From Pseudomonadota bacterium (GTDB taxonomy: Bacteria; Myxococcota; JACRCW01; JAFGSX01): a DNA stretch of 43,718 nucleotides. The notes beneath the pieces were generated by a model, which made no database searches, was not told where the DNA came from, and worked only from the letters and a program-made list of their open reading frames with translations. Position numbers and translations under genes: made by a program. The stretch is from positions 1 through 43,718 of the forward strand of contig JBDRCO010000138.1 of the NCBI GenBank assembly GCA_043821645.1. The letters are read 5' to 3'. Numbering within the stretch: the stretch's first letter is position 1; each line of letters starts with the position of its first letter. Shown piece after piece: positions 1 to 43,718 of this stretch.

Positions 1-103
1 GCCACAGCGTCACACCCAGCACCGCCAGGCGTCGGCCCCAGCGCCCCGGGCCGGGGAGCTGCAACTCCACCTGGTCGTCCATCACGCCGAACAACCGAGC
101 CAT
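1..103 (-). CDS. Possible 5' end of a gene running off the window (MARLFGVMDDQVELQLPGPGRWGRRLAVLGVTLW...)
   Basis: Manual translation gives an open frame from the ATG at 103 to the window edge, with GC-rich third positions and the start of a hydrophobic stretch. Confidence 0.35.
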   Translation of the reverse strand, partial: MARLFGVMDDQVELQLPGPGRWGRRLAVLGVTLW

Positions 104-363
104 GGCGGCAAGGCACCCGTTTGCTCGGGCCGCGCGCTGGCTGGCGTTTCCGCTGGTTCGGAGGCCGTGCGACAATCGATGGCGATGGATTTGGAGACGG
201 GCCACGAGGAGCTGGTACCCGAGGTTGGCGACGGGGATGCACTTGGTGTTTCCTACGGCCCCATGATTCTGTGTTCAGTGGGTCGTCGAAGGAAAACGCT
301 GGTTGTATTGTCACTCCGAGCGGAGCTGCTTTTTTTCTCGCCACGAGGGTGACAGGTCAGCCC

Positions 364-1476
364 TCAGGTCTCCCACAACAGCTCGTAGCTCGCACTGCGC
401 CCCCCACCGGGACGTCGGCGCAGCAATCCCAGCTCCACGAGCTCGGCCAGGTCGCGCTTGGCGGTCTCGCGACTGGTCGAGGTCAGGCCCACATATTTAC
501 GGTTGTTGAGCCCTCCTTCGAAGCCGTCGGGGCCGGCGTCAAGCAGGCGGCCAAGCACCTTGCGCTGCCGCGGATTGAGCTCGAGCTCGGCATGGGTTCG
601 CCAGAAGCTGGCACGCTGCAGGGACAAACGAGCCACGTCGAGCGAGCGCTCGATGGCGCGCTGCTGGCAGCCAAGGAACCACTGCAGCCAGGCCGTGACG
701 TCGACGCTGCCGCGCTGGGTCTGCTCGAGGACCAGGTAATAGGCCTCGCGCTCGTCGTTGATCTGCGCCGACATGCTGTACAGCCGTCGCCCAGAGCGCT
801 CGTCCTGGGCCAGGGCCATGTCCGTGAGGGCGCGCGCGACGCGGCCGTTGCCGTCCTCGAAGGGATGGATGGTCACGAACCACAGGTGCGCCAGGGCGGC
901 GCGCAGCAGGCCGTCGAGTGGTGGGACAGGCGGCGCGTTGAACCAGCGGAGCAAGTCCCTTATCTCCGTCGCCACGCGGCTGGCCGGGGGCGCCTCGTAG
1001 TGCACGCGCTCGCGCCCCGCGGGCCCCGAGACAACCTGCATGGGCTCGGCGCTGTGGCGCCAGCGACCCACGGCGATCGTCTGCAGACCCGAGTAGCCCG
1101 TCGGGAACAGCGCGGCCTGCCAGCCCCAGAGCCGCTTCGCGGTGAGCGGCCTGTCGTGGTGGCCGGTGGCGTCGATGAGCATCTGCACCAGCCCGTCGAC
1201 GTGGCGCGGCACGCGCGGTAGGCCCGCCGTGGGCAAACCCAGCCTCCTGGCGACCGAGGAGCGGATGGCCTGGCGGTCCAGCGTCTCGCCTTCGATGATG
1301 GCCGTGGTCAGGGCTTCCTCGACCAGCGTCTCGGCGTGCTGCTCGAGCCCGAGCTGATCGGCCAGGGACTGCAACCTGCCCTGGCTCTGCCGGGTCTGGC
1401 CGAGCTGCACCAGGAGATCCTGGTCGCGCCAGGTGAACCCGGGCCAGGCGGCCGACTGCCAGATGTAGCGTGCCAT
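364..1476 (-). CDS. Fic family protein (DUF4172 N-terminus, Fic domain, C-terminal HTH)
   Basis: N-terminal YIWQ..WP.F.W, canonical Fic motif HPFEDGNGRVAR, and C-terminal TAKRDLAELV...GGGRSASY winged HTH. Confidence 0.93.
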   Translation of the reverse strand: MARYIWQSAAWPGFTWRDQDLLVQLGQTRQSQGRLQSLADQLGLEQHAETLVEEALTTAIIEGETLDRQAIRSSVARRLGLPTAGLPRVPRHVDGLVQMLIDATGHHDRPLTAKRLWGWQAALFPTGYSGLQTIAVGRWRHSAEPMQVVSGPAGRERVHYEAPPASRVATEIRDLLRWFNAPPVPPLDGLLRAALAHLWFVTIHPFEDGNGRVARALTDMALAQDERSGRRLYSMSAQINDEREAYYLVLEQTQRGSVDVTAWLQWFLGCQQRAIERSLDVARLSLQRASFWRTHAELELNPRQRKVLGRLLDAGPDGFEGGLNNRKYVGLTSTSRETAKRDLAELVELGLLRRRPGGGRSASYELLWET

Positions 1477-1497
1477 GCCCCTGCTCCCGGTGGCGGC

Positions 1498-1550
1498 TTG
1501 ACCCGATTGCAGAACCTAACGGGTCAAATTATGACCCAATTATTGGGGCA
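1498..1550. promoter_or_regulatory. Clustered TGACCC inverted repeats upstream of the Fic gene (putative operator)
   Basis: TTGACCCG(1498)...CGGGTCAA(1527), followed by TGACCCAAT-T-ATTGGGGCA (1532-1550), lying just upstream of the Fic start codon. Confidence 0.5.
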
Positions 1551-1723
1551 GAGGTCCGGGGTGTCAAGCGGGCCGACCTTGGTCGGCCAGGCCTTCGGCT
1601 TGTCACCTATCCCGTCACCTGTTCTCCCGAACAGAGCTGCACACGGGTGAACATGCGTTCAGAACTGGAAACGCAATTTCGCGCACTTGCCGTGCCAATG
1701 AACCCGTAAGAACAAGCACTTGT

Positions 1724-1792
1724 GGGACTTCAAAATCGGTGGGGGGCGTGAGAAACGTCCTCGGCGGGTTTGATTCCCGTGCGCTTCCGCCA
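1724..1792 (+). pseudogene. selC: 3' two-thirds of a tRNA-Sec (selC) gene, degenerate; probable integration att site
   Basis: GGA-CTTCAAA anticodon loop (UCA at 1730-1732), long variable arm GGGGGCGT/ACGTCCTC, T-arm GCGGG-TTTGATT-CCCGT and 3' acceptor GCGCTTCC-G-CCA. No complementary 5' GGAAGCGC strand or D-arm is present upstream. Confidence 0.8.
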
Positions 1793-1993
1793 ACTTAGCC
1801 TGCGTCATTTTGGGGTAGATGGAACTTGGGGCGATTTTGCCACCTGGGTTGCCACTTACTCTTTTTTGACCACTGGTGATCGCAGGCGTCGTCCAGTGTC
1901 GACGGGCGGGCGCCTCTGCCTGCCTGCGAAGTTCGTCGAGGATCCCGAGCACAGCAACGTGGTGACCGACCTGATGAAGCAGCGGGACTCGTC

Positions 1994-3486
1994 GTGACCG
2001 GCGCGTGGACCTGGACGCCTTCGCTGTCGGCGAGACCAGCGGTGTGCCGCGGTGGTCGACGCAAACGAAGCCAGCGTCCTCGAGCCTGTGCCTGCAGCGG
2101 TGAGGCGTGGGCCGCGAAGTAGCGGCTCGCGATCAGGTCGAGTGGCAGGGCGCCCGCAACCATGTCTTCGTCTGCGAGCCCCACAGGGTCACCGGGGCAC
2201 CTGCTCGCTCGCTGGGGCGCGCGCCCCCGCTTCGCTGCCATTTTTCCTCGTCAGGCGACGGTGCTTCACTGCTGACGATGGCCGCCGAGCCGGATGCCAA
2301 GCCGGGCATACCCGGGGTGGTCGATGGAGAAACACTTCATGCTTCCTACGGCCTCAAATTGAAAGAGGTTCCCGCAAAACGACCCGACCCCGGAGAGGCG
2401 CCAGGTGTTCGACATTCCCAGGATTCACGCGCAGTGCACCGAGTATCAGACGCACGCGCTGTCCTGCACCTGCGGCGCCCTCACGCGTGCGCTTCTTCCG
2501 CCCGGCGTTCCCAGGGGAGCCTTCGGGCCCAGCTTGATGGCGCTGGTGTGCCTGCTCAGCGGGAAATTTCACTTGAGCAAGCGTGCGCTCAAAGAGTTCT
2601 TGGCCGACGTGCTCGGTACCGAGGTTGCGTTGGGCTCGGTGGCCAACATCGAACAGCAGATGAGCGCGGCGTTGCAGGCCCCGATGGCCGAGGCGCGAGC
2701 CTTCGTGCGCGAGCAACCCGTGGCCAACATGGACGAGACGGGCTGGCGCGAAGGCAACAAGCGGGCGTGGCTGTGGGCGGTGGTGACGCCGCTGGTGACC
2801 GTGTTTCAGGTGGTACGTTCGCGAGCGGCCAAGGTGGCCAAGGAACTCCTGGGCGAGGACTTCGCCGGTCAGGTCGGCTGCGATCGCTGGAAATCCTACG
2901 ACTGAATCCCCGCTCTGCGGCGTCAGCTGTGCTGGGCGCATCTCGTACGCGACTTCACGGCCATGACCGAGCGGGCGGGCTACGGCCGCGTCATCGGCCG
3001 CAAGCTCCTCAAGAAGGTCAAGCGCATGTTTGGGCTGTGGTGGAAGGCCCGCGACGGAACCCTGAGTTGGGCAGAGTTTCAAATGAAAATGCGGGGAATC
3101 GAGGCCGAAGTGGGCAAGCTCTTGCGCCAGGGCTTGACCTGCAACTCGCCCGCGACCGCCGCCACATGCAGGGACATCCTGCGAAACGAACAGGCACTGT
3201 GGACCTTCGTCCGCGTCCAGGGCGTCGAGCCGACCAACAACGCAGCCGAGCGAGCGCTGCGGCCCGCGGTGCTGTGGCGCAAGCAGAGCTTTGGCACGCA
3301 GAGCGGAGCCGGCAGCCGCTTTGCCGAGCGCATACTGGCCACAGTGGCAACCCTGAAAGCTCAGCACCGCCACGTCCTGACCTACCTCACCAGCGCCATC
3401 GATGCCCTCAATCGCGGCGTTCAGGTCGATTCACTCCTGCCACAGGCTCAGGAAATCCATGTGGCTGCGGCTGGGTGAACGGTTAC
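1994..3486 (+). mobile_element. Degenerate IS66-family element (left end uncertain)
   Basis: IS66 TnpC homology. The right end GGGTGAACGGTTAC reverse-complements to GTAACCGTTCAC, an IS66-type GTAA terminus. The left end GTGACCG at 1994 is only a weak match, and no target duplication was seen. Confidence 0.65.
2381..3478 (+). pseudogene. IS66 transposase (TnpC) pseudogene
   Basis: Motifs RRQVFDIP..C.CG, MDETGW...WLW, QLCWAHLVRDF and VEPTNNAAERALRPAVLWRK. An in-frame TGA at 2903-2905 splits two same-frame ORFs (2405-2905 and 2963-3478), and the N-terminus is frameshifted. Confidence 0.88.
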
Positions 3487-3923
3487 GATATCAGGACATC
3501 GCGATAGCCCGGGCGTGGTCGGGCTGTGCTGGACGGGGCAGGTTGCTTTTTCGCTGGCAACCATTCTGAGGAGAGAGTCTGGATCGCACTTCGGGTTTCG
3601 CCTTCGCCTGGGCACATGGTCTCGCTGCGGCGCAGCTCGAACACCCATGGCGCAGCGCGGTCAAGACGGCTTCGGCGGACCACAACGCGCTTCTTCACAA
3701 ACCACGTAACACTTCTGGATTACTGGATTAACAAGCCCATATCCCGCTCGGTCCGGTCGCGGTTCTCATCCCGGCAGAGACAGCCACCGCGGGGACCGCC
3801 GCACTCCGCGTGGGCAAGAGAATCCGCAATCAGCACGACCTGTTGGGCGAAACCGACATCGGTCAGGTGTACGAGGGACGCGCACCTGGTGGGAGCCGAT
3901 ACCACACGCAGCTGGAGGACATC

Positions 3924-5819
3924 ATGAGTGCAGCCGTCAAGCATCGCGTGGTTCCCGCCGAGGCCGCTCGCGTGCGCAAGGACCTGTCGCTGGTTCGCAG
4001 CTCGGTGAACCGCGGCGACGTGCTGTCCCGCGGCGACCGGGGCGCCGACGTCAAGGCCCTGCAGCGCGAGCTCCACGACGCTGGGGTGTACAGCGGCAAG
4101 CACAGCGGGGTCTTCGACAAGGCCACCGAGCAGGCGGTGCGCAGCTACCAGAAGGCGCGCGGTCTGCGTGCCGACGGCGTGGTTGGCAAGCAGACCCTGG
4201 CCTCGCTCAAGGCCAACAACGTCTTCGTCAAGGATGGCTTCGAGACTGCGGCCGGCCGCGGGCAGTCGGGCCTGGACATCCTGGCCGCGGAGCGGCGCCT
4301 GGCCGCCCTGGGCTACGCCACGGGCGCAGTGGACGGGAAGTTCGACGACAAGACCGCGCAGGCGGTCAAGGCCTTCCGTGCCAGCAACGACGATCTGCCC
4401 GACAACAAGAGCGCGCTCGACAAGGACATGTGGAAGAACCTGCAGCAGACCTACCAAAGCCAGGTGGCGCCGCTGCAGGGCGTGCGGCGGCAGCGGGTGG
4501 TGGGTTCGGTCAAGGAGCACAAGCGGCTGGACGACGCCACGGCGCGTGCGGCTGCGCAGGGCGCACTGAAGCCGGGTGCCAGCGGGCGCAGCGTGCGCAA
4601 CCTGCAAGCCCACCTCAAGGCCGCGGGCGAGAACCCGGGCACGATCAACGCGAGCTACGGCACCCGCACTCGCGATGCGGTCAAGAACTTCCAGGGCAAG
4701 AACGGGCTGCCGGCGACCGGTAAGGTGGACACGAAGACGTGGCAGGCCCTGCGCGATCGCCAGTTCGCGGCGGCCGGCAAGGCCACGCCGGCGCAGAGCG
4801 CGGGCGAACGCGACGCGGCGGTGCTGCACACTGAGCGCCAGCTCAGCACCCTTGGCCTGAACCCAGGCAAGGTCGACGGCTGGTACACCGCGGGCACGGC
4901 GGCCGCGGTGTCACGCTTCCAGACCAAGCACGGCCTGCAGCGCACGGGTCAGGTCGACGGCACCACGCTCAAGGCCCTGGACAAGGCCGTGGCCCTCAAG
5001 GACGTCGAGAGCGACCTGAAGAAGCTGGGCTACAAGCCAGGCGCGGTCGACGGCGTGGCCAGCAGCGAGACGGCCAGCGCCCTGCGCGCGTTCCAGAAGA
5101 AGGAAGGCCTGGCGGTCACCGGCACCGCCACCGCGCAGACCGACGCGCGCCTGGACAAGCGGGTGCAGCAGAAGGAGGCCGCGGCCAAGGTCAACGGCCC
5201 CAAGCCCAAGGGCGAGGCGGCCAAGGCGGCCTGGTACCAGGCCCTGGTCAAGAAGAACGGTGGCAAGTGGCGCACGGGCGTCAACGAGATGAACATCGTC
5301 GGCCTGCGCGGCCAGAGCGTCGACGGCAAGCGCAACGGCAACGCCTTCAACCAGTGGAACGACACCATGGCCTACGTGTGGAAGGGCAGCGACGGCAAGA
5401 TGCACGTGCGCGAGTTCCAGGCCACCACCGACCCGGGCCTCAAGAGCGGCACCGGCCAGGACGCCAACCACGACGGCAGCCTGGACCTGGCCCATTTGCG
5501 GCCTGGCTCCTACCCCTACCGCCTGGGCACGCACCGCGGCCTGTACGGCGCGGGCAACCCCACCTACAACCTGCCGGTGTACCGCGACACCAACCACGAC
5601 GGCCACATCAGCAGCGCCGAGAAGGCTGCCAGCAAGCGCCGCGGCGACACCGGCTCGGGCATCAACATCCACTGGGGCGACGGCTACACCGTGGGCGGGT
5701 TCAGCGCGGGCTGCCAGGTCGTGAAGGGCAGCTACGATTACTTCCGCGGCCACGTGACGCCGCTGCTGCAGCTCAACCGCGGGCAGATGTATTACACGCT
5801 GATCGACCAGTCCAAGTAG
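3924..5819 (+). CDS. Protein with five peptidoglycan-binding domains and a C-terminal putative His/Cys (YkuD/L,D-transpeptidase-like) catalytic domain
   Basis: Repeated L..G..G.DV..LQ..L...G....DG.F...T..AV..FQ...GL..DG units, and a C-terminal GINIHWG...FSAGCQV. GGAGG at 3914-3918 favours the ATG at 3924 over the GTG at 3810. Confidence 0.85.
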   Translation: MSAAVKHRVVPAEAARVRKDLSLVRSSVNRGDVLSRGDRGADVKALQRELHDAGVYSGKHSGVFDKATEQAVRSYQKARGLRADGVVGKQTLASLKANNVFVKDGFETAAGRGQSGLDILAAERRLAALGYATGAVDGKFDDKTAQAVKAFRASNDDLPDNKSALDKDMWKNLQQTYQSQVAPLQGVRRQRVVGSVKEHKRLDDATARAAAQGALKPGASGRSVRNLQAHLKAAGENPGTINASYGTRTRDAVKNFQGKNGLPATGKVDTKTWQALRDRQFAAAGKATPAQSAGERDAAVLHTERQLSTLGLNPGKVDGWYTAGTAAAVSRFQTKHGLQRTGQVDGTTLKALDKAVALKDVESDLKKLGYKPGAVDGVASSETASALRAFQKKEGLAVTGTATAQTDARLDKRVQQKEAAAKVNGPKPKGEAAKAAWYQALVKKNGGKWRTGVNEMNIVGLRGQSVDGKRNGNAFNQWNDTMAYVWKGSDGKMHVREFQATTDPGLKSGTGQDANHDGSLDLAHLRPGSYPYRLGTHRGLYGAGNPTYNLPVYRDTNHDGHISSAEKAASKRRGDTGSGINIHWGDGYTVGGFSAGCQVVKGSYDYFRGHVTPLLQLNRGQMYYTLIDQSK

Positions 5820-5930
5820 CGCATGCGCGACCGTTGCAGGCCCTGCGACACGATGCCATCGAGCGCGGTCGCCGGCGGGCGCAGCGACGGGCGTGCAGTG
5901 CTGCGCCGCGCACCATCCGGGAGAGCTGAG

Positions 5931-7439
5931 ATGCGGAACGACGACCTGCGGATCCTCGTCGGGATCGCCGTCTGGGTGGTCCTGGGAGCCTGTATTCCAG
6001 CGGCCACCGCCACGACGGAGGACGGGAGCGCACCACCTCTCGACGCTGGCGCGCTGGCCGATGCGGCAGCGTTCGACGTCGACGCAGGCGCCGGGCAGGA
6101 GGCCGGGGTTGGCGACAGACTCGCAGCGGACATCGCAACGGCGGACAGCGTCAGCGGTGACAGCGCTGCGGCAGACCACCTGCTGAACGACGCAGGGACG
6201 ACGGACAGTGCCGATGCCCACGTCGGACCGAGCTGCGACGCCGACGCGCTGACCGGCTACTACTGCGCCGGCGACAAGGTGAGCAACGGCGCCACGAGCA
6301 CCCTGTACTTCTGCGAGGGCCCGGGGCTCGCAACCGTCGCCGAGGTCTGCGCCAGCGGCTGTGTGATCGCCCCCGACGGTCAGGATGACCACTGCGCGGC
6401 TGACGCCGCGACCTGCGAGGCCGCCGCCGTCACGGGCTCCTACTGCGCGGGCGACGAGGTCGCGGGTGGTACCGCTGGCACCCTGTACCTCTGCAACGGC
6501 CCCGGCCCGGCCAGCGTGGCCGAGGTCTGTGCCAGCAGCTGCACGGTGGCGCCCGCCGGCCAGGACGATCACTGCGCGCCCGCCGCGGCCACCTGCGATG
6601 CCGACGCGGTGACCGGTTATTACTGCGCTGGCGATAAGGTCACGGGCGGCGACGCCGACACGCTGTACCACTGCAGTGGTCCGGGTGTGGCCACGCTGTC
6701 GCAAGCCTGCGCGCACGGCTGCTTCGTGGCGCCGGCCGGCCAGGACGACTACTGCGCATCCGCTGCGGCCACCTGCGATGGCGACGCGGTGACCGGCTAT
6801 TACTGCGCCGGCGACAAGGTCACGGGCGGCGTGGCCAACACGCTGTATCACTGCAGCGGCCCTGGACCCGCGACCGTCGCCGAGACCTGCTCGAGTAGCT
6901 GCGTGGTCGCGGCGGCCGGCTCGGACGACTACTGCGCGGGCAGCGGCAGCGCGGGCTACAAGCTGCCCTTCGCCTGCGGCACGGCCCGCCGCTGCTCCAA
7001 CGGCAACAACACCTCCAGCCACACCGGCACGGATCTCTATGCCTATGACTTCGCGATGCCGGTCGGCACCTCGGTGCGGGCGATCCGCTCGGGCGTGGTG
7101 CAGCGCGTGCGCATCGTGTCGACGCCCGGCAGCGCCTGCTACGACGGCGGCGGCTCGTCCTGCGCCAACCTGGCCAACACGGTCGAGCTGCGCCACAGCG
7201 ACGGTACCATCGCCCTGTACATGCACATCACGACCAGCTCGGTCTCGACGGGCCAGCACGTGAACCAGGGCCAGGAGGTCGCCAAGTCCGGCAACACGGG
7301 CTGGTCCACGGGGCCGCACCTGCACAACCAGGTGCAGACCAACTGCGGCAGCTGGTGGTGCCAGTCGCTCGAGTTTGACTTTGTCGAAGCCCCCAACCTG
7401 ACCACCGGCATGACCGTGACATCGCAGAACTGTCCCTGA
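5931..7439 (+). CDS. Lipoprotein with four Cys-rich repeats and a C-terminal M23 metallopeptidase
   Basis: Lipobox VLGAC, Asp/Ala-rich linker, and M23 motifs HTGTDLYAYDF, YMH and GNTGWSTGPHLH. Confidence 0.88.
   Translation: MRNDDLRILVGIAVWVVLGACIPAATATTEDGSAPPLDAGALADAAAFDVDAGAGQEAGVGDRLAADIATADSVSGDSAAADHLLNDAGTTDSADAHVGPSCDADALTGYYCAGDKVSNGATSTLYFCEGPGLATVAEVCASGCVIAPDGQDDHCAADAATCEAAAVTGSYCAGDEVAGGTAGTLYLCNGPGPASVAEVCASSCTVAPAGQDDHCAPAAATCDADAVTGYYCAGDKVTGGDADTLYHCSGPGVATLSQACAHGCFVAPAGQDDYCASAAATCDGDAVTGYYCAGDKVTGGVANTLYHCSGPGPATVAETCSSSCVVAAAGSDDYCAGSGSAGYKLPFACGTARRCSNGNNTSSHTGTDLYAYDFAMPVGTSVRAIRSGVVQRVRIVSTPGSACYDGGGSSCANLANTVELRHSDGTIALYMHITTSSVSTGQHVNQGQEVAKSGNTGWSTGPHLHNQVQTNCGSWWCQSLEFDFVEAPNLTTGMTVTSQNCP
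6234..6953 (+). repeat. Four tandem 180-bp (60-aa) coding repeats
   Basis: Units start at 6234, 6414, 6594 and 6774. Consensus CD.DAVTGYYCAGDKV.GG...TLY.C.GPG.A.VAE.C...C.VAP.GQDD.C, six Cys per unit. Confidence 0.9.
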
Positions 7440-7544
7440 GCGGTTGGTGCTGGGTGGCACCCGTTTGGGTCACTAGCAGCAGTGGGCCACGGCGTGCGAT
7501 ACTGGGGCGGTCGCTGATGGGGCATGCGAGAAAAGGGGACGTAC

Positions 7545-8417
7545 ATGCCGATAGACCCCCTCCCTTCGACCTTTAGAACGAGCTATCAGCCTGTCGTCAC
7601 CAGAACTCAGCCGGCGCCCAGTGTCGAGACCGTCCCTGCGGGCGACATCGAGACGCTGCGCGCGTTGCACTCCGGTGGCAGCGTCGAGGACGACCTGGCG
7701 CGCCACAACCGGACCACGGCTGCCGCGTCGACCGGAAAGAGCGCGGCGACGACCGCTCCGCCGGATCCCCGGATCGCACCCGCGGGCACACCCGCGCACC
7801 GCGTCTTCGCCACCGATGACGTGCGCCGCATGCAGCCCCGAACCCACGACCTCAATGCGAGTCAGATCGAGGACATCCTCAAGAAGGAGGCGCCCAAGGG
7901 CAGCCCGCTGCGCGTCCCCAAGACGCGCAGGGAAGTCGCCGATGCCCTGGTTCGCGTGTCCGAGAAGGAGGGCGTGCCGGCGTGGCTGATGCTGACACAC
8001 ATGAAGCTCGAGAACGGCTTTGGGAACCCGAAGGACGCCACCATGCAGCCCAACAGGCCGTGGTATTCGACCGACCACGGCCATGGCGGGACGGCCAACC
8101 CGTCGCGGCGCACCGGCGAGAAAGGCCAGAGCCACAACCTCTTTGGCCTGACGCCGCCCAGGGGCTACCAGGGCAACTACATCGTGTCGCGCGACATGCC
8201 CCAGGGCTTGCGGGTGTTCGACAGCTTCGGGCAGAGCATCGAGACCGAGGGCGCGACGCTGTCGAAGCACTACCGCGGCCTGTCGGTCAACGACTACATC
8301 GACAAGTACTACATCGGCGATCAGCGGGATAACCAGAAGAACGGGATCATCAGCACGGCAAGGCGCTGGGGCCAACTCTCCATCGATCGCAACTCGGTGC
8401 TCCTTCCCGAGCGGTAG
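7545..8417 (+). CDS. Hypothetical protein with a probable lysozyme-fold (GH73 glucosaminidase-like) domain
   Basis: LMLTHMKLENGFG...HNLFGL...RVFDSFGQSIE....LSKHY parallels the GH73 pattern AQA.LESGWG...NNLFGI...F.S.EESI....L...Y. The N-terminus is Pro/Thr-rich and disordered. An alternative start lies at 7524. Confidence 0.65.
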   Translation: MPIDPLPSTFRTSYQPVVTRTQPAPSVETVPAGDIETLRALHSGGSVEDDLARHNRTTAAASTGKSAATTAPPDPRIAPAGTPAHRVFATDDVRRMQPRTHDLNASQIEDILKKEAPKGSPLRVPKTRREVADALVRVSEKEGVPAWLMLTHMKLENGFGNPKDATMQPNRPWYSTDHGHGGTANPSRRTGEKGQSHNLFGLTPPRGYQGNYIVSRDMPQGLRVFDSFGQSIETEGATLSKHYRGLSVNDYIDKYYIGDQRDNQKNGIISTARRWGQLSIDRNSVLLPER

Positions 8418-8862
8418 CGAGCACACGACGCTGGACCGTCGGCGATGGCGACGAGGGACGTGCGAAGAGCCCCCGATGGCTCAGGGACTTCGCTCCCTGA
8501 CGATCCGCGAAGTGCATTGTTGGAAACGCCATGGGGGCCAAGGGTGGTGGGCTCTGTCGGTCCTGTTTTTGCGAGCTCTGTTCCAGGGGCTGGTCGTAAC
8601 GATCCTCGACCTCCTCGATCAGGCGTTCGAGGCCGATGTCACGGCCCACCTTGAAGCCCGGCCTGCAGCGCTCACGTCCGGCGTCCCTGCCAGTGCATGG
8701 ACCGTGCGTCACGAGGGTTGGTACTCCAATCTTCACCGCCTTCTCTCATTCGACATTCACGGCGCCCGTGCGAAGTGAGGAATATCATGACGGCGACGGC
8801 AGCAAGACCACTGAGATGCGACACAGCGCCAACGCGGGCCTGACGAAGGACGAAAAAGAAAG

Positions 8863-9330
8863 ATGATCACAATCAGCCCGATCGGTACGGTGCGAAGCAC
8901 AAGAAAAGAAAAGAGAGACGACGACTGGAGTCGAGTCGATTCGCACATCGAGCTTGTCGAGAGCCTGCCTGCTGAAACTCTTTCAGGTCTGCAGGACTTC
9001 TCGCATCTTGAAATAGTTTTCTATTTTCATCAGGTCGATGAAAAAGATATCTGTCTCGCCGCGAGGCACCCTCGTGGTAACGCAGAATTTCCTATAGTCG
9101 GCATCTTTGCTCAGCGAGCGAAGGACCGGCCAAACAGGCTCGGGACAACGATTGTACGATTGAAGTCCATCGCGGGACGTAGGATCTACGTCGCTGGGCT
9201 CGACGCGATCGACGGCAGCCCGGTGCTGGACATCAAACCTGTGGTTCGAGAATTTCTCCCCGGCGGCGCGATCGAACAGCCCGAGTGGGTCTCGGTGGTG
9301 ATGAAGGACTATTGGGAGTTAGCGGTCTGA
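8863..9330 (+). CDS. TsaA/TrmO (YaeB)-like SAM-binding protein, short form
   Basis: PIGTV, L.GL.DFSHL..VFYFH, GIFAQRAKDRPNRLG and GLDAIDGSPVLDIKP motifs. Confidence 0.9.
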   Translation: MITISPIGTVRSTRKEKRDDDWSRVDSHIELVESLPAETLSGLQDFSHLEIVFYFHQVDEKDICLAARHPRGNAEFPIVGIFAQRAKDRPNRLGTTIVRLKSIAGRRIYVAGLDAIDGSPVLDIKPVVREFLPGGAIEQPEWVSVVMKDYWELAV

Positions 9331-9489
9331 CGATGCACGGTGGCGCCTTGGCATCGAGCGGAGAGGGCGATCATCTCTCCAAGACAATCTGGGCTCAACT
9401 TCCGTTGCAGTGGCTATACTCGCCGAGTTCAGGTCGGCCCATCATTGGCGTGGACGCGGCGCCAGCTCGACCTGGGGTGGAGGCCGGAC

Positions 9490-9816
9490 ATGTGGTTCGA
9501 ATGTGATTGTGGAAGAGAGATCAAGGACAATGGGGACGGACTCTCCTACAAGGCTCGCTGGATCGCGGATGAGGACTGGTGCTCATTCTGGGATGCCATT
9601 GACGACGCGGTCGAGAAGAGTGGGCCGACGCCCCGAGAGAAGACCCGCGCGTGTCTGGGCTTGCGGAAGAAGTTCCTCTTCAAGGCGCTCTACCAGTGTC
9701 CCGATTGTGGGCGTGTCCATGTGGATGGCGACGAAGATGACGTTCTGACTTTTGAACCTGACGATGAGAACGACAAGAAGCATATTCTCTCCCGCACAAG
9801 GCGCGACGAGGACTAG
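9490..9816 (+). CDS. Small hypothetical protein with Zn-ribbon-like Cys pairs
   Basis: GGAGG RBS before the ATG at 9490; CDCG at the N-terminus and CPDCGR near the C-terminus. Confidence 0.7.
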   Translation: MWFECDCGREIKDNGDGLSYKARWIADEDWCSFWDAIDDAVEKSGPTPREKTRACLGLRKKFLFKALYQCPDCGRVHVDGDEDDVLTFEPDDENDKKHILSRTRRDED

Positions 9817-9970
9817 CTTCTTCCAGGTATTCGCAGGCCTTGAAAGTGGGCGGGCTCGTTTCGCTCCTGGCGCCATGTTTCCCGGCTCGGCTTTGTTCGT
9901 CGTTCACACAGGCGTCAAGGACCCGTGCCACGAACACGTTCCTCGACACGAGAGGCTGCGGACCCGGGAT

Positions 9971-11296
9971 TCAGAGGGGTAGCGAAAAATCGCGAACCAC
10001 GGCCATGTGCTGCATGTTGAGCGCAGCGCTATCCGTGGCCAGCACGGGCGGTACGTCGGTCAGTGGCGCGTACACACGACTGTCAAAGACCAACCCATTG
10101 GGGAAGAGCTGGGTCCCCACCCGCACCGGAATGGACAGAGCATGGAGGTCAGGATCCGGCATGACCTGGTCATAGGGCTGACGGATGCTGGTCGGTAAAA
10201 GACGGTTGGCGCTTGTGCCGGTGTTGCCCGTGCCGTCATCAGGCAGAGGCAGTGTGACCAGGATGGTGGCAAAGGAGGCCAGCGCCGGCTCCCGTGTGGT
10301 ATCCGCGTAGTAGGTGTTGAGGTCGCCGCCGACGACGAGGAGGTCCGCCAGCGGTACGGTGCTGTTGAGGTGCCCCACCAGTTCATCCGCCTCTGTTTTT
10401 CGCTGCGCGACGGCTGCGGCGTTGCTGCTCGCCTTGAGGTGGACGCTCACCGCCCACAGGTCCTTGTTGCCGGGGACGTCCATGCGCGCCCAGACATAAC
10501 TGCGGTTGGTGATGGGTGACGTGTCTGGCCACACACCACTGGCAACGATGGGAAAACGGCTGATGATGCCATTGGGAATGATGCCTGCCCCCGCCGGTTC
10601 GCGCGTGTAGACGCAGGTGACCCCGCATGCTGTCTCGACAAAGGCCTGCACCGCGGCCGGGGAGTTGTCGCCGATGTTGAACTCCTGGATGAGCACGATG
10701 TCCGGGTGCAAGCCCTGGATGATGCGCAGCCCTTCGCCGTTGTCATAGGACTGGTTCAGGCCGCTGCTGAGATTGGCGGCCAGGATGCGCACGGTCTGGG
10801 TTGGACCTGCATCCTCTGCCGGGGACGCGTCCTCCACGCCGGCGTCGAGGTTCGCAACGTCGGAGAATGGGGAGGCATCGGTGAGCGCATTGGCATCTTG
10901 CAGGTCGGCGACGTCCTGTTCGGCAGCGTCCGAAGCGTCCGCAGCGTCGGAGGTCGGGGACGCATCCAGCAGCAGATCCGCGTCCGGTGGCGCTTGACCG
11001 TCCCGCTCGACGTCGGCATCCAGCAAATCCATATCCGTCGGGGATGAATCCGCGGGCGTTGAGACGTCCGGTGGCGCCGCGGCATCCACGTGTCCCGTGT
11101 CCTGCGGCAGCACCGCGTCCTGGGGGAAGGAAGAGGAATCCGGGACGGCGGCGTCTGCCACATCCAGCGTGAAGGCGTCCACATGGCTGATGGTGGCGTC
11201 CAGGGGAGTGTGCGAGGCGTCCGTGTCTCCGGCGGGGGCTGTGATACACGCCGACACTGTCAGGGCACACGCCAGCACGCTGTACCGTATTGCCAT
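9971..11296 (-). CDS. Endonuclease/exonuclease/phosphatase (EEP) family lipoprotein
   Basis: Lipobox-like VSAC, long Asp/Ala linker, and EEP motifs AANL, PDIVLIQEF, SVHLK, GGDLN, YD and QH.AV. Confidence 0.88.
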   Translation of the reverse strand: MAIRYSVLACALTVSACITAPAGDTDASHTPLDATISHVDAFTLDVADAAVPDSSSFPQDAVLPQDTGHVDAAAPPDVSTPADSSPTDMDLLDADVERDGQAPPDADLLLDASPTSDAADASDAAEQDVADLQDANALTDASPFSDVANLDAGVEDASPAEDAGPTQTVRILAANLSSGLNQSYDNGEGLRIIQGLHPDIVLIQEFNIGDNSPAAVQAFVETACGVTCVYTREPAGAGIIPNGIISRFPIVASGVWPDTSPITNRSYVWARMDVPGNKDLWAVSVHLKASSNAAAVAQRKTEADELVGHLNSTVPLADLLVVGGDLNTYYADTTREPALASFATILVTLPLPDDGTGNTGTSANRLLPTSIRQPYDQVMPDPDLHALSIPVRVGTQLFPNGLVFDSRVYAPLTDVPPVLATDSAALNMQHMAVVRDFSLPL

Positions 11297-11463
11297 GGTC
11301 TTGACGCTAGCACAGCCAGAGCCTGCCTGCCGCCGGGATTCCCGCCTGTAGCTGGACCCCGCAGCCCCCCAAAGCCGACCTGCTCCCAGCATTTCTGGTG
11401 GCCAATTCGAGGTCCCGGCGAATAAGGTGAATGCAAGAACAGGAATCCGACAAGGGAGCCGCG

Positions 11464-12378
11464 ATGACCAACATCAAGAAGCCCGCATTCCAGGTGACAC
11501 CGCAGAAGCTCGAGAAGGCCCTGGAGGGTTTTGAAAAGGACCTGCAAGAGGTCAAGACCACGGGCGGCACGGTGAGCATGAACAAGCTCGCGAACGCGGT
11601 GGATGGTCCGGTCGAGCACAGCGCCTACAACACCCTGGTCGACGAGTTCACCCACGATGTTCAGCACCGCGCCAGCGGCTGTAGCGGTGCCTACACCAGC
11701 ACCGAGACGCCGGAGCGTCTGGGCAAAGGGGACGTCGACAAGGTCTTTGACGCCCTGCTCAAGGCCAAGGCCAAGACGGGCAAGATCGACAAGAACAACG
11801 ATGGTGTCATCAGCCTCGACGAGGCCAAGGCGGTGTCGTCGCGCGGTGGCCTGGCAGGCAAGCTCCTCAAGGCCTCGGTGGGCAGCGAGGTCGAGCGCTA
11901 CGAGCATGATCTCCAGCGCTGGGTGTACTCGCTCAACAGCGTCACCGTTTCGATCAAGCAGCGCGTCGAGGCCGACGACGAGATTCGCTCGGTGACGGGT
12001 TTCCACGCCAAGTCCAAGCTGGGCGCCGAGGCCCTGGCCTGGGCCTTTCGCGACCTGACCACGGATCCGGACTCCGGTCTCAGCCACGTCGACATGGATC
12101 GCGTGCTGACCCAGGGCGAGGGCAGCGAGATGCCGCTGGTGGTCCTGGCGCGTGGCTATGCGGCGCGGGCGAGCAAGGGGCATCTGGACAACGACGAGAT
12201 CAAGGCCCTGCTGGCGACGGACGATCTGCAAGGCTACGTCGACACCACCCGGACCAAGGTCGAGGCGCGCCTGGGCGGGGACTTCTTCGACTCCTATCTC
12301 AAGGGCACGGACCTGCCCAATTCTGACCAGCTCAACGATCCCGACTACAAGGCCTGGGCTAGCGACAACCGGTGCTAG
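11464..12378 (+). CDS. Hypothetical protein with an EF-hand-like loop; overlaps the downstream radical SAM gene
   Basis: Strong GC3 codon bias, AAGGGAG RBS, DKNNDGVISLDE loop; the protein ends in KAWASDNRC. Confidence 0.8.
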   Translation: MTNIKKPAFQVTPQKLEKALEGFEKDLQEVKTTGGTVSMNKLANAVDGPVEHSAYNTLVDEFTHDVQHRASGCSGAYTSTETPERLGKGDVDKVFDALLKAKAKTGKIDKNNDGVISLDEAKAVSSRGGLAGKLLKASVGSEVERYEHDLQRWVYSLNSVTVSIKQRVEADDEIRSVTGFHAKSKLGAEALAWAFRDLTTDPDSGLSHVDMDRVLTQGEGSEMPLVVLARGYAARASKGHLDNDEIKALLATDDLQGYVDTTRTKVEARLGGDFFDSYLKGTDLPNSDQLNDPDYKAWASDNRC

Positions 12379-13685
12379 GACCCGTTTCTTCTGCCCGCGA
12401 TCTGCTGCGGGCCGAGGCCTTTGGCGGCATTCATTACTGCCACCACAGCGGCCAGACCACGATGCTGCCGCCAGGTCTGTTTGGCCTGCTGCGCGCAGCG
12501 CGATCGAACAGCGCGCTGGATCACTATGCGGCGAATCCCGGCACGTTCCCCCACGGCGATCGCGCCTTTGCCCGGTCGGTCGCAGGCTGGCAGCGGCAGG
12601 GACTGCTCGACGAGGACTACCGCTGCCCGGCGCGCCTGATCGAAAACCCACCGCTGGCCAGCGGTCTGACGGCACCCCTGACGCTGCACCTGGACCTGAC
12701 CAGCGCCTGCAACCTGCACTGCGTGCACTGCTACGTCGGCGACACCCGCGTACATCATGATCTGTCCGCGGAGCGGGTGCGCAGGGTCTTTGCCGAGCTC
12801 GAGCACAGCGGTGTGCCGGTGCTCGTGCTGAGCGGCGGCGAGCCCCTGGTCCGACCGGACCTGTTCGAGATCCTGCAGGGCCTGTCGCAGCATCCCGTGG
12901 ACGCCTACCTGTGCACCAACGCCACCCTGATCGACGGGGCAACGGCCGCGCGCCTGGTCGCCACCTCGGTACGCGGCTATTCGGTCTCGCTCGATGGCCC
13001 GGATGCTGCCAGCCACGACCGCGTCCGCGGCCCGGGGAGCTTTGACAGCGCACTGGCGGGCCTGCGCGCGCTGGTCTGTGCCGGCGCTCGCTATGTCCAG
13101 CTGCGCGTGACCGCGACGCGGCCCATCGTCGACCGCCTGCTGGAGTTTGCCCCCCTGGCTGCTGAGCTGGGCATCTCGCGGGTGGTGATCAAGCCGCTGA
13201 ATCTGGTCGGGCGGGCGCTCAAGGTGCCCGAGCTGGCCCTGGATCGAGAGGCCTATCTGGCAGCGATCCCGAGGACCCTGGCGCACTGGCCAGCGGCGGC
13301 CTGCATCCTGGAAATGGGCGACGGGATACCGCACCGACCGCCGGACTGGACCCGCATCGCGCGGCCTTTTTCCTGCCCCGGGGGCACCACCACCGCGCGC
13401 GTGTCCTGGGACGCCCGGGTCCTGGCCTGCTCGCAGCGCAGCGACGACGACTGGTCGCTCGCAGACCACGATGTGATGGACTGCTGGCGGAACAGCCCCG
13501 GGCTCGTTCGATGGCGCAACCTGGAACCCGGGCCGGGCTGTCAGCGCTGCGCGAGCCTGGCCTCCTGCGGCGGTGGCTGCCGGATGCGCGCCCTGGCGAC
13601 GGGGGGCGGACTGGGCGATGCCGATCCCTGGATGCCCTGCGCACAGGACAGGCACGGGCCCGCGGTGCCAGACGCGAGCCGTTGA
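12372..13685 (+). CDS. Radical SAM/SPASM-domain protein (PqqE/MftC-like) with a probable N-terminal RRE
   Basis: CNLHCVHC, SGGEP, TNAT and VSLDG motifs. SPASM Cys pattern C.GG..ARV..D..V.AC...CQRC.....CGGGC. The N-terminal LRAEAFGGIHY resembles MftB/PqqD. Confidence 0.9.
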   Translation: MLGPVSSARDLLRAEAFGGIHYCHHSGQTTMLPPGLFGLLRAARSNSALDHYAANPGTFPHGDRAFARSVAGWQRQGLLDEDYRCPARLIENPPLASGLTAPLTLHLDLTSACNLHCVHCYVGDTRVHHDLSAERVRRVFAELEHSGVPVLVLSGGEPLVRPDLFEILQGLSQHPVDAYLCTNATLIDGATAARLVATSVRGYSVSLDGPDAASHDRVRGPGSFDSALAGLRALVCAGARYVQLRVTATRPIVDRLLEFAPLAAELGISRVVIKPLNLVGRALKVPELALDREAYLAAIPRTLAHWPAAACILEMGDGIPHRPPDWTRIARPFSCPGGTTTARVSWDARVLACSQRSDDDWSLADHDVMDCWRNSPGLVRWRNLEPGPGCQRCASLASCGGGCRMRALATGGGLGDADPWMPCAQDRHGPAVPDASR

Positions 13686-13757
13686 GCCTGCTTCACGGAC
13701 GGCCCGGGGGTTCGCTCGTGACTTTGCTCCGGCACGAGTCCTGACTAACCTTGGGCG

Positions 13758-14477
13758 ATGGCACAGCAGAAAAGAGTTCTATCCCGCGCCGTGCTCCCAA
13801 TGCTCGGTGCCCTGGTGTGGATCCTGTTCCCCATCGGATGTCTCTGGTCCGGCGGCGACCTCGACGCCGGTGGCACCGTGGATGCCGGCGTGCTCGACGC
13901 CAGCGCTCCTCTCGAGCCTGCGCCCGGCGAGCTTGGTGGGGTCTGCGCTGGTGGGGATAGCTGCGTTGCCGGGACTTGCACGACGCTCCCGGACGACCGA
14001 GGTGGCCGCTGTACGCAGGCCTGTCTCGAGAACGCCGAGTGTCCGGACCACCTGCGCTGCGAGGCGGTGAGCGACGACCAGATGTTCTGCCTGGCCGGAC
14101 CGCGAGGCAGCGGCGGCATCGGAGACCCCTGCGGCGAGGGCCAGGGACTCGGCTGCGCAAGTGGGCTGTGCATCAGCGCCGATCCCCAGCAGGCGATCCC
14201 CGTCGACACTTGCACGGCCTCCTGCCTCTCCGACCCCGGCTGCGCGGCGCCCTTTCCTGCCTGCAACACCTTCCTCGCGCTGTGTCTGCCCATTGGCTCG
14301 GGCGAGACCGGTGGGCTGTGCCGCTTCGACGGCAGCTGCTTCGACAACAACGTCTGCGTGGATCTCAGTGGCATCGGTGAGCGCTGCACCAGGACCTGCG
14401 CCACGGCATCAGACTGCACAGCGAGCTACCTCGACTGCCGCGAGATCGCAGGTACGGACTACTGCGTCATGCCCTGA
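13758..14477 (+). CDS. Cys-rich secreted or lipoprotein, hypothetical
   Basis: Signal-like N-terminus (FPIGC) followed by repeated G..C....C....C...CT..C....C modules. Confidence 0.75.
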   Translation: MAQQKRVLSRAVLPMLGALVWILFPIGCLWSGGDLDAGGTVDAGVLDASAPLEPAPGELGGVCAGGDSCVAGTCTTLPDDRGGRCTQACLENAECPDHLRCEAVSDDQMFCLAGPRGSGGIGDPCGEGQGLGCASGLCISADPQQAIPVDTCTASCLSDPGCAAPFPACNTFLALCLPIGSGETGGLCRFDGSCFDNNVCVDLSGIGERCTRTCATASDCTASYLDCREIAGTDYCVMP

Positions 14478-14794
14478 GCGGCGGTCGAGACAGGCGCGAA
14501 GGCTCCGCACGCCGGCACCTTCTCTGGTGAAAACCGCGGCAGGACGCGGTGGCGTGTTGCGAGCTGCGCCAGCTGATCACAGAAATTCGGGCCGCGCTCA
14601 CCTCCTGCTTTCGTGTTCGCGCACCTCCTTGCCTTCGACTTGGGGTATTCTGCTGCAGCCTCCTGTCGAGGGCGCGCAGCACCGGACTGGCGTGCACAGT
14701 GGTGGTCGTGCTGCCTGTCCCCGAGAGACTGTCGCTGGCGCGTGGGAATGTTCACGGCGCAACTTCTGTTGGGAGACTTCGAGGATGACCGCTG

Positions 14795-15241
14795 ATGGTT
14801 GATCGACCCAGCCTGCACGCTCGAGCGCTCGTGGCGTCACGAGTGTGCACGACCATCGTGCTGGGGCTCATTCTCAGTGCCAACCTGCCTGCCCTGGTGC
14901 ATCTGGCAGCCACGCCCCATGCCTTCTGCATCGAGCACCAGCAGATCGTGGACCAGCCAGACCCCACGTCCGCTGACCTCCAGCCCGCCCCCTCCAGCGC
15001 AGCCCGCGACGTCGCGACCCTCGCTCGGGGCGTGCCAATCCGCTCTGCGGCGCACGATCACTGCGAGCAATCGGAGCTGGCGGGTCGCCAGTTCACCCTC
15101 AGCGCAGCCGTGGTCTCCAGCAGCATGACCTTGCCTCAGTCCACCCTGATGGGGTCAGGTCCTGCGGTCCCTGTGTGCGCTCGCGGCGAGCTCTATCGCC
15201 TGGCGCCCAAAACATCCCCTCCTGAACTCCTGCCCCGGTAG
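14795..15241 (+). CDS. DUF2946-like His/Cys leader protein of the metal-uptake operon
   Basis: N-terminal hydrophobic segment, H....HAFCIEH, HDHC, and a C-terminal LYRLAPKTSPP. Confidence 0.65.
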   Translation: MVDRPSLHARALVASRVCTTIVLGLILSANLPALVHLAATPHAFCIEHQQIVDQPDPTSADLQPAPSSAARDVATLARGVPIRSAAHDHCEQSELAGRQFTLSAAVVSSSMTLPQSTLMGSGPAVPVCARGELYRLAPKTSPPELLPR

Positions 15242-15399
15242 ACCGAACAAGGTGTGAGCTGTTTCTGGCCGCCCCTGTGCACGCACGGGGAGTGGCGACG
15301 GCCACCTTCTCGGAAACCGACCTCTGGCGTCCACCAAAGCGCGGTGCACGGCCTGTCGCAGGACGGTCGTCGCCCGCGCCGCCTGGCAGGAGCTCTTCG

Positions 15400-16746
15400 A
15401 TGAAGATGCGACAACGAGGGCCTTGTTTCGTGGTGTGGGGTGCCCTCCTTTTCCCCCTGGGCGCGACGGCTGTGGCGCGGGCACAGACAGCCACGGCACC
15501 GAGCAGTGCGCCTTTTGCCGAGCCGCAGGCCGCAGGACCCGTTTCTGCGCCGGCGCCAGCGTCCATGCCGGACTCGAACCCTGAGCCAGGTGCGGAGGAA
15601 CTGGCGGAGATCCAGGCGGCACTGGCTGCGGACACCGCAGCGCGCGTCGCCCCGGCATCCACCGATTCCACGAGCAGCAGCGAGCTGGCCCCACCGGAAT
15701 CGGGGCTGACAGCTGGCAACGCGCTCAACCCGGCCATCTCTCTCATCGGGGATGTCGCCCTGGCCTATTTCAGCCAGGAGCGGAACCTGCAGCGTGGTGG
15801 ACATGATCCCACGCAGACGGGTTTCAACCTGCAGCAACTCGAACTCAGCGTGCAGGCGGCGATCGATCCCTACTTCACCTTCAACTCCAACATCGTGTTC
15901 TCGCTGTTCGGTGTCGAGGTCGAGGAGGCCTACGGCACCACGACCAGCCTGCCCTACAACATGCAGCTCCGCGCCGGTCAGTTTCTGACCCGGTTCGGGC
16001 GCGCCAATCCCACGCACCCTCACTCCTGGGACATGGTGGATCAGCCCATCGTCATCGGGAAATTCTTTGGCAGTGAGGGCAACCGCGGCCTCGGTACCGA
16101 GCTCTCCGTGCTGCTGCCCTTGCCGTGGTACGTGGAGCCCGTGCTCGCTGTCCTTGGCGACAGTGGTGGCGCCACCTGCCGCAGCTTCTACGGCAACACG
16201 CCGCGCCCGATCCAGAGCCCGACGGATCTGATCTACGTGGGCGCCCTCAAGCAGTTCTTTCCACTGAGCCAGGACTGGTCCCTGGCCTGGGGCCTGTCGA
16301 CGGCCATGGGGCCCAATGCCTCGGGGGCCGGAAATCGAACAGACATCTTCGGCACCGATCTGTACGTCAAGTGGCGCCCCATCTCGTATGGCAGCTACAC
16401 CGTCGTCGCACTGGAAACCGAGTGGATGCTGCGGCGCCGCCAGCTTCCGGGCGACCTGCTGCAGGACTGGGGTGGCTACACCAAGCTGTTCTGGCGCTTC
16501 GCGCAGCGCTGGGCCGTGGCCGGTCGATACGACGTGGTGTCCGGTGTGGCGAAGGACCCCCTGGATCCTGAGCAGACCTCGGCCGAGCACAGGCTGGCTG
16601 TCAACATCAGCTTCTGGCCCACCGAGTTCTCGCGTCTACGACTGCAGTACAGCGTCGACCTGCCGACCTATCGCGACCAGCCTATCCACGCCGTGTTCCT
16701 CACGCTCGAGCTGGTGTCCGGTGCTCACGGCGCCCACCAGTTCTAG
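15400..16746 (+). CDS. Zinc-regulated outer-membrane receptor/porin-like protein
   Basis: Signal peptide, NPAISLIGD, GF.LQQLEL...AAIDPYF, EEAY, FGRANPTHPHSW, PTEFSRLRLQY and a terminal GAHGAHQF; sits directly upstream of znuA. Confidence 0.85.
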   Translation: MKMRQRGPCFVVWGALLFPLGATAVARAQTATAPSSAPFAEPQAAGPVSAPAPASMPDSNPEPGAEELAEIQAALAADTAARVAPASTDSTSSSELAPPESGLTAGNALNPAISLIGDVALAYFSQERNLQRGGHDPTQTGFNLQQLELSVQAAIDPYFTFNSNIVFSLFGVEVEEAYGTTTSLPYNMQLRAGQFLTRFGRANPTHPHSWDMVDQPIVIGKFFGSEGNRGLGTELSVLLPLPWYVEPVLAVLGDSGGATCRSFYGNTPRPIQSPTDLIYVGALKQFFPLSQDWSLAWGLSTAMGPNASGAGNRTDIFGTDLYVKWRPISYGSYTVVALETEWMLRRRQLPGDLLQDWGGYTKLFWRFAQRWAVAGRYDVVSGVAKDPLDPEQTSAEHRLAVNISFWPTEFSRLRLQYSVDLPTYRDQPIHAVFLTLELVSGAHGAHQF

Positions 16747-16755
16747 GAGATTCGG

Positions 16756-17676
16756 ATGAGACGTCTTTTCAATCTCGTCGCCATCGTGGCAGCCCTCACC
16801 GTCGGTGGTGCCGCGAGCGCGAAGCTCAAGATCGTGGCCACGCACGCGGACCTGGCCTCGATCACATCCACCGTGGGTGGTGACCGTGTCGAGGTGGTGA
16901 GCATCGTCGAGCCAACCCAGGATCCGCACTTTGTCGACGCCAGGCCACACTTGATGCTCGAACTCAACCAGGCGAATCTTGTTGTCCTCGTTGGGCTGCA
17001 GCTCGAGGTGGGCTGGCTCCCCAATCTCCTCACCGGCGCGCGCAACAGCAAGATCTTGCCCGGGACCGAGGGCTACCTGGATACCTCGACGCTGATCGAG
17101 CGCAGGCAGGTTCCCAAGGGCGCCATCGATCGATCCATGGGGGATCTGCATCCTGGCGGAAATCCACACTTCTCGAAGTCGCCGGCCGCGGGCCTGCGCA
17201 TCGCCGATGGAATCGCCCGTCGCCTGAGCCAGCTTGACCCCGATGGAGCCGGGACTTACCGGCGCAACCTGTCGCTGTTTCAGAGGCAGCTTGGCGAGGC
17301 CATGGCGCGCTGGGAGAAGCAGATGCAGCCGTACCGCGGCACCAAGGTAATCGCCTACCACGAGTCCTGGGTCTACTTCACGGACTGGCTTGGCCTGGAC
17401 GCCGTAGCCTTTGTCGAGCCCAAGCCTGGCATTCCCCCCGACCCGGCACACATCGCCAAGCTGCTCGGCCAGATCCGGACCGACAAGGTCCGCGTCATCC
17501 TGCAGGAGGAGTACTACCCGGACAGCACCTCGCGCCTGCTGGCCGACAAGAGCGGAGCCCGCCTCATCCTGTCGCACGGCGGTGCGCACATCAGCGACGG
17601 GGAAGATTACATCGGCTACCTCGATCGCCAGGTGCAGAGCATCGTCCAGGTCCTGGGGAAAGGAATGACGCCATGA
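16756..17676 (+). CDS. znuA: Metal (Zn/Mn) ABC transporter substrate-binding protein
   Basis: QDPHF, GLQLEVGWL, GDLHPGGNPH, YHESW.YF and EPKPGIPP motifs of cluster A-I binding proteins. Confidence 0.9.
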   Translation: MRRLFNLVAIVAALTVGGAASAKLKIVATHADLASITSTVGGDRVEVVSIVEPTQDPHFVDARPHLMLELNQANLVVLVGLQLEVGWLPNLLTGARNSKILPGTEGYLDTSTLIERRQVPKGAIDRSMGDLHPGGNPHFSKSPAAGLRIADGIARRLSQLDPDGAGTYRRNLSLFQRQLGEAMARWEKQMQPYRGTKVIAYHESWVYFTDWLGLDAVAFVEPKPGIPPDPAHIAKLLGQIRTDKVRVILQEEYYPDSTSRLLADKSGARLILSHGGAHISDGEDYIGYLDRQVQSIVQVLGKGMTP

Positions 17677-18527
17677 CGCAGCAGCGACGGCGCGGGCTCT
17701 TGCTGGCACTGCTCGCCGGGCTGGTCGGTAGCAGCTGCACTCTGCTCGGTGACGGCGCGGGCTGGGCCACGGTCGATGCGCAGGTACATGCCGCCATCGC
17801 CCCGGATGTCGCTCACCAGAGTGTCCGCGCGGATCTGGTCACGGATCAGGGCTTCGAGATCGTCCTCGACCACATGTTCCTGCACGTCGCCGGGGTCGCC
17901 TTGCTCGCACCCGCTCTTGCCGCCAGTGAGGGGACCGCGACCTTTGATCCCGCCAGCCCACCGCCGGGTTACACGCTGTGCCATGGCGGCCACTGCCACC
18001 GCGCAGACGGGGCACTGGAAACCTACGCCGAGATCGAAGCCAAGCTCGCCAGCGGCGAAGCCGGCAGCAGCGACGAGCTGAACACCCTGCTGCCCGCCAG
18101 CGGCGAGCTCGAGCCCGGCCAGGACCAGCAGGTGTCTGCGCGTGCACGACCGGTGGGCGCGCTGCGGCTGACAGGGGCCGGTGTGCTGGTCGATCGGCTG
18201 GCCATCGACGCCAGGGTGGAGCTCGAAGGACAGCAGGTTCCCGTGCATATCTTGCTCGAGCCCGAGAACGCCGCGCTGGTGCGGGCGCAGGCGAGCACCG
18301 AGGGCTTACCGCTGGAAATCGGACCCGACGGACCGGGCACGGTTCACCTGACCCTGTCCCTGGTCGAGGACGGCAGTTTCTTTGATGGGATCCGCTTCTC
18401 GAACCTGGCGCAGGACCAGGGCGCGATCCACGTCGACAAGGACCACGCAGGAAATGCCGCTGTGTGGGAGCTGTGCCTGGCCAAGCTGGGCGTTCTCCCG
18501 ACGCAGCTGCAGGCCTTCGCGAACTGA
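17673..18527 (+). CDS. Hypothetical metal-binding lipoprotein (CHGGHCH motif)
   Basis: ATGA overlap with znuA, lipobox-like GSSC, and FDPASPPPGYTLCHGGHCH. Confidence 0.75.
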   Translation: MTQQRRRGLLLALLAGLVGSSCTLLGDGAGWATVDAQVHAAIAPDVAHQSVRADLVTDQGFEIVLDHMFLHVAGVALLAPALAASEGTATFDPASPPPGYTLCHGGHCHRADGALETYAEIEAKLASGEAGSSDELNTLLPASGELEPGQDQQVSARARPVGALRLTGAGVLVDRLAIDARVELEGQQVPVHILLEPENAALVRAQASTEGLPLEIGPDGPGTVHLTLSLVEDGSFFDGIRFSNLAQDQGAIHVDKDHAGNAAVWELCLAKLGVLPTQLQAFAN

Positions 18528-18573
18528 CCACATTGCCCAGCGCGGCCGAGCTGGCTGCGCGGAGGAGTTCATC

Positions 18574-19104
18574 ATGACGAACACGCTGCGAGTTTCGATG
18601 CTGCTTGCCCTGGCCATGCTGCTGAGCGGCGCCTGCCAGCCTGCAGGTGATGCCGACGCCGGCGCCGACGCGGGCGAGCAGGCCGTGGATCTGTTGCACC
18701 TGGCCGAGCACGTGTGCACGCACTTCCAGACCGGCACTCCGCACGCGGTGACCGCGTCTGCCTCGCGCGATCCTGGTGCGGACGAGGTGCAGATCGAACA
18801 CGATGTCTTCGCCGCAGGCCTGGTCGCCTTCGAGGGAGATCAGGGTGGCTATCTGCGCGTGGTGCCATCCGCCGCAGGCCACATTGCCTTCTTCTTCAAC
18901 AAGGATCTGCCCGTCGCGGTCGAGGACGATGGTGGCGCGACCCTGACCGTTCACGAGCAGCTGCTGCAGCCCTCGACCTGTGCCTCCATCCAGAAGATCG
19001 CGGTGTACGAACTGGAGGCCGCATCCTACTACCTGAAGCTTGGCCCCAGCTCCGAGACCGCGGTGGACATCGTCGCCGAGGAAGCCGCGCATGAGCACGG
19101 TTGA
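18574..19104 (+). CDS. Hypothetical lipoprotein in the metal-uptake operon
   Basis: GGAGGAG RBS, lipobox LSGAC, EHVCTHF motif and a C-terminal HEHG. Confidence 0.75.
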   Translation: MTNTLRVSMLLALAMLLSGACQPAGDADAGADAGEQAVDLLHLAEHVCTHFQTGTPHAVTASASRDPGADEVQIEHDVFAAGLVAFEGDQGGYLRVVPSAAGHIAFFFNKDLPVAVEDDGGATLTVHEQLLQPSTCASIQKIAVYELEAASYYLKLGPSSETAVDIVAEEAAHEHG

Positions 19105-19933
19105 ACCAGCCCGCGCGCGGCACCGTCCAGGTGCGCGTGCACACGCAGAACCGAGGTCCCCGTTGAATGCAGATCGACATCTCCCGCTGGCTCCTGAGGA
19201 TCGCCCACTCCTTGTTCGATGCAACCAGCTCGTGGTGGGCTGGCAAGGCAAGCCCTTGCTTCCCCCCGTGGACCTCGGCATCCGCCAGGGCGATTTCTGG
19301 GCGGTGATCGGGCGCAACGGCTCGGGCAAGTCGACCTGGTTCAAGACTCTGCTGGGTCTAACGCCGCCCATCGCGGGCTCTGTGGACTGGGTGCGCACGG
19401 GTGTGGCGCTGTCCTACGTTCCGCAGCGCAACGACTTTGACCCGCTGTATCCGGCCACAGCCTGGGACGTGGTGACCATGGGCACACAACGCGGTCTTGG
19501 TTTTCTGTGGCCCCGCCATCCGCGTGCGGCCCGGGATCGCGTGGAGCGCGCCTTCGAGGCTGCCGAGGCCGTGGCTCTCAAGCACATGGCCTTTTGCGAC
19601 CTCTCCGAGGGTCAGAAGCAACGCGTGATGCTGGCGCGGGTTGTGGCGAGCGAGCCGGTGCTGGCCCTGCTCGACGAGCCCACCGCGGCCATGGACGTGC
19701 GGGCCGAGGAGGAAACCCTGCAGCTCATCGACCGCCTGCGACGTCAGTACAACATGGGGGTGGTCATCGTGAGCCACTTTCTTGGTGTGGCCGCGCGTTA
19801 CGCCGAGCACGTGATGCTCGTCGACAAGGAGCACCAGAGCGTGCGCGTGGGTCCCCCGGCAGAGGTGCTGAGCCACGTGGATTTTGCCACCGCCGAGGCC
19901 CTGGCCGAGGCGCGGGGAGAGGCCCAGCCATGA
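19091..19933 (+). CDS. znuC: Metal ABC transporter ATP-binding protein
   Basis: Walker A GRNGSGKST, YVPQR, signature LSEGQKQR, Walker B LLDEPT and H-loop VSH. Confidence 0.92.
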   Translation: MSTVEPARARHRPGARAHAEPRSPLNADRHLPLAPEDRPLLVRCNQLVVGWQGKPLLPPVDLGIRQGDFWAVIGRNGSGKSTWFKTLLGLTPPIAGSVDWVRTGVALSYVPQRNDFDPLYPATAWDVVTMGTQRGLGFLWPRHPRAARDRVERAFEAAEAVALKHMAFCDLSEGQKQRVMLARVVASEPVLALLDEPTAAMDVRAEEETLQLIDRLRRQYNMGVVIVSHFLGVAARYAEHVMLVDKEHQSVRVGPPAEVLSHVDFATAEALAEARGEAQP

Positions 19934-21369
19934 ACCCCGGCACAGCTATCAACTGGGCGAGCTTCGTCGAGGCACTGCCCGAGGTCTACCTGGCGCCCAT
20001 CGTCACCGGGGCTGCGGCCGGCGCTGTGCTGGGCTTTCTCGGCGTGTACGTCGTACTGCGGCGGCTGGTGTTCATCTCAGCTGCGCTGTCCCAGGTCTCG
20101 GGGCTCGGCGTCGCCCTCGCGTTCTACCTGCAGATCTATGCCGGGTGGCACGGGTTCTGGGGTGAGCCCGTGGTCATGGCCCTGCTGCTCTCCCTCGGTG
20201 CGACGCTGCTGGTCAGACCTGATCCGGCACACCTGCACCTGTCGCGCGACGCCATGCTCGGGCTGGTGTACGTCGTGGCCGGGGGCGTCGCTCTGTTTCT
20301 TGGCACCCGCATCTCGCAGGAGGCCCACGACATCAAGTCCATCCTCTTCGGCGTGGGTGTCGCGGTCCGCGACCTGGACCTCTGGCTCACCCTTGGCGTC
20401 GGTGGATCGATCCTGGCCGCGCACGTGGTCCTCGTTCGTGGGCTGGCCTCCGCGACCTTCGATCCGGTGAGTTCCCGGGTGCGCGGTATACCGGTCGGCG
20501 CGCTCGACACCTTCTTGTTCTTCTCCATCGCGGTGGCGGTCGCCATCACCACCCGGGCGCTGGGCGCGCTGCCGGTGTTCGGGTTCAGCGTGCTCCCCGC
20601 CATCGCGGCCCTGGCGCTGACCAGCCGACTCGGCCCGGCTCTCGTCGTCGCGGCGGGGGTTGGAGCCCTCTCTGGCGTGCTTGGTTATGTGTACGCCTTC
20701 TTCACGCGCTTCCCGGTCGGAGCCTCGCAGACCGTGATCGCGGGTGGAGTGGCTGCCCTAGCCATCGCGCTGCGCATGCTGCGCTCTCCGAACACCCCAG
20801 CGAGCTGGCGCGCCGGGGCAGGCCTGGGCGGTGTGCTGGTGATCAGCTTGACGCTGTGGCCCCTGGCTGGCACCTCCGGGGACAGCCCTGACGCGCACTC
20901 CGCGCACACCGATCACACCGCGTTGGTGGCCGACACCGGTGCAGGAGTTGCCGTGGGTCGCAAGGACCCGGCGGCCCTGCGTGCGTCGCTGCAGAGCTGT
21001 GCCGACGCCACCACCTGTGCCCGGCTCGCCCACGAGGCGGGCCACCTGGGAGACAGGGAGTCGGCGCCCCTGCTGGTGGGGCTGCTCGCCAATTCGGACT
21101 GGGGCGTCCGGGCCGAGGCCGTCGAGGCTCTGGGCAAGCTGGGCCGTGACGACGTGGCGGGTCCCCTCCTCGAGAGGCTGCAATCCGACGACAACCCGTG
21201 GGTGCGCGGCACGGCCGCCGAGGCCCTGGCTCGCGTTCATCTGCCTGCTGTGCGCAGCGCACTCGCCCAGGCGCGCAGCGTCGAGAAGGACCCGGACGTG
21301 CTGCAAGCCATCGCGCGTGCCCTCGAGCACCAGGACGCGTCGCCTCGGGCGCCATCTTCTGCGCCGTGA
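19930..21369 (+). CDS. znuB: Metal ABC transporter permease with a fused C-terminal HEAT-repeat domain
   Basis: GVYVVLRRLVF..AALSQ..GLG, ILFG, FD.....VRG and ALGAL motifs, then HSAHTDH and repeats of VR.EA.EALG.LG. Confidence 0.88.
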   Translation: MNPGTAINWASFVEALPEVYLAPIVTGAAAGAVLGFLGVYVVLRRLVFISAALSQVSGLGVALAFYLQIYAGWHGFWGEPVVMALLLSLGATLLVRPDPAHLHLSRDAMLGLVYVVAGGVALFLGTRISQEAHDIKSILFGVGVAVRDLDLWLTLGVGGSILAAHVVLVRGLASATFDPVSSRVRGIPVGALDTFLFFSIAVAVAITTRALGALPVFGFSVLPAIAALALTSRLGPALVVAAGVGALSGVLGYVYAFFTRFPVGASQTVIAGGVAALAIALRMLRSPNTPASWRAGAGLGGVLVISLTLWPLAGTSGDSPDAHSAHTDHTALVADTGAGVAVGRKDPAALRASLQSCADATTCARLAHEAGHLGDRESAPLLVGLLANSDWGVRAEAVEALGKLGRDDVAGPLLERLQSDDNPWVRGTAAEALARVHLPAVRSALAQARSVEKDPDVLQAIARALEHQDASPRAPSSAP

Positions 21370-21586
21370 GGAGGTTGATCCGAGTCGGGTTGACGCGTGC
21401 TTGTGAGTACGTGGGCCGACGCGTGTCGGATTGTGCACGCGGTGGCGACCACCTCCCTTTCGTGTCCTTGCTTCTGGGGCAATGCCTGCTGGTGCACGTG
21501 GTTGCAGATCTGCAACAGGTGCATGCATCACGCTCTCAATATCGCAACATCGCGAGCTAGAGATTTTGATCATCGCCGCGAGCAAT

Positions 21587-21610
21587 TCTTAAATCCTAAT
21601 TAATTAAAGA
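21587..21610. promoter_or_regulatory. AT-rich imperfect inverted repeat, candidate ArsR operator/promoter
   Basis: TCTTAAAT-CCTAATTA-ATTAAAGA in an otherwise GC-rich context, about 80 bp upstream of the ArsR start. Confidence 0.4.
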
Positions 21611-21686
21611 CGTTACGTTCTTCTTTCGAGCCTCAGCTGGCCTGGCATGGCCAGTGCTCTGTGCTTCGCAGCACAGAGGTACCCCG

Positions 21687-21995
21687 ATGCCAGAAGAAGT
21701 CGAGAACCTGAAGACCAGCCAGAGCCGAGCCATGCTGGCCGCGGACATGCTTCGCGCCATCGCCCACCCGTCGCGGCTCCGAATCCTGGCCTTGCTGTGC
21801 GAGCGCGAGGAACACGTGAGTGCCCTGGCCGAGCTACTGGGCCTCAAGCAGGCCATCATCTCGCAGCAATTGCGCATCCTGCGCTCGCAGCGCCTGGTCG
21901 AGGTCAAGCGCGAGAACGGCTTCTCGTACTACGGGCTGGCGGAGCCGCGGCTCAAGGAGTTCATCCGCTGCGTCGAGGGCTGCACGGGGCACTGA
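21687..21995 (+). CDS. ArsR/SmtB family regulator, likely (per)sulfide-responsive
   Basis: LRAIAHPSRLRIL..LC, ISQQLRILR...LV...R....YY and a C-terminal CVEGC; heads a sulfur-metabolism operon. Confidence 0.9.
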   Translation: MPEEVENLKTSQSRAMLAADMLRAIAHPSRLRILALLCEREEHVSALAELLGLKQAIISQQLRILRSQRLVEVKRENGFSYYGLAEPRLKEFIRCVEGCTGH

Positions 21996-22033
21996 GGGTC
22001 AGACCTCCGACGCCAGACACGAGCGAGAGAACC

Positions 22034-24262
22034 ATGCTGACCCGACGAGAGCTGTTCAAGTCTTCTGCGGTCCTGGCGACGGCGGGCCTGGCCACGGCGC
22101 AGGCTGGTCCTGCGCGGGCCTTCGGTCTGCTGCACACGCCCGAGGCCCTGCCGGCCGAGCGCGAGGTCCCCTCGGTGTGCGAGGTCTGCTTCTGGAACTG
22201 CGGCCTGATCGCGCAGGTGCGTGGCAACCGCGTGCTCGAGGTGCGGGGCCACCCGGACTACCCCAACGCCCGGGGCAAGCTGTGTGGGCGGGGCAACGCC
22301 GGACCCGGCTTCGTACGCGACAGCGATCGCCTCAAGTATCCACTGCGTCGCGTCGGCGAGCGTGGCGAGGCGCGCTTCGAGCGCATCGGCTGGAGCACCG
22401 CCTACGCACTGATCGCGGAGGGCTTCAACCGCATCAAGGAGCAACACGGGCCCGAGGCGCTGGCCCTGTTCTACCACGGCAAGGGCGGCCCCATGCTGCG
22501 CACCATGATGGCGGCGCTGGGCACACCCAACTTCGCTGCTCCGGCCTACGCCCAGTGCAAGGGGCCGCGCGACGTGGGCTACAAGCTGACCTTTGGCGAG
22601 ACCCTGTCCTCGCCCGAACCGCTCGACTTCGAGAACACGCGCTGCATGGTTCTGTTCGGCTCCCACCTCGGCGAGAATGCGCACAACAGCCAGGTGCAGG
22701 ATTTCGTCGCGGCGCGAGCGCGCGGGGCCAGGCTGATCGTGCTGGATCCGCGCATGAGCACCGCGGCCTCCAAGGCCGATGTCTGGATGCCGGTGCACCC
22801 GGGATCGGACACCGCGGTGATCCTGGCCTGGCTACACCTGCTCATCGCTCGTGAGCAGGTCGACCGGGTGTTTGTTGACACGCAGTGCCTGGGCTTCGAG
22901 CAGCTGGCCGAGCATGTGAAGCCCTTCACTCCGGAGTGGGCGGCCGAGCAGGCGAAGGTGCCCGCGGCCGAGATCGAGCGCGCCTACCAGCTCATCGTCG
23001 AGGCCAGGCCCGCGGTGCTGGTTCACCCTGGCCGCCACGTCACCTGGTACGGCGAGGCCGATACCCAGCGCGCCCGCGCCCAGGCCATCCTCAACGCGCT
23101 GCTGGGATCCTTCTGGCGTGAGGGCGGGACCTTTCGACCCTCGAGTGTGGAACTCGCCGACTTTCCGGGTCCGGATTTCCCCGAGACCAAGCCGGACGTC
23201 GACAGGGCAGCGGGCCGCTATCCCTTTGCCAAGGAGGTGTCGACGACGGGGATCCGTGACACCACGCGCTCGGGCGCGCCTTACCCCATCAAGGGCTGGT
23301 ACGTGCACGCGACCAACCTGATGCAGTGCATGCCCAACGTGCAGCACACCATCGAAGCCATACGCCAGCTTGACATGCTGGTGGTGTGCGACGTCATGCC
23401 GTCGGAGATCACGGCCTGGGCCGACGTGGTGCTGCCCGAGGACACCTACCTGGAGCGCTACGACGACCTGGCCGTGGGCGTGGGCAAGCGACCCTACATC
23501 GGCTTGCGGCAGCCCGTCGTCCAGTCCCCGTACGACACGCGGCCGGCCTGGCGCATGGCCAAGGAGCTGGGGACCGCGCTCGGCGTGGGGGACTTCTTCG
23601 CCTTCGACAGCATCGAGGAGTACCTGGGGGCACGGCTGCAGGGTTCGGGCACGACCCTCGATGAGCTCAAGAGCAAGGGGATTCACTTCGTCGATGCCAA
23701 GAACGCGCCCTACCTGGAACCCGATGCCGAGTTTCACTGGCACACGCCCTCGGGCAAGGTCGAGCTGTACAGCCAGCAGCTCGCCGACAAGGGCTTCTCG
23801 CCGCTGCCCGTTCACCTGCCTCCGCCAGAGCCGCCGGCGGGAACCATGCGCCTGCTGTACGGTCGCAGCCCGCTGCACACCTTTGGCCGCACCCAGAACA
23901 ACGAGACCCTGTTCGATGTGGACCCCAGCAACTGCGTGTGGGTCAACCCCTGCTGTGCCGAGAAGATGGGGCTGCGCCATGGGCAGGCGGTGATGGTGCA
24001 CAACGCGGACGGCGACGAGACCGGTCCCTTGCCCCTGCGCCTGACCGAGCGCGTGATGAAGGGCACTGCCTACATGGTGCACGGCTTCGGTCACCGCGCC
24101 CGGGGCCTGAGCCGCTCGTGCTGCCAGGGAGGAAGCGATTCCGATGTCATTCGCGCCTACGCGGTGGACCCCATCACCGGGGCCACAGGCATGCGGGTGC
24201 AGTTCGTGACCATCCGGGCCGCGGCACCGGGCGCGAAGGTGAAGCCATGCGCCATGCGATGA
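22034..24262 (+). CDS. psrA: Polysulfide/thiosulfate reductase catalytic molybdopterin subunit (PsrA/PhsA-like)
   Basis: Tat signal TRRELFK, 4Fe-4S motif CEVCFWNC...KLCGRG, DRLKYPL, Cys ligand in AQCKGPR, ADVVLPE.TYLER, H...RTQNN and HGFG. Confidence 0.88.
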   Translation: MLTRRELFKSSAVLATAGLATAQAGPARAFGLLHTPEALPAEREVPSVCEVCFWNCGLIAQVRGNRVLEVRGHPDYPNARGKLCGRGNAGPGFVRDSDRLKYPLRRVGERGEARFERIGWSTAYALIAEGFNRIKEQHGPEALALFYHGKGGPMLRTMMAALGTPNFAAPAYAQCKGPRDVGYKLTFGETLSSPEPLDFENTRCMVLFGSHLGENAHNSQVQDFVAARARGARLIVLDPRMSTAASKADVWMPVHPGSDTAVILAWLHLLIAREQVDRVFVDTQCLGFEQLAEHVKPFTPEWAAEQAKVPAAEIERAYQLIVEARPAVLVHPGRHVTWYGEADTQRARAQAILNALLGSFWREGGTFRPSSVELADFPGPDFPETKPDVDRAAGRYPFAKEVSTTGIRDTTRSGAPYPIKGWYVHATNLMQCMPNVQHTIEAIRQLDMLVVCDVMPSEITAWADVVLPEDTYLERYDDLAVGVGKRPYIGLRQPVVQSPYDTRPAWRMAKELGTALGVGDFFAFDSIEEYLGARLQGSGTTLDELKSKGIHFVDAKNAPYLEPDAEFHWHTPSGKVELYSQQLADKGFSPLPVHLPPPEPPAGTMRLLYGRSPLHTFGRTQNNETLFDVDPSNCVWVNPCCAEKMGLRHGQAVMVHNADGDETGPLPLRLTERVMKGTAYMVHGFGHRARGLSRSCCQGGSDSDVIRAYAVDPITGATGMRVQFVTIRAAAPGAKVKPCAMR

Positions 24263-25737
24263 TGATCGAGCTCGACAAGTGCATCGGCTGCCAGGCCTGC
24301 GTCACCTCGTGCAAGGAGCGCTGGGATTCGGGGCCGGGCGCCGCACGCGACTGGGTCATGACCTTCGAGCATGGCAACCGCGACGAGGGTGACCTTGGTG
24401 TCACCTTCTACCCGGGTCTGTGTAACCACTGCGACGATCATCCCTGCACGGCCGACTGCCCGACCGGCGCGACCTACATGACCGCGCAGGGAGTGGTCGT
24501 CGTCGACCCTGACGTGTGCATCGGCTGCGGCAACTGTGTGCCGGCCTGTCCATACGGCGCGCGTCACGCCGATCCGGTCAAGGGCATCGTCGAGAAGTGC
24601 AACTTCTGCGCACCCTACGTGGCTCGCGGCGAGCTGCCGGCCTGCGTGGCTACCTGCCTGGCGCAGTGCCGGCACTTCGGCGACCTCGACGACGAGCAGG
24701 GCGAGCTGGTGCAGCTCATTCGTGCGCGCAAGGCCAAGCCCCTGGTGACCAATGAGATCGACGTGCGCCCCAACATCTACTACGCGCCAGCCGAGCAACG
24801 CATGCAGGTGCTGGCGCAGGGCGTGGTGCGGCGCTACGGCTCGACGCTGTTCACGGAGGCCTGGCAGCAGGTGACGCGACCGCTGGCGCGCTGGGCCGTC
24901 GCGCCGGCCGTCGTCGTGACGGGCCTCGCCGGCATCGCCATCAACCTGCGCATGCGGCTGGCCGAGCGCCACCCGCACCCGGCTCCCGCTGCGAGCCCGG
25001 CCGTCAGCGCGCCTGGCGCGGCGTCCGACGCCACCTTGCCCCGGCACCCCCTGGGCATGCGCTTCTTGCACTGGTTCAACCTGCTGAGCTGGATCCTGCT
25101 GCTCGTCACCGGCACCTCGCTCATGGCCACGGCGGGCTTCGCCCTGTTCGGGCTGTCCCTGCCGCAGGCGGTGGCCTCGTGGTACGGCGGCAAGGCGAGT
25201 CTGATTTATTTTCATGCCGCCTGGGGTGTGCTGTGGGCCCTGATCATCGTGCCGCTGTTCATCTACTACAAGCGCGGCGGCATCGAGGCCCTGCACGAGC
25301 TGTGGCCGAGCGGCGACGATCTGCGCTGGCTGCTCGCCAAGCCGCTGGTGATGCTCGGCATCTGGGGTCATGACCGGCTACCGCCGCAGGACAAGTACAA
25401 CTTTGGCCAGAAGGCCTTTGCCATCACGGCACTCGTCGGCACTGCTCTCATCATCGTCAGCGGCGCGGTCATGACCTTTCACCTCGGCGACGCGAGCGTG
25501 GTGCGCAGCGCCATCCTGGTCCACAAGCTGGCCATCCTGCTGGCCCTGCTGGGCATCGCGGTGCACGTCACCATGGCTGCCATCCTGGTCGAGGAAAGGC
25601 CGGCGCTGTGGGCCATGATCATGGGGCAGATCGACCGCCGCCACGCCGAGTTGCACAGTGCCAAGTGGGTTGCCGAGCTCGAGCGCCGACGCCAGCTGGA
25701 CAGGCGCCACGGTGACCACAGCGAAGGAGGAGTCTGA
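24247..25737 (+). CDS. Fused 4Fe-4S subunit (PsrB/PhsB-like) and di-heme cytochrome b membrane anchor (PhsC/FdnI-like)
   Basis: CIGCQAC..SC, CNHC..HPC..DCP, CIGCGNC..ACPY and KCNFC. These are followed by R.LHW, FHAAWG, PQDKYNFGQK and H...HV.MA cytochrome b helices in one frame. Confidence 0.87.
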   Translation: MRHAMMIELDKCIGCQACVTSCKERWDSGPGAARDWVMTFEHGNRDEGDLGVTFYPGLCNHCDDHPCTADCPTGATYMTAQGVVVVDPDVCIGCGNCVPACPYGARHADPVKGIVEKCNFCAPYVARGELPACVATCLAQCRHFGDLDDEQGELVQLIRARKAKPLVTNEIDVRPNIYYAPAEQRMQVLAQGVVRRYGSTLFTEAWQQVTRPLARWAVAPAVVVTGLAGIAINLRMRLAERHPHPAPAASPAVSAPGAASDATLPRHPLGMRFLHWFNLLSWILLLVTGTSLMATAGFALFGLSLPQAVASWYGGKASLIYFHAAWGVLWALIIVPLFIYYKRGGIEALHELWPSGDDLRWLLAKPLVMLGIWGHDRLPPQDKYNFGQKAFAITALVGTALIIVSGAVMTFHLGDASVVRSAILVHKLAILLALLGIAVHVTMAAILVEERPALWAMIMGQIDRRHAELHSAKWVAELERRRQLDRRHGDHSEGGV

Positions 25738-25738
25738 G

Positions 25739-26248
25739 ATGCCCAAGCCGTACTGGAACCCCTACGTCGCCGGGATTGCCCTGGGACTGGTGTTGCTCGC
25801 GAGCTTCGTGGTCACGGGCAAGGGCCTGGGCGCGAGCGGGGCGGTCAAGCACATCGACGCGGCTGTGCTGCACGCGGCCAATCCAACCTGGGCCGAAGAG
25901 AACGCCAACATCAAGGGCTACTTTGCGCCGGACCATGGACCGTTGAGCGACTGGATCGTGTTCCTGGCGCTGGGCGTGGCCATCGGTGGTCTGACTGGCT
26001 CCATCTCGGCCCGCCGCTTCAAGGTCGAGACCGTTCGTGGTCCGCGCATCCAAGGCGATCTGCGCTGGCTGCTGGCCCTGGCCGGGGGCGTGCTCAGTGG
26101 CGTGGCGGCGCAGATCGCACGCGGCTGCACCAGTGGCCAGGCGCTGAGCGGGGGGGCGCAGCTCGCGCTCGGAAGCTGGGTGTTCATGTTCGCGGTGTTC
26201 GGCGGCGCCTACGCAGTCGCCTACTTCGTGCGCAAGGAATGGATCTGA
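25739..26248 (+). CDS. YeeE/YedE-family sulfur-compound transporter (half)
   Basis: YWNPYVAGI.LG, GLGASG and A.GCTSGQALSGG motifs. Confidence 0.88.
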   Translation: MPKPYWNPYVAGIALGLVLLASFVVTGKGLGASGAVKHIDAAVLHAANPTWAEENANIKGYFAPDHGPLSDWIVFLALGVAIGGLTGSISARRFKVETVRGPRIQGDLRWLLALAGGVLSGVAAQIARGCTSGQALSGGAQLALGSWVFMFAVFGGAYAVAYFVRKEWI

Positions 26249-26299
26249 GGCACTGGACAGCGCGCTGGTGACGTCCGCGAGGCATGACGTCCACCCTGG

Positions 26300-26923
26300 A
26301 TGGAGGCAGCCGTGGAGTTTCCCCTGGTGATCGGTCTTCACATGGATCACGCCACCGAGCTGGTCGTGGCCGTGCTGGTCGGCGTGGGCTTCGGCTTCTC
26401 GCTGGAGCGAGGAGGTTTTGGTCGCGCCGACAACATGGCGGCGATCTTCTACGGACGTGACTTCCGGGTGATGCGCGTGATGTTCACTGCCATCGTCACC
26501 GCCATGCTCGGCCTGTACTTCCTGGACCTGGCGGGCGTCATGCCCATCGGCAACATCGGCTTGCTGCCCACCTATCTGGTGCCGCAGCTCGTCGGCGGAC
26601 TGCTGCTCGGAGCGGGCTTCGTCATCGGTGGCTACTGTCCGGGGACCTCGATCGTGGCCAGCATGAGCGGCAAGATCGATGCGCTGTTCTTTGTCGGTGG
26701 GCTGTTCGCCGGCACCTTGCTTTTCACCATGGGCTACAGCGCCATCGAGAAGTTCCATGGCAGCACCTTCCTCGGCCGGGTGCTGCTCCATGAATATCTC
26801 GGCATTCCGTCGGGCGTGATGGTCCTGGCCGTGGCGCTGTTCGCGGTTGGTGCCCTGTACGCCGTGGCGCGCATCGAGCGCGTGGTCCGGGCCCACGTGG
26901 TGGCCCAGGAGGGCAAGGCATGA
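26300..26923 (+). CDS. YeeE/YedE-family sulfur-compound transporter (half)
   Basis: G.GFGF.LERGGF, DF.VM.VMFTAI and GGYCPGTS motifs. The start may be the GTG at 26312. Confidence 0.88.
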   Translation: MEAAVEFPLVIGLHMDHATELVVAVLVGVGFGFSLERGGFGRADNMAAIFYGRDFRVMRVMFTAIVTAMLGLYFLDLAGVMPIGNIGLLPTYLVPQLVGGLLLGAGFVIGGYCPGTSIVASMSGKIDALFFVGGLFAGTLLFTMGYSAIEKFHGSTFLGRVLLHEYLGIPSGVMVLAVALFAVGALYAVARIERVVRAHVVAQEGKA

Positions 26924-27576
26924 CACGCTTCAACGCGACGATCGCGAGCGGCGCGCTGATCGGGCTGGCTGCTGTCTACATGGTGATTGCCCTGGCCACG
27001 GGGCATTCGGCGAGAGCAGAGCCACCCCCGGACCTGAGTGCCAGAGGGGCAGGGCTCGACGTGTGGAAGACCCTGGCACTGCTCATCGATCAGGGTGACC
27101 AGGTGCGCTTCATCGACGTGAGGCCGGCGGAGCAGTTTCAGCTCTACCACGTCGCCGGTTCCCGCTCTCTGCCCGGAGCCGGTGCCTCAGAGCTGCGCTC
27201 GGTGCTCGCAGGAGCTCAGGCCGGTGTGCTGATCGCCAGCTCCGACGAGCAGGCCGCCAGGTTGGTGGGGGAGGCAAGCGCGGGTCAGACCTCACCGAAC
27301 CTGCACTTCCTGCAGGGTGGCGTTCAGGGCTGGTACCTGGCGCTCGAGCTGCCGGTTCCCCTGTTTGCGGACAAGGAGCCCCCACACGGCTATGCCGAGG
27401 CCATGAGGGTGCTGAGAAGCTGGCTGGACGGCGACACAGCCCAGGTCGATCGCACGAGGGTGCGCGAGGCCGTGGGGACCCTGGCCACCGCGGGCTACGA
27501 CCCGAGCCAGCTGGCCGGCAAGAAGAAAAAGCCGGCGGCCAGTGGCAAGAAGAAGATCAGCGGCGGCTGCGGCTAA
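26920..27576 (+). CDS. Membrane-anchored rhodanese-like protein with a C-terminal Lys-rich arm ending in GGCG
   Basis: N-terminal hydrophobic helix, IDVRP..QF..YHVAGS and LQGGVQGW rhodanese motifs; ends KKKKPAASGKKKISGGCG. Confidence 0.8.
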   Translation: MTRFNATIASGALIGLAAVYMVIALATGHSARAEPPPDLSARGAGLDVWKTLALLIDQGDQVRFIDVRPAEQFQLYHVAGSRSLPGAGASELRSVLAGAQAGVLIASSDEQAARLVGEASAGQTSPNLHFLQGGVQGWYLALELPVPLFADKEPPHGYAEAMRVLRSWLDGDTAQVDRTRVREAVGTLATAGYDPSQLAGKKKKPAASGKKKISGGCG

Positions 27577-27621
27577 ACGGCTGCACCGCTCATTGCGGGC
27601 CGGGCCCTGACCCCCCGCAGG

Positions 27622-29037
27622 TCAGCCTCCGTCGACGACGTGAAGGCGCACCCGCAGCGTCCCATCCTTGGCGCAGCGCGCCCTGAGTTGCCGCCCGTCG
27701 AGGTCGACGCGGTCGAGTTGCCCTGCGGGTTCGACGTCGAGCTGCCAGGCACTGGAGCCCGGCAGCAGCCATTCCATGTGTGCGCCGGCGCGACAGTCGA
27801 GCTCGAGGCTCCAGGACGGTGGGGTCAGCGTGGTGGAGACCTCGCGCATCCTCGACGGCAGGACGGAAGGCGTGGGCAGGTTCGCACTGTGATCAAAGAC
27901 AGGCAGCCGGTGGCCCTCGCCGTCGACAAAGGCAAAGCCCTCGGTGCCACGGGCGTAGACCCACAAGGCACTGCCCAGCCCCTGCTCGAGGACAAGGGTG
28001 GTCAGATCCTCGACGTACTTCTCGAAATTCGGTCCGCTGGTCAGACCGCCCCACTCGCCAAGCCACAGCGCCTGCCCCTCGTCGAGGTAGGGATCGAACA
28101 GATGCCCGAACATGTCGCGCAGACCCTGCCGGTCGCCGTCGTAGCCTTGCTCGGGTTCGTGCACCGAGGCCGGGTAAAAGTGCGGGGCCAGGACCACCCG
28201 CGTGCGGTCCCTCTCCTCGATGACGAGGCGATCCGCCAGGCCAAGGTCGTAGGCTCGGGAGGGTTCGAGGAAGAACAGCCGACCCGGACAGACGTCTTCC
28301 ACCGCATCCATCAAGGGTTGGTAAAAGCGGCGGTACAGCACGGCCTGGTCAAACCGCATCACTCCGAGGCTGGTGCCGGGCCAGGGCTCGTTGAGGAGGT
28401 CAAAGCCCACTACCGCGGACACATCGCACACGGCTGTGGCCACCTCGACCCAGGCACGGGTGAGTTCGGCGCGCAGGGGAGCATCGGTCCACAGCAGGTC
28501 GAAGCAGGCCGATACCTGGGGCGACAGGTAGTTGAGCCACCAGGGGCTGGTGGCCTCGTAACCCCGCGTCAACTCCTCGGGGCAGGCCCAGGCAGGTGCG
28601 CCGTCGCCAAAGGGCGCGCCCCACAGGTCCTGGTGCAGGTCGATGACGACGCGCAAGCCGGCGGAAGTCAGCCGCTGCACCTCGCTGCGCAGTCGTCGCA
28701 GGTAGTCGTAATCGATGCGCTCGCGCTCAGGCTGCACCGCGTCCCAGAAGGTCAGCAGGCGCACGCTGTTGAAACCGCTGTCGAGAAGCACAGCGATCTC
28801 GTCGTCACCAAGGGGGATCAAGCGGTCGGGGTGGCCCTTGGCCTCTCCGCGCAGGTTGATGCCCCGCAGCAGCAACACCTGACCCTGGCTGTCGACGATC
28901 GCACCCTCGTGCACCGAATAGCGCGGGGGCTGCTCTGGCGCCGGGGTAGCGCAGCACAGCGCGACCAGGCTCAGCAGACTCGCGGACACATGGCACCGTA
29001 CGCGACGCCCGCACGGTCTTAAGAGACGCCAGTTCAC
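27622..29037 (-). CDS. Glycoside hydrolase family 5 (endoglycoceramidase-like)
   Basis: LLRGIN, GFNSVRL..FW..VQP, VIDLHQD, GDGAP.W, GFDLLNEP (acid/base), APHFY and GEWG (nucleophile). The GTG start overlaps the upstream stop (GTGA). Confidence 0.88.
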   Translation of the reverse strand: MNWRLLRPCGRRVRCHVSASLLSLVALCCATPAPEQPPRYSVHEGAIVDSQGQVLLLRGINLRGEAKGHPDRLIPLGDDEIAVLLDSGFNSVRLLTFWDAVQPERERIDYDYLRRLRSEVQRLTSAGLRVVIDLHQDLWGAPFGDGAPAWACPEELTRGYEATSPWWLNYLSPQVSACFDLLWTDAPLRAELTRAWVEVATAVCDVSAVVGFDLLNEPWPGTSLGVMRFDQAVLYRRFYQPLMDAVEDVCPGRLFFLEPSRAYDLGLADRLVIEERDRTRVVLAPHFYPASVHEPEQGYDGDRQGLRDMFGHLFDPYLDEGQALWLGEWGGLTSGPNFEKYVEDLTTLVLEQGLGSALWVYARGTEGFAFVDGEGHRLPVFDHSANLPTPSVLPSRMREVSTTLTPPSWSLELDCRAGAHMEWLLPGSSAWQLDVEPAGQLDRVDLDGRQLRARCAKDGTLRVRLHVVDGG

Positions 29038-32000
29038 CGGGCTGGACACCGGCGGCGGCGAACTCGGGCAAGCAGCCCGAGCAGTGCCAGCACCGCAGTG
29101 GGAGGGCCATGCGCCTGACCGCAACTACAACCCGCACCGACCCGCGCGACAGAGGGTGGGCTCCTGTCCACGCCAACCGGTCCGTCCTCGCCGCTGGTGG
29201 CAGCATCCTGCGCCGCACTGGTGTCGACGGTCGCCGTGGCATCTGCGCGCACGTCCGCGGATGCGGTGTCCATGGCGAAATGATCCGCCGTCCCATGATC
29301 TGCTGACCCGAGATCTGCTCCGCCGCTGTCCTGCTGCATCGCGTCCGTGGCCGCGGTCGCATCCCCATTGCTGGTGCCGTCTGTCGCGGTCAGGTCCAGG
29401 CTGGCGCTATCCGTGGCTGCAGCGTCCTGGCCGTTGCCATCCCCCGCGACATGGTCTGTGCCGCTGGCATCGCTGGTCGCGGCATCTATGGTCGTGGTCC
29501 CGTCTGCGCCAGCGCCATCCGAAGGTGTCGCATCGAATGCGCCGGTGTCGGCAGCGCCCGCATCACTGCCTGGCGCAGAGTCGGTCGAGGTGGCGTCGGC
29601 AGCCGGCCCTCCGTCGACGGGCGGGCAGTTCGCAATGGGCGAGTGAGTGCACAGGTGTCCGTTGCCACAAAGGTCGAGAGTGCAGGGATCGCTGTCCGCG
29701 CACTCGCTGGCAAAGCTGCAGCAGTCGGGGGTGGCGGTCTCGACGCAGCGGCCACTTGTGCAGGCCAGGGTGACGCAGGGATTGAGCGAGCTGCAGTCGG
29801 TGGCGAACTCGCAGCAGTTCGCGATCGGGAGCCATCGACACACGTTGTTGGTACACAGATCGCTGGTGCAGCTATCGCCATCGCTGCAGTCCGCGCCGGT
29901 GTTGCAGCACCCGAGCTGCGACAGGTGGCTGCACGTCCCGCTATTGCAGCTGTCCTGGGTGCAGAGGTCTCCGTCGTCACAATCCGGTGCGCTGCGGCAA
30001 CAGTCCGGAGTCCAGGCGTGACCGCAGCGCCCATCGGGGGCACCAATGCAGGCATCGCTGGTGCAACCATTGGCATCGTCGCACTCGCCATCGCCATTGC
30101 AGCAGCCTGCGGCGGGGTGGCTGCAGCTGGCGCCGGGTGTCAGGCACAGATCCAGGTTGCAGTCGTCCGCATCGGTGCAGTCCAGGGCGCTGGTACAGCA
30201 GGAGGCGATGGCCGTGTGCTCGCACTGTCCGGTGACGCAGGCATCGCTGGTGCAGGGATCGCCGTCCTCGCAGGGGTCGCCATTTTGGCAGCAGCCCGTC
30301 GTGGGCACGTGTCGACACACGCCGGTGGGTGCACAGCTGTCCGTGGTGCAGCTGTTGCCGTCGTCGCAGGTCCCACTGCTGCAGCTGGCGATGAGCACGC
30401 TGTGTGGCACGCTGCTGGTGCTGTTGCCTGCCGAGTCGGTCGCGCGCGCAGCCACGCTGTGCGTCCCCGCGCTCAGGTCGACGAAGCAGCTGGCCAGGCT
30501 CCAGGGCGAGCACTCGCGCTGCACGGCGCCGTCTACCAGGAGCTCCAGACTGCTCAGGCCGCAGCCGGCGTCGCTGGTCGACAGGGCCACCTGGACCACA
30601 CCCTCGGCTACGGTGGCACCTGCCTGCGGGACATCCATCGCCAGCAGGGGCGGCGTGTTGTCAAAGCGCACGTTCAACAGCTCGCTCAGGCAGCTGTGAG
30701 CAGCGCCGTCGTGTGCCTGCAGCTGCAGGGTATGGGTGCCGTCCGCAAGCTGCGTGGTGTCGAGGGAGATCTGGGCGGGGACACTGGCCGCGCTGCCGCG
30801 AGCGGTGCCGTCGACCAGCAGGGTCACACCGGTGATGCCGACATCGTCGAAGCCGTCGGCCTGCACGGTCACGCTGCCGCGCAGGCAGGCGAAGGCGTCA
30901 GCCGGTGAAATCAAAAATATTCCAGGCAGGTCGGACACAACACGCACCACCACCAGCACGGTGCTGTCGTAGTCCTGGCCACCGGAGTGCACCCGGATCT
31001 GGAGCTGGTGCGGCCCTGCGCTCCAGGTGCTGGCGTCCAGCAACACGCTCTGGGCGCCCTCACCGTTGCCGCTCCCCCCGACCCCACCCCCGGACAGGGG
31101 AGGGGGCAGCGGGCTGGGCTGGATCGCGACGCCGTCGAGCAGGAGGTCTGCACTGGCGCCGGAGGCGGCGCCAAAGATCATGTAGCTCAGCTCGAACATT
31201 GGACCCACTGCGCTCCAGCCTGGCGGTGCCTGGATGTAGATCGAGGGGTCCTGCACTCGGGGAACCTCTGCCTCGACCGTGACCGTGGCCGGAGCCGAGC
31301 TGCCCAGGTTCTGCGCCACGTCCACGGCCTCGGCCGTGACCACGTGTGTGCCGAGGCTGACGGTGGTGCTGTCCCAGATGCCAGAAAGACTCGAGCGACC
31401 AAAAACAGCGACCACGGGGTCACCGTCGACTCGCACCACCATGCGCTCGATGTCACCAGGAGAGCCACTGACCTGGGCGCTGATGCTGACCTTGCCCGCG
31501 ACCTGGCTGCCGTCGGTGGGTGCGCCGAGCATGACCACAGGTGGGGTGGTGTCGCTGTGGTTGGTGGTGCCAAAGGCGACGGCAAGGCTGGGCCTGGCGT
31601 GGCCCGCGGCGTCGCCCGCGATCACCTGCAGGCTGTGCGCGCCGTCGGCCAGCATCCGGGTGTCGAAGGACAGGCTGGCGGAGGTGGACGAGGTGGTGAC
31701 CGCGCCCCGGAACACGCCGTCGATCTCGAAGGCCAGGTCGGTGGGTGCAAAGTCGTCGTCATAAAGCACGGCGCTGAATGCGGTGACGCCGGCCAGTACG
31801 GCCCCGTCGGCGGGTGCGCTGATCACGGCCCAGGGTTCGGCGTAGTCCACGCCGGTGCGGCGCTCGTGCAGGATGTCGTGCACCGTGCGCTGGCACACCG
31901 GGCAGGTCGCCACGTTGCCATTCGAGCTCATCAGGCAACCCGAAGCCGAGCGGTACAGGCCGGTGGCGCAGTACACGGCGCCCTGCACGCAGCCCGCACC

Positions 32001-32711
32001 TGGGGTGCTCTGGAACTTGGTGCAACTCGGATCCGCGGTGGCGTTGCGACTGCGCACCAGGGCGGCCTCGGTCTTGGCGTGGCACAGCCCGCTCTCGATG
32101 TACTCGTCCTCGAGCCGGAAGATCGCGTGCCCCAGCTCGTGGCTGGTGGGAGCCAGGCTGCGGCTCATGCGCACCCGGCCGCCCGAGGCCAGCTGCGCAG
32201 GAAAACTGGCATTGGCGCGACCCGAGCTGCTGTTGGCGATGGCGATGACCACGTCGACGTCCGGGGCGTTGAGCGCCGCCTGGGACACGCGACCGTCGAG
32301 GGCAGTGATGAAGCTGCCTCCGACGTTCATGCCCAGGGCTGTGTCCGCGGTATCGGCGTCACCAACCTCGGTGCTCGCCGAGGCCACGTCGATCACGTGG
32401 AAGTTGTAAATGGCTGGCACGCCGCCGTACAGGCCGGTGGCGGTCTGGGTCTTGAACGTGTTGATGGCGCTGGCCGCGACTGCATGCCAGCCGTCCTGGT
32501 CCACGCCGCCGCCAAAGCGAAAGCCGTCGCCCACCAGCACCACGTCGATGGCCATGTCCAGATCCGGCTGCTCGATGGTGCTCTGCACAGTCAGGTTGCA
32601 CAGCTCGGGTGTGGTGATGCAGTCCGCGGCCGCGGCCGCAGGCAGCACGCAGGTACCGACAGCCGTCGCCAGCAGCAGTGGCCAGCGAGAACTGCTCGCC
32701 GCGGGCCTCAC
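29034..32711 (-). CDS. Secreted M64-family metallopeptidase with Ig-like (Big) domains, Cys-rich repeats and a MYXO-CTERM-like anchor
   Basis: IDVVLVGDGF, HELGHAIF.LEDEY, GLYRS..GCLM and CPVC. Repeated DG.H.L...A.D.AG Ig units, CDDG..CT.D.C repeats, and a tail GCSC...LLGLLARVRRRR. Confidence 0.87.
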   Translation of the reverse strand: MRPAASSSRWPLLLATAVGTCVLPAAAAADCITTPELCNLTVQSTIEQPDLDMAIDVVLVGDGFRFGGGVDQDGWHAVAASAINTFKTQTATGLYGGVPAIYNFHVIDVASASTEVGDADTADTALGMNVGGSFITALDGRVSQAALNAPDVDVVIAIANSSSGRANASFPAQLASGGRVRMSRSLAPTSHELGHAIFRLEDEYIESGLCHAKTEAALVRSRNATADPSCTKFQSTPGAGCVQGAVYCATGLYRSASGCLMSSNGNVATCPVCQRTVHDILHERRTGVDYAEPWAVISAPADGAVLAGVTAFSAVLYDDDFAPTDLAFEIDGVFRGAVTTSSTSASLSFDTRMLADGAHSLQVIAGDAAGHARPSLAVAFGTTNHSDTTPPVVMLGAPTDGSQVAGKVSISAQVSGSPGDIERMVVRVDGDPVVAVFGRSSLSGIWDSTTVSLGTHVVTAEAVDVAQNLGSSAPATVTVEAEVPRVQDPSIYIQAPPGWSAVGPMFELSYMIFGAASGASADLLLDGVAIQPSPLPPPLSGGGVGGSGNGEGAQSVLLDASTWSAGPHQLQIRVHSGGQDYDSTVLVVVRVVSDLPGIFLISPADAFACLRGSVTVQADGFDDVGITGVTLLVDGTARGSAASVPAQISLDTTQLADGTHTLQLQAHDGAAHSCLSELLNVRFDNTPPLLAMDVPQAGATVAEGVVQVALSTSDAGCGLSSLELLVDGAVQRECSPWSLASCFVDLSAGTHSVAARATDSAGNSTSSVPHSVLIASCSSGTCDDGNSCTTDSCAPTGVCRHVPTTGCCQNGDPCEDGDPCTSDACVTGQCEHTAIASCCTSALDCTDADDCNLDLCLTPGASCSHPAAGCCNGDGECDDANGCTSDACIGAPDGRCGHAWTPDCCRSAPDCDDGDLCTQDSCNSGTCSHLSQLGCCNTGADCSDGDSCTSDLCTNNVCRWLPIANCCEFATDCSSLNPCVTLACTSGRCVETATPDCCSFASECADSDPCTLDLCGNGHLCTHSPIANCPPVDGGPAADATSTDSAPGSDAGAADTGAFDATPSDGAGADGTTTIDAATSDASGTDHVAGDGNGQDAAATDSASLDLTATDGTSNGDATAATDAMQQDSGGADLGSADHGTADHFAMDTASADVRADATATVDTSAAQDAATSGEDGPVGVDRSPPSVARVGAGCSCGQAHGPPTAVLALLGLLARVRRRRCPAR
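29640..30385 (-). repeat. About seven Cys-rich protein repeats (CC....C.D...CT.D.C....C.H)
   Basis: Visible in the translation of the M64 protein. Confidence 0.75.
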
Positions 32712-33328
32712 GGCTGCACCTTGTGGCTGGCCAGCACCCGGGTCGAAGCCGCCTCGCCACGCACGATGCTGTAGTGTGTGCCCGGGCCGAAAAAGGGCGC
32801 GCGCAGGATCACGCTGCCGTCCTGCCAGCGGTCACGCACGTCGCCACCACCCTCGCCGGGAGCTCCCAGATCCAGGGGCAGGACCACAGGCTGCGGTCGT
32901 TGCGGGTGCTCCACCACAAGCGAGCAGGCGTCAGTCTGGAGCGCACCAGGAGGAACGGGGATCTGGCTGTTTGTCGGGGGTGGAGGCACGCCGGTATCCG
33001 GATGAACCGTGGTCGCGGGACCGTGCAGCGATGGTACGCCTGCTGCAAGCGTCAGCCCGGGGTGTCGTGGCGATGCCGCACTCGCAAGCCTGAAGGGCGT
33101 CGGTCGTACACGCGCCTCGGCGATCGTCACCCCACCTTCCGGCGACAGGTTCACCACCAGCAAGGCTGTGGTCGGCGGGTCCAGGGGTGCCAGATGCGAT
33201 GGGGCAGGTTCGACCGATGGTGTCGCCTCAGACGACGCCTGCTCGCAGCCCGAGGCCAGAGTGCAAAGGGTCACCACAGCCAGCAGGACAGGGCGCGCGC
33301 ACGATCGCTCCACCCGGTACCTCTTCAT
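32708..33328 (-). CDS. Hypothetical lipoprotein translationally coupled to the M64 peptidase
   Basis: AGGGGGA RBS, MKRYR..., lipobox LASGC, and an ATGA overlap with the M64 gene. Confidence 0.72.
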   Translation of the reverse strand: MKRYRVERSCARPVLLAVVTLCTLASGCEQASSEATPSVEPAPSHLAPLDPPTTALLVVNLSPEGGVTIAEARVRPTPFRLASAASPRHPGLTLAAGVPSLHGPATTVHPDTGVPPPPTNSQIPVPPGALQTDACSLVVEHPQRPQPVVLPLDLGAPGEGGGDVRDRWQDGSVILRAPFFGPGTHYSIVRGEAASTRVLASHKVQP

Positions 33329-33360
33329 ATCGATTCCCCCTTGTGTCCTCGCAGGTCGCG

Positions 33361-34080
33361 TCACTTCTCGTCCTCGACCATGGGCACGCGGCCGCCGCGC
33401 GCTCGCAGCATGTGCAGCTCGGTGCCGCCCCACACGGTCATGGCATCCAGGTGCCTGCCCTTGGGCACCACGGTCATGGCAGCCACCACGGCGCCCTCGC
33501 CCAGGGTGACGCCGGGAAAGATCGCGGTGTCGCGGCCAATGGTGCAGCTCTTGCCGATGTGCACCGGCGCCATCTTCAGCAGGCCCTTCTCGCCGACGTG
33601 GGCCAGGATCACGGCGTCGTCGCCCACCATCACCTCGTCCTCGATGGTGATCAGGTCCCAGTCGCCGATGGCGGTGGTGTTGATGATGACGCCACGGCCG
33701 ATGCGCGCGCCCAGCATGCGGAAGTACACGTTGAGGTAGGGCGTGCCGCGGATCTGCTTGAGAAAGAAGAAGCAGGCCATGTCGTGCAGCTGCGCGGTCA
33801 GGGCCCACATCACCACACGGAAGCTGAAGAAGGGGAACTCGCCTGCGCGCGCACGATACAGCGAGCCCCACTTGATCAGCACCACCAGCAGCGCCAGGTC
33901 CACGCCGAACACGAAGTAGGCCGGGCCCGCGCCCAGCACCGCTGCCCACCACCCGAACTGCCCGGCCCAGCGCACCAGCAGCGTCGCCGGAAGGAGCGCC
34001 ACGCCAAGGATGGCGCCTTTGAGCAGCCACAGCAGGGGGATCAAGGTGACGGCCAGGAGGTTGTACAAGAAGCGCATCAT
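33361..34080 (-). CDS. Membrane-associated hexapeptide-repeat (LbH) acyltransferase-like protein
   Basis: N-terminal TM helices, GTPYLN.YFRMLGARIG, LITIED.VMVG, PVHIGK.CTIG and IFPGVTLGEGAVV. Confidence 0.85.
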   Translation of the reverse strand: MMRFLYNLLAVTLIPLLWLLKGAILGVALLPATLLVRWAGQFGWWAAVLGAGPAYFVFGVDLALLVVLIKWGSLYRARAGEFPFFSFRVVMWALTAQLHDMACFFFLKQIRGTPYLNVYFRMLGARIGRGVIINTTAIGDWDLITIEDEVMVGDDAVILAHVGEKGLLKMAPVHIGKSCTIGRDTAIFPGVTLGEGAVVAAMTVVPKGRHLDAMTVWGGTELHMLRARGGRVPMVEDEK

Positions 34081-35921
34081 GCGCGGTCACCGGTTTCCGT
34101 GAGCAGGTCCAGCACCCTGTTGTACTTGCCCATGGGCACCGACAGCTGCACGCCCTGCACCAGAGGCCGCACGGCCTGCAAGATCTCTCTGGCCACCAGC
34201 AAGCCTTCCTCGCGCGCCCGGGCCTGGTCCTCGGCCCTGGCCATGCGCGCCATGATGTCGTCGGGCACGAAGGCGCCAGGCACCTCGTTGCGCATGAACT
34301 CGGCGTTGCGCAGGCTGGTCAGGGGCCAGATGCCGGCCAGCACCGGCACACGGCAGTGGCGCGTGCGGGTGAGAAAACTCTCGAGCTGCGCCACGTCGAA
34401 CACGGGCTGGGTGATGGCATACTCGGCACCGGCCTCGACCTTGTACTCGAAGCGCCGGATCTCGTGATCCAGCTTCAGCGCCCCCGGGTTGACGCCCACG
34501 CCGAAGACGAAGCCGGTCTGGCCGCCTATGGCGTTGCGCGCCACGTCGAGGCCGTGGTTGAGCCAGTTGACGATGTGAGTCAGGCCGATGGCGTCGACGT
34601 CGAAGACCGCGGTGGCGTCGGGGTAGTTGCCCAGCTTGGGTGGGTCGCCGGTGATCAGCAGCAGGTTGTGAATGCCCAGGGCCGAGGCGCCGAGCAGATC
34701 GCTCTGAATGCCCAGCAGGTTGCGGTCGCGGCAGGTGTAGTGCAGCACCACCTCGATGCCCACCTGCTGCTGGATGAGCACACCCAGGGCGAGCGGGCTC
34801 ATGCGCGCACTGGCGCGGGGCCCGTCGGGTATGTTGATGGCGTCGACCTGCTTGGCCACGGCGCGCACACCCTGGATCACCTTCTCGACGTTGGGGCCGC
34901 GCGGTGGCGTGAACTCCACCAGGGTGACGAACTCACCCGCGTCGAGCTTGCGGCCCAGGTTGGAGCGCTCGGCCAGGGGCAGGGGATCGCGGGCATCCTG
35001 CAGATCACCCACCGCGATCTGGCCCGTGTGACCGCGCTGCGGCTGCAGGGCGCGCACCGCGTTGCGCATGGCGCGGATGTAGGCTGGCGTGGTGCCGCAG
35101 CAGCCGCCCAGCACGTGCACGCCCGCGGCCACGAAGCGCTTGGCGTACTCGGCAAAGTACTCGGGGCTGGACATGTACAGGTTGCGGCCCTCGACCGCCC
35201 GCGGCACACCCGCGTTGGGCTGGGCGGACAGCGGCGCATTGCACACCAGCACCATGCGCTCGATGGCGGCCAGGGTGGGCTCGGGACCCACCGAGCAGTT
35301 GATGCCCACGACGTCGGCGCCCCATTTTTCGAGCACCACGGCGCAGCGTTCGGCCGGTGCGCCCTGAATGGTGTGGCCGGTCTCGTCGACGGTGATCTGG
35401 GCCACCACGGGCAGGTCGCAGACCTCGCGCGCGCCGCGCAGGGCCTGCTGCAGCTCGGTCAGGTCGCCAAAGGTCTCGAACACCAGCAGGTCCACTCCGC
35501 CCTCGACCAGGGCCTCGATCTGGGCGCGAAAGTAATCCCGCGCCTCGTCGACGCTGGTCGGACCCAGGGGCTCGATCTTGAGGCCCAGCGGGCCCACCGC
35601 CCCGGCCACCAGCGCGCGATCCCCGGCAGCATCGCGGGCGATCCGCGCCCCGGCCAGGTTGATCTCGCGCAGCCTGTCGGCCAGGCCAAAGGGCTTGAGC
35701 TTGATCGGGTTGGCGCCGAAGGTGTTGGTCTCGATGACGTCGGCGCCGGCGGCCACGTACTCCTCATGAATGTTCTTGATCAGCTCGGGGCGAACCAGGT
35801 TGAGCTCGTCGTAGCAGGTGTTGATGAACACGCCCTTGCTGTACAGCATGGTGCCCATGGCGCCATCGAACAGCACCACGCCGGACTTGATCTTGTTGCG
35901 AAACCTATCAGCGCCGGACAT
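34077..35921 (-). CDS. yitJ: Bifunctional homocysteine S-methyltransferase / methylenetetrahydrofolate reductase
   Basis: DGAMGT, AGADVIETNTFGAN, GINC, PNAG.P and GGCCGT. MTHFR half: NIPDGP, H.TCRDRN, TGDP and ITQPVF. Confidence 0.92.
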   Translation of the reverse strand: MSGADRFRNKIKSGVVLFDGAMGTMLYSKGVFINTCYDELNLVRPELIKNIHEEYVAAGADVIETNTFGANPIKLKPFGLADRLREINLAGARIARDAAGDRALVAGAVGPLGLKIEPLGPTSVDEARDYFRAQIEALVEGGVDLLVFETFGDLTELQQALRGAREVCDLPVVAQITVDETGHTIQGAPAERCAVVLEKWGADVVGINCSVGPEPTLAAIERMVLVCNAPLSAQPNAGVPRAVEGRNLYMSSPEYFAEYAKRFVAAGVHVLGGCCGTTPAYIRAMRNAVRALQPQRGHTGQIAVGDLQDARDPLPLAERSNLGRKLDAGEFVTLVEFTPPRGPNVEKVIQGVRAVAKQVDAINIPDGPRASARMSPLALGVLIQQQVGIEVVLHYTCRDRNLLGIQSDLLGASALGIHNLLLITGDPPKLGNYPDATAVFDVDAIGLTHIVNWLNHGLDVARNAIGGQTGFVFGVGVNPGALKLDHEIRRFEYKVEAGAEYAITQPVFDVAQLESFLTRTRHCRVPVLAGIWPLTSLRNAEFMRNEVPGAFVPDDIMARMARAEDQARAREEGLLVAREILQAVRPLVQGVQLSVPMGKYNRVLDLLTETGDRA

Positions 35922-36205
35922 TGCGGACCTCTCAGGGGGCTTCGTTCCCGGTTCCTGCATCCCCGTTCCCGGTTGGAGGATGACCGGGGACCCCACAGGC
36001 TACCGCGTGCTTGGCGGACGCGAAACGCCAACGTGGAAGGCGGAGCCCCGGACGAGACACCTCCGCCCCGGCCATCGGCCACGACCCCAGGCGTCGGCGG
36101 GGGAGGGGGCACACCAGGGCTGCTGGGGGAGCGCCCGAGCCTTGACAAGGCCCCACTCGCTTGGTCGAGTTACGCCGCATTCTGGATGCACCTCAGGAGA
36201 AAACG

Positions 36206-36997
36206 ATGAAGCGTCTTGTCACTCTCTGTGCTCTCGCCCTTGGTCTGATCTTCGCCCTGGCCTCGGCCACTCCCCCGCCGGGCGACGACGACGCCAGCAC
36301 CGCGCGTCGCGACGCCGGGAGCACGGATCGCAGCACCACGGATCGCGCCACGACCGACACCGGCTCGACAGGCACCTGGAACCCGCAGAACTACGGAATG
36401 GGCTGCACCAGCGATGCCCAGTGCCCGGGCGGCAAGTGCTACGACATCTTTGGCGGCCAGGGTGACTCGGCCTGCTTCAAGCTGTGCACCGGAACCCCCG
36501 ACTGCGCGGACTTCCCCTACAACACCACGGCCGCGCAGTGCGCGTCGCTGGGCACCGGCGAGCCCTCGGTGTGCATCATGGGCTCTGGCCAGAACGGCCC
36601 CTGTGGCAACCCGCTCAATGCCACCTGCACCGACGACGACTACGGTCTGTGCGGCACCGACAGCAGCGGCGCCGGAAGTTGCGTGCGCGTGTGCAACCCG
36701 CACGATTTGACCAACGCCACAGGCTGTCGCGTCTCTGGCCTGCCCGCGGGCACCTGCGGCTGCCTGGGCTCGGACGGCTGCTCCAACACACTGCTCGGCT
36801 TCAACAGCGGCGTCACCGACGATCCGGATGGCGTCTGTGCCCCGGTGACCGCCATCGGCGCCACCTGCGGGTATGACACCACCACCTACACGATCACCCC
36901 GTGTACAGGCGACCAGGAGTGCGCGGGCCTGAGCTCCAGCAGCCCCACGGGCACCTGCCAGACCCCGGTCGCCGACGGTGGCAGCCCCGACGCCTGA
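36206..36997 (+). CDS. Cys-rich secreted hypothetical protein
   Basis: AGGAG RBS, signal peptide, Asp/Thr linker and many regularly spaced Cys; followed by a terminator. Confidence 0.8.
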   Translation: MKRLVTLCALALGLIFALASATPPPGDDDASTARRDAGSTDRSTTDRATTDTGSTGTWNPQNYGMGCTSDAQCPGGKCYDIFGGQGDSACFKLCTGTPDCADFPYNTTAAQCASLGTGEPSVCIMGSGQNGPCGNPLNATCTDDDYGLCGTDSSGAGSCVRVCNPHDLTNATGCRVSGLPAGTCGCLGSDGCSNTLLGFNSGVTDDPDGVCAPVTAIGATCGYDTTTYTITPCTGDQECAGLSSSSPTGTCQTPVADGGSPDA

Positions 36998-37032
36998 TGC
37001 GCGCAAGCAGCGCGAGCTGATCTGAGTCTCTC

Positions 37033-37064
37033 AAGACCCCGTCTCCGGACGGGGTCTTTTTTTT
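37033..37064 (+). terminator. Rho-independent terminator
   Basis: AAGACCCCGTC-TCCG-GACGGGGTCTT hairpin followed by a T run, between convergent genes. Confidence 0.9.
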
Positions 37065-37716
37065 ACTCGCTCCAGCGCCTGGCCCTGAGCACCTCGTTTT
37101 CCAGCCACATATCGAGGCGGCCGACGTCAAAGGTCCAGATCTTCGGCGGGCCATCCTTGCGCTGGGGCGGCCCCTCGTAGGGCCTGACCTTGGTGATGTG
37201 CATCAGCGCGGCGCCCAGCTCGCGGCGGTAGCTCTCCTGACTCTGGCGCTGGGTCTCGTCGACGATGGTGAAGGCATTGTGCTTGGCTGCGGCCAGCAAG
37301 CCCAGGACTCCGCGGCGTTCGCGCAGGCTCTTGAGCGCCTGCACCGCCGCACGCCGGACCTCGAGGGCGGGGTGGTCGAGCAGGGCGCTCAGCACCGCGA
37401 CCAGGCGTTCGCGCTGCAGGCCCTGCACCAGCCCGACGAGGCGCTCGGGAGGGTTGCTCGCCACCAGGCTCGCCAGCCGCGCGCGCTGGCCGCGGGCTTC
37501 GAGCCAGGGATTCCAGTCGAGGCCTGTGCCGCCCACTCCGCAGGCGTCGCCGGGGGCGGAGTCGGGGACATCCATGTCCCACACGGTCTGGGCCAGAGCG
37601 AACTCCTCGATGCGGATGGGCAGGCCACGGCGCTTGGTCTCGCGGTCGGGAGCGCAGCTCACGAGCAAGATCGACGCGGTCGAGAGCAGCAACAGTGCGG
37701 CCGATCGTGGTGCCAT
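37063..37716 (-). CDS. Lipoprotein with a HEAT-like repeat
   Basis: Lipobox LVSC and LLDHPALEVRRAAVQAL. Confidence 0.7.
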   Translation of the reverse strand: MAPRSAALLLLSTASILLVSCAPDRETKRRGLPIRIEEFALAQTVWDMDVPDSAPGDACGVGGTGLDWNPWLEARGQRARLASLVASNPPERLVGLVQGLQRERLVAVLSALLDHPALEVRRAAVQALKSLRERRGVLGLLAAAKHNAFTIVDETQRQSQESYRRELGAALMHITKVRPYEGPPQRKDGPPKIWTFDVGRLDMWLENEVLRARRWSE

Positions 37717-37829
37717 GAGCGAATCCGCAGGCAAAGGGCTCCGGATCGCACCATCCTAGCGCGGTTACCCATCAGGTCCCATGGCCCCGAGCATACCGGA
37801 ATTCGTTTTCCGACACCGCGCAGGCGCGC

Positions 37830-37988
37830 TCAGCGCAAGAACAGCGCGATCACAATCACGGCCACGCAGGCTCCGATCGCAAAGATCAGGCGCAAGCTGC
37901 TGAACTGCCCCTCGTATTGCTCGCGTCCACGGGTGGTCGGGATGACGCTCGAAGGTATCGGGGCGTTGCCGGAAATGAGGTTGGCCAT
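37830..37988 (-). CDS. Small (52 aa) single-TM membrane protein
   Basis: GGAGG RBS, C-terminal hydrophobic helix LIFAIGACVAVIVIALFLR, and an upstream sigma-54 promoter. Confidence 0.65.
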   Translation of the reverse strand: MANLISGNAPIPSSVIPTTRGREQYEGQFSSLRLIFAIGACVAVIVIALFLR

Positions 37989-38030
37989 CGCGGCCTCCAG
38001 GGCGAGAATACTCGCGCCCCCCCATGCAAC

Positions 38031-38045
38031 GCAGCTTTCGTGCCA
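38031..38045 (-). promoter_or_regulatory. Sigma-54 (-24/-12) promoter
   Basis: Minus strand TGGCACG-AAAG-CTGC with exact GG-N10-GC spacing, about 40 bp upstream of the small ORF. Confidence 0.7.
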
Positions 38046-38078
38046 GTCCAAGAGGCAGCCTCGACGAGGGTGCACTCC

Positions 38079-39488
38079 TCAGCGCCTGTACTGTTCCTTG
38101 TTCCAGCCATGCCTCTGCATCAGGTTGTACAGCGAGCGAGAGGTCACCCCGCTGCGCGCGGCGGCCGTGTTCAGGCGACCCTGGCTGTCTCGCAGGAGGT
38201 GCTCGAAGTAGCGGGTCTCGAGCACCTCGAGGGCCTGTTGCCGGGCCTCGGGCCAGGGCTGCGCGAGCCAGGCCTCGTGCTCCCAGGGCGCGTCGGCCCG
38301 CTCCGAGGACACTGCGGGACTGAACGACACGTCGGGCAGGTCGCGCAGGCCAATGGTGGGGCCTGTGACCAGGAGCACCGCGTGCTCGATCACGTTGTGC
38401 AACTCGCGCACATTGCCCGGGAAGCTGTAGGCCAGCAGCAGGCGCATGGCGTCGTCGGCAATGCCGGTCACCGGACGGCCCAGGCGCCGGGCGTGGTGTT
38501 CGAGCAGCTCGGTGACCAGCATCGGGAGGTCCTCGCGGCGCTCGCGCAGCGGAGGGATTTCCAGGGTGACCACGCTCAGACGGTAGAACAGGTCACGTCG
38601 GAAGCGCTGCGCCTCGACCTCGGCGCGAAGGTTGCGATTGGTGGCCGCCATCACCCGCACGTCGACGGGAAAGGCGCGCTCGCTGCCCACTGGCTGGATC
38701 ACGCGCTCCTGCAGCACACGCAGCAATTTGACCTGCACGCTCGCCGGGGCGTCTGCCAGTTCATCGAGAAACAAGGTCCCGCGGTGCGCCAGCTCGAAGT
38801 GGCCGCGGCGGGTGCGCATGGCGCCCGTGAAGGCTCCCTTCTCGTGACCGAACAGCTCGCTTTCGAGAAGGGTCTCGGGAATCGCGGAGCAGTTGATGGC
38901 GACGAAGGGGCCGCTGGCCCGCGGGCCCTCGGCGTGGATGGCGCGGGCCAGGCGCTCCTTGCCCACCCCGGTCTCGCCGAGCAGCAGCAACGAGGTGTCG
39001 GCGCCGGTGACACGGCGCGCGGTCTCGATGAGCTTGTACATGGCCGGGCTGGCCGACACGAAGTCGCCGAGCCGGGTGGTGCGCTCCTGTCGTTCGGCGC
39101 GCGGCCGCAGCAGCAGCTCGCGGCGGCAGCGCTCGACCAGGGTCTCGAGATTTCCGCCGAGCACGTCGTCGTCGAGATCCAGCGACAGCAAAGACAGCGC
39201 GCCCGCTCCCAGCAGGGTCGCCTGGGTGGTCGCGTCCTCGCCGGTGCTGACCACCACCACCTCGGGGTGCTCGGGGAGGTCCCGCAGTGCACCGACGCTG
39301 CCAGGGATGGGTTCGGGCAAGGAGGCCCGGTCGATGACGACGAGATCCATGCTCTGCTGCGACAGCTCGGACCACAGCGTACGCCGGCGCAGCTGGCTGA
39401 CAACGCGGGTCTGTCCCGCCGGCAGAAGGCGCACCAGACGCCTCCGCAAGGCCGCGCTCTCGGCCACCACCACGACACGAATGAGCAT
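38079..39488 (-). CDS. Sigma-54-dependent enhancer-binding protein (NtrC-like; atypical receiver, AAA+, HTH)
   Basis: GETGVGKE, ESELFGHEKGAFTGA, GTLFLDE, FRRDLFYRL, FPGNVREL and a C-terminal HTH. Confidence 0.93.
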   Translation of the reverse strand: MLIRVVVVAESAALRRRLVRLLPAGQTRVVSQLRRRTLWSELSQQSMDLVVIDRASLPEPIPGSVGALRDLPEHPEVVVVSTGEDATTQATLLGAGALSLLSLDLDDDVLGGNLETLVERCRRELLLRPRAERQERTTRLGDFVSASPAMYKLIETARRVTGADTSLLLLGETGVGKERLARAIHAEGPRASGPFVAINCSAIPETLLESELFGHEKGAFTGAMRTRRGHFELAHRGTLFLDELADAPASVQVKLLRVLQERVIQPVGSERAFPVDVRVMAATNRNLRAEVEAQRFRRDLFYRLSVVTLEIPPLRERREDLPMLVTELLEHHARRLGRPVTGIADDAMRLLLAYSFPGNVRELHNVIEHAVLLVTGPTIGLRDLPDVSFSPAVSSERADAPWEHEAWLAQPWPEARQQALEVLETRYFEHLLRDSQGRLNTAAARSGVTSRSLYNLMQRHGWNKEQYRR

Positions 39489-39583
39489 GCGACCTCCGCC
39501 GCTGGCGCCCTGTCACGGGCGCAGCATAGAGGTCGTCGGGCAGGGGGCCAAGCCCTCGCGCGGGTGGGCGCGTGGGTGCCGGA

Positions 39584-39730
39584 TCACTTGGCCAGGTACA
39601 GCGCCACGAAGAACACGACCGTGATCACTCCGGCCACGGCCATCACCACGACCTGCAACCTGTCCTGGGTGCGCAGCTCGTCGCCGGCAGTGGCGCGGGA
39701 CGATCCAAGGGCTTTTAGCTCGGTGCTCAT
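39584..39730 (-). CDS. Small (48 aa) single-TM membrane protein
   Basis: AGGAGG RBS, C-terminal helix VVVMAVAGVITVVFFVALYLAK, and an upstream sigma-54 promoter. Confidence 0.68.
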   Translation of the reverse strand: MSTELKALGSSRATAGDELRTQDRLQVVVMAVAGVITVVFFVALYLAK

Positions 39731-39785
39731 GCAAAACCTCCTGGCGCCGGGGGTCCGAGGAATGCCGGCGCGAGGCATTCGCACC

Positions 39786-39800
39786 GCAAGTTGCGGGCCA
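39786..39800 (-). promoter_or_regulatory. Sigma-54 (-24/-12) promoter
   Basis: Minus strand TGGCCCG-CAAC-TTGC, close to consensus. Confidence 0.78.
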
Positions 39801-39884
39801 GGTGCGTCGCGAGATTTTTGGGATTTCTTGTGGGTGCGGGAAAGTGGGATGCAGGCGGATAGGAAAGTAAATGCCGATATATGT

Positions 39885-39908
39885 GAAAATATGTTCTCGT
39901 TAATTTTC
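39885..39908. promoter_or_regulatory. Candidate upstream activator sequence (inverted repeat)
   Basis: GAAAAT-N12-ATTTTC in an AT-rich island about 85-110 bp upstream of the -24 box. Confidence 0.5.
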
Positions 39909-40000
39909 AGGGTGCCCTGGGCCACCGCGAGGAGGGCAACCAGGCAGCTCGGTGGACTTCACCGGGATGGGCAGCTGGACCTTCTTGTGTCCCCGAAGAC

Positions 40001-41197
40001 CTACTTCTCCGCCCTGGGCGCGTTCTTCTCCTGGTCCCAGTAGGGCGAGATCTTGCGCAGTGCGGCCACGATGTCGGGCATGACCTCGATGATGTGGTCG
40101 ACCTCGGCCTCGGTGTTGTAGCGGCTGAAGCTGTAGCGGATGGAGCCATGGGCTGCGGTGAAGGGCACCCGCATGGCCATCAGGACGTGGCTGGGCTCCA
40201 GCGAGCCCGAGGTGCAGGCCGAGCCCGACGAGGCGCAGATCTGGTGCCGGTCGAGCTCGAACAGGATGCTCTCGCCCTCGATGTAGTGAAACGAGGCGTT
40301 GAGGGTGTTGGGCAGGCGCGGCGCACCCCCGCCGTTGACCAGAGTGTAGGGAATGCGCTCGACCAGAGCCTTCTCGAGTCGGTCGCGCAGGCGCCGCACC
40401 TTCTGCTCGTCGGCGACGTGGATCATGGCCAGCTCGCAGGCCTTGGCCATGCCGACGATGCCGGCCACGTTCTCGGTGCCCGCACGGCGCGAGCGCTCCT
40501 GGTGGCCACCGAGCATGAACGGCGACACCGGCGTGCCACGGCGGGTAAAAAGGGCGCCCACACCCTTGGGGGCGTGCAGCTTGTGCGCCGAGAAGGTCAG
40601 CATGTCGACGTGCTGGAAGCGGCCCTTGAGGTCGATGGGCAGCTTGCCCACGGTCTGGGTGGCGTCGGTGTGAAACAGGATGCGCGGATCGGTCTCCTTG
40701 GTGATGCGCGCGTAGTCCTCGACCGGGAAGATCACCCCGGTCTCGTTGTTGCCGTGCATCAGGCTCACCAGCAGGGTGTCGTCGCGCAGCGAGCCCACGA
40801 AGTCGCCGATGTCGATCTGGCCCGAGCGATCCACGGGCAGGTACGTGACGTCAAAGCCCTCGCGCTCGAGCGCCTTGCACACCTCGAGCACGGCCGGGTG
40901 TTCCACCGCCGAGGTGATGACGTGACGGCGGTGTGGGTTGGCGCGCACCGCACCGCGGATGGCGGTGTTGTTGCTCTCGGTGCCGCAAGAGGTGAACAGG
41001 ATCTCGTCGGGCTGTGGCGCGCCCAGCAGGTCGGCGATGATCTGGCGGGCGCGGTCCACGCCGTTTGACGGGCCGCGCGCGGCCTCGTAGGCGGAACTGG
41101 GGTTGAAGAACTGGTCGCGCAGGAAGGGCAACATGGCATTGAGCACCTCGGGGGCGACCGGGGTGGTGGCGTTGTTGTCGACGTAGATCAGGGGCAT
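40001..41197 (-). CDS. nifS: Cysteine desulfurase NifS/IscS
   Basis: YVDNNATT, FTSCGTESNN, HTDATQ, SAHKLHAPKG (PLP Lys) and SSGSACTSGSLEPSHVL. Confidence 0.93.
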   Translation of the reverse strand: MPLIYVDNNATTPVAPEVLNAMLPFLRDQFFNPSSAYEAARGPSNGVDRARQIIADLLGAPQPDEILFTSCGTESNNTAIRGAVRANPHRRHVITSAVEHPAVLEVCKALEREGFDVTYLPVDRSGQIDIGDFVGSLRDDTLLVSLMHGNNETGVIFPVEDYARITKETDPRILFHTDATQTVGKLPIDLKGRFQHVDMLTFSAHKLHAPKGVGALFTRRGTPVSPFMLGGHQERSRRAGTENVAGIVGMAKACELAMIHVADEQKVRRLRDRLEKALVERIPYTLVNGGGAPRLPNTLNASFHYIEGESILFELDRHQICASSGSACTSGSLEPSHVLMAMRVPFTAAHGSIRYSFSRYNTEAEVDHIIEVMPDIVAALRKISPYWDQEKNAPRAEK

Positions 41198-41346
41198 GGG
41201 GTGTGTCTCTTCCGGTTGCGAGCTCGGGTTGAGTGCTCCGCTCCGTGTTGGGGTCCCGCGACCGGGCCGGGTCCTCTTGTCTTCGTGGCCACGACAACCG
41301 GCTCGACCCTGCCCCCCACCACCGGAGGTGTCGTCGAAGGCGTCCC

Positions 41347-42363
41347 CTACACGGAGATGACGCGGATCTGCTCGTCGACCTGGTCCTTGAGGGTGCGCTC
41401 GACCAGCAGCTTGATGGTGCGGCTGGAGCCAACGCAGGTGGTGCAGGTTCCCACCATGCGCACGTAGACCATCCTGTCCTTGATGTCGATGATCTCGAGG
41501 TCACCGCCATCCTTCTGCAGCATGGGCTGGATGTACTCGGCAAAGGTCTTCTCGATCTTCTTGCCGAAGCGGTACGGCGACAGGTGCTGGCCGTTGCCGC
41601 CCTGCTCGTGCGGATGCGGCGCGCCTGCGATGGGAGCGCTGGGGTTGTGCACGGGCGGCGCTGGCGGTGCCGGTTCGCGGTGAGGGTCGAAGGGCAGCGA
41701 GGGGTGCGGCGTGTCGGTCCACACCTCGCCCAGCAGGTCCTGCAGGCCACCCGGCGCGTGGTGGCAGCTCATGCAGGCGCCACCCGCCTTGGTGGCAGCG
41801 GTGATCTCGGGGATGGTGTGCAGGTTCATCTCGCGGATCTTGCGCTTGATGTAGGGCTCGGTGAGGCCGAAGCACTTGCACACCAGGCGGCCTTCCTCGG
41901 TCTCCTCGGGCAGGATGTCCACACCCAGGGCCTTGAGGTCCACGCCGCGCTTCTGTGCCCAGTTGAACACCGCCGCGGCCAGAGCTTCGGCGCCCATCAC
42001 CGAGCAGTGGATCTTCTGGTCGGGCAGGCCCTCGAGGAAGGTGACGATGTCCTCGTTCTTGACCTCGAGGGAACCGATGGGGGTGAAGTGGCCCGCCTCG
42101 ATGATGGCGCACAGGGCCTCGGACGAGGCGATGGCCGAGGTGCAGCCAAAGGTCAGGTACCTGGCCTCGGTGATCACATCCTGCAGCGGATCGGTGGCGT
42201 GGCGCTGCACCCGGAAGGTGAAGCGCAGGGCATCCCCACACGCGATCGAGCCGTGCTCACCCAGGCCGTCGGGATCCGCCACCTCGCCGAGGTGCGAGCC
42301 GGGCTTGCCCTGCACCGCGTCGAGGACCAGCTGCTTGGTCTTCTCGGAGTAGTTCCAGGCCAT
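41347..42363 (-). CDS. nifU: Three-domain Fe-S scaffold NifU (IscU, BFD-like 2Fe-2S, NfuA)
   Basis: GSIACGDAL, TFGCTSA and KIHCSVM; VCKCFG...AGGACMSC; LQKDGGDLE...GTCTTC. Confidence 0.92.
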   Translation of the reverse strand: MAWNYSEKTKQLVLDAVQGKPGSHLGEVADPDGLGEHGSIACGDALRFTFRVQRHATDPLQDVITEARYLTFGCTSAIASSEALCAIIEAGHFTPIGSLEVKNEDIVTFLEGLPDQKIHCSVMGAEALAAAVFNWAQKRGVDLKALGVDILPEETEEGRLVCKCFGLTEPYIKRKIREMNLHTIPEITAATKAGGACMSCHHAPGGLQDLLGEVWTDTPHPSLPFDPHREPAPPAPPVHNPSAPIAGAPHPHEQGGNGQHLSPYRFGKKIEKTFAEYIQPMLQKDGGDLEIIDIKDRMVYVRMVGTCTTCVGSSRTIKLLVERTLKDQVDEQIRVISV

Positions 42364-42452
42364 GAGAGCCTCCGTTCACGACTCTCCATAGGAACAGCGG
42401 TCGCACTTGGCAAGTGCGGGCTTCAGGATCCGGTCATGGGTGGGGGGCGTGG

Positions 42453-43637
42453 TCAGGGCGTGCAGGTGACGCCCACGTCCTCGGCGTGGCCGCAGTTGTG
42501 CTTTCCCGGGAAGCCGACCCGGCATTCGAGCAGGTGGGTGGATCCTGCGGGACAGGAGATGTCGTCCAGCAGGATGGCGCCCGTGCCATCGGTGGTCGCC
42601 GTGTTGGCGACCATGACGCCGCTGGTGTAGCCCATGGCTCGGCACAGCACGCTGCCCGCAGCGTCGGTGAAGCTATCGTCGCAGACGGTGCCCCAGGTCG
42701 AGCCGCCATCGAAGCTCACCTCGACGCGACCCGTGGTGCCGCCGCCGTCGATGCGGAAGCTGATGCCCAGCCAGTGCGCCCGCTGCGCCATGGGTGTCGG
42801 GTATGGGGCCTGGGTCCACAGCGGGCTCACACCATCACCCGCGGTGGCGCAGGTGACGCTGCCATCCTCGGCGACACTCTGAATGGCGCTACCTCCCGCA
42901 CAGCTCGCGACGCGGCGCTGCACGTATGAGGGGTCGATGGAGAGGCTGACGTCCCCTGCGCTGGCTCCCCCGCCAAGCCCCGCGCCGGACACCACGGCCG
43001 TGATGTCGCCGCCGGCATCGTTATCGGGCGCGCAGGACCAGCCACTGCCTGACCATTTGGCGACGTCCCCGCCCGCGCTGCAGCTGAGCACGCCCAGGGT
43101 GTCCGCATCCCCGTCGGCCAGGTCCGCCGGGATGCCGCTCAGGTTCTGCCAGTGCACCTGCAGTCCTCCGGGGCTGGACAGCGACGAGGTCAGCGCGGCG
43201 GTGGTGCTGTAGTCAGCGGGGGTGAAGCCAAGCAGGCGCGTGGCCTCGCTGCACAGGCTGGCCCGGAAGGCGTAAGGCACAGAGGTCAGGGGTGTGCGCG
43301 GTGCCAGGGTGTCGCCGTCGACGATGACCTCGAGCCATGGCGTGCCCGCGCTGAAGTGGCCGGAGCCCAGGGGGTTCTGCTGACCCAGGATGGTCACGAA
43401 GCTGCCGGCCTCGACGCTGATGCCGGTCTGGCTCTCGCTCCAGATGGCCGTGCCGCCGGTCTCGGTTGGGTACAGCGCAAAATCCACGTCGACGCTGCCG
43501 GTGAAGGGCGTGCTGCCGTCCTCGAGGTAGCCCTCGTAGGTCATGGTGGCGGGCACCTGGGCGATCGCGGGGGTCGCCGCCGCGAGGATGCCGAGGGCGC
43601 CCAGCAGGTTCTGGATTCGTGGCGTCGCAGGTCTCAT
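42453..43637 (-). CDS. Secreted protein with a C-terminal scavenger-receptor cysteine-rich (SRCR) domain
   Basis: GGAGG RBS, signal peptide, N-terminal QVP..MTYEGYL...FALY...GG.AIWSE...SVPYA module, and C-terminal GRVEV...WGTVCDD.F...A..VLCR.MGY...I.LDD..C......L.EC......HNCGH.EDVGV.C. Confidence 0.87.
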   Translation of the reverse strand: MRPATPRIQNLLGALGILAAATPAIAQVPATMTYEGYLEDGSTPFTGSVDVDFALYPTETGGTAIWSESQTGISVEAGSFVTILGQQNPLGSGHFSAGTPWLEVIVDGDTLAPRTPLTSVPYAFRASLCSEATRLLGFTPADYSTTAALTSSLSSPGGLQVHWQNLSGIPADLADGDADTLGVLSCSAGGDVAKWSGSGWSCAPDNDAGGDITAVVSGAGLGGGASAGDVSLSIDPSYVQRRVASCAGGSAIQSVAEDGSVTCATAGDGVSPLWTQAPYPTPMAQRAHWLGISFRIDGGGTTGRVEVSFDGGSTWGTVCDDSFTDAAGSVLCRAMGYTSGVMVANTATTDGTGAILLDDISCPAGSTHLLECRVGFPGKHNCGHAEDVGVTCTP

Positions 43638-43718
43638 GGCTGGACCTCCAGGCGATGCGTGAGGGTGAAGCGCTGGCCACTGGCCTGCCCCAGGACGGGT
43701 CCGATGCGTGAGCGCAGG

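Follow-up and report, generated by a model that had tools for sequence, protein, structure and literature searches.

We conclude that the window, the whole stretch of 43,718 nucleotides analyzed here, encodes a fused RRE-radical SAM-SPASM enzyme and, just upstream of it, a 304-aa protein that, judging from sequence, is probably the protein modified by this enzyme; the chemistry proposed below is a guess. Our preferred account, held tentatively and at slightly less than even confidence, is that the enzyme would modify its upstream neighbor post-translationally, by radical chemistry of a RiPP-like kind directed at an entire folded protein and not at a short peptide. RiPP-type radical SAM enzymes have nearly always been studied on short peptides, with few whole-protein cases (QhpC, CrpA, sulfatases). 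The locus offers a compact and directly testable two-gene pair, an orphan enzyme and a folded candidate substrate with two conserved, co-inherited cysteines.

The partner gene was called as an ORF at 11464..12378 on the forward strand (304 aa; alternative start 11431), and the enzyme gene lies at 12372..13685 on the same strand (437 aa). Reading the sequence, we found that the two genes share 7 nt, GTGCTAG (12372..12378, forward strand): the partner gene ends in a Cys codon (12373-12375) followed by a TAG stop (12376-12378), and the enzyme gene starts at the GTG of 12372-12374. Both ORFs and the overlap of this GTG with the end of the upstream gene had been described in the initial annotation and were borne out. 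The two genes are probably translationally coupled. The GTG at 12372 is the sole in-frame start that retains an N-terminal motif of the enzyme conserved in all five aligned family members, with L11, L12, R13, E15, F17, G18 and Y22 invariant; the database copy of the window enzyme (P0003, 407 aa) begins at Met31, which would cut the N-terminal domain. For the partner, the start at 11464 is matched by the three closest homologues, all 304 aa long and with the same first Met. GC3 was 0.87 and 0.84 for the two ORFs, comparable to other genes of the window, which, together with the presence of homologues elsewhere, shows both to be real genes.

The intergenic gaps flanking the pair measure 71 nt (11393-11463) and 72 nt (13686-13757) and are too short to hide an additional, unannotated precursor gene in the two-gene unit, in line with the earlier observation that no small precursor ORF lies nearby. 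That observation extended to proteases and transporters, and we likewise found no protease or exporter directly beside the pair; the closest transport genes, a ZnuA/ABC/ABC-3 metal-uptake set, lie from position 16756 onward. No pqq genes were seen, no sulfatase lies near the pair, and general family scans of the genes around it, as opposed to a dedicated search for mftA/D/E/F, assigned these genes to other families or to none, with no mycofactocin gene among them. An Rfam scan of positions 9000-16000 returned nothing, and promoter and terminator scans gave nothing exceeding shuffled controls. On the same strand as the enzyme and 72 nt downstream of it, a gene at 13758-14477 encodes a cysteine-rich lipoprotein (239 aa, 25 Cys, 10.5%), in whose sequence a signal peptide and its lipobox Cys can be read, with 24 Cys remaining. 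Other cysteine-rich secreted proteins encoded in the window are an M23 peptidase (5823-7439) and an SRCR protein (42453-43637).

The enzyme has three domains: an RRE of PqqD/MftB-like fold at the N-terminus, a CxxxCxxC-bearing radical SAM core and a full SPASM domain (AF2 model pLDDT 89.7). Pfam Radical_SAM (PF04055) scored 73.3 bits against a cut-off of 29.5, which places the enzyme in the superfamily, and the cluster motif (C113, C117 and C120; 12708..12731, forward strand) is invariant in 40 aligned radical SAM proteins. The SPASM model TIGR04085 scored 30.8 bits, above its cut-off of 27. This domain, from C335 to C423 (13374..13640, forward strand), lies in the C-terminal third of the enzyme, where eight Cys (C335, C353, C371, C390, C393, C399, C403 and C423) are invariant in all five family members. 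The seven-Cys pattern of SPASM domains corresponds to two auxiliary 4Fe-4S clusters; in this enzyme the set consists of C335, C353, C390, C393, C399, C403 and C423, with C371 additional. Both Cys patterns had been correctly recognized in the initial annotation, as had an LRAEAFGGIHY segment, which corresponds to residues 12-22.

This segment belongs to the RRE domain (residues 1-95; 12372..12656, forward strand), which is conserved in six family members. In the model, strands 11-15, 18-23 and 28-32 are followed by helices 34-42, 48-54 and 62-75, in blocks with pLDDT >90, giving the three strands and then three helices of the RRE/PqqD-like fold (PF05402; MftB, PF26520). An Atlas structure search with residues 1-100 matched a PqqD cluster (TM 0.59 by query, 0.68 by matched row) and an MftB-chaperone cluster (TM 0.59 by query, 0.54 by matched row). 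Together with the top fold match of the enzyme, SuiB, these results support the RRE fold that had been suspected at the N-terminus. At the sequence level, Pfam assigned no family to residues 1-100 even at E<=10, a PDB profile search with the N-terminal domain alone gave chance-level matches only (E = 0.11 and 2), and the NCBIfam MftB model matched two of the six family N-termini (best E = 0.0079), with no match to the window enzyme itself.

Among named NCBIfam families, the enzyme fell below every cut-off. The best score was that of MftC (TIGR03962; 144.7 versus 265 bits), followed by AhbD (122 bits, cut-off 500) and NirJ (115.7 bits, cut-off 515). StsB (NF045574; 101.5 versus 625), PqqE (TIGR02109; 83.2 versus 381.35 bits) and PapB (NF047865; 52.7 versus 340) also fell short, and TIGR04463 gave 12.2 of 525 bits (E = 0.056) when the C-terminal 101 residues were scanned alone. 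PADLOC returned only generic radical-SAM-core matches to pVip models (residues 106-217), with no membership in a defense system. By profile comparison the core comes nearest to MftC and PqqE, and the enzyme is an orphan relative to curated families.

The partner is a cytoplasmic, mainly helical protein with a confident AF2 model (pLDDT 93.3). No Pfam or NCBIfam family scored above its cut-off, PADLOC returned nothing, and the model matched no PDB fold at E<=0.001. Sequence searches place it in an unnamed family, so that the partner is not an orphan, with 87 cluster representatives at E<=1e-3 and 57 clusters at E<=1e-10. Residues 109-120 (11788..11823, forward strand) resemble an EF-hand-type loop, a putative calcium site. 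Pfam EF-hand models (PF00036 and relatives) reached 17-18 bits, under their cut-offs of 25-30; across 48 family members the loop positions are D (41), N/D (39), D (41), G (37), I/L/V (48) and E (48), the final Glu being kept in every one. EF-hand fusions are described for MNIO/bufferin systems in the available text of PMC12452194; those proteins carry EGKCG motifs and either have a signal peptide or are membrane proteins, and we judged the partner, which matches no NCBIfam model, to be unrelated to them.

Only two cysteines are conserved in the partner family. The internal one, Cys73 (codon 11680-11682), lies in a hairpin-tip loop (11665..11691, forward strand) between strands 64-68 and 77-81 and is present in 45 of 48 aligned members, with the consensus [SG]-G-C-G-G. 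The other is the terminal Cys, which closes a conserved C-terminal segment, G-x-D-L ... D-P-D-[FY] (12304..12375, forward strand). There, G281 is found in 48/48 members and D292, P293 and D294 in 39-41 of the 48, and 43 of the 50 full-length members have a Cys among their last three residues. A conserved N-terminal K-P-x-F stretch is also shared by the family. The two cysteines are kept or lost together (both in 43 of the 50 full-length members, neither in six, the internal one only in one and the terminal one only in none; Fisher p = 4e-7, n = 50, uncorrected for relatedness), which points to a shared role of both. The initial annotation had singled out, in the partner translation, an internal RASGCSGAY loop and a Cys-ending tail; both are present and they carry precisely these two residues. 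A cyclophane centered on the Trp of the tail is unlikely: Trp occurs in four of five close partners and is absent from P0213, a partner that shares a contig with enzyme P0005. The partner differs from a RiPP precursor, a short peptide whose leader precedes an unstructured core, in its length, in its confidently modelled fold and in its tail, which is modelled as an ordered helix over residues 293-301 (pLDDT ~96; last four residues 80).

The pair appears to recur on at least two other contigs, adjacency there being deduced from the equal sizes of the longest contigs. The longest contig is 78,377 bp for enzyme P0004 (69% identity) as well as for partner P0125 (73%), and 3,770 bp for enzyme P0005 (58%) as well as for partner P0213 (49%), which would place the latter two genes within ~1.6 kb of each other. 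The enzymes form subclades with 69% and 72% identity within and 55-57% between; the partner subclades match those of the enzymes, with 71-79% within and 49-51% between. Judged by these identities, the divergence of enzyme and partner runs in parallel. Other homologues recorded are P0006 and P0007, the latter from a Planctomycetota contig of 827,893 bp. The genomes behind the co-located contigs are related fairly closely, which is compatible with inherited gene order. The only other enzyme-family member found in species-representative genomes, at locus L001 (43% identity, same RRE), has no partner gene within the 12.7 kb examined there; the gene before it encodes a 1,776-aa kinase/WD40 protein and the gene after it an alpha/beta hydrolase. 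Conservation of the gene pair, raised as a check in the initial annotation, was indicated for the closest relatives and not for L001. An enzyme homologue lacking the upstream gene was among the observations that the initial annotation had named as speaking against its reading, and L001 in part supplies one. A resemblance between the C-terminus of the kinase/WD40 protein and the partner tail was considered and rejected, the best 25 of 16,258 ORFs in a tail HMM search not including that ORF.

Across 78 radical SAM loci, tblastn found no partner homologue (best E = 0.75), a partner-family HMM matched only the window itself, and RRE homologues were restricted to the window and L001 (third match E = 0.047 over 23 residues). 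Annotated plasmid contexts gave no match for the partner, for its distant family member P0141 or for the N-terminal 100 aa of the enzyme. The enzyme family numbered five full-length relatives plus L001, versus 57 partner-family clusters at E<=1e-10, in searches that differ in sensitivity and whose family sizes are not directly comparable. Most two-Cys members of the partner family may lack such an enzyme.

If the partner is the substrate, the RRE would dock a conserved terminus, either the C-terminal G-x-D-L ... D-P-D-[FY] segment or the N-terminal K-P-x-F stretch, and the radical SAM site would act at or near the terminal Cys. One guess at the chemistry is a thioether staple, perhaps toward the hairpin loop in which the second conserved Cys sits; another is that the C-terminal residue would be oxidatively decarboxylated in the manner of MftC. 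Several lines of evidence argue for this reading. The enzyme has an RRE, a type of domain that serves substrates of peptide or protein nature; the partner gene lies immediately upstream with a 7-nt overlap, between gaps too small for a hidden precursor; the pair recurs and diverges in parallel; the two cysteines of the partner family are coupled; the core resembles MftC and PqqE most; and the available text of PMC13692751 gives precedents for RRE-radical SAM-SPASM enzymes with protein substrates. Against it stand the L001 enzyme without a partner gene, a partner family apparently far larger than that of the enzyme, a tail modelled as an ordered helix instead of a floppy core peptide, and the fairly close relatedness of the co-located contigs, where adjacency is deduced. 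The upstream protein as substrate, first put forward in the initial annotation, is supported in part, favored by the overlap, the recurrence and the coupled cysteines and opposed by L001. Complex prediction with enzyme and partner at full length scored 0.00 in two control-free runs (alignments A3 and A5) and was counted neither for nor against binding. A more specific version, in which a fused MftB/MftC-like enzyme would perform radical chemistry, staple or decarboxylation, on the C-terminal Cys of a folded calcium-binding protein of ~300 aa, is unlikely.

It is possible, if doubtful, that the real substrate is encoded elsewhere and that the partner simply sits beside the enzyme because related genomes have inherited this gene order. 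L001, the apparently much wider partner family and the related lineages of the co-located pairs (enzymes 55-70% identical) are all consistent with this, but the overlap of the genes, the retention of the pair across two subclades (49-57% identity between them) and the lack of a candidate precursor, or of room for one, beside the enzyme argue the other way. That the partner is instead an accessory of the enzyme, such as a calcium-responsive regulator, scaffold or chaperone, seems improbable. The enzyme already carries its own recognition module as a fused domain, no conserved third gene stands as possible substrate, and the co-conserved cysteines are more in keeping with a modification target or a metal site than with a chaperone. 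The confidently predicted fold of the partner with its conserved EF-hand-type loop would suit such a role, and in CrpABC modification was more extensive with a second protein, according to the available text of PMC13692751.

The cysteine-rich lipoprotein 72 nt downstream could be the substrate by analogy with CrpC/CrpA, which we consider quite improbable. It lies directly after the enzyme on the same strand, and its Cys content satisfies the 10% threshold with which CrpA was found (PMC13692751, available text). Yet removal of the signal peptide and lipobox Cys leaves an even number of Cys, which fits disulfides; cysteine-rich secreted proteins are common in the window, L001 has a hydrolase in the corresponding position, and the lipoprotein and enzyme genes do not overlap. 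Action on a tetrapyrrole or other small molecule, as for AhbD or NirJ, is very improbable: these are the second- and third-best NCBIfam matches but score far under their cut-offs, the enzyme carries an RRE, and no haem-pathway genes were seen among the family-scanned genes of the window.

Were the more specific and unlikely version above correct, radical chemistry at the terminal Cys of the partner would create a protein-borne crosslink or cofactor, and the wider two-cysteine family, with at least 57 clusters, would represent proteins matured enzymatically as a previously unrecognized class. Independently of the activity of the enzyme, the unnamed partner family is noteworthy for combining an EF-hand-type loop, a hairpin G-C-G-G and a C-terminal Cys.

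Among known systems, the streptide maturase SuiB (PDB 5v1q/5v1s/5v1t) has the same domain order, RRE then radical SAM then SPASM, and was the top full-length Foldseek match of the enzyme (TM 0.71-0.74 over ~450 columns), with only 16-17% identity; in a profile alignment of the enzyme family, residues 10-406 align to SuiB 28-442. The substrate of SuiB is a short precursor peptide, whereas the enzyme described here adjoins a folded 304-aa protein. MftC, the best-scoring named family for the core although well under its cut-off, acts on C-terminal residues of its substrate, including the last one. In the MftB/MftC system the RRE is a separate protein, whereas here an MftB-like domain is fused to the enzyme and the candidate substrate is 304 aa long and ends in Cys. 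Of the proteins with solved structures, PqqE matched best by sequence (E = 5.5e-25, enzyme residues 96-421), and the N-terminus has a PqqD-like fold, but the PqqE profile score is far under its cut-off. The anaerobic sulfatase-maturating enzyme anSME is a radical SAM/SPASM enzyme that acts on a full-size protein; its fold matched with TM 0.57-0.58, the sequence alignment being limited to enzyme residues 110-212 and the N-terminus unmatched.

Parallels in substrate type are CrpC/CrpA and QhpD/QhpC, RRE-bearing radical SAM/SPASM enzymes that modify proteins, as presented in the available text of Dieter et al. 2026 (PMC13692751). Given these published pairs, calling the present system undescribed, as was done initially, is too strong as to its kind. 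CrpA, at 28.8 kDa, is about the size of the partner, but contains ten Cys-rich repeats, in contrast to the two Cys and confident helical fold predicted here, and the recognition sequence in both systems is N-terminal (PMC13692751, available text). CrpC belongs to TIGR04463, to which the enzyme here is only a weak match. Whole-protein radical modification of this kind has precedents in QhpD, CrpC and anSME.

The partner ORF (11431/11464–12378, +) and the enzyme ORF (12372–13685, +) were both found where the initial annotation had placed them, and every motif it quoted was recovered in their translations. The partner frame ends with a Cys codon at 12373–12375 followed by TAG at 12376–12378, and the enzyme starts at a GTG at 12372, giving a 7-nt overlap. 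No other start in this frame retains the N-terminal stretch that is conserved throughout the five aligned members of the enzyme family. The database version of the enzyme, P0003 (407 aa), begins at Met31 (window 12372–12464); this start looks mis-called because the first two RRE strands would be lost. The partner start at 11464 is common to its three closest homologues, each of 304 aa, and the GC3 of both ORFs (0.84–0.87) is similar to that of other genes in the window. The gaps flanking the pair measure 71 and 72 nt and are thus too short to hide another small gene; neither a protease nor a peptide exporter was found in the surroundings. We conclude that the locus is real and that its anatomy had been read correctly.

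Upstream of the pair, on the opposite strand, lies a gene for a secreted endonuclease/exonuclease/phosphatase-family protein (9971–11392). The enzyme is followed, after 72 nt, by a Cys-rich lipoprotein-like ORF (13758–14477, +) with a signal peptide, a lipobox and 25 Cys in 239 aa, for which no Pfam or NCBIfam family was found, then by a 489-aa protein given no family; a ZnuA/ABC/ABC-3 metal-uptake set also lies downstream of the pair. Rfam returned no match around the pair, and PADLOC only generic radical SAM (rSAM) core matches.

Elsewhere in the window, a Fic/DUF4172 protein is encoded at 364–1476 (−). Two adjoining ORFs at 2405–3478 (+), which match the start and end of the IS66 transposase model, probably represent a broken copy of this element. 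Genes directed at the cell wall follow one another at 3810–8417 (+); their products include a protein in which PG_binding_1 is repeated five times, an M23 peptidase containing Cys-rich repeats and a glucosaminidase-like protein that scores below threshold (24.9 bits, cut-off 30.2). Positions 8001–10000 have a G+C content of 0.597 against 0.65–0.70 elsewhere in the window and hold a TrmO-like gene (8863–9330) together with a 158-aa ORF that has CxxC pairs but no family. Taken together, the genes at 21647–27576 (+) resemble a sulphur-compound reductase cluster; they comprise a molybdopterin oxidoreductase, a fusion of 4Fe-4S dicluster and cytochrome b parts, two sulphur-transport ORFs of half size and a rhodanese. 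A 1,225-aa ORF (29034–32711, −) combines Big_7 Ig-like repeats, a Dictyostelium-type repeat and a sub-domain-level peptidase M64 match, and an ORF at 42453–43637 (−) carries a scavenger receptor cysteine-rich domain (75.6 bits), a domain best known from animal proteins.

The enzyme matched Pfam Radical_SAM (73.3 bits), and its C-terminal part passed the SPASM domain model (30.8 bits, cut-off 27), with eight Cys invariant across the family on this side. All 71 matching NCBIfam families stayed under their cut-offs, the top scores being MftC (144.7 bits, cut-off 265), AhbD (122, cut-off 500) and NirJ (115.7, cut-off 515), with PqqE lower in the list (83.2, cut-off 381). Sequence HMMs are weak for the N-terminal domain of this enzyme: Pfam gave no family for it, and the MftB model matched two of six enzyme-family N-termini (best E = 0.0079). 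The AlphaFold2 model (40 sequences; pLDDT 89.7, pTM 0.89) begins with strands at residues 11–15, 18–23 and 28–32, then helices at 34–42, 48–54 and 62–75, a predicted order that is the RRE/PqqD topology. Foldseek against the PDB ranked SuiB at the top (E = 1.6e-19, TM 0.71–0.74, ~450 aligned columns), ahead of SkfB, PqqE, CteB and anSME, and in the enzyme-family profile residues 10–406 align with SuiB 28–442. In an Atlas structure search, residues 1–100 matched a PqqD cluster (TM 0.59/0.68), an MftB-chaperone cluster (TM 0.59/0.54) and N-terminal parts of further rSAM/SPASM clusters. These domain and fold results bear out the RRE proposed from the sequence, and so the enzyme is an RRE–rSAM–SPASM protein with an MftC/PqqE-like core that belongs to no named family.

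For the enzyme family, a word-indexed search returned 154 rSAM relatives, just five of which, including the window's own record, span 93–95% of the query; the bit score then falls from 404 to 165. The other four are P0004 (70% identity), P0005 (59%), P0006 (58%) and P0007 (49%, from a Planctomycetota MAG). A scan of species-representative genomes gave at least 78 loci; among the matches listed, only L001, from a Deltaproteobacteria MAG, aligns with enzyme residues 4 to 436 (43% identity), and among the 16,258 ORFs of these listed loci an RRE HMM matched only the window and L001.

Pfam and NCBIfam scans gave no family above cut-off for the partner; the sole Pfam matches were sub-threshold EF-hands at residues 118–134 of the 315-aa ORF. 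Word-indexed searches recovered close relatives only (P0124, 79%; P0125, 73%; P0213, 49%), and exhaustive HMMER with a profile built on the first three sequences yielded 87 cluster representatives at E ≤ 1e-3, of which 57 reach E ≤ 1e-10 and 30 reach E ≤ 1e-30; most are near 300 aa in length. In an alignment of 48 of the 90 available sequences, short or partial ones omitted, M1 and P7 are invariant, K6 occurs in at least 90%, and a C-terminal G-x-D-L...D-P-D-[FY] segment is conserved, as are a canonical EF-hand loop (D 41, N/D 39, D 41, G 37, I/L/V 48 and E 48, each out of 48) and the Cys of a [SG]-G-C-G-G motif (45/48). The confident AlphaFold2 model (pLDDT 93.3, pTM 0.82) comprises a hairpin with the loop Cys, a 50-residue helix (130–181) and a helical tail; Foldseek found no PDB match at E ≤ 0.001 (best lanmodulin, E = 0.41, TM 0.16). 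We therefore take the partner as a real, folded protein from an undescribed family.

The loop and tail that the initial annotation had singled out carry the hallmark cysteines of this family. Fifty of 89 sequences span both sites, three proteins of >700 aa matching only in repeats having been left out beforehand; 43 have a loop Cys together with a Cys at one of the final three positions, both are missing from six, and the loop Cys occurs alone in one, the terminal Cys alone in none (Fisher p = 4e-7, relatedness ignored). Both are also present in 12 of 23 relatives that cover the N-terminal half only, some of these 23 being contig-end fragments. Relatives of ~150–180 aa (P0186–P0211) are reduced to the N-terminal half, loop Cys included, and still end in G/S-C, and thus the two-Cys feature survives loss of the C-terminal half; in one, P0198, an S-A-G-C motif is repeated at the end. 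Their coupled presence suggests that the two cysteines may act jointly, whether crosslinked, disulfide-bonded or binding a metal.

Enzyme P0004 and partner P0125 share the same longest contig size (78,377 bp), as do P0005 and P0213 (3,770 bp, in which little beyond the two genes fits). The enzymes fall into two subclades (69% and 72% identity within, 55–57% between) and the partners into two matching ones (71–79% and 49–51%), parallels that make P0006 and P0126 a likely fourth pair. At L001, no partner gene was found within the 12.7 kb around the enzyme homologue. Its neighbours within 4543–11916, named by eye from translation, are, upstream, a 1,776-aa Ser/Thr kinase–NTPase–WD40 protein and, downstream, an alpha/beta hydrolase whose start abuts the enzyme stop; a biotin-ligase-like ORF, named likewise, lies on the opposite strand. 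Conservation of the gene pair across genomes thus appears to hold in the close relatives and breaks down at L001: the link is established for one clade only, where co-location was read from matching contig sizes.

Given an enzyme with a recognition domain for peptides or proteins, a partner that is the only coupled gene and no room between the two, the partner as substrate is the most economical reading. The proposal of the initial annotation is therefore plausible, favoured by the RRE and the gene overlap, whereas L001 and the difference in size between the two families weaken it; we hold it tentatively, as falling just short of probable. The L001 homologue, which lacks a partner, speaks for a substrate encoded elsewhere, with the gene order of the pair merely inherited; set against the overlap in the window, we regard this as rather unlikely. 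That the partner is instead an accessory or regulator of the enzyme we judge improbable. The downstream lipoprotein, rich in Cys and separated by 72 nt, is a still less probable substrate, and a small molecule, for an enzyme with such a recognition domain, is the most improbable of all.

If the partner is modified, one of its conserved extended termini would, by analogy with leader recognition, be bound by the RRE, and the terminal Cys or a position close to it would be the target of the radical SAM site. The reaction could be thioether formation, as for QhpD, CrpC and the sacti/ranthi-synthases, or could resemble that of MftC, which concerns the C-terminal residue of its substrate. Any specific chemistry is far more doubtful than the substrate assignment itself.

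A text search of the open-access literature found no description of the enzyme–partner pair. The enzyme has the architecture of SuiB-type RiPP maturases, and MftC and PqqE are nearest to its core by sequence, although it scores under both cut-offs. A protein-modifying system of this kind, which the initial annotation had called undescribed, is an idea already published: QhpD acts on QhpC by means of an RRE, and the 28.8 kDa CrpA receives its thioethers from CrpC (PMC13692751). Compared with those systems, the enzyme described here comes from another family, its candidate substrate family is folded and helical, with an EF-hand loop and only two Cys, of which one is C-terminal, and recognition may proceed through a segment at the C terminus instead of the N terminus.

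Follow-up and report, generated by a model that had tools for sequence, protein, structure and literature searches.

How do YeeE-, SoxT- and PmpAB-type channels get hold of their sulfur on the outside of the cell? The question is raised by a gene cluster within a window of 43,718 nucleotides (the whole stretch of DNA that we analysed), where the two halves of a YeeE channel are followed by a small rhodanese, P0001, which keeps its only Cys next to the very end of the chain. Our answer, to which we would give a probability of roughly 60%, is that P0001 serves a split YeeE sulfur channel as its carrier subunit on the periplasmic side, with the thiol of its tail as a swinging sulfur arm. The P0001 family would then be a dedicated, genetically hard-wired candidate donor for such channels, in which a rhodanese scaffold has had its putative reactive thiol relocated out of the active-site loop and onto an arm at the C-terminus. 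All of this suggests an undescribed type of outward-facing sulfur carrier, and a full-text literature search returned no paper on a rhodanese that lacks the catalytic Cys, ends in a Cys arm and lies beside YeeE.

Table 1. Genes of the cluster and parts of P0001, with their positions in the window.
Feature	Position	Strand	Details and evidence
ArsR/SmtB-type regulator, BigR-like, first gene of the cluster	21654..21995	+	Pfam HTH_5 46.6 bits; NCBIfam HTH_metalloreg 73.5 bits (cut-off 55)
PhsA/PsrA-like molybdopterin catalytic subunit, twin-arginine leader MLTRRELF...	22034..24262	+	Pfam Molybdopterin, Molydop_binding, Molybdop_Fe4S4
PhsB-like 4Fe-4S subunit fused to cytochrome b561 (FdnI/PhsC-type) anchor	24247..25737	+	Pfam Fer4_11 residues 52-146, Ni_hydr_CYTB 266-459
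YeeE1, half-size YeeE: C-terminal half of full-length YeeE, invariant RGCTSG (Cys130)	25739..26248	+	Pfam Sulf_transp profile positions 176-309
YeeE2, half-size YeeE: N-terminal half plus central helix H7, invariant GG[FY]CPGT (Cys113)	26300..26923	+	Pfam Sulf_transp profile positions 1-160; DUF6691
P0001, membrane-anchored Cys-less rhodanese with C-terminal GGCG arm	26920..27576	+	218 aa; Pfam, alignment, structure model
P0001 N-terminal membrane helix, residues 6-27	26935..27000	+	AF2 helix 6-27; hydropathy 2.27 over 19 residues
P0001 rhodanese-fold domain, residues 40-142	27037..27345	+	Block pLDDT; Foldseek; Ser107 at catalytic-Cys position
P0001 disordered Lys-rich tail, residues 200-218, ending GGCG	27518..27573	+	pLDDT; G216/C217 invariant

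Is P0001 really a rhodanese? By fold, yes. Rhodanese homology domains are marked by an alpha/beta fold and by (I/V)D(V/L)R and GG..W motifs, and P0001 belongs among them, with a Pfam Rhodanese (PF00581) match over residues 52-139 (28.0 bits, cut-off 22.2) and with the motif residues D66, R68 and G134 invariant in alignment A1, which comprises P0001 and its counterparts from 55 loci (56 sequences). The AF2 model (mean pLDDT 78.4) reaches 87-95 per 10-residue block over most of this domain, dipping to 78 for residues 121-130, and predicts two more helices at residues 158-190, ahead of the tail. Every PDB match listed by Foldseek for the model contains a rhodanese-type fold; among them are the rhodanese-like domain of USP8, the MAPK-binding domain of MKP7 and a Cdc25-like As/Sb reductase. 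Taken alone in a phmmer search of the PDB, P0001 finds one weak rhodanese match (1yt8, E 6.9e-4), and the family profile is needed to go further. The best matches of that profile are inactive rhodanese homology domains (Alr3790 and the non-catalytic domains of 1yt8), in which the Cys position is likewise substituted but which, to judge by their PDB names, carry no compensating C-terminal Cys arm or membrane anchor.

The catalytic Cys is indeed absent, just as the first-pass annotation had it. The active-site loop reads VLIASSDEQAA, and we place the canonical catalytic position at S107 (codon 27238-27240) because the family's 'lys' aligns to the 'lyC' of the active rhodanese 6mxv in the profile alignment and because the spacing to a conserved G-Y agrees. 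Across the 56 sequences this column holds S in 36, A in 11, G in 8, D in 1 and Cys in none, while in L030 and L040 the residue just before it is a Cys. The Cys that opens the active-site loop in active sulfurtransferases of the GlpE, PspE and Sud type is thus missing throughout the family, leaving the tail Cys as the sole conserved thiol. Since the inactive loop (S-N-G-D in the family, S-S-D-E in P0001) offers no basic residue, the domain itself is probably no sulfur-anion binder.

What, then, of the tail? The sole Cys of P0001 is C217 (codon 27568-27570), set in the terminal ISGGCG that follows GKKKKPAASGKKK, and Lys makes up 7 of the last 19 residues, so that the annotation's description of a lone terminal Cys behind a Lys-rich linker was accurate. 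The tail is predicted to be disordered, with pLDDT below 50 at residues 200-210 and 213-218. Not one of the 56 sequences departs from G216 or C217, and conservation of G215 reaches at least 90%, while 54 of the 55 loci share just 12-20% identity with P0001 (L001 shares 54%); at such distances this invariance tells us that the tail is no chance feature. The Cys, encoded by TGT in 29 cases and TGC in 27, is always the last or second-last residue, in endings of the form GGC, GGCG, GGCE or [KR]GC[ST], with a GGC core in 52 tails and [KR]GC in 4. Tail charge is not conserved, and in the loci of class C (one of four context classes) the tails have as many acidic residues as basic ones.

The conservation of the tail Cys was also one of the checks that the earlier reading had put forward, and it held in all 55 intact homologues. 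The genome scan behind these numbers was seeded with YeeE2, the upstream YeeE half, and yielded 59 loci in at least six phyla-level groups, with lineages ranging from Acidobacteriota and Bacteroidota to Chloroflexota. One of the loci, L050, belongs to the cultured Draconibacterium orientale DSM 25947. A tail-bearing rhodanese is the next ORF after YeeE2, or its fused C-terminus, in 55 of the 57 evaluable loci, a count that, given how the loci were gathered, applies to YeeE2-bearing loci only. The remaining two (L046 and L057) were considered as tail-less exceptions and rejected, both being frameshifted copies in which the tail is still encoded, its GGC(E) end lying in a different frame. Fusion of the rhodanese to YeeE2 is found in 8 loci, and the ESM Atlas has a cluster of 6489 members made up of 399-aa Sulf_transp plus Rhodanese proteins. 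In the window the ATG of P0001 overlaps the YeeE2 stop as ATGA. A phmmer search of all locus ORFs with P0001 gave only 22 matches at E up to 0.01, so most homologues were recognised by position, alignment and Pfam; a tblastn search of PLSDB plasmids with P0001 gave no match.

The channel itself is of a familiar kind. The window encodes two adjacent half-size Sulf_transp proteins with one invariant Cys each (C130 and C113). The YeeE1 profile (A2) aligns to residues 237-327 of S. thermophila YeeE (StYeeE), with its Cys falling on C293, and the YeeE2 profile (A3) aligns weakly to residues 4-178 (E 0.0057), an alignment on which the placement of H7 in YeeE2 rests and in which the YeeE2 Cys meets the GGC of the StYeeE N-half. 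The two Cys correspond to C293 and C91, as described for PmpA and PmpB (PMC11582611), and in the related split channel YedE1E2, which imports zero-valent sulfur, both Cys are needed (PMC10812762). The likeness to PmpAB and YedE1E2 goes only so far, for the halves here, at 169 and 207 aa, exceed the roughly 130 aa of those systems, YeeE2 keeps H7, and the pair is accompanied by a tail-bearing rhodanese, often inside reductase operons. When YeeE1, YeeE2 and P0001 were predicted as a complex, the ipSAE was 0.45 against 0.01 for the best control, which was rated 'weak support'. Of 80 solved complexes 58 attained this mark, as did 2 of 110 mismatches; with an ipSAE no higher than 0.60, however, it was attained by only 7 of the 80 solved complexes and by both mismatches. 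At least 86% of contacts were shared between runs, partner pLDDT was at least 66, and the prediction gives no docking site for the arm.

On which side of the membrane would such an arm operate? The hydrophobic helix ahead of the rhodanese domain is present in 55 of 56 aligned sequences, the 8 fused forms among them, and the one exception (L054) has a doubtful ORF start; the tethering to the membrane that the annotation proposed is well borne out by this prediction. The mean net charge of the flanks is +1.68 on the N side and -0.05 on the C side, with the N side the more positive in 46 of 56. StYeeE has its N-terminus outside and its C-terminus inside, with H7 reversing the topology (PMC7449682), and since YeeE2 covers H1-H7 its C-terminus should lie inside, so that the additional helix in the rhodanese protein would carry the chain outward. 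From these sequence features we read the P0001 helix as an uncleaved N-in signal anchor, which would put rhodanese domain and tail in the periplasm, where the Tat-exported molybdoenzyme would also be. As a general reading we rejected a Sec signal peptide that is cleaved off (in P0001, at ARA-EPPP), most members having no AxA site and the helix being internal in the 8 fused forms. Also set aside was a ThiS/MoaD-like GG C-terminus, prompted by weak matches to MoeZ/MoeB rhodanese domains: the chains of the family end in Cys or one residue after it, and their domain would lie outside the cell.

This brings us to the enzymes with which the module keeps company. In the window, the catalytic subunit has PhsA as its best NCBIfam match (461 bits, under the equivalog cut-off of 694), its fused partner scores below cut-off against TtrB, DsrO and formate-DH-gamma, and the membrane anchor is of the cytochrome b type, as in Phs. 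A periplasmic reductase with a quinol anchor lies directly upstream of the module in 31 of 59 loci. The first-pass annotation had cast the YeeE pair and the molybdoenzyme as partners, and had pointed to psr/yeeE synteny as a check; the YeeE side stands, the split channel being constant and yeeE universal in the sample, but the molybdoenzyme is not constant, with Psr/Phs upstream in only 23 loci, an octahaem cytochrome of the tetrathionate-reductase family in 8 (TIGR04315, whose cut-off is 375 bits, gave 535-601 bits for the three of these that were scored) and no adjacent reductase in 26 of 59, so the molybdoenzyme link is not general. The class C loci have as neighbour a tandem rhodanese that is a lipoprotein and retains both catalytic Cys, which also speaks for the periplasmic side. 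Gene fusions add to the picture: PhsB is joined to cytochrome b in the window and in L001, and cytochrome b561 to YeeE1 in L018, L019, L029 and L031. The P0001 module links YeeE channels in a physical sense to respiratory reductases of thiosulfate, polysulfide or tetrathionate.

How might it all work? By analogy, P0001 is most likely a SoxY-like swinging-arm sulfur carrier at the outer YeeE mouth and, here, for the Phs-type reductase. A single N-in helix would tether the catalytically dead rhodanese scaffold beside the YeeE1/YeeE2 heterodimer, with the basic disordered tail (200-218) and its invariant Gly-Cys end as the swinging arm. Sulfane or oxidised sulfur may become covalently bound to the C217 thiol, in the form of a persulfide, a polysulfide or a thiosulfonate, and the arm would shuttle this sulfur between periplasmic sulfur enzymes and the outer channel mouth, the site of the invariant YeeE1 Cys (the C293 equivalent). 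In the window the periplasmic enzyme would be the Tat-exported Phs/Psr-type molybdoenzyme, wired to the cytochrome b quinol site. It is tempting to go further and let the fusions describe one membrane machine, in which a quinol-oxidising anchor (cytochrome b/NrfD), a periplasmic sulfur-compound reductase (Psr/Phs or octahaem), the split YeeE and the tethered Cys arm work together, the substrate being held covalently in a Sox-like but reductive manner (for example, as Cys-S-S-SO3 from tetrathionate or Cys-S-Sn from polysulfide) and the remaining sulfur passed through YeeE to the cytoplasm. We offer this extension tentatively and think it somewhat doubtful; if true, it would amount to carrier-bound respiratory sulfur reduction coupled to import, with the first identified periplasmic donor for YeeE-type channels.

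Known systems supply both precedent and contrast. SoxY ends in GGCGG, whereas the Cys of the P0001 family has no GG after it. Like SoxY, P0001 has a single Cys in a Gly-Gly-Cys context on a flexible C-terminal end and is probably periplasmic, and on sequence grounds its C-terminal Gly-Gly-Cys, with the only thiol of the protein, would pass for a SoxY arm. The likeness that the annotation drew to SoxY applies to the arm, by analogy, and not to the scaffold, for the fold is that of a rhodanese, no SoxY family was found in Pfam at E up to 0.01, and P0001, unlike SoxY, is membrane-anchored. Nor is there any SoxZ, SoxXA or SoxB among the 8 window proteins scanned around P0001, and the setting is one of reduction or uptake, in contrast to Sox oxidation. 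The 'VTIGGC' hallmark and swinging arm of SoxY are set out in PMC11237559, and a relay from the SoxY arm Cys into the YeeE-like SoxT is called 'conceivable' by Li et al. 2024 (PMC11582611). Among rhodaneses, the family profile matches Sud, the polysulfide-sulfur transferase of Wolinella succinogenes (PDB 1qxn, E 1.7e-7), which is likewise a single rhodanese domain. Sud is periplasmic and soluble, serves a polysulfide reductase and uses the canonical active-site Cys. The P0001 family, by contrast, has no loop Cys (56/56), carries its thiol on a C-terminal arm, is anchored and is tied to YeeE. A further parallel is the TusA-like YeeD/TsuB, also a small Cys-bearing protein encoded beside a YeeE/TsuA channel or fused to it, as in the YeeE-YeeD fusion of PDB 8j4c. 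The Cys of YeeD sits in a CPxP-type loop, that of P0001 on a terminal arm; P0001 has no TusA/SirA match in Pfam or NCBIfam and would work on the opposite, periplasmic side.

Should the tail Cys be given a different job, or the domain a different address? A structural or regulatory disulfide, joining the tail either to another copy of the protein or to the outer Cys of YeeE1, might tether the subunit or plug or gate the channel according to the periplasmic redox state. Lone thiols oxidise readily in the periplasm, where the domain probably lies, the invariant YeeE1 Cys is at an outer position, and tandem paralogues with the same tail (L012, L015 and L022) make pairs possible. Yet a static disulfide would have no need of a long disordered arm or of the Gly-Gly setting that swinging arms typically have, and substrate handling better explains why the module is repeatedly coupled to reductases of sulfur compounds and to active rhodaneses of the periplasm, so we consider this role unlikely. 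Gating and carrying by the tail Cys are not mutually exclusive. The idea that the GGC end signals processing, sorting or the attachment of a lipid, its Cys having no redox role, draws on the strictly C-terminal placing of a conserved motif after basic residues, but it strikes us as highly improbable: no sorting or modification enzyme is conserved alongside in the four context classes, P0001 is already anchored, and 0 or 1 residue after the Cys would be unusual for a cleavage signal.

A cytoplasmic domain, standing in for YeeD/TusA as the acceptor on the inner YeeE face, would satisfy the need of YeeE for a Cys-bearing partner, YeeD, on that side (PMC11582611 and PMC13047784), and no TusA/SirA-like Pfam match turned up in the proteins scanned from 13 loci (part of their gene calls). 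We rate its chances as very slim, with the hydrophobic helix before the domain in 55 of 56, YeeE2 already ending inside by H1-H7 homology, the positive-inside count favouring N-in in 46 of 56, and the partner enzymes exported. Selenium, or another chalcogen, is an improbable cargo, though one with a case to make: the arm Cys could bind selenide or selenopersulfide for a YedE-like channel while the PsrA-like enzyme acts on a selenium oxyanion. Both YeeE halves weakly match the NCBIfam models YedE/FdhT and seleno_YedE, far below cut-off, the family weakly matches 'rhodanese-related (seleno)protein' and selenoprotein TsoB, and the regulator of the cluster weakly matches TsoR, all below cut-off; the top-scoring models, however, are thiosulfate and tetrathionate enzymes, the loci scanned contain no selenocysteine or selD context, and the carrier mechanism would be the same whichever chalcogen is handled.

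One smaller observation concerns the regulator at the head of the cluster, which scores 56.4 bits against the NCBIfam BigR model, under its cut-off of 155, and whose translation has Cys at residues 49, 106 and 110; it might conceivably serve as a BigR-like persulfide sensor.

P0001, the protein under study, proved to be much as the first-pass annotation had described it: the ORF is real, a rhodanese domain is present (one Pfam match, residues 52–139, at 28.0 bits above the 22.2-bit cut-off), and the only cysteine, C217, lies in the terminal ISGGCG behind a Lys-rich stretch. Its start ATG shares bases with the preceding gene's stop codon (ATGA), and its GC content at third positions, 0.82, is in line with other genes of the window. 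An AlphaFold2 model built from the family alignment (mean pLDDT 78.4) predicts a membrane helix at residues 6–27, consistent with the tether that had been proposed, and then a confident rhodanese fold (40–142), two more helices (158–169 and 178–190) and a tail whose pLDDT drops below 50 at 200–210 and 213–218; all PDB matches listed by Foldseek for this model are proteins of rhodanese-type fold. The catalytic cysteine is indeed missing, as had been claimed: since the family profile ‘...vvlys...’ lines up with ‘...iylyC...’ of the active rhodanese 6mxv, the catalytic position in P0001 is S107. Across our alignment of P0001 with homologues from 55 loci, this column holds Ser in 36 sequences, Ala in 11, Gly in 8, Asp in one and Cys in none, and in two of the 56, L030 and L040, the residue just before it is Cys. 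The active-site loop (S-N-G-D in the family, S-S-D-E in P0001) has no basic residue, in contrast to the loops with which active rhodaneses bind anions. With E values up to 1e-3 the profile finds 67 rhodanese sequences in the PDB, led by 1yt8 and 6mxv and then a Cys-less Alr3790 domain; all four domains of 1yt8 match, and the strongest two lack the loop Cys. Within the rhodanese homology superfamily, P0001 belongs among the non-catalytic members.

How widely is the tail kept? We scanned genomes with a better-conserved seed, YeeE2, the nearer of the two half-size Sulf_transp proteins encoded upstream, and took 10 kb flanks; the resulting 59 loci span Acidobacteriota, Bacteroidota, Calditrichota, Melioribacteraceae, Anaerolineales and Lysobacterales, and family members away from YeeE lie beyond a sample gathered in this way. 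In L016 and L041 the contig stops before the gene after YeeE2, and in 55 of the 57 evaluable loci YeeE2 is succeeded by a tail-bearing ORF or has it as a fused C-terminal part. It has about 200–240 aa (in fusions, the last ~215 of 397–413 aa), starts with a hydrophobic helix, goes on to a rhodanese-like core and ends in GGC, GGCG, GGCE or [KR]GC[ST]. Identity to P0001 is 12–20%, except for 54% in L001, the closest relative of the window operon (labelled Acidobacteriota), and the invariant columns are D66, R68, G134, G216 and C217. Conservation of the GGC tail, which had been put forward as a check, therefore extends to 56/56 sequences for both G216 and C217, and the split of the Cys codon (TGT 29, TGC 27) argues that the residue is kept at the protein level. 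Direct Pfam Rhodanese matches within the alignment are P0001, L050 and the fused forms of L010, L012, L020, L024 and L032, the other members being assigned by alignment; Pfam also matches three tandem paralogues outside it, in L012, L015 and L022, which stand beside the tail-bearing rhodanese and repeat its build, from the membrane helix through a Cys-less rhodanese to a basic tail with GGC at its end. In L046 and L057 the rhodanese gene is frameshifted in an otherwise intact module, with the GGC(E) end legible in another frame; because both contigs resemble long-read assemblies, true pseudogenes and indels from sequencing are equally likely causes. A plasmid search for homologues gave no match.

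The window cluster runs, on the + strand throughout, from a regulator through a PhsA/PsrA-like molybdoenzyme (Tat signal; best model PhsA, 461 bits, below the cut-off of 694) and a PhsB-like/cytochrome b561 fusion protein to YeeE1, YeeE2 and P0001. By tblastn with representatives in all 59 loci, checked with Pfam or NCBIfam in 13, the module is preceded by PsrA-PsrB-NrfD in 18 (two of them cut by contig ends), by PhsA-PhsB-cytochrome b in five and by an octahaem cytochrome with cytochrome b561, in the molybdoenzyme's place, in eight; 26, of Marinilabiliales type, have no adjacent reductase, and in L030 and L040 the upstream DNA is too short for a call. The octahaem proteins of L010, L012 and L024 score 535–601 bits with TIGR04315 (tetrathionate-reductase family; cut-off 375), and the multihaem protein of L032 scores 35.5, below it. 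The 26 reductase-less loci carry two other genes: downstream, a membrane-anchored 146-aa protein with a rhodanese-like core and no Cys arm (no Pfam match in L050), and, convergent, a lipoprotein that keeps the catalytic Cys in both of its rhodanese domains. The L050-like arrangement occurs in most of these loci, with a truncated globin gene nearby. From these counts, split YeeE is the constant partner of the tail-bearing rhodanese in the sample, and a reductase is a frequent, not obligate, third party. The expected psr/yeeE synteny accordingly stands for yeeE (55/57) and in part for the reductase: a periplasmic quinol-linked sulfur-compound reductase adjoins the module in 31/59 loci, Psr/Phs in 23/59.

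Natural fusions link the parts of the module as a chain (see table), and because cytochrome b561-YeeE1, in Acidobacteriota loci, is one protein, the quinol site is physically tied to the sulfur channel. In the ESM Atlas, 6489 members make up one cluster of ‘Rhodanese-like/Sulphur transport’ proteins 399 aa long, and there is also a 686-aa form. Complex prediction for YeeE1, YeeE2 and P0001 gave an ipSAE of 0.45 against 0.01 for the best control, rated ‘weak support’ and with no contacts returned; the mark behind this rating is reached by 58/80 solved complexes and 2/110 mismatches, yet at ipSAE of 0.60 or less by 7/80 solved complexes and both mismatches. Runs agree in at least 86% of contacts, with partner pLDDT of at least 66, and the prediction adds little, since the fusions had already made the prior for binding high.

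On which side of the membrane does the arm lie? The crystal structure of S. thermophila YeeE (StYeeE), as described in PMC7449682, has its N-terminus outside and its C-terminus inside, H7 flipping the topology of the two halves, and C293 is the Cys of its outer thiosulfate site. YeeE2 corresponds to Sulf_transp profile positions 1–160 in the window (to 183–189 elsewhere) and aligns, weakly (E 0.0057), to StYeeE residues 4–178, so it would cover H1–H7 and end inside; YeeE1 corresponds to positions 176–309, and the invariant Cys of its RGCTSG motif aligns with C293. In YeeE2-rhodanese fusions the linker between the last YeeE2 helix and the rhodanese helix is short (~10 to ~20 residues, mostly net positive), so that the latter must run from inside to outside. 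The helix flanks agree in charge, with net +1.68 in the 15 residues before and -0.05 after, the N side being more positive in 46/56 sequences, equal in four and less so in six. From these features, and from the export of the partner enzymes, we infer that the rhodanese domain and arm are periplasmic.

In our best-supported reading P0001 is a carrier of the swinging-arm type, tethered to the membrane. Its arm, with the last ~20 residues predicted disordered, would be held by a dead rhodanese scaffold, and the arm's terminal thiol would bind sulfur covalently and ferry it between enzymes of the periplasm and the YeeE pair's outer Cys. Because thiols react with tetrathionate, and both upstream reductase types are reported to take it as substrate, tetrathionate is a candidate sulfur species alongside polysulfide and thiosulfate. 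Those reports concern octahaem Otr (PMC11237559) and a Psr homologue (PMC12949373). Precedents for the carrier reading are the SoxY arm (PMC11582611, PMC11237559), the suggestion that the SoxY Cys could hand sulfur into the YeeE-like SoxT (PMC11582611), zero-valent sulfur import by split YedE1E2, both Cys being required (PMC10812762), and psr operons that encode rhodaneses of the periplasm (PMC12142623). The first-pass idea of a SoxY-like arm on another scaffold holds as regards the arm, which would be alike in function; the SoxY fold is absent, the scaffold being of rhodanese type, so P0001 is no SoxY member. Sud, a rhodanese serving polysulfide reductase, invites comparison on that account, but its loop Cys is missing in P0001, which is not a member there either. 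Pfam and NCBIfam hold no model for the entire protein or its tail, and a search of full-text literature found no description of such a protein; the pairing of Rhodanese and Sulphur transport domains is already known to databases, given automatic names like ‘Rhodanese-like/Sulphur transport domain-containing protein’.

Coordinates of features in the window and in the scanned loci
Feature	Locus	Position	Strand	Remarks
Zinc/manganese-type substrate-binding protein	window	16756-17676		upstream of ABC-3 permease
Metal ABC-3 permease, C-terminal HEAT repeats fused	window	19930-21369	+	
ArsR/BigR-like regulator	window	21654-21995	+	heads cluster
PhsB-like FeS protein fused to cytochrome b561 anchor	window	24247-25737	+	PhsB-cytochrome b fusion also in L001
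P0001	window	26920-27576	+	218 residues
Secreted-looking protein, many Cys-rich repeats	window	29034-32711	-	1225 aa
Homocysteine S-methyltransferase/methylenetetrahydrofolate reductase	window	34077-35996	-	bifunctional
NifS/NifU pair	window	40001-42363	-	
Cytochrome b561-YeeE1 fusion	L018	8589-9959		456-466 aa in the four; Pfam on three
Cytochrome b561-YeeE1 fusion	L019	974-2341		
Cytochrome b561-YeeE1 fusion	L029	8571-9968		
Cytochrome b561-YeeE1 fusion	L031	8619-9989		
Multihaem cytochrome-cytochrome b fusion	L032			919 aa
Octahaem cytochrome, cytochrome b561	L010, L012, L020, L023, L024, L027, L032, L055	upstream of about 9400		
YeeE2-tail-bearing rhodanese fusion	8 octahaem loci			
Tandem paralogue	L015	11250-11885		
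Tandem paralogue	L022	11250-11885		
Tandem paralogue	L012	11226-11813		
Frameshifted rhodanese gene	L046	10560-11300		
Frameshifted rhodanese gene	L057	10590-11400		
146-aa protein	L050	11149-11586		
Two-rhodanese lipoprotein	L050	11619-12659	-	lipobox LISC
SQR/FCSD-like flavoprotein, DUF1641 protein, DsrE-like protein	L004	11384-14180		straight after module

Several neighbours deserve mention in their own right. The window regulator, with Cys at 49, 106 and 110 and a BigR score of 56 bits (below cut-off), is reminiscent of persulfide-sensing BigR/SqrR-type repressors, and in L010 its position is taken by an ArsR-rhodanese fusion and a thioredoxin. In the window and in L001 alike, an extra hydrophobic segment links the FeS subunit to its cytochrome b561-type anchor. 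The 1225-aa protein has no NCBIfam match and ends in GAGCSCG, a hydrophobic stretch and RRRR, which we take to resemble a MYXO-CTERM-type sorting tail. Downstream, the S-methyltransferase/reductase (756 bits, above cut-off) and NifS/NifU are ordinary housekeeping for sulfur-amino-acids and Fe-S, and the genes that follow the module in L004 suggest a step after the channel that handles sulfide or sulfane sulfur.
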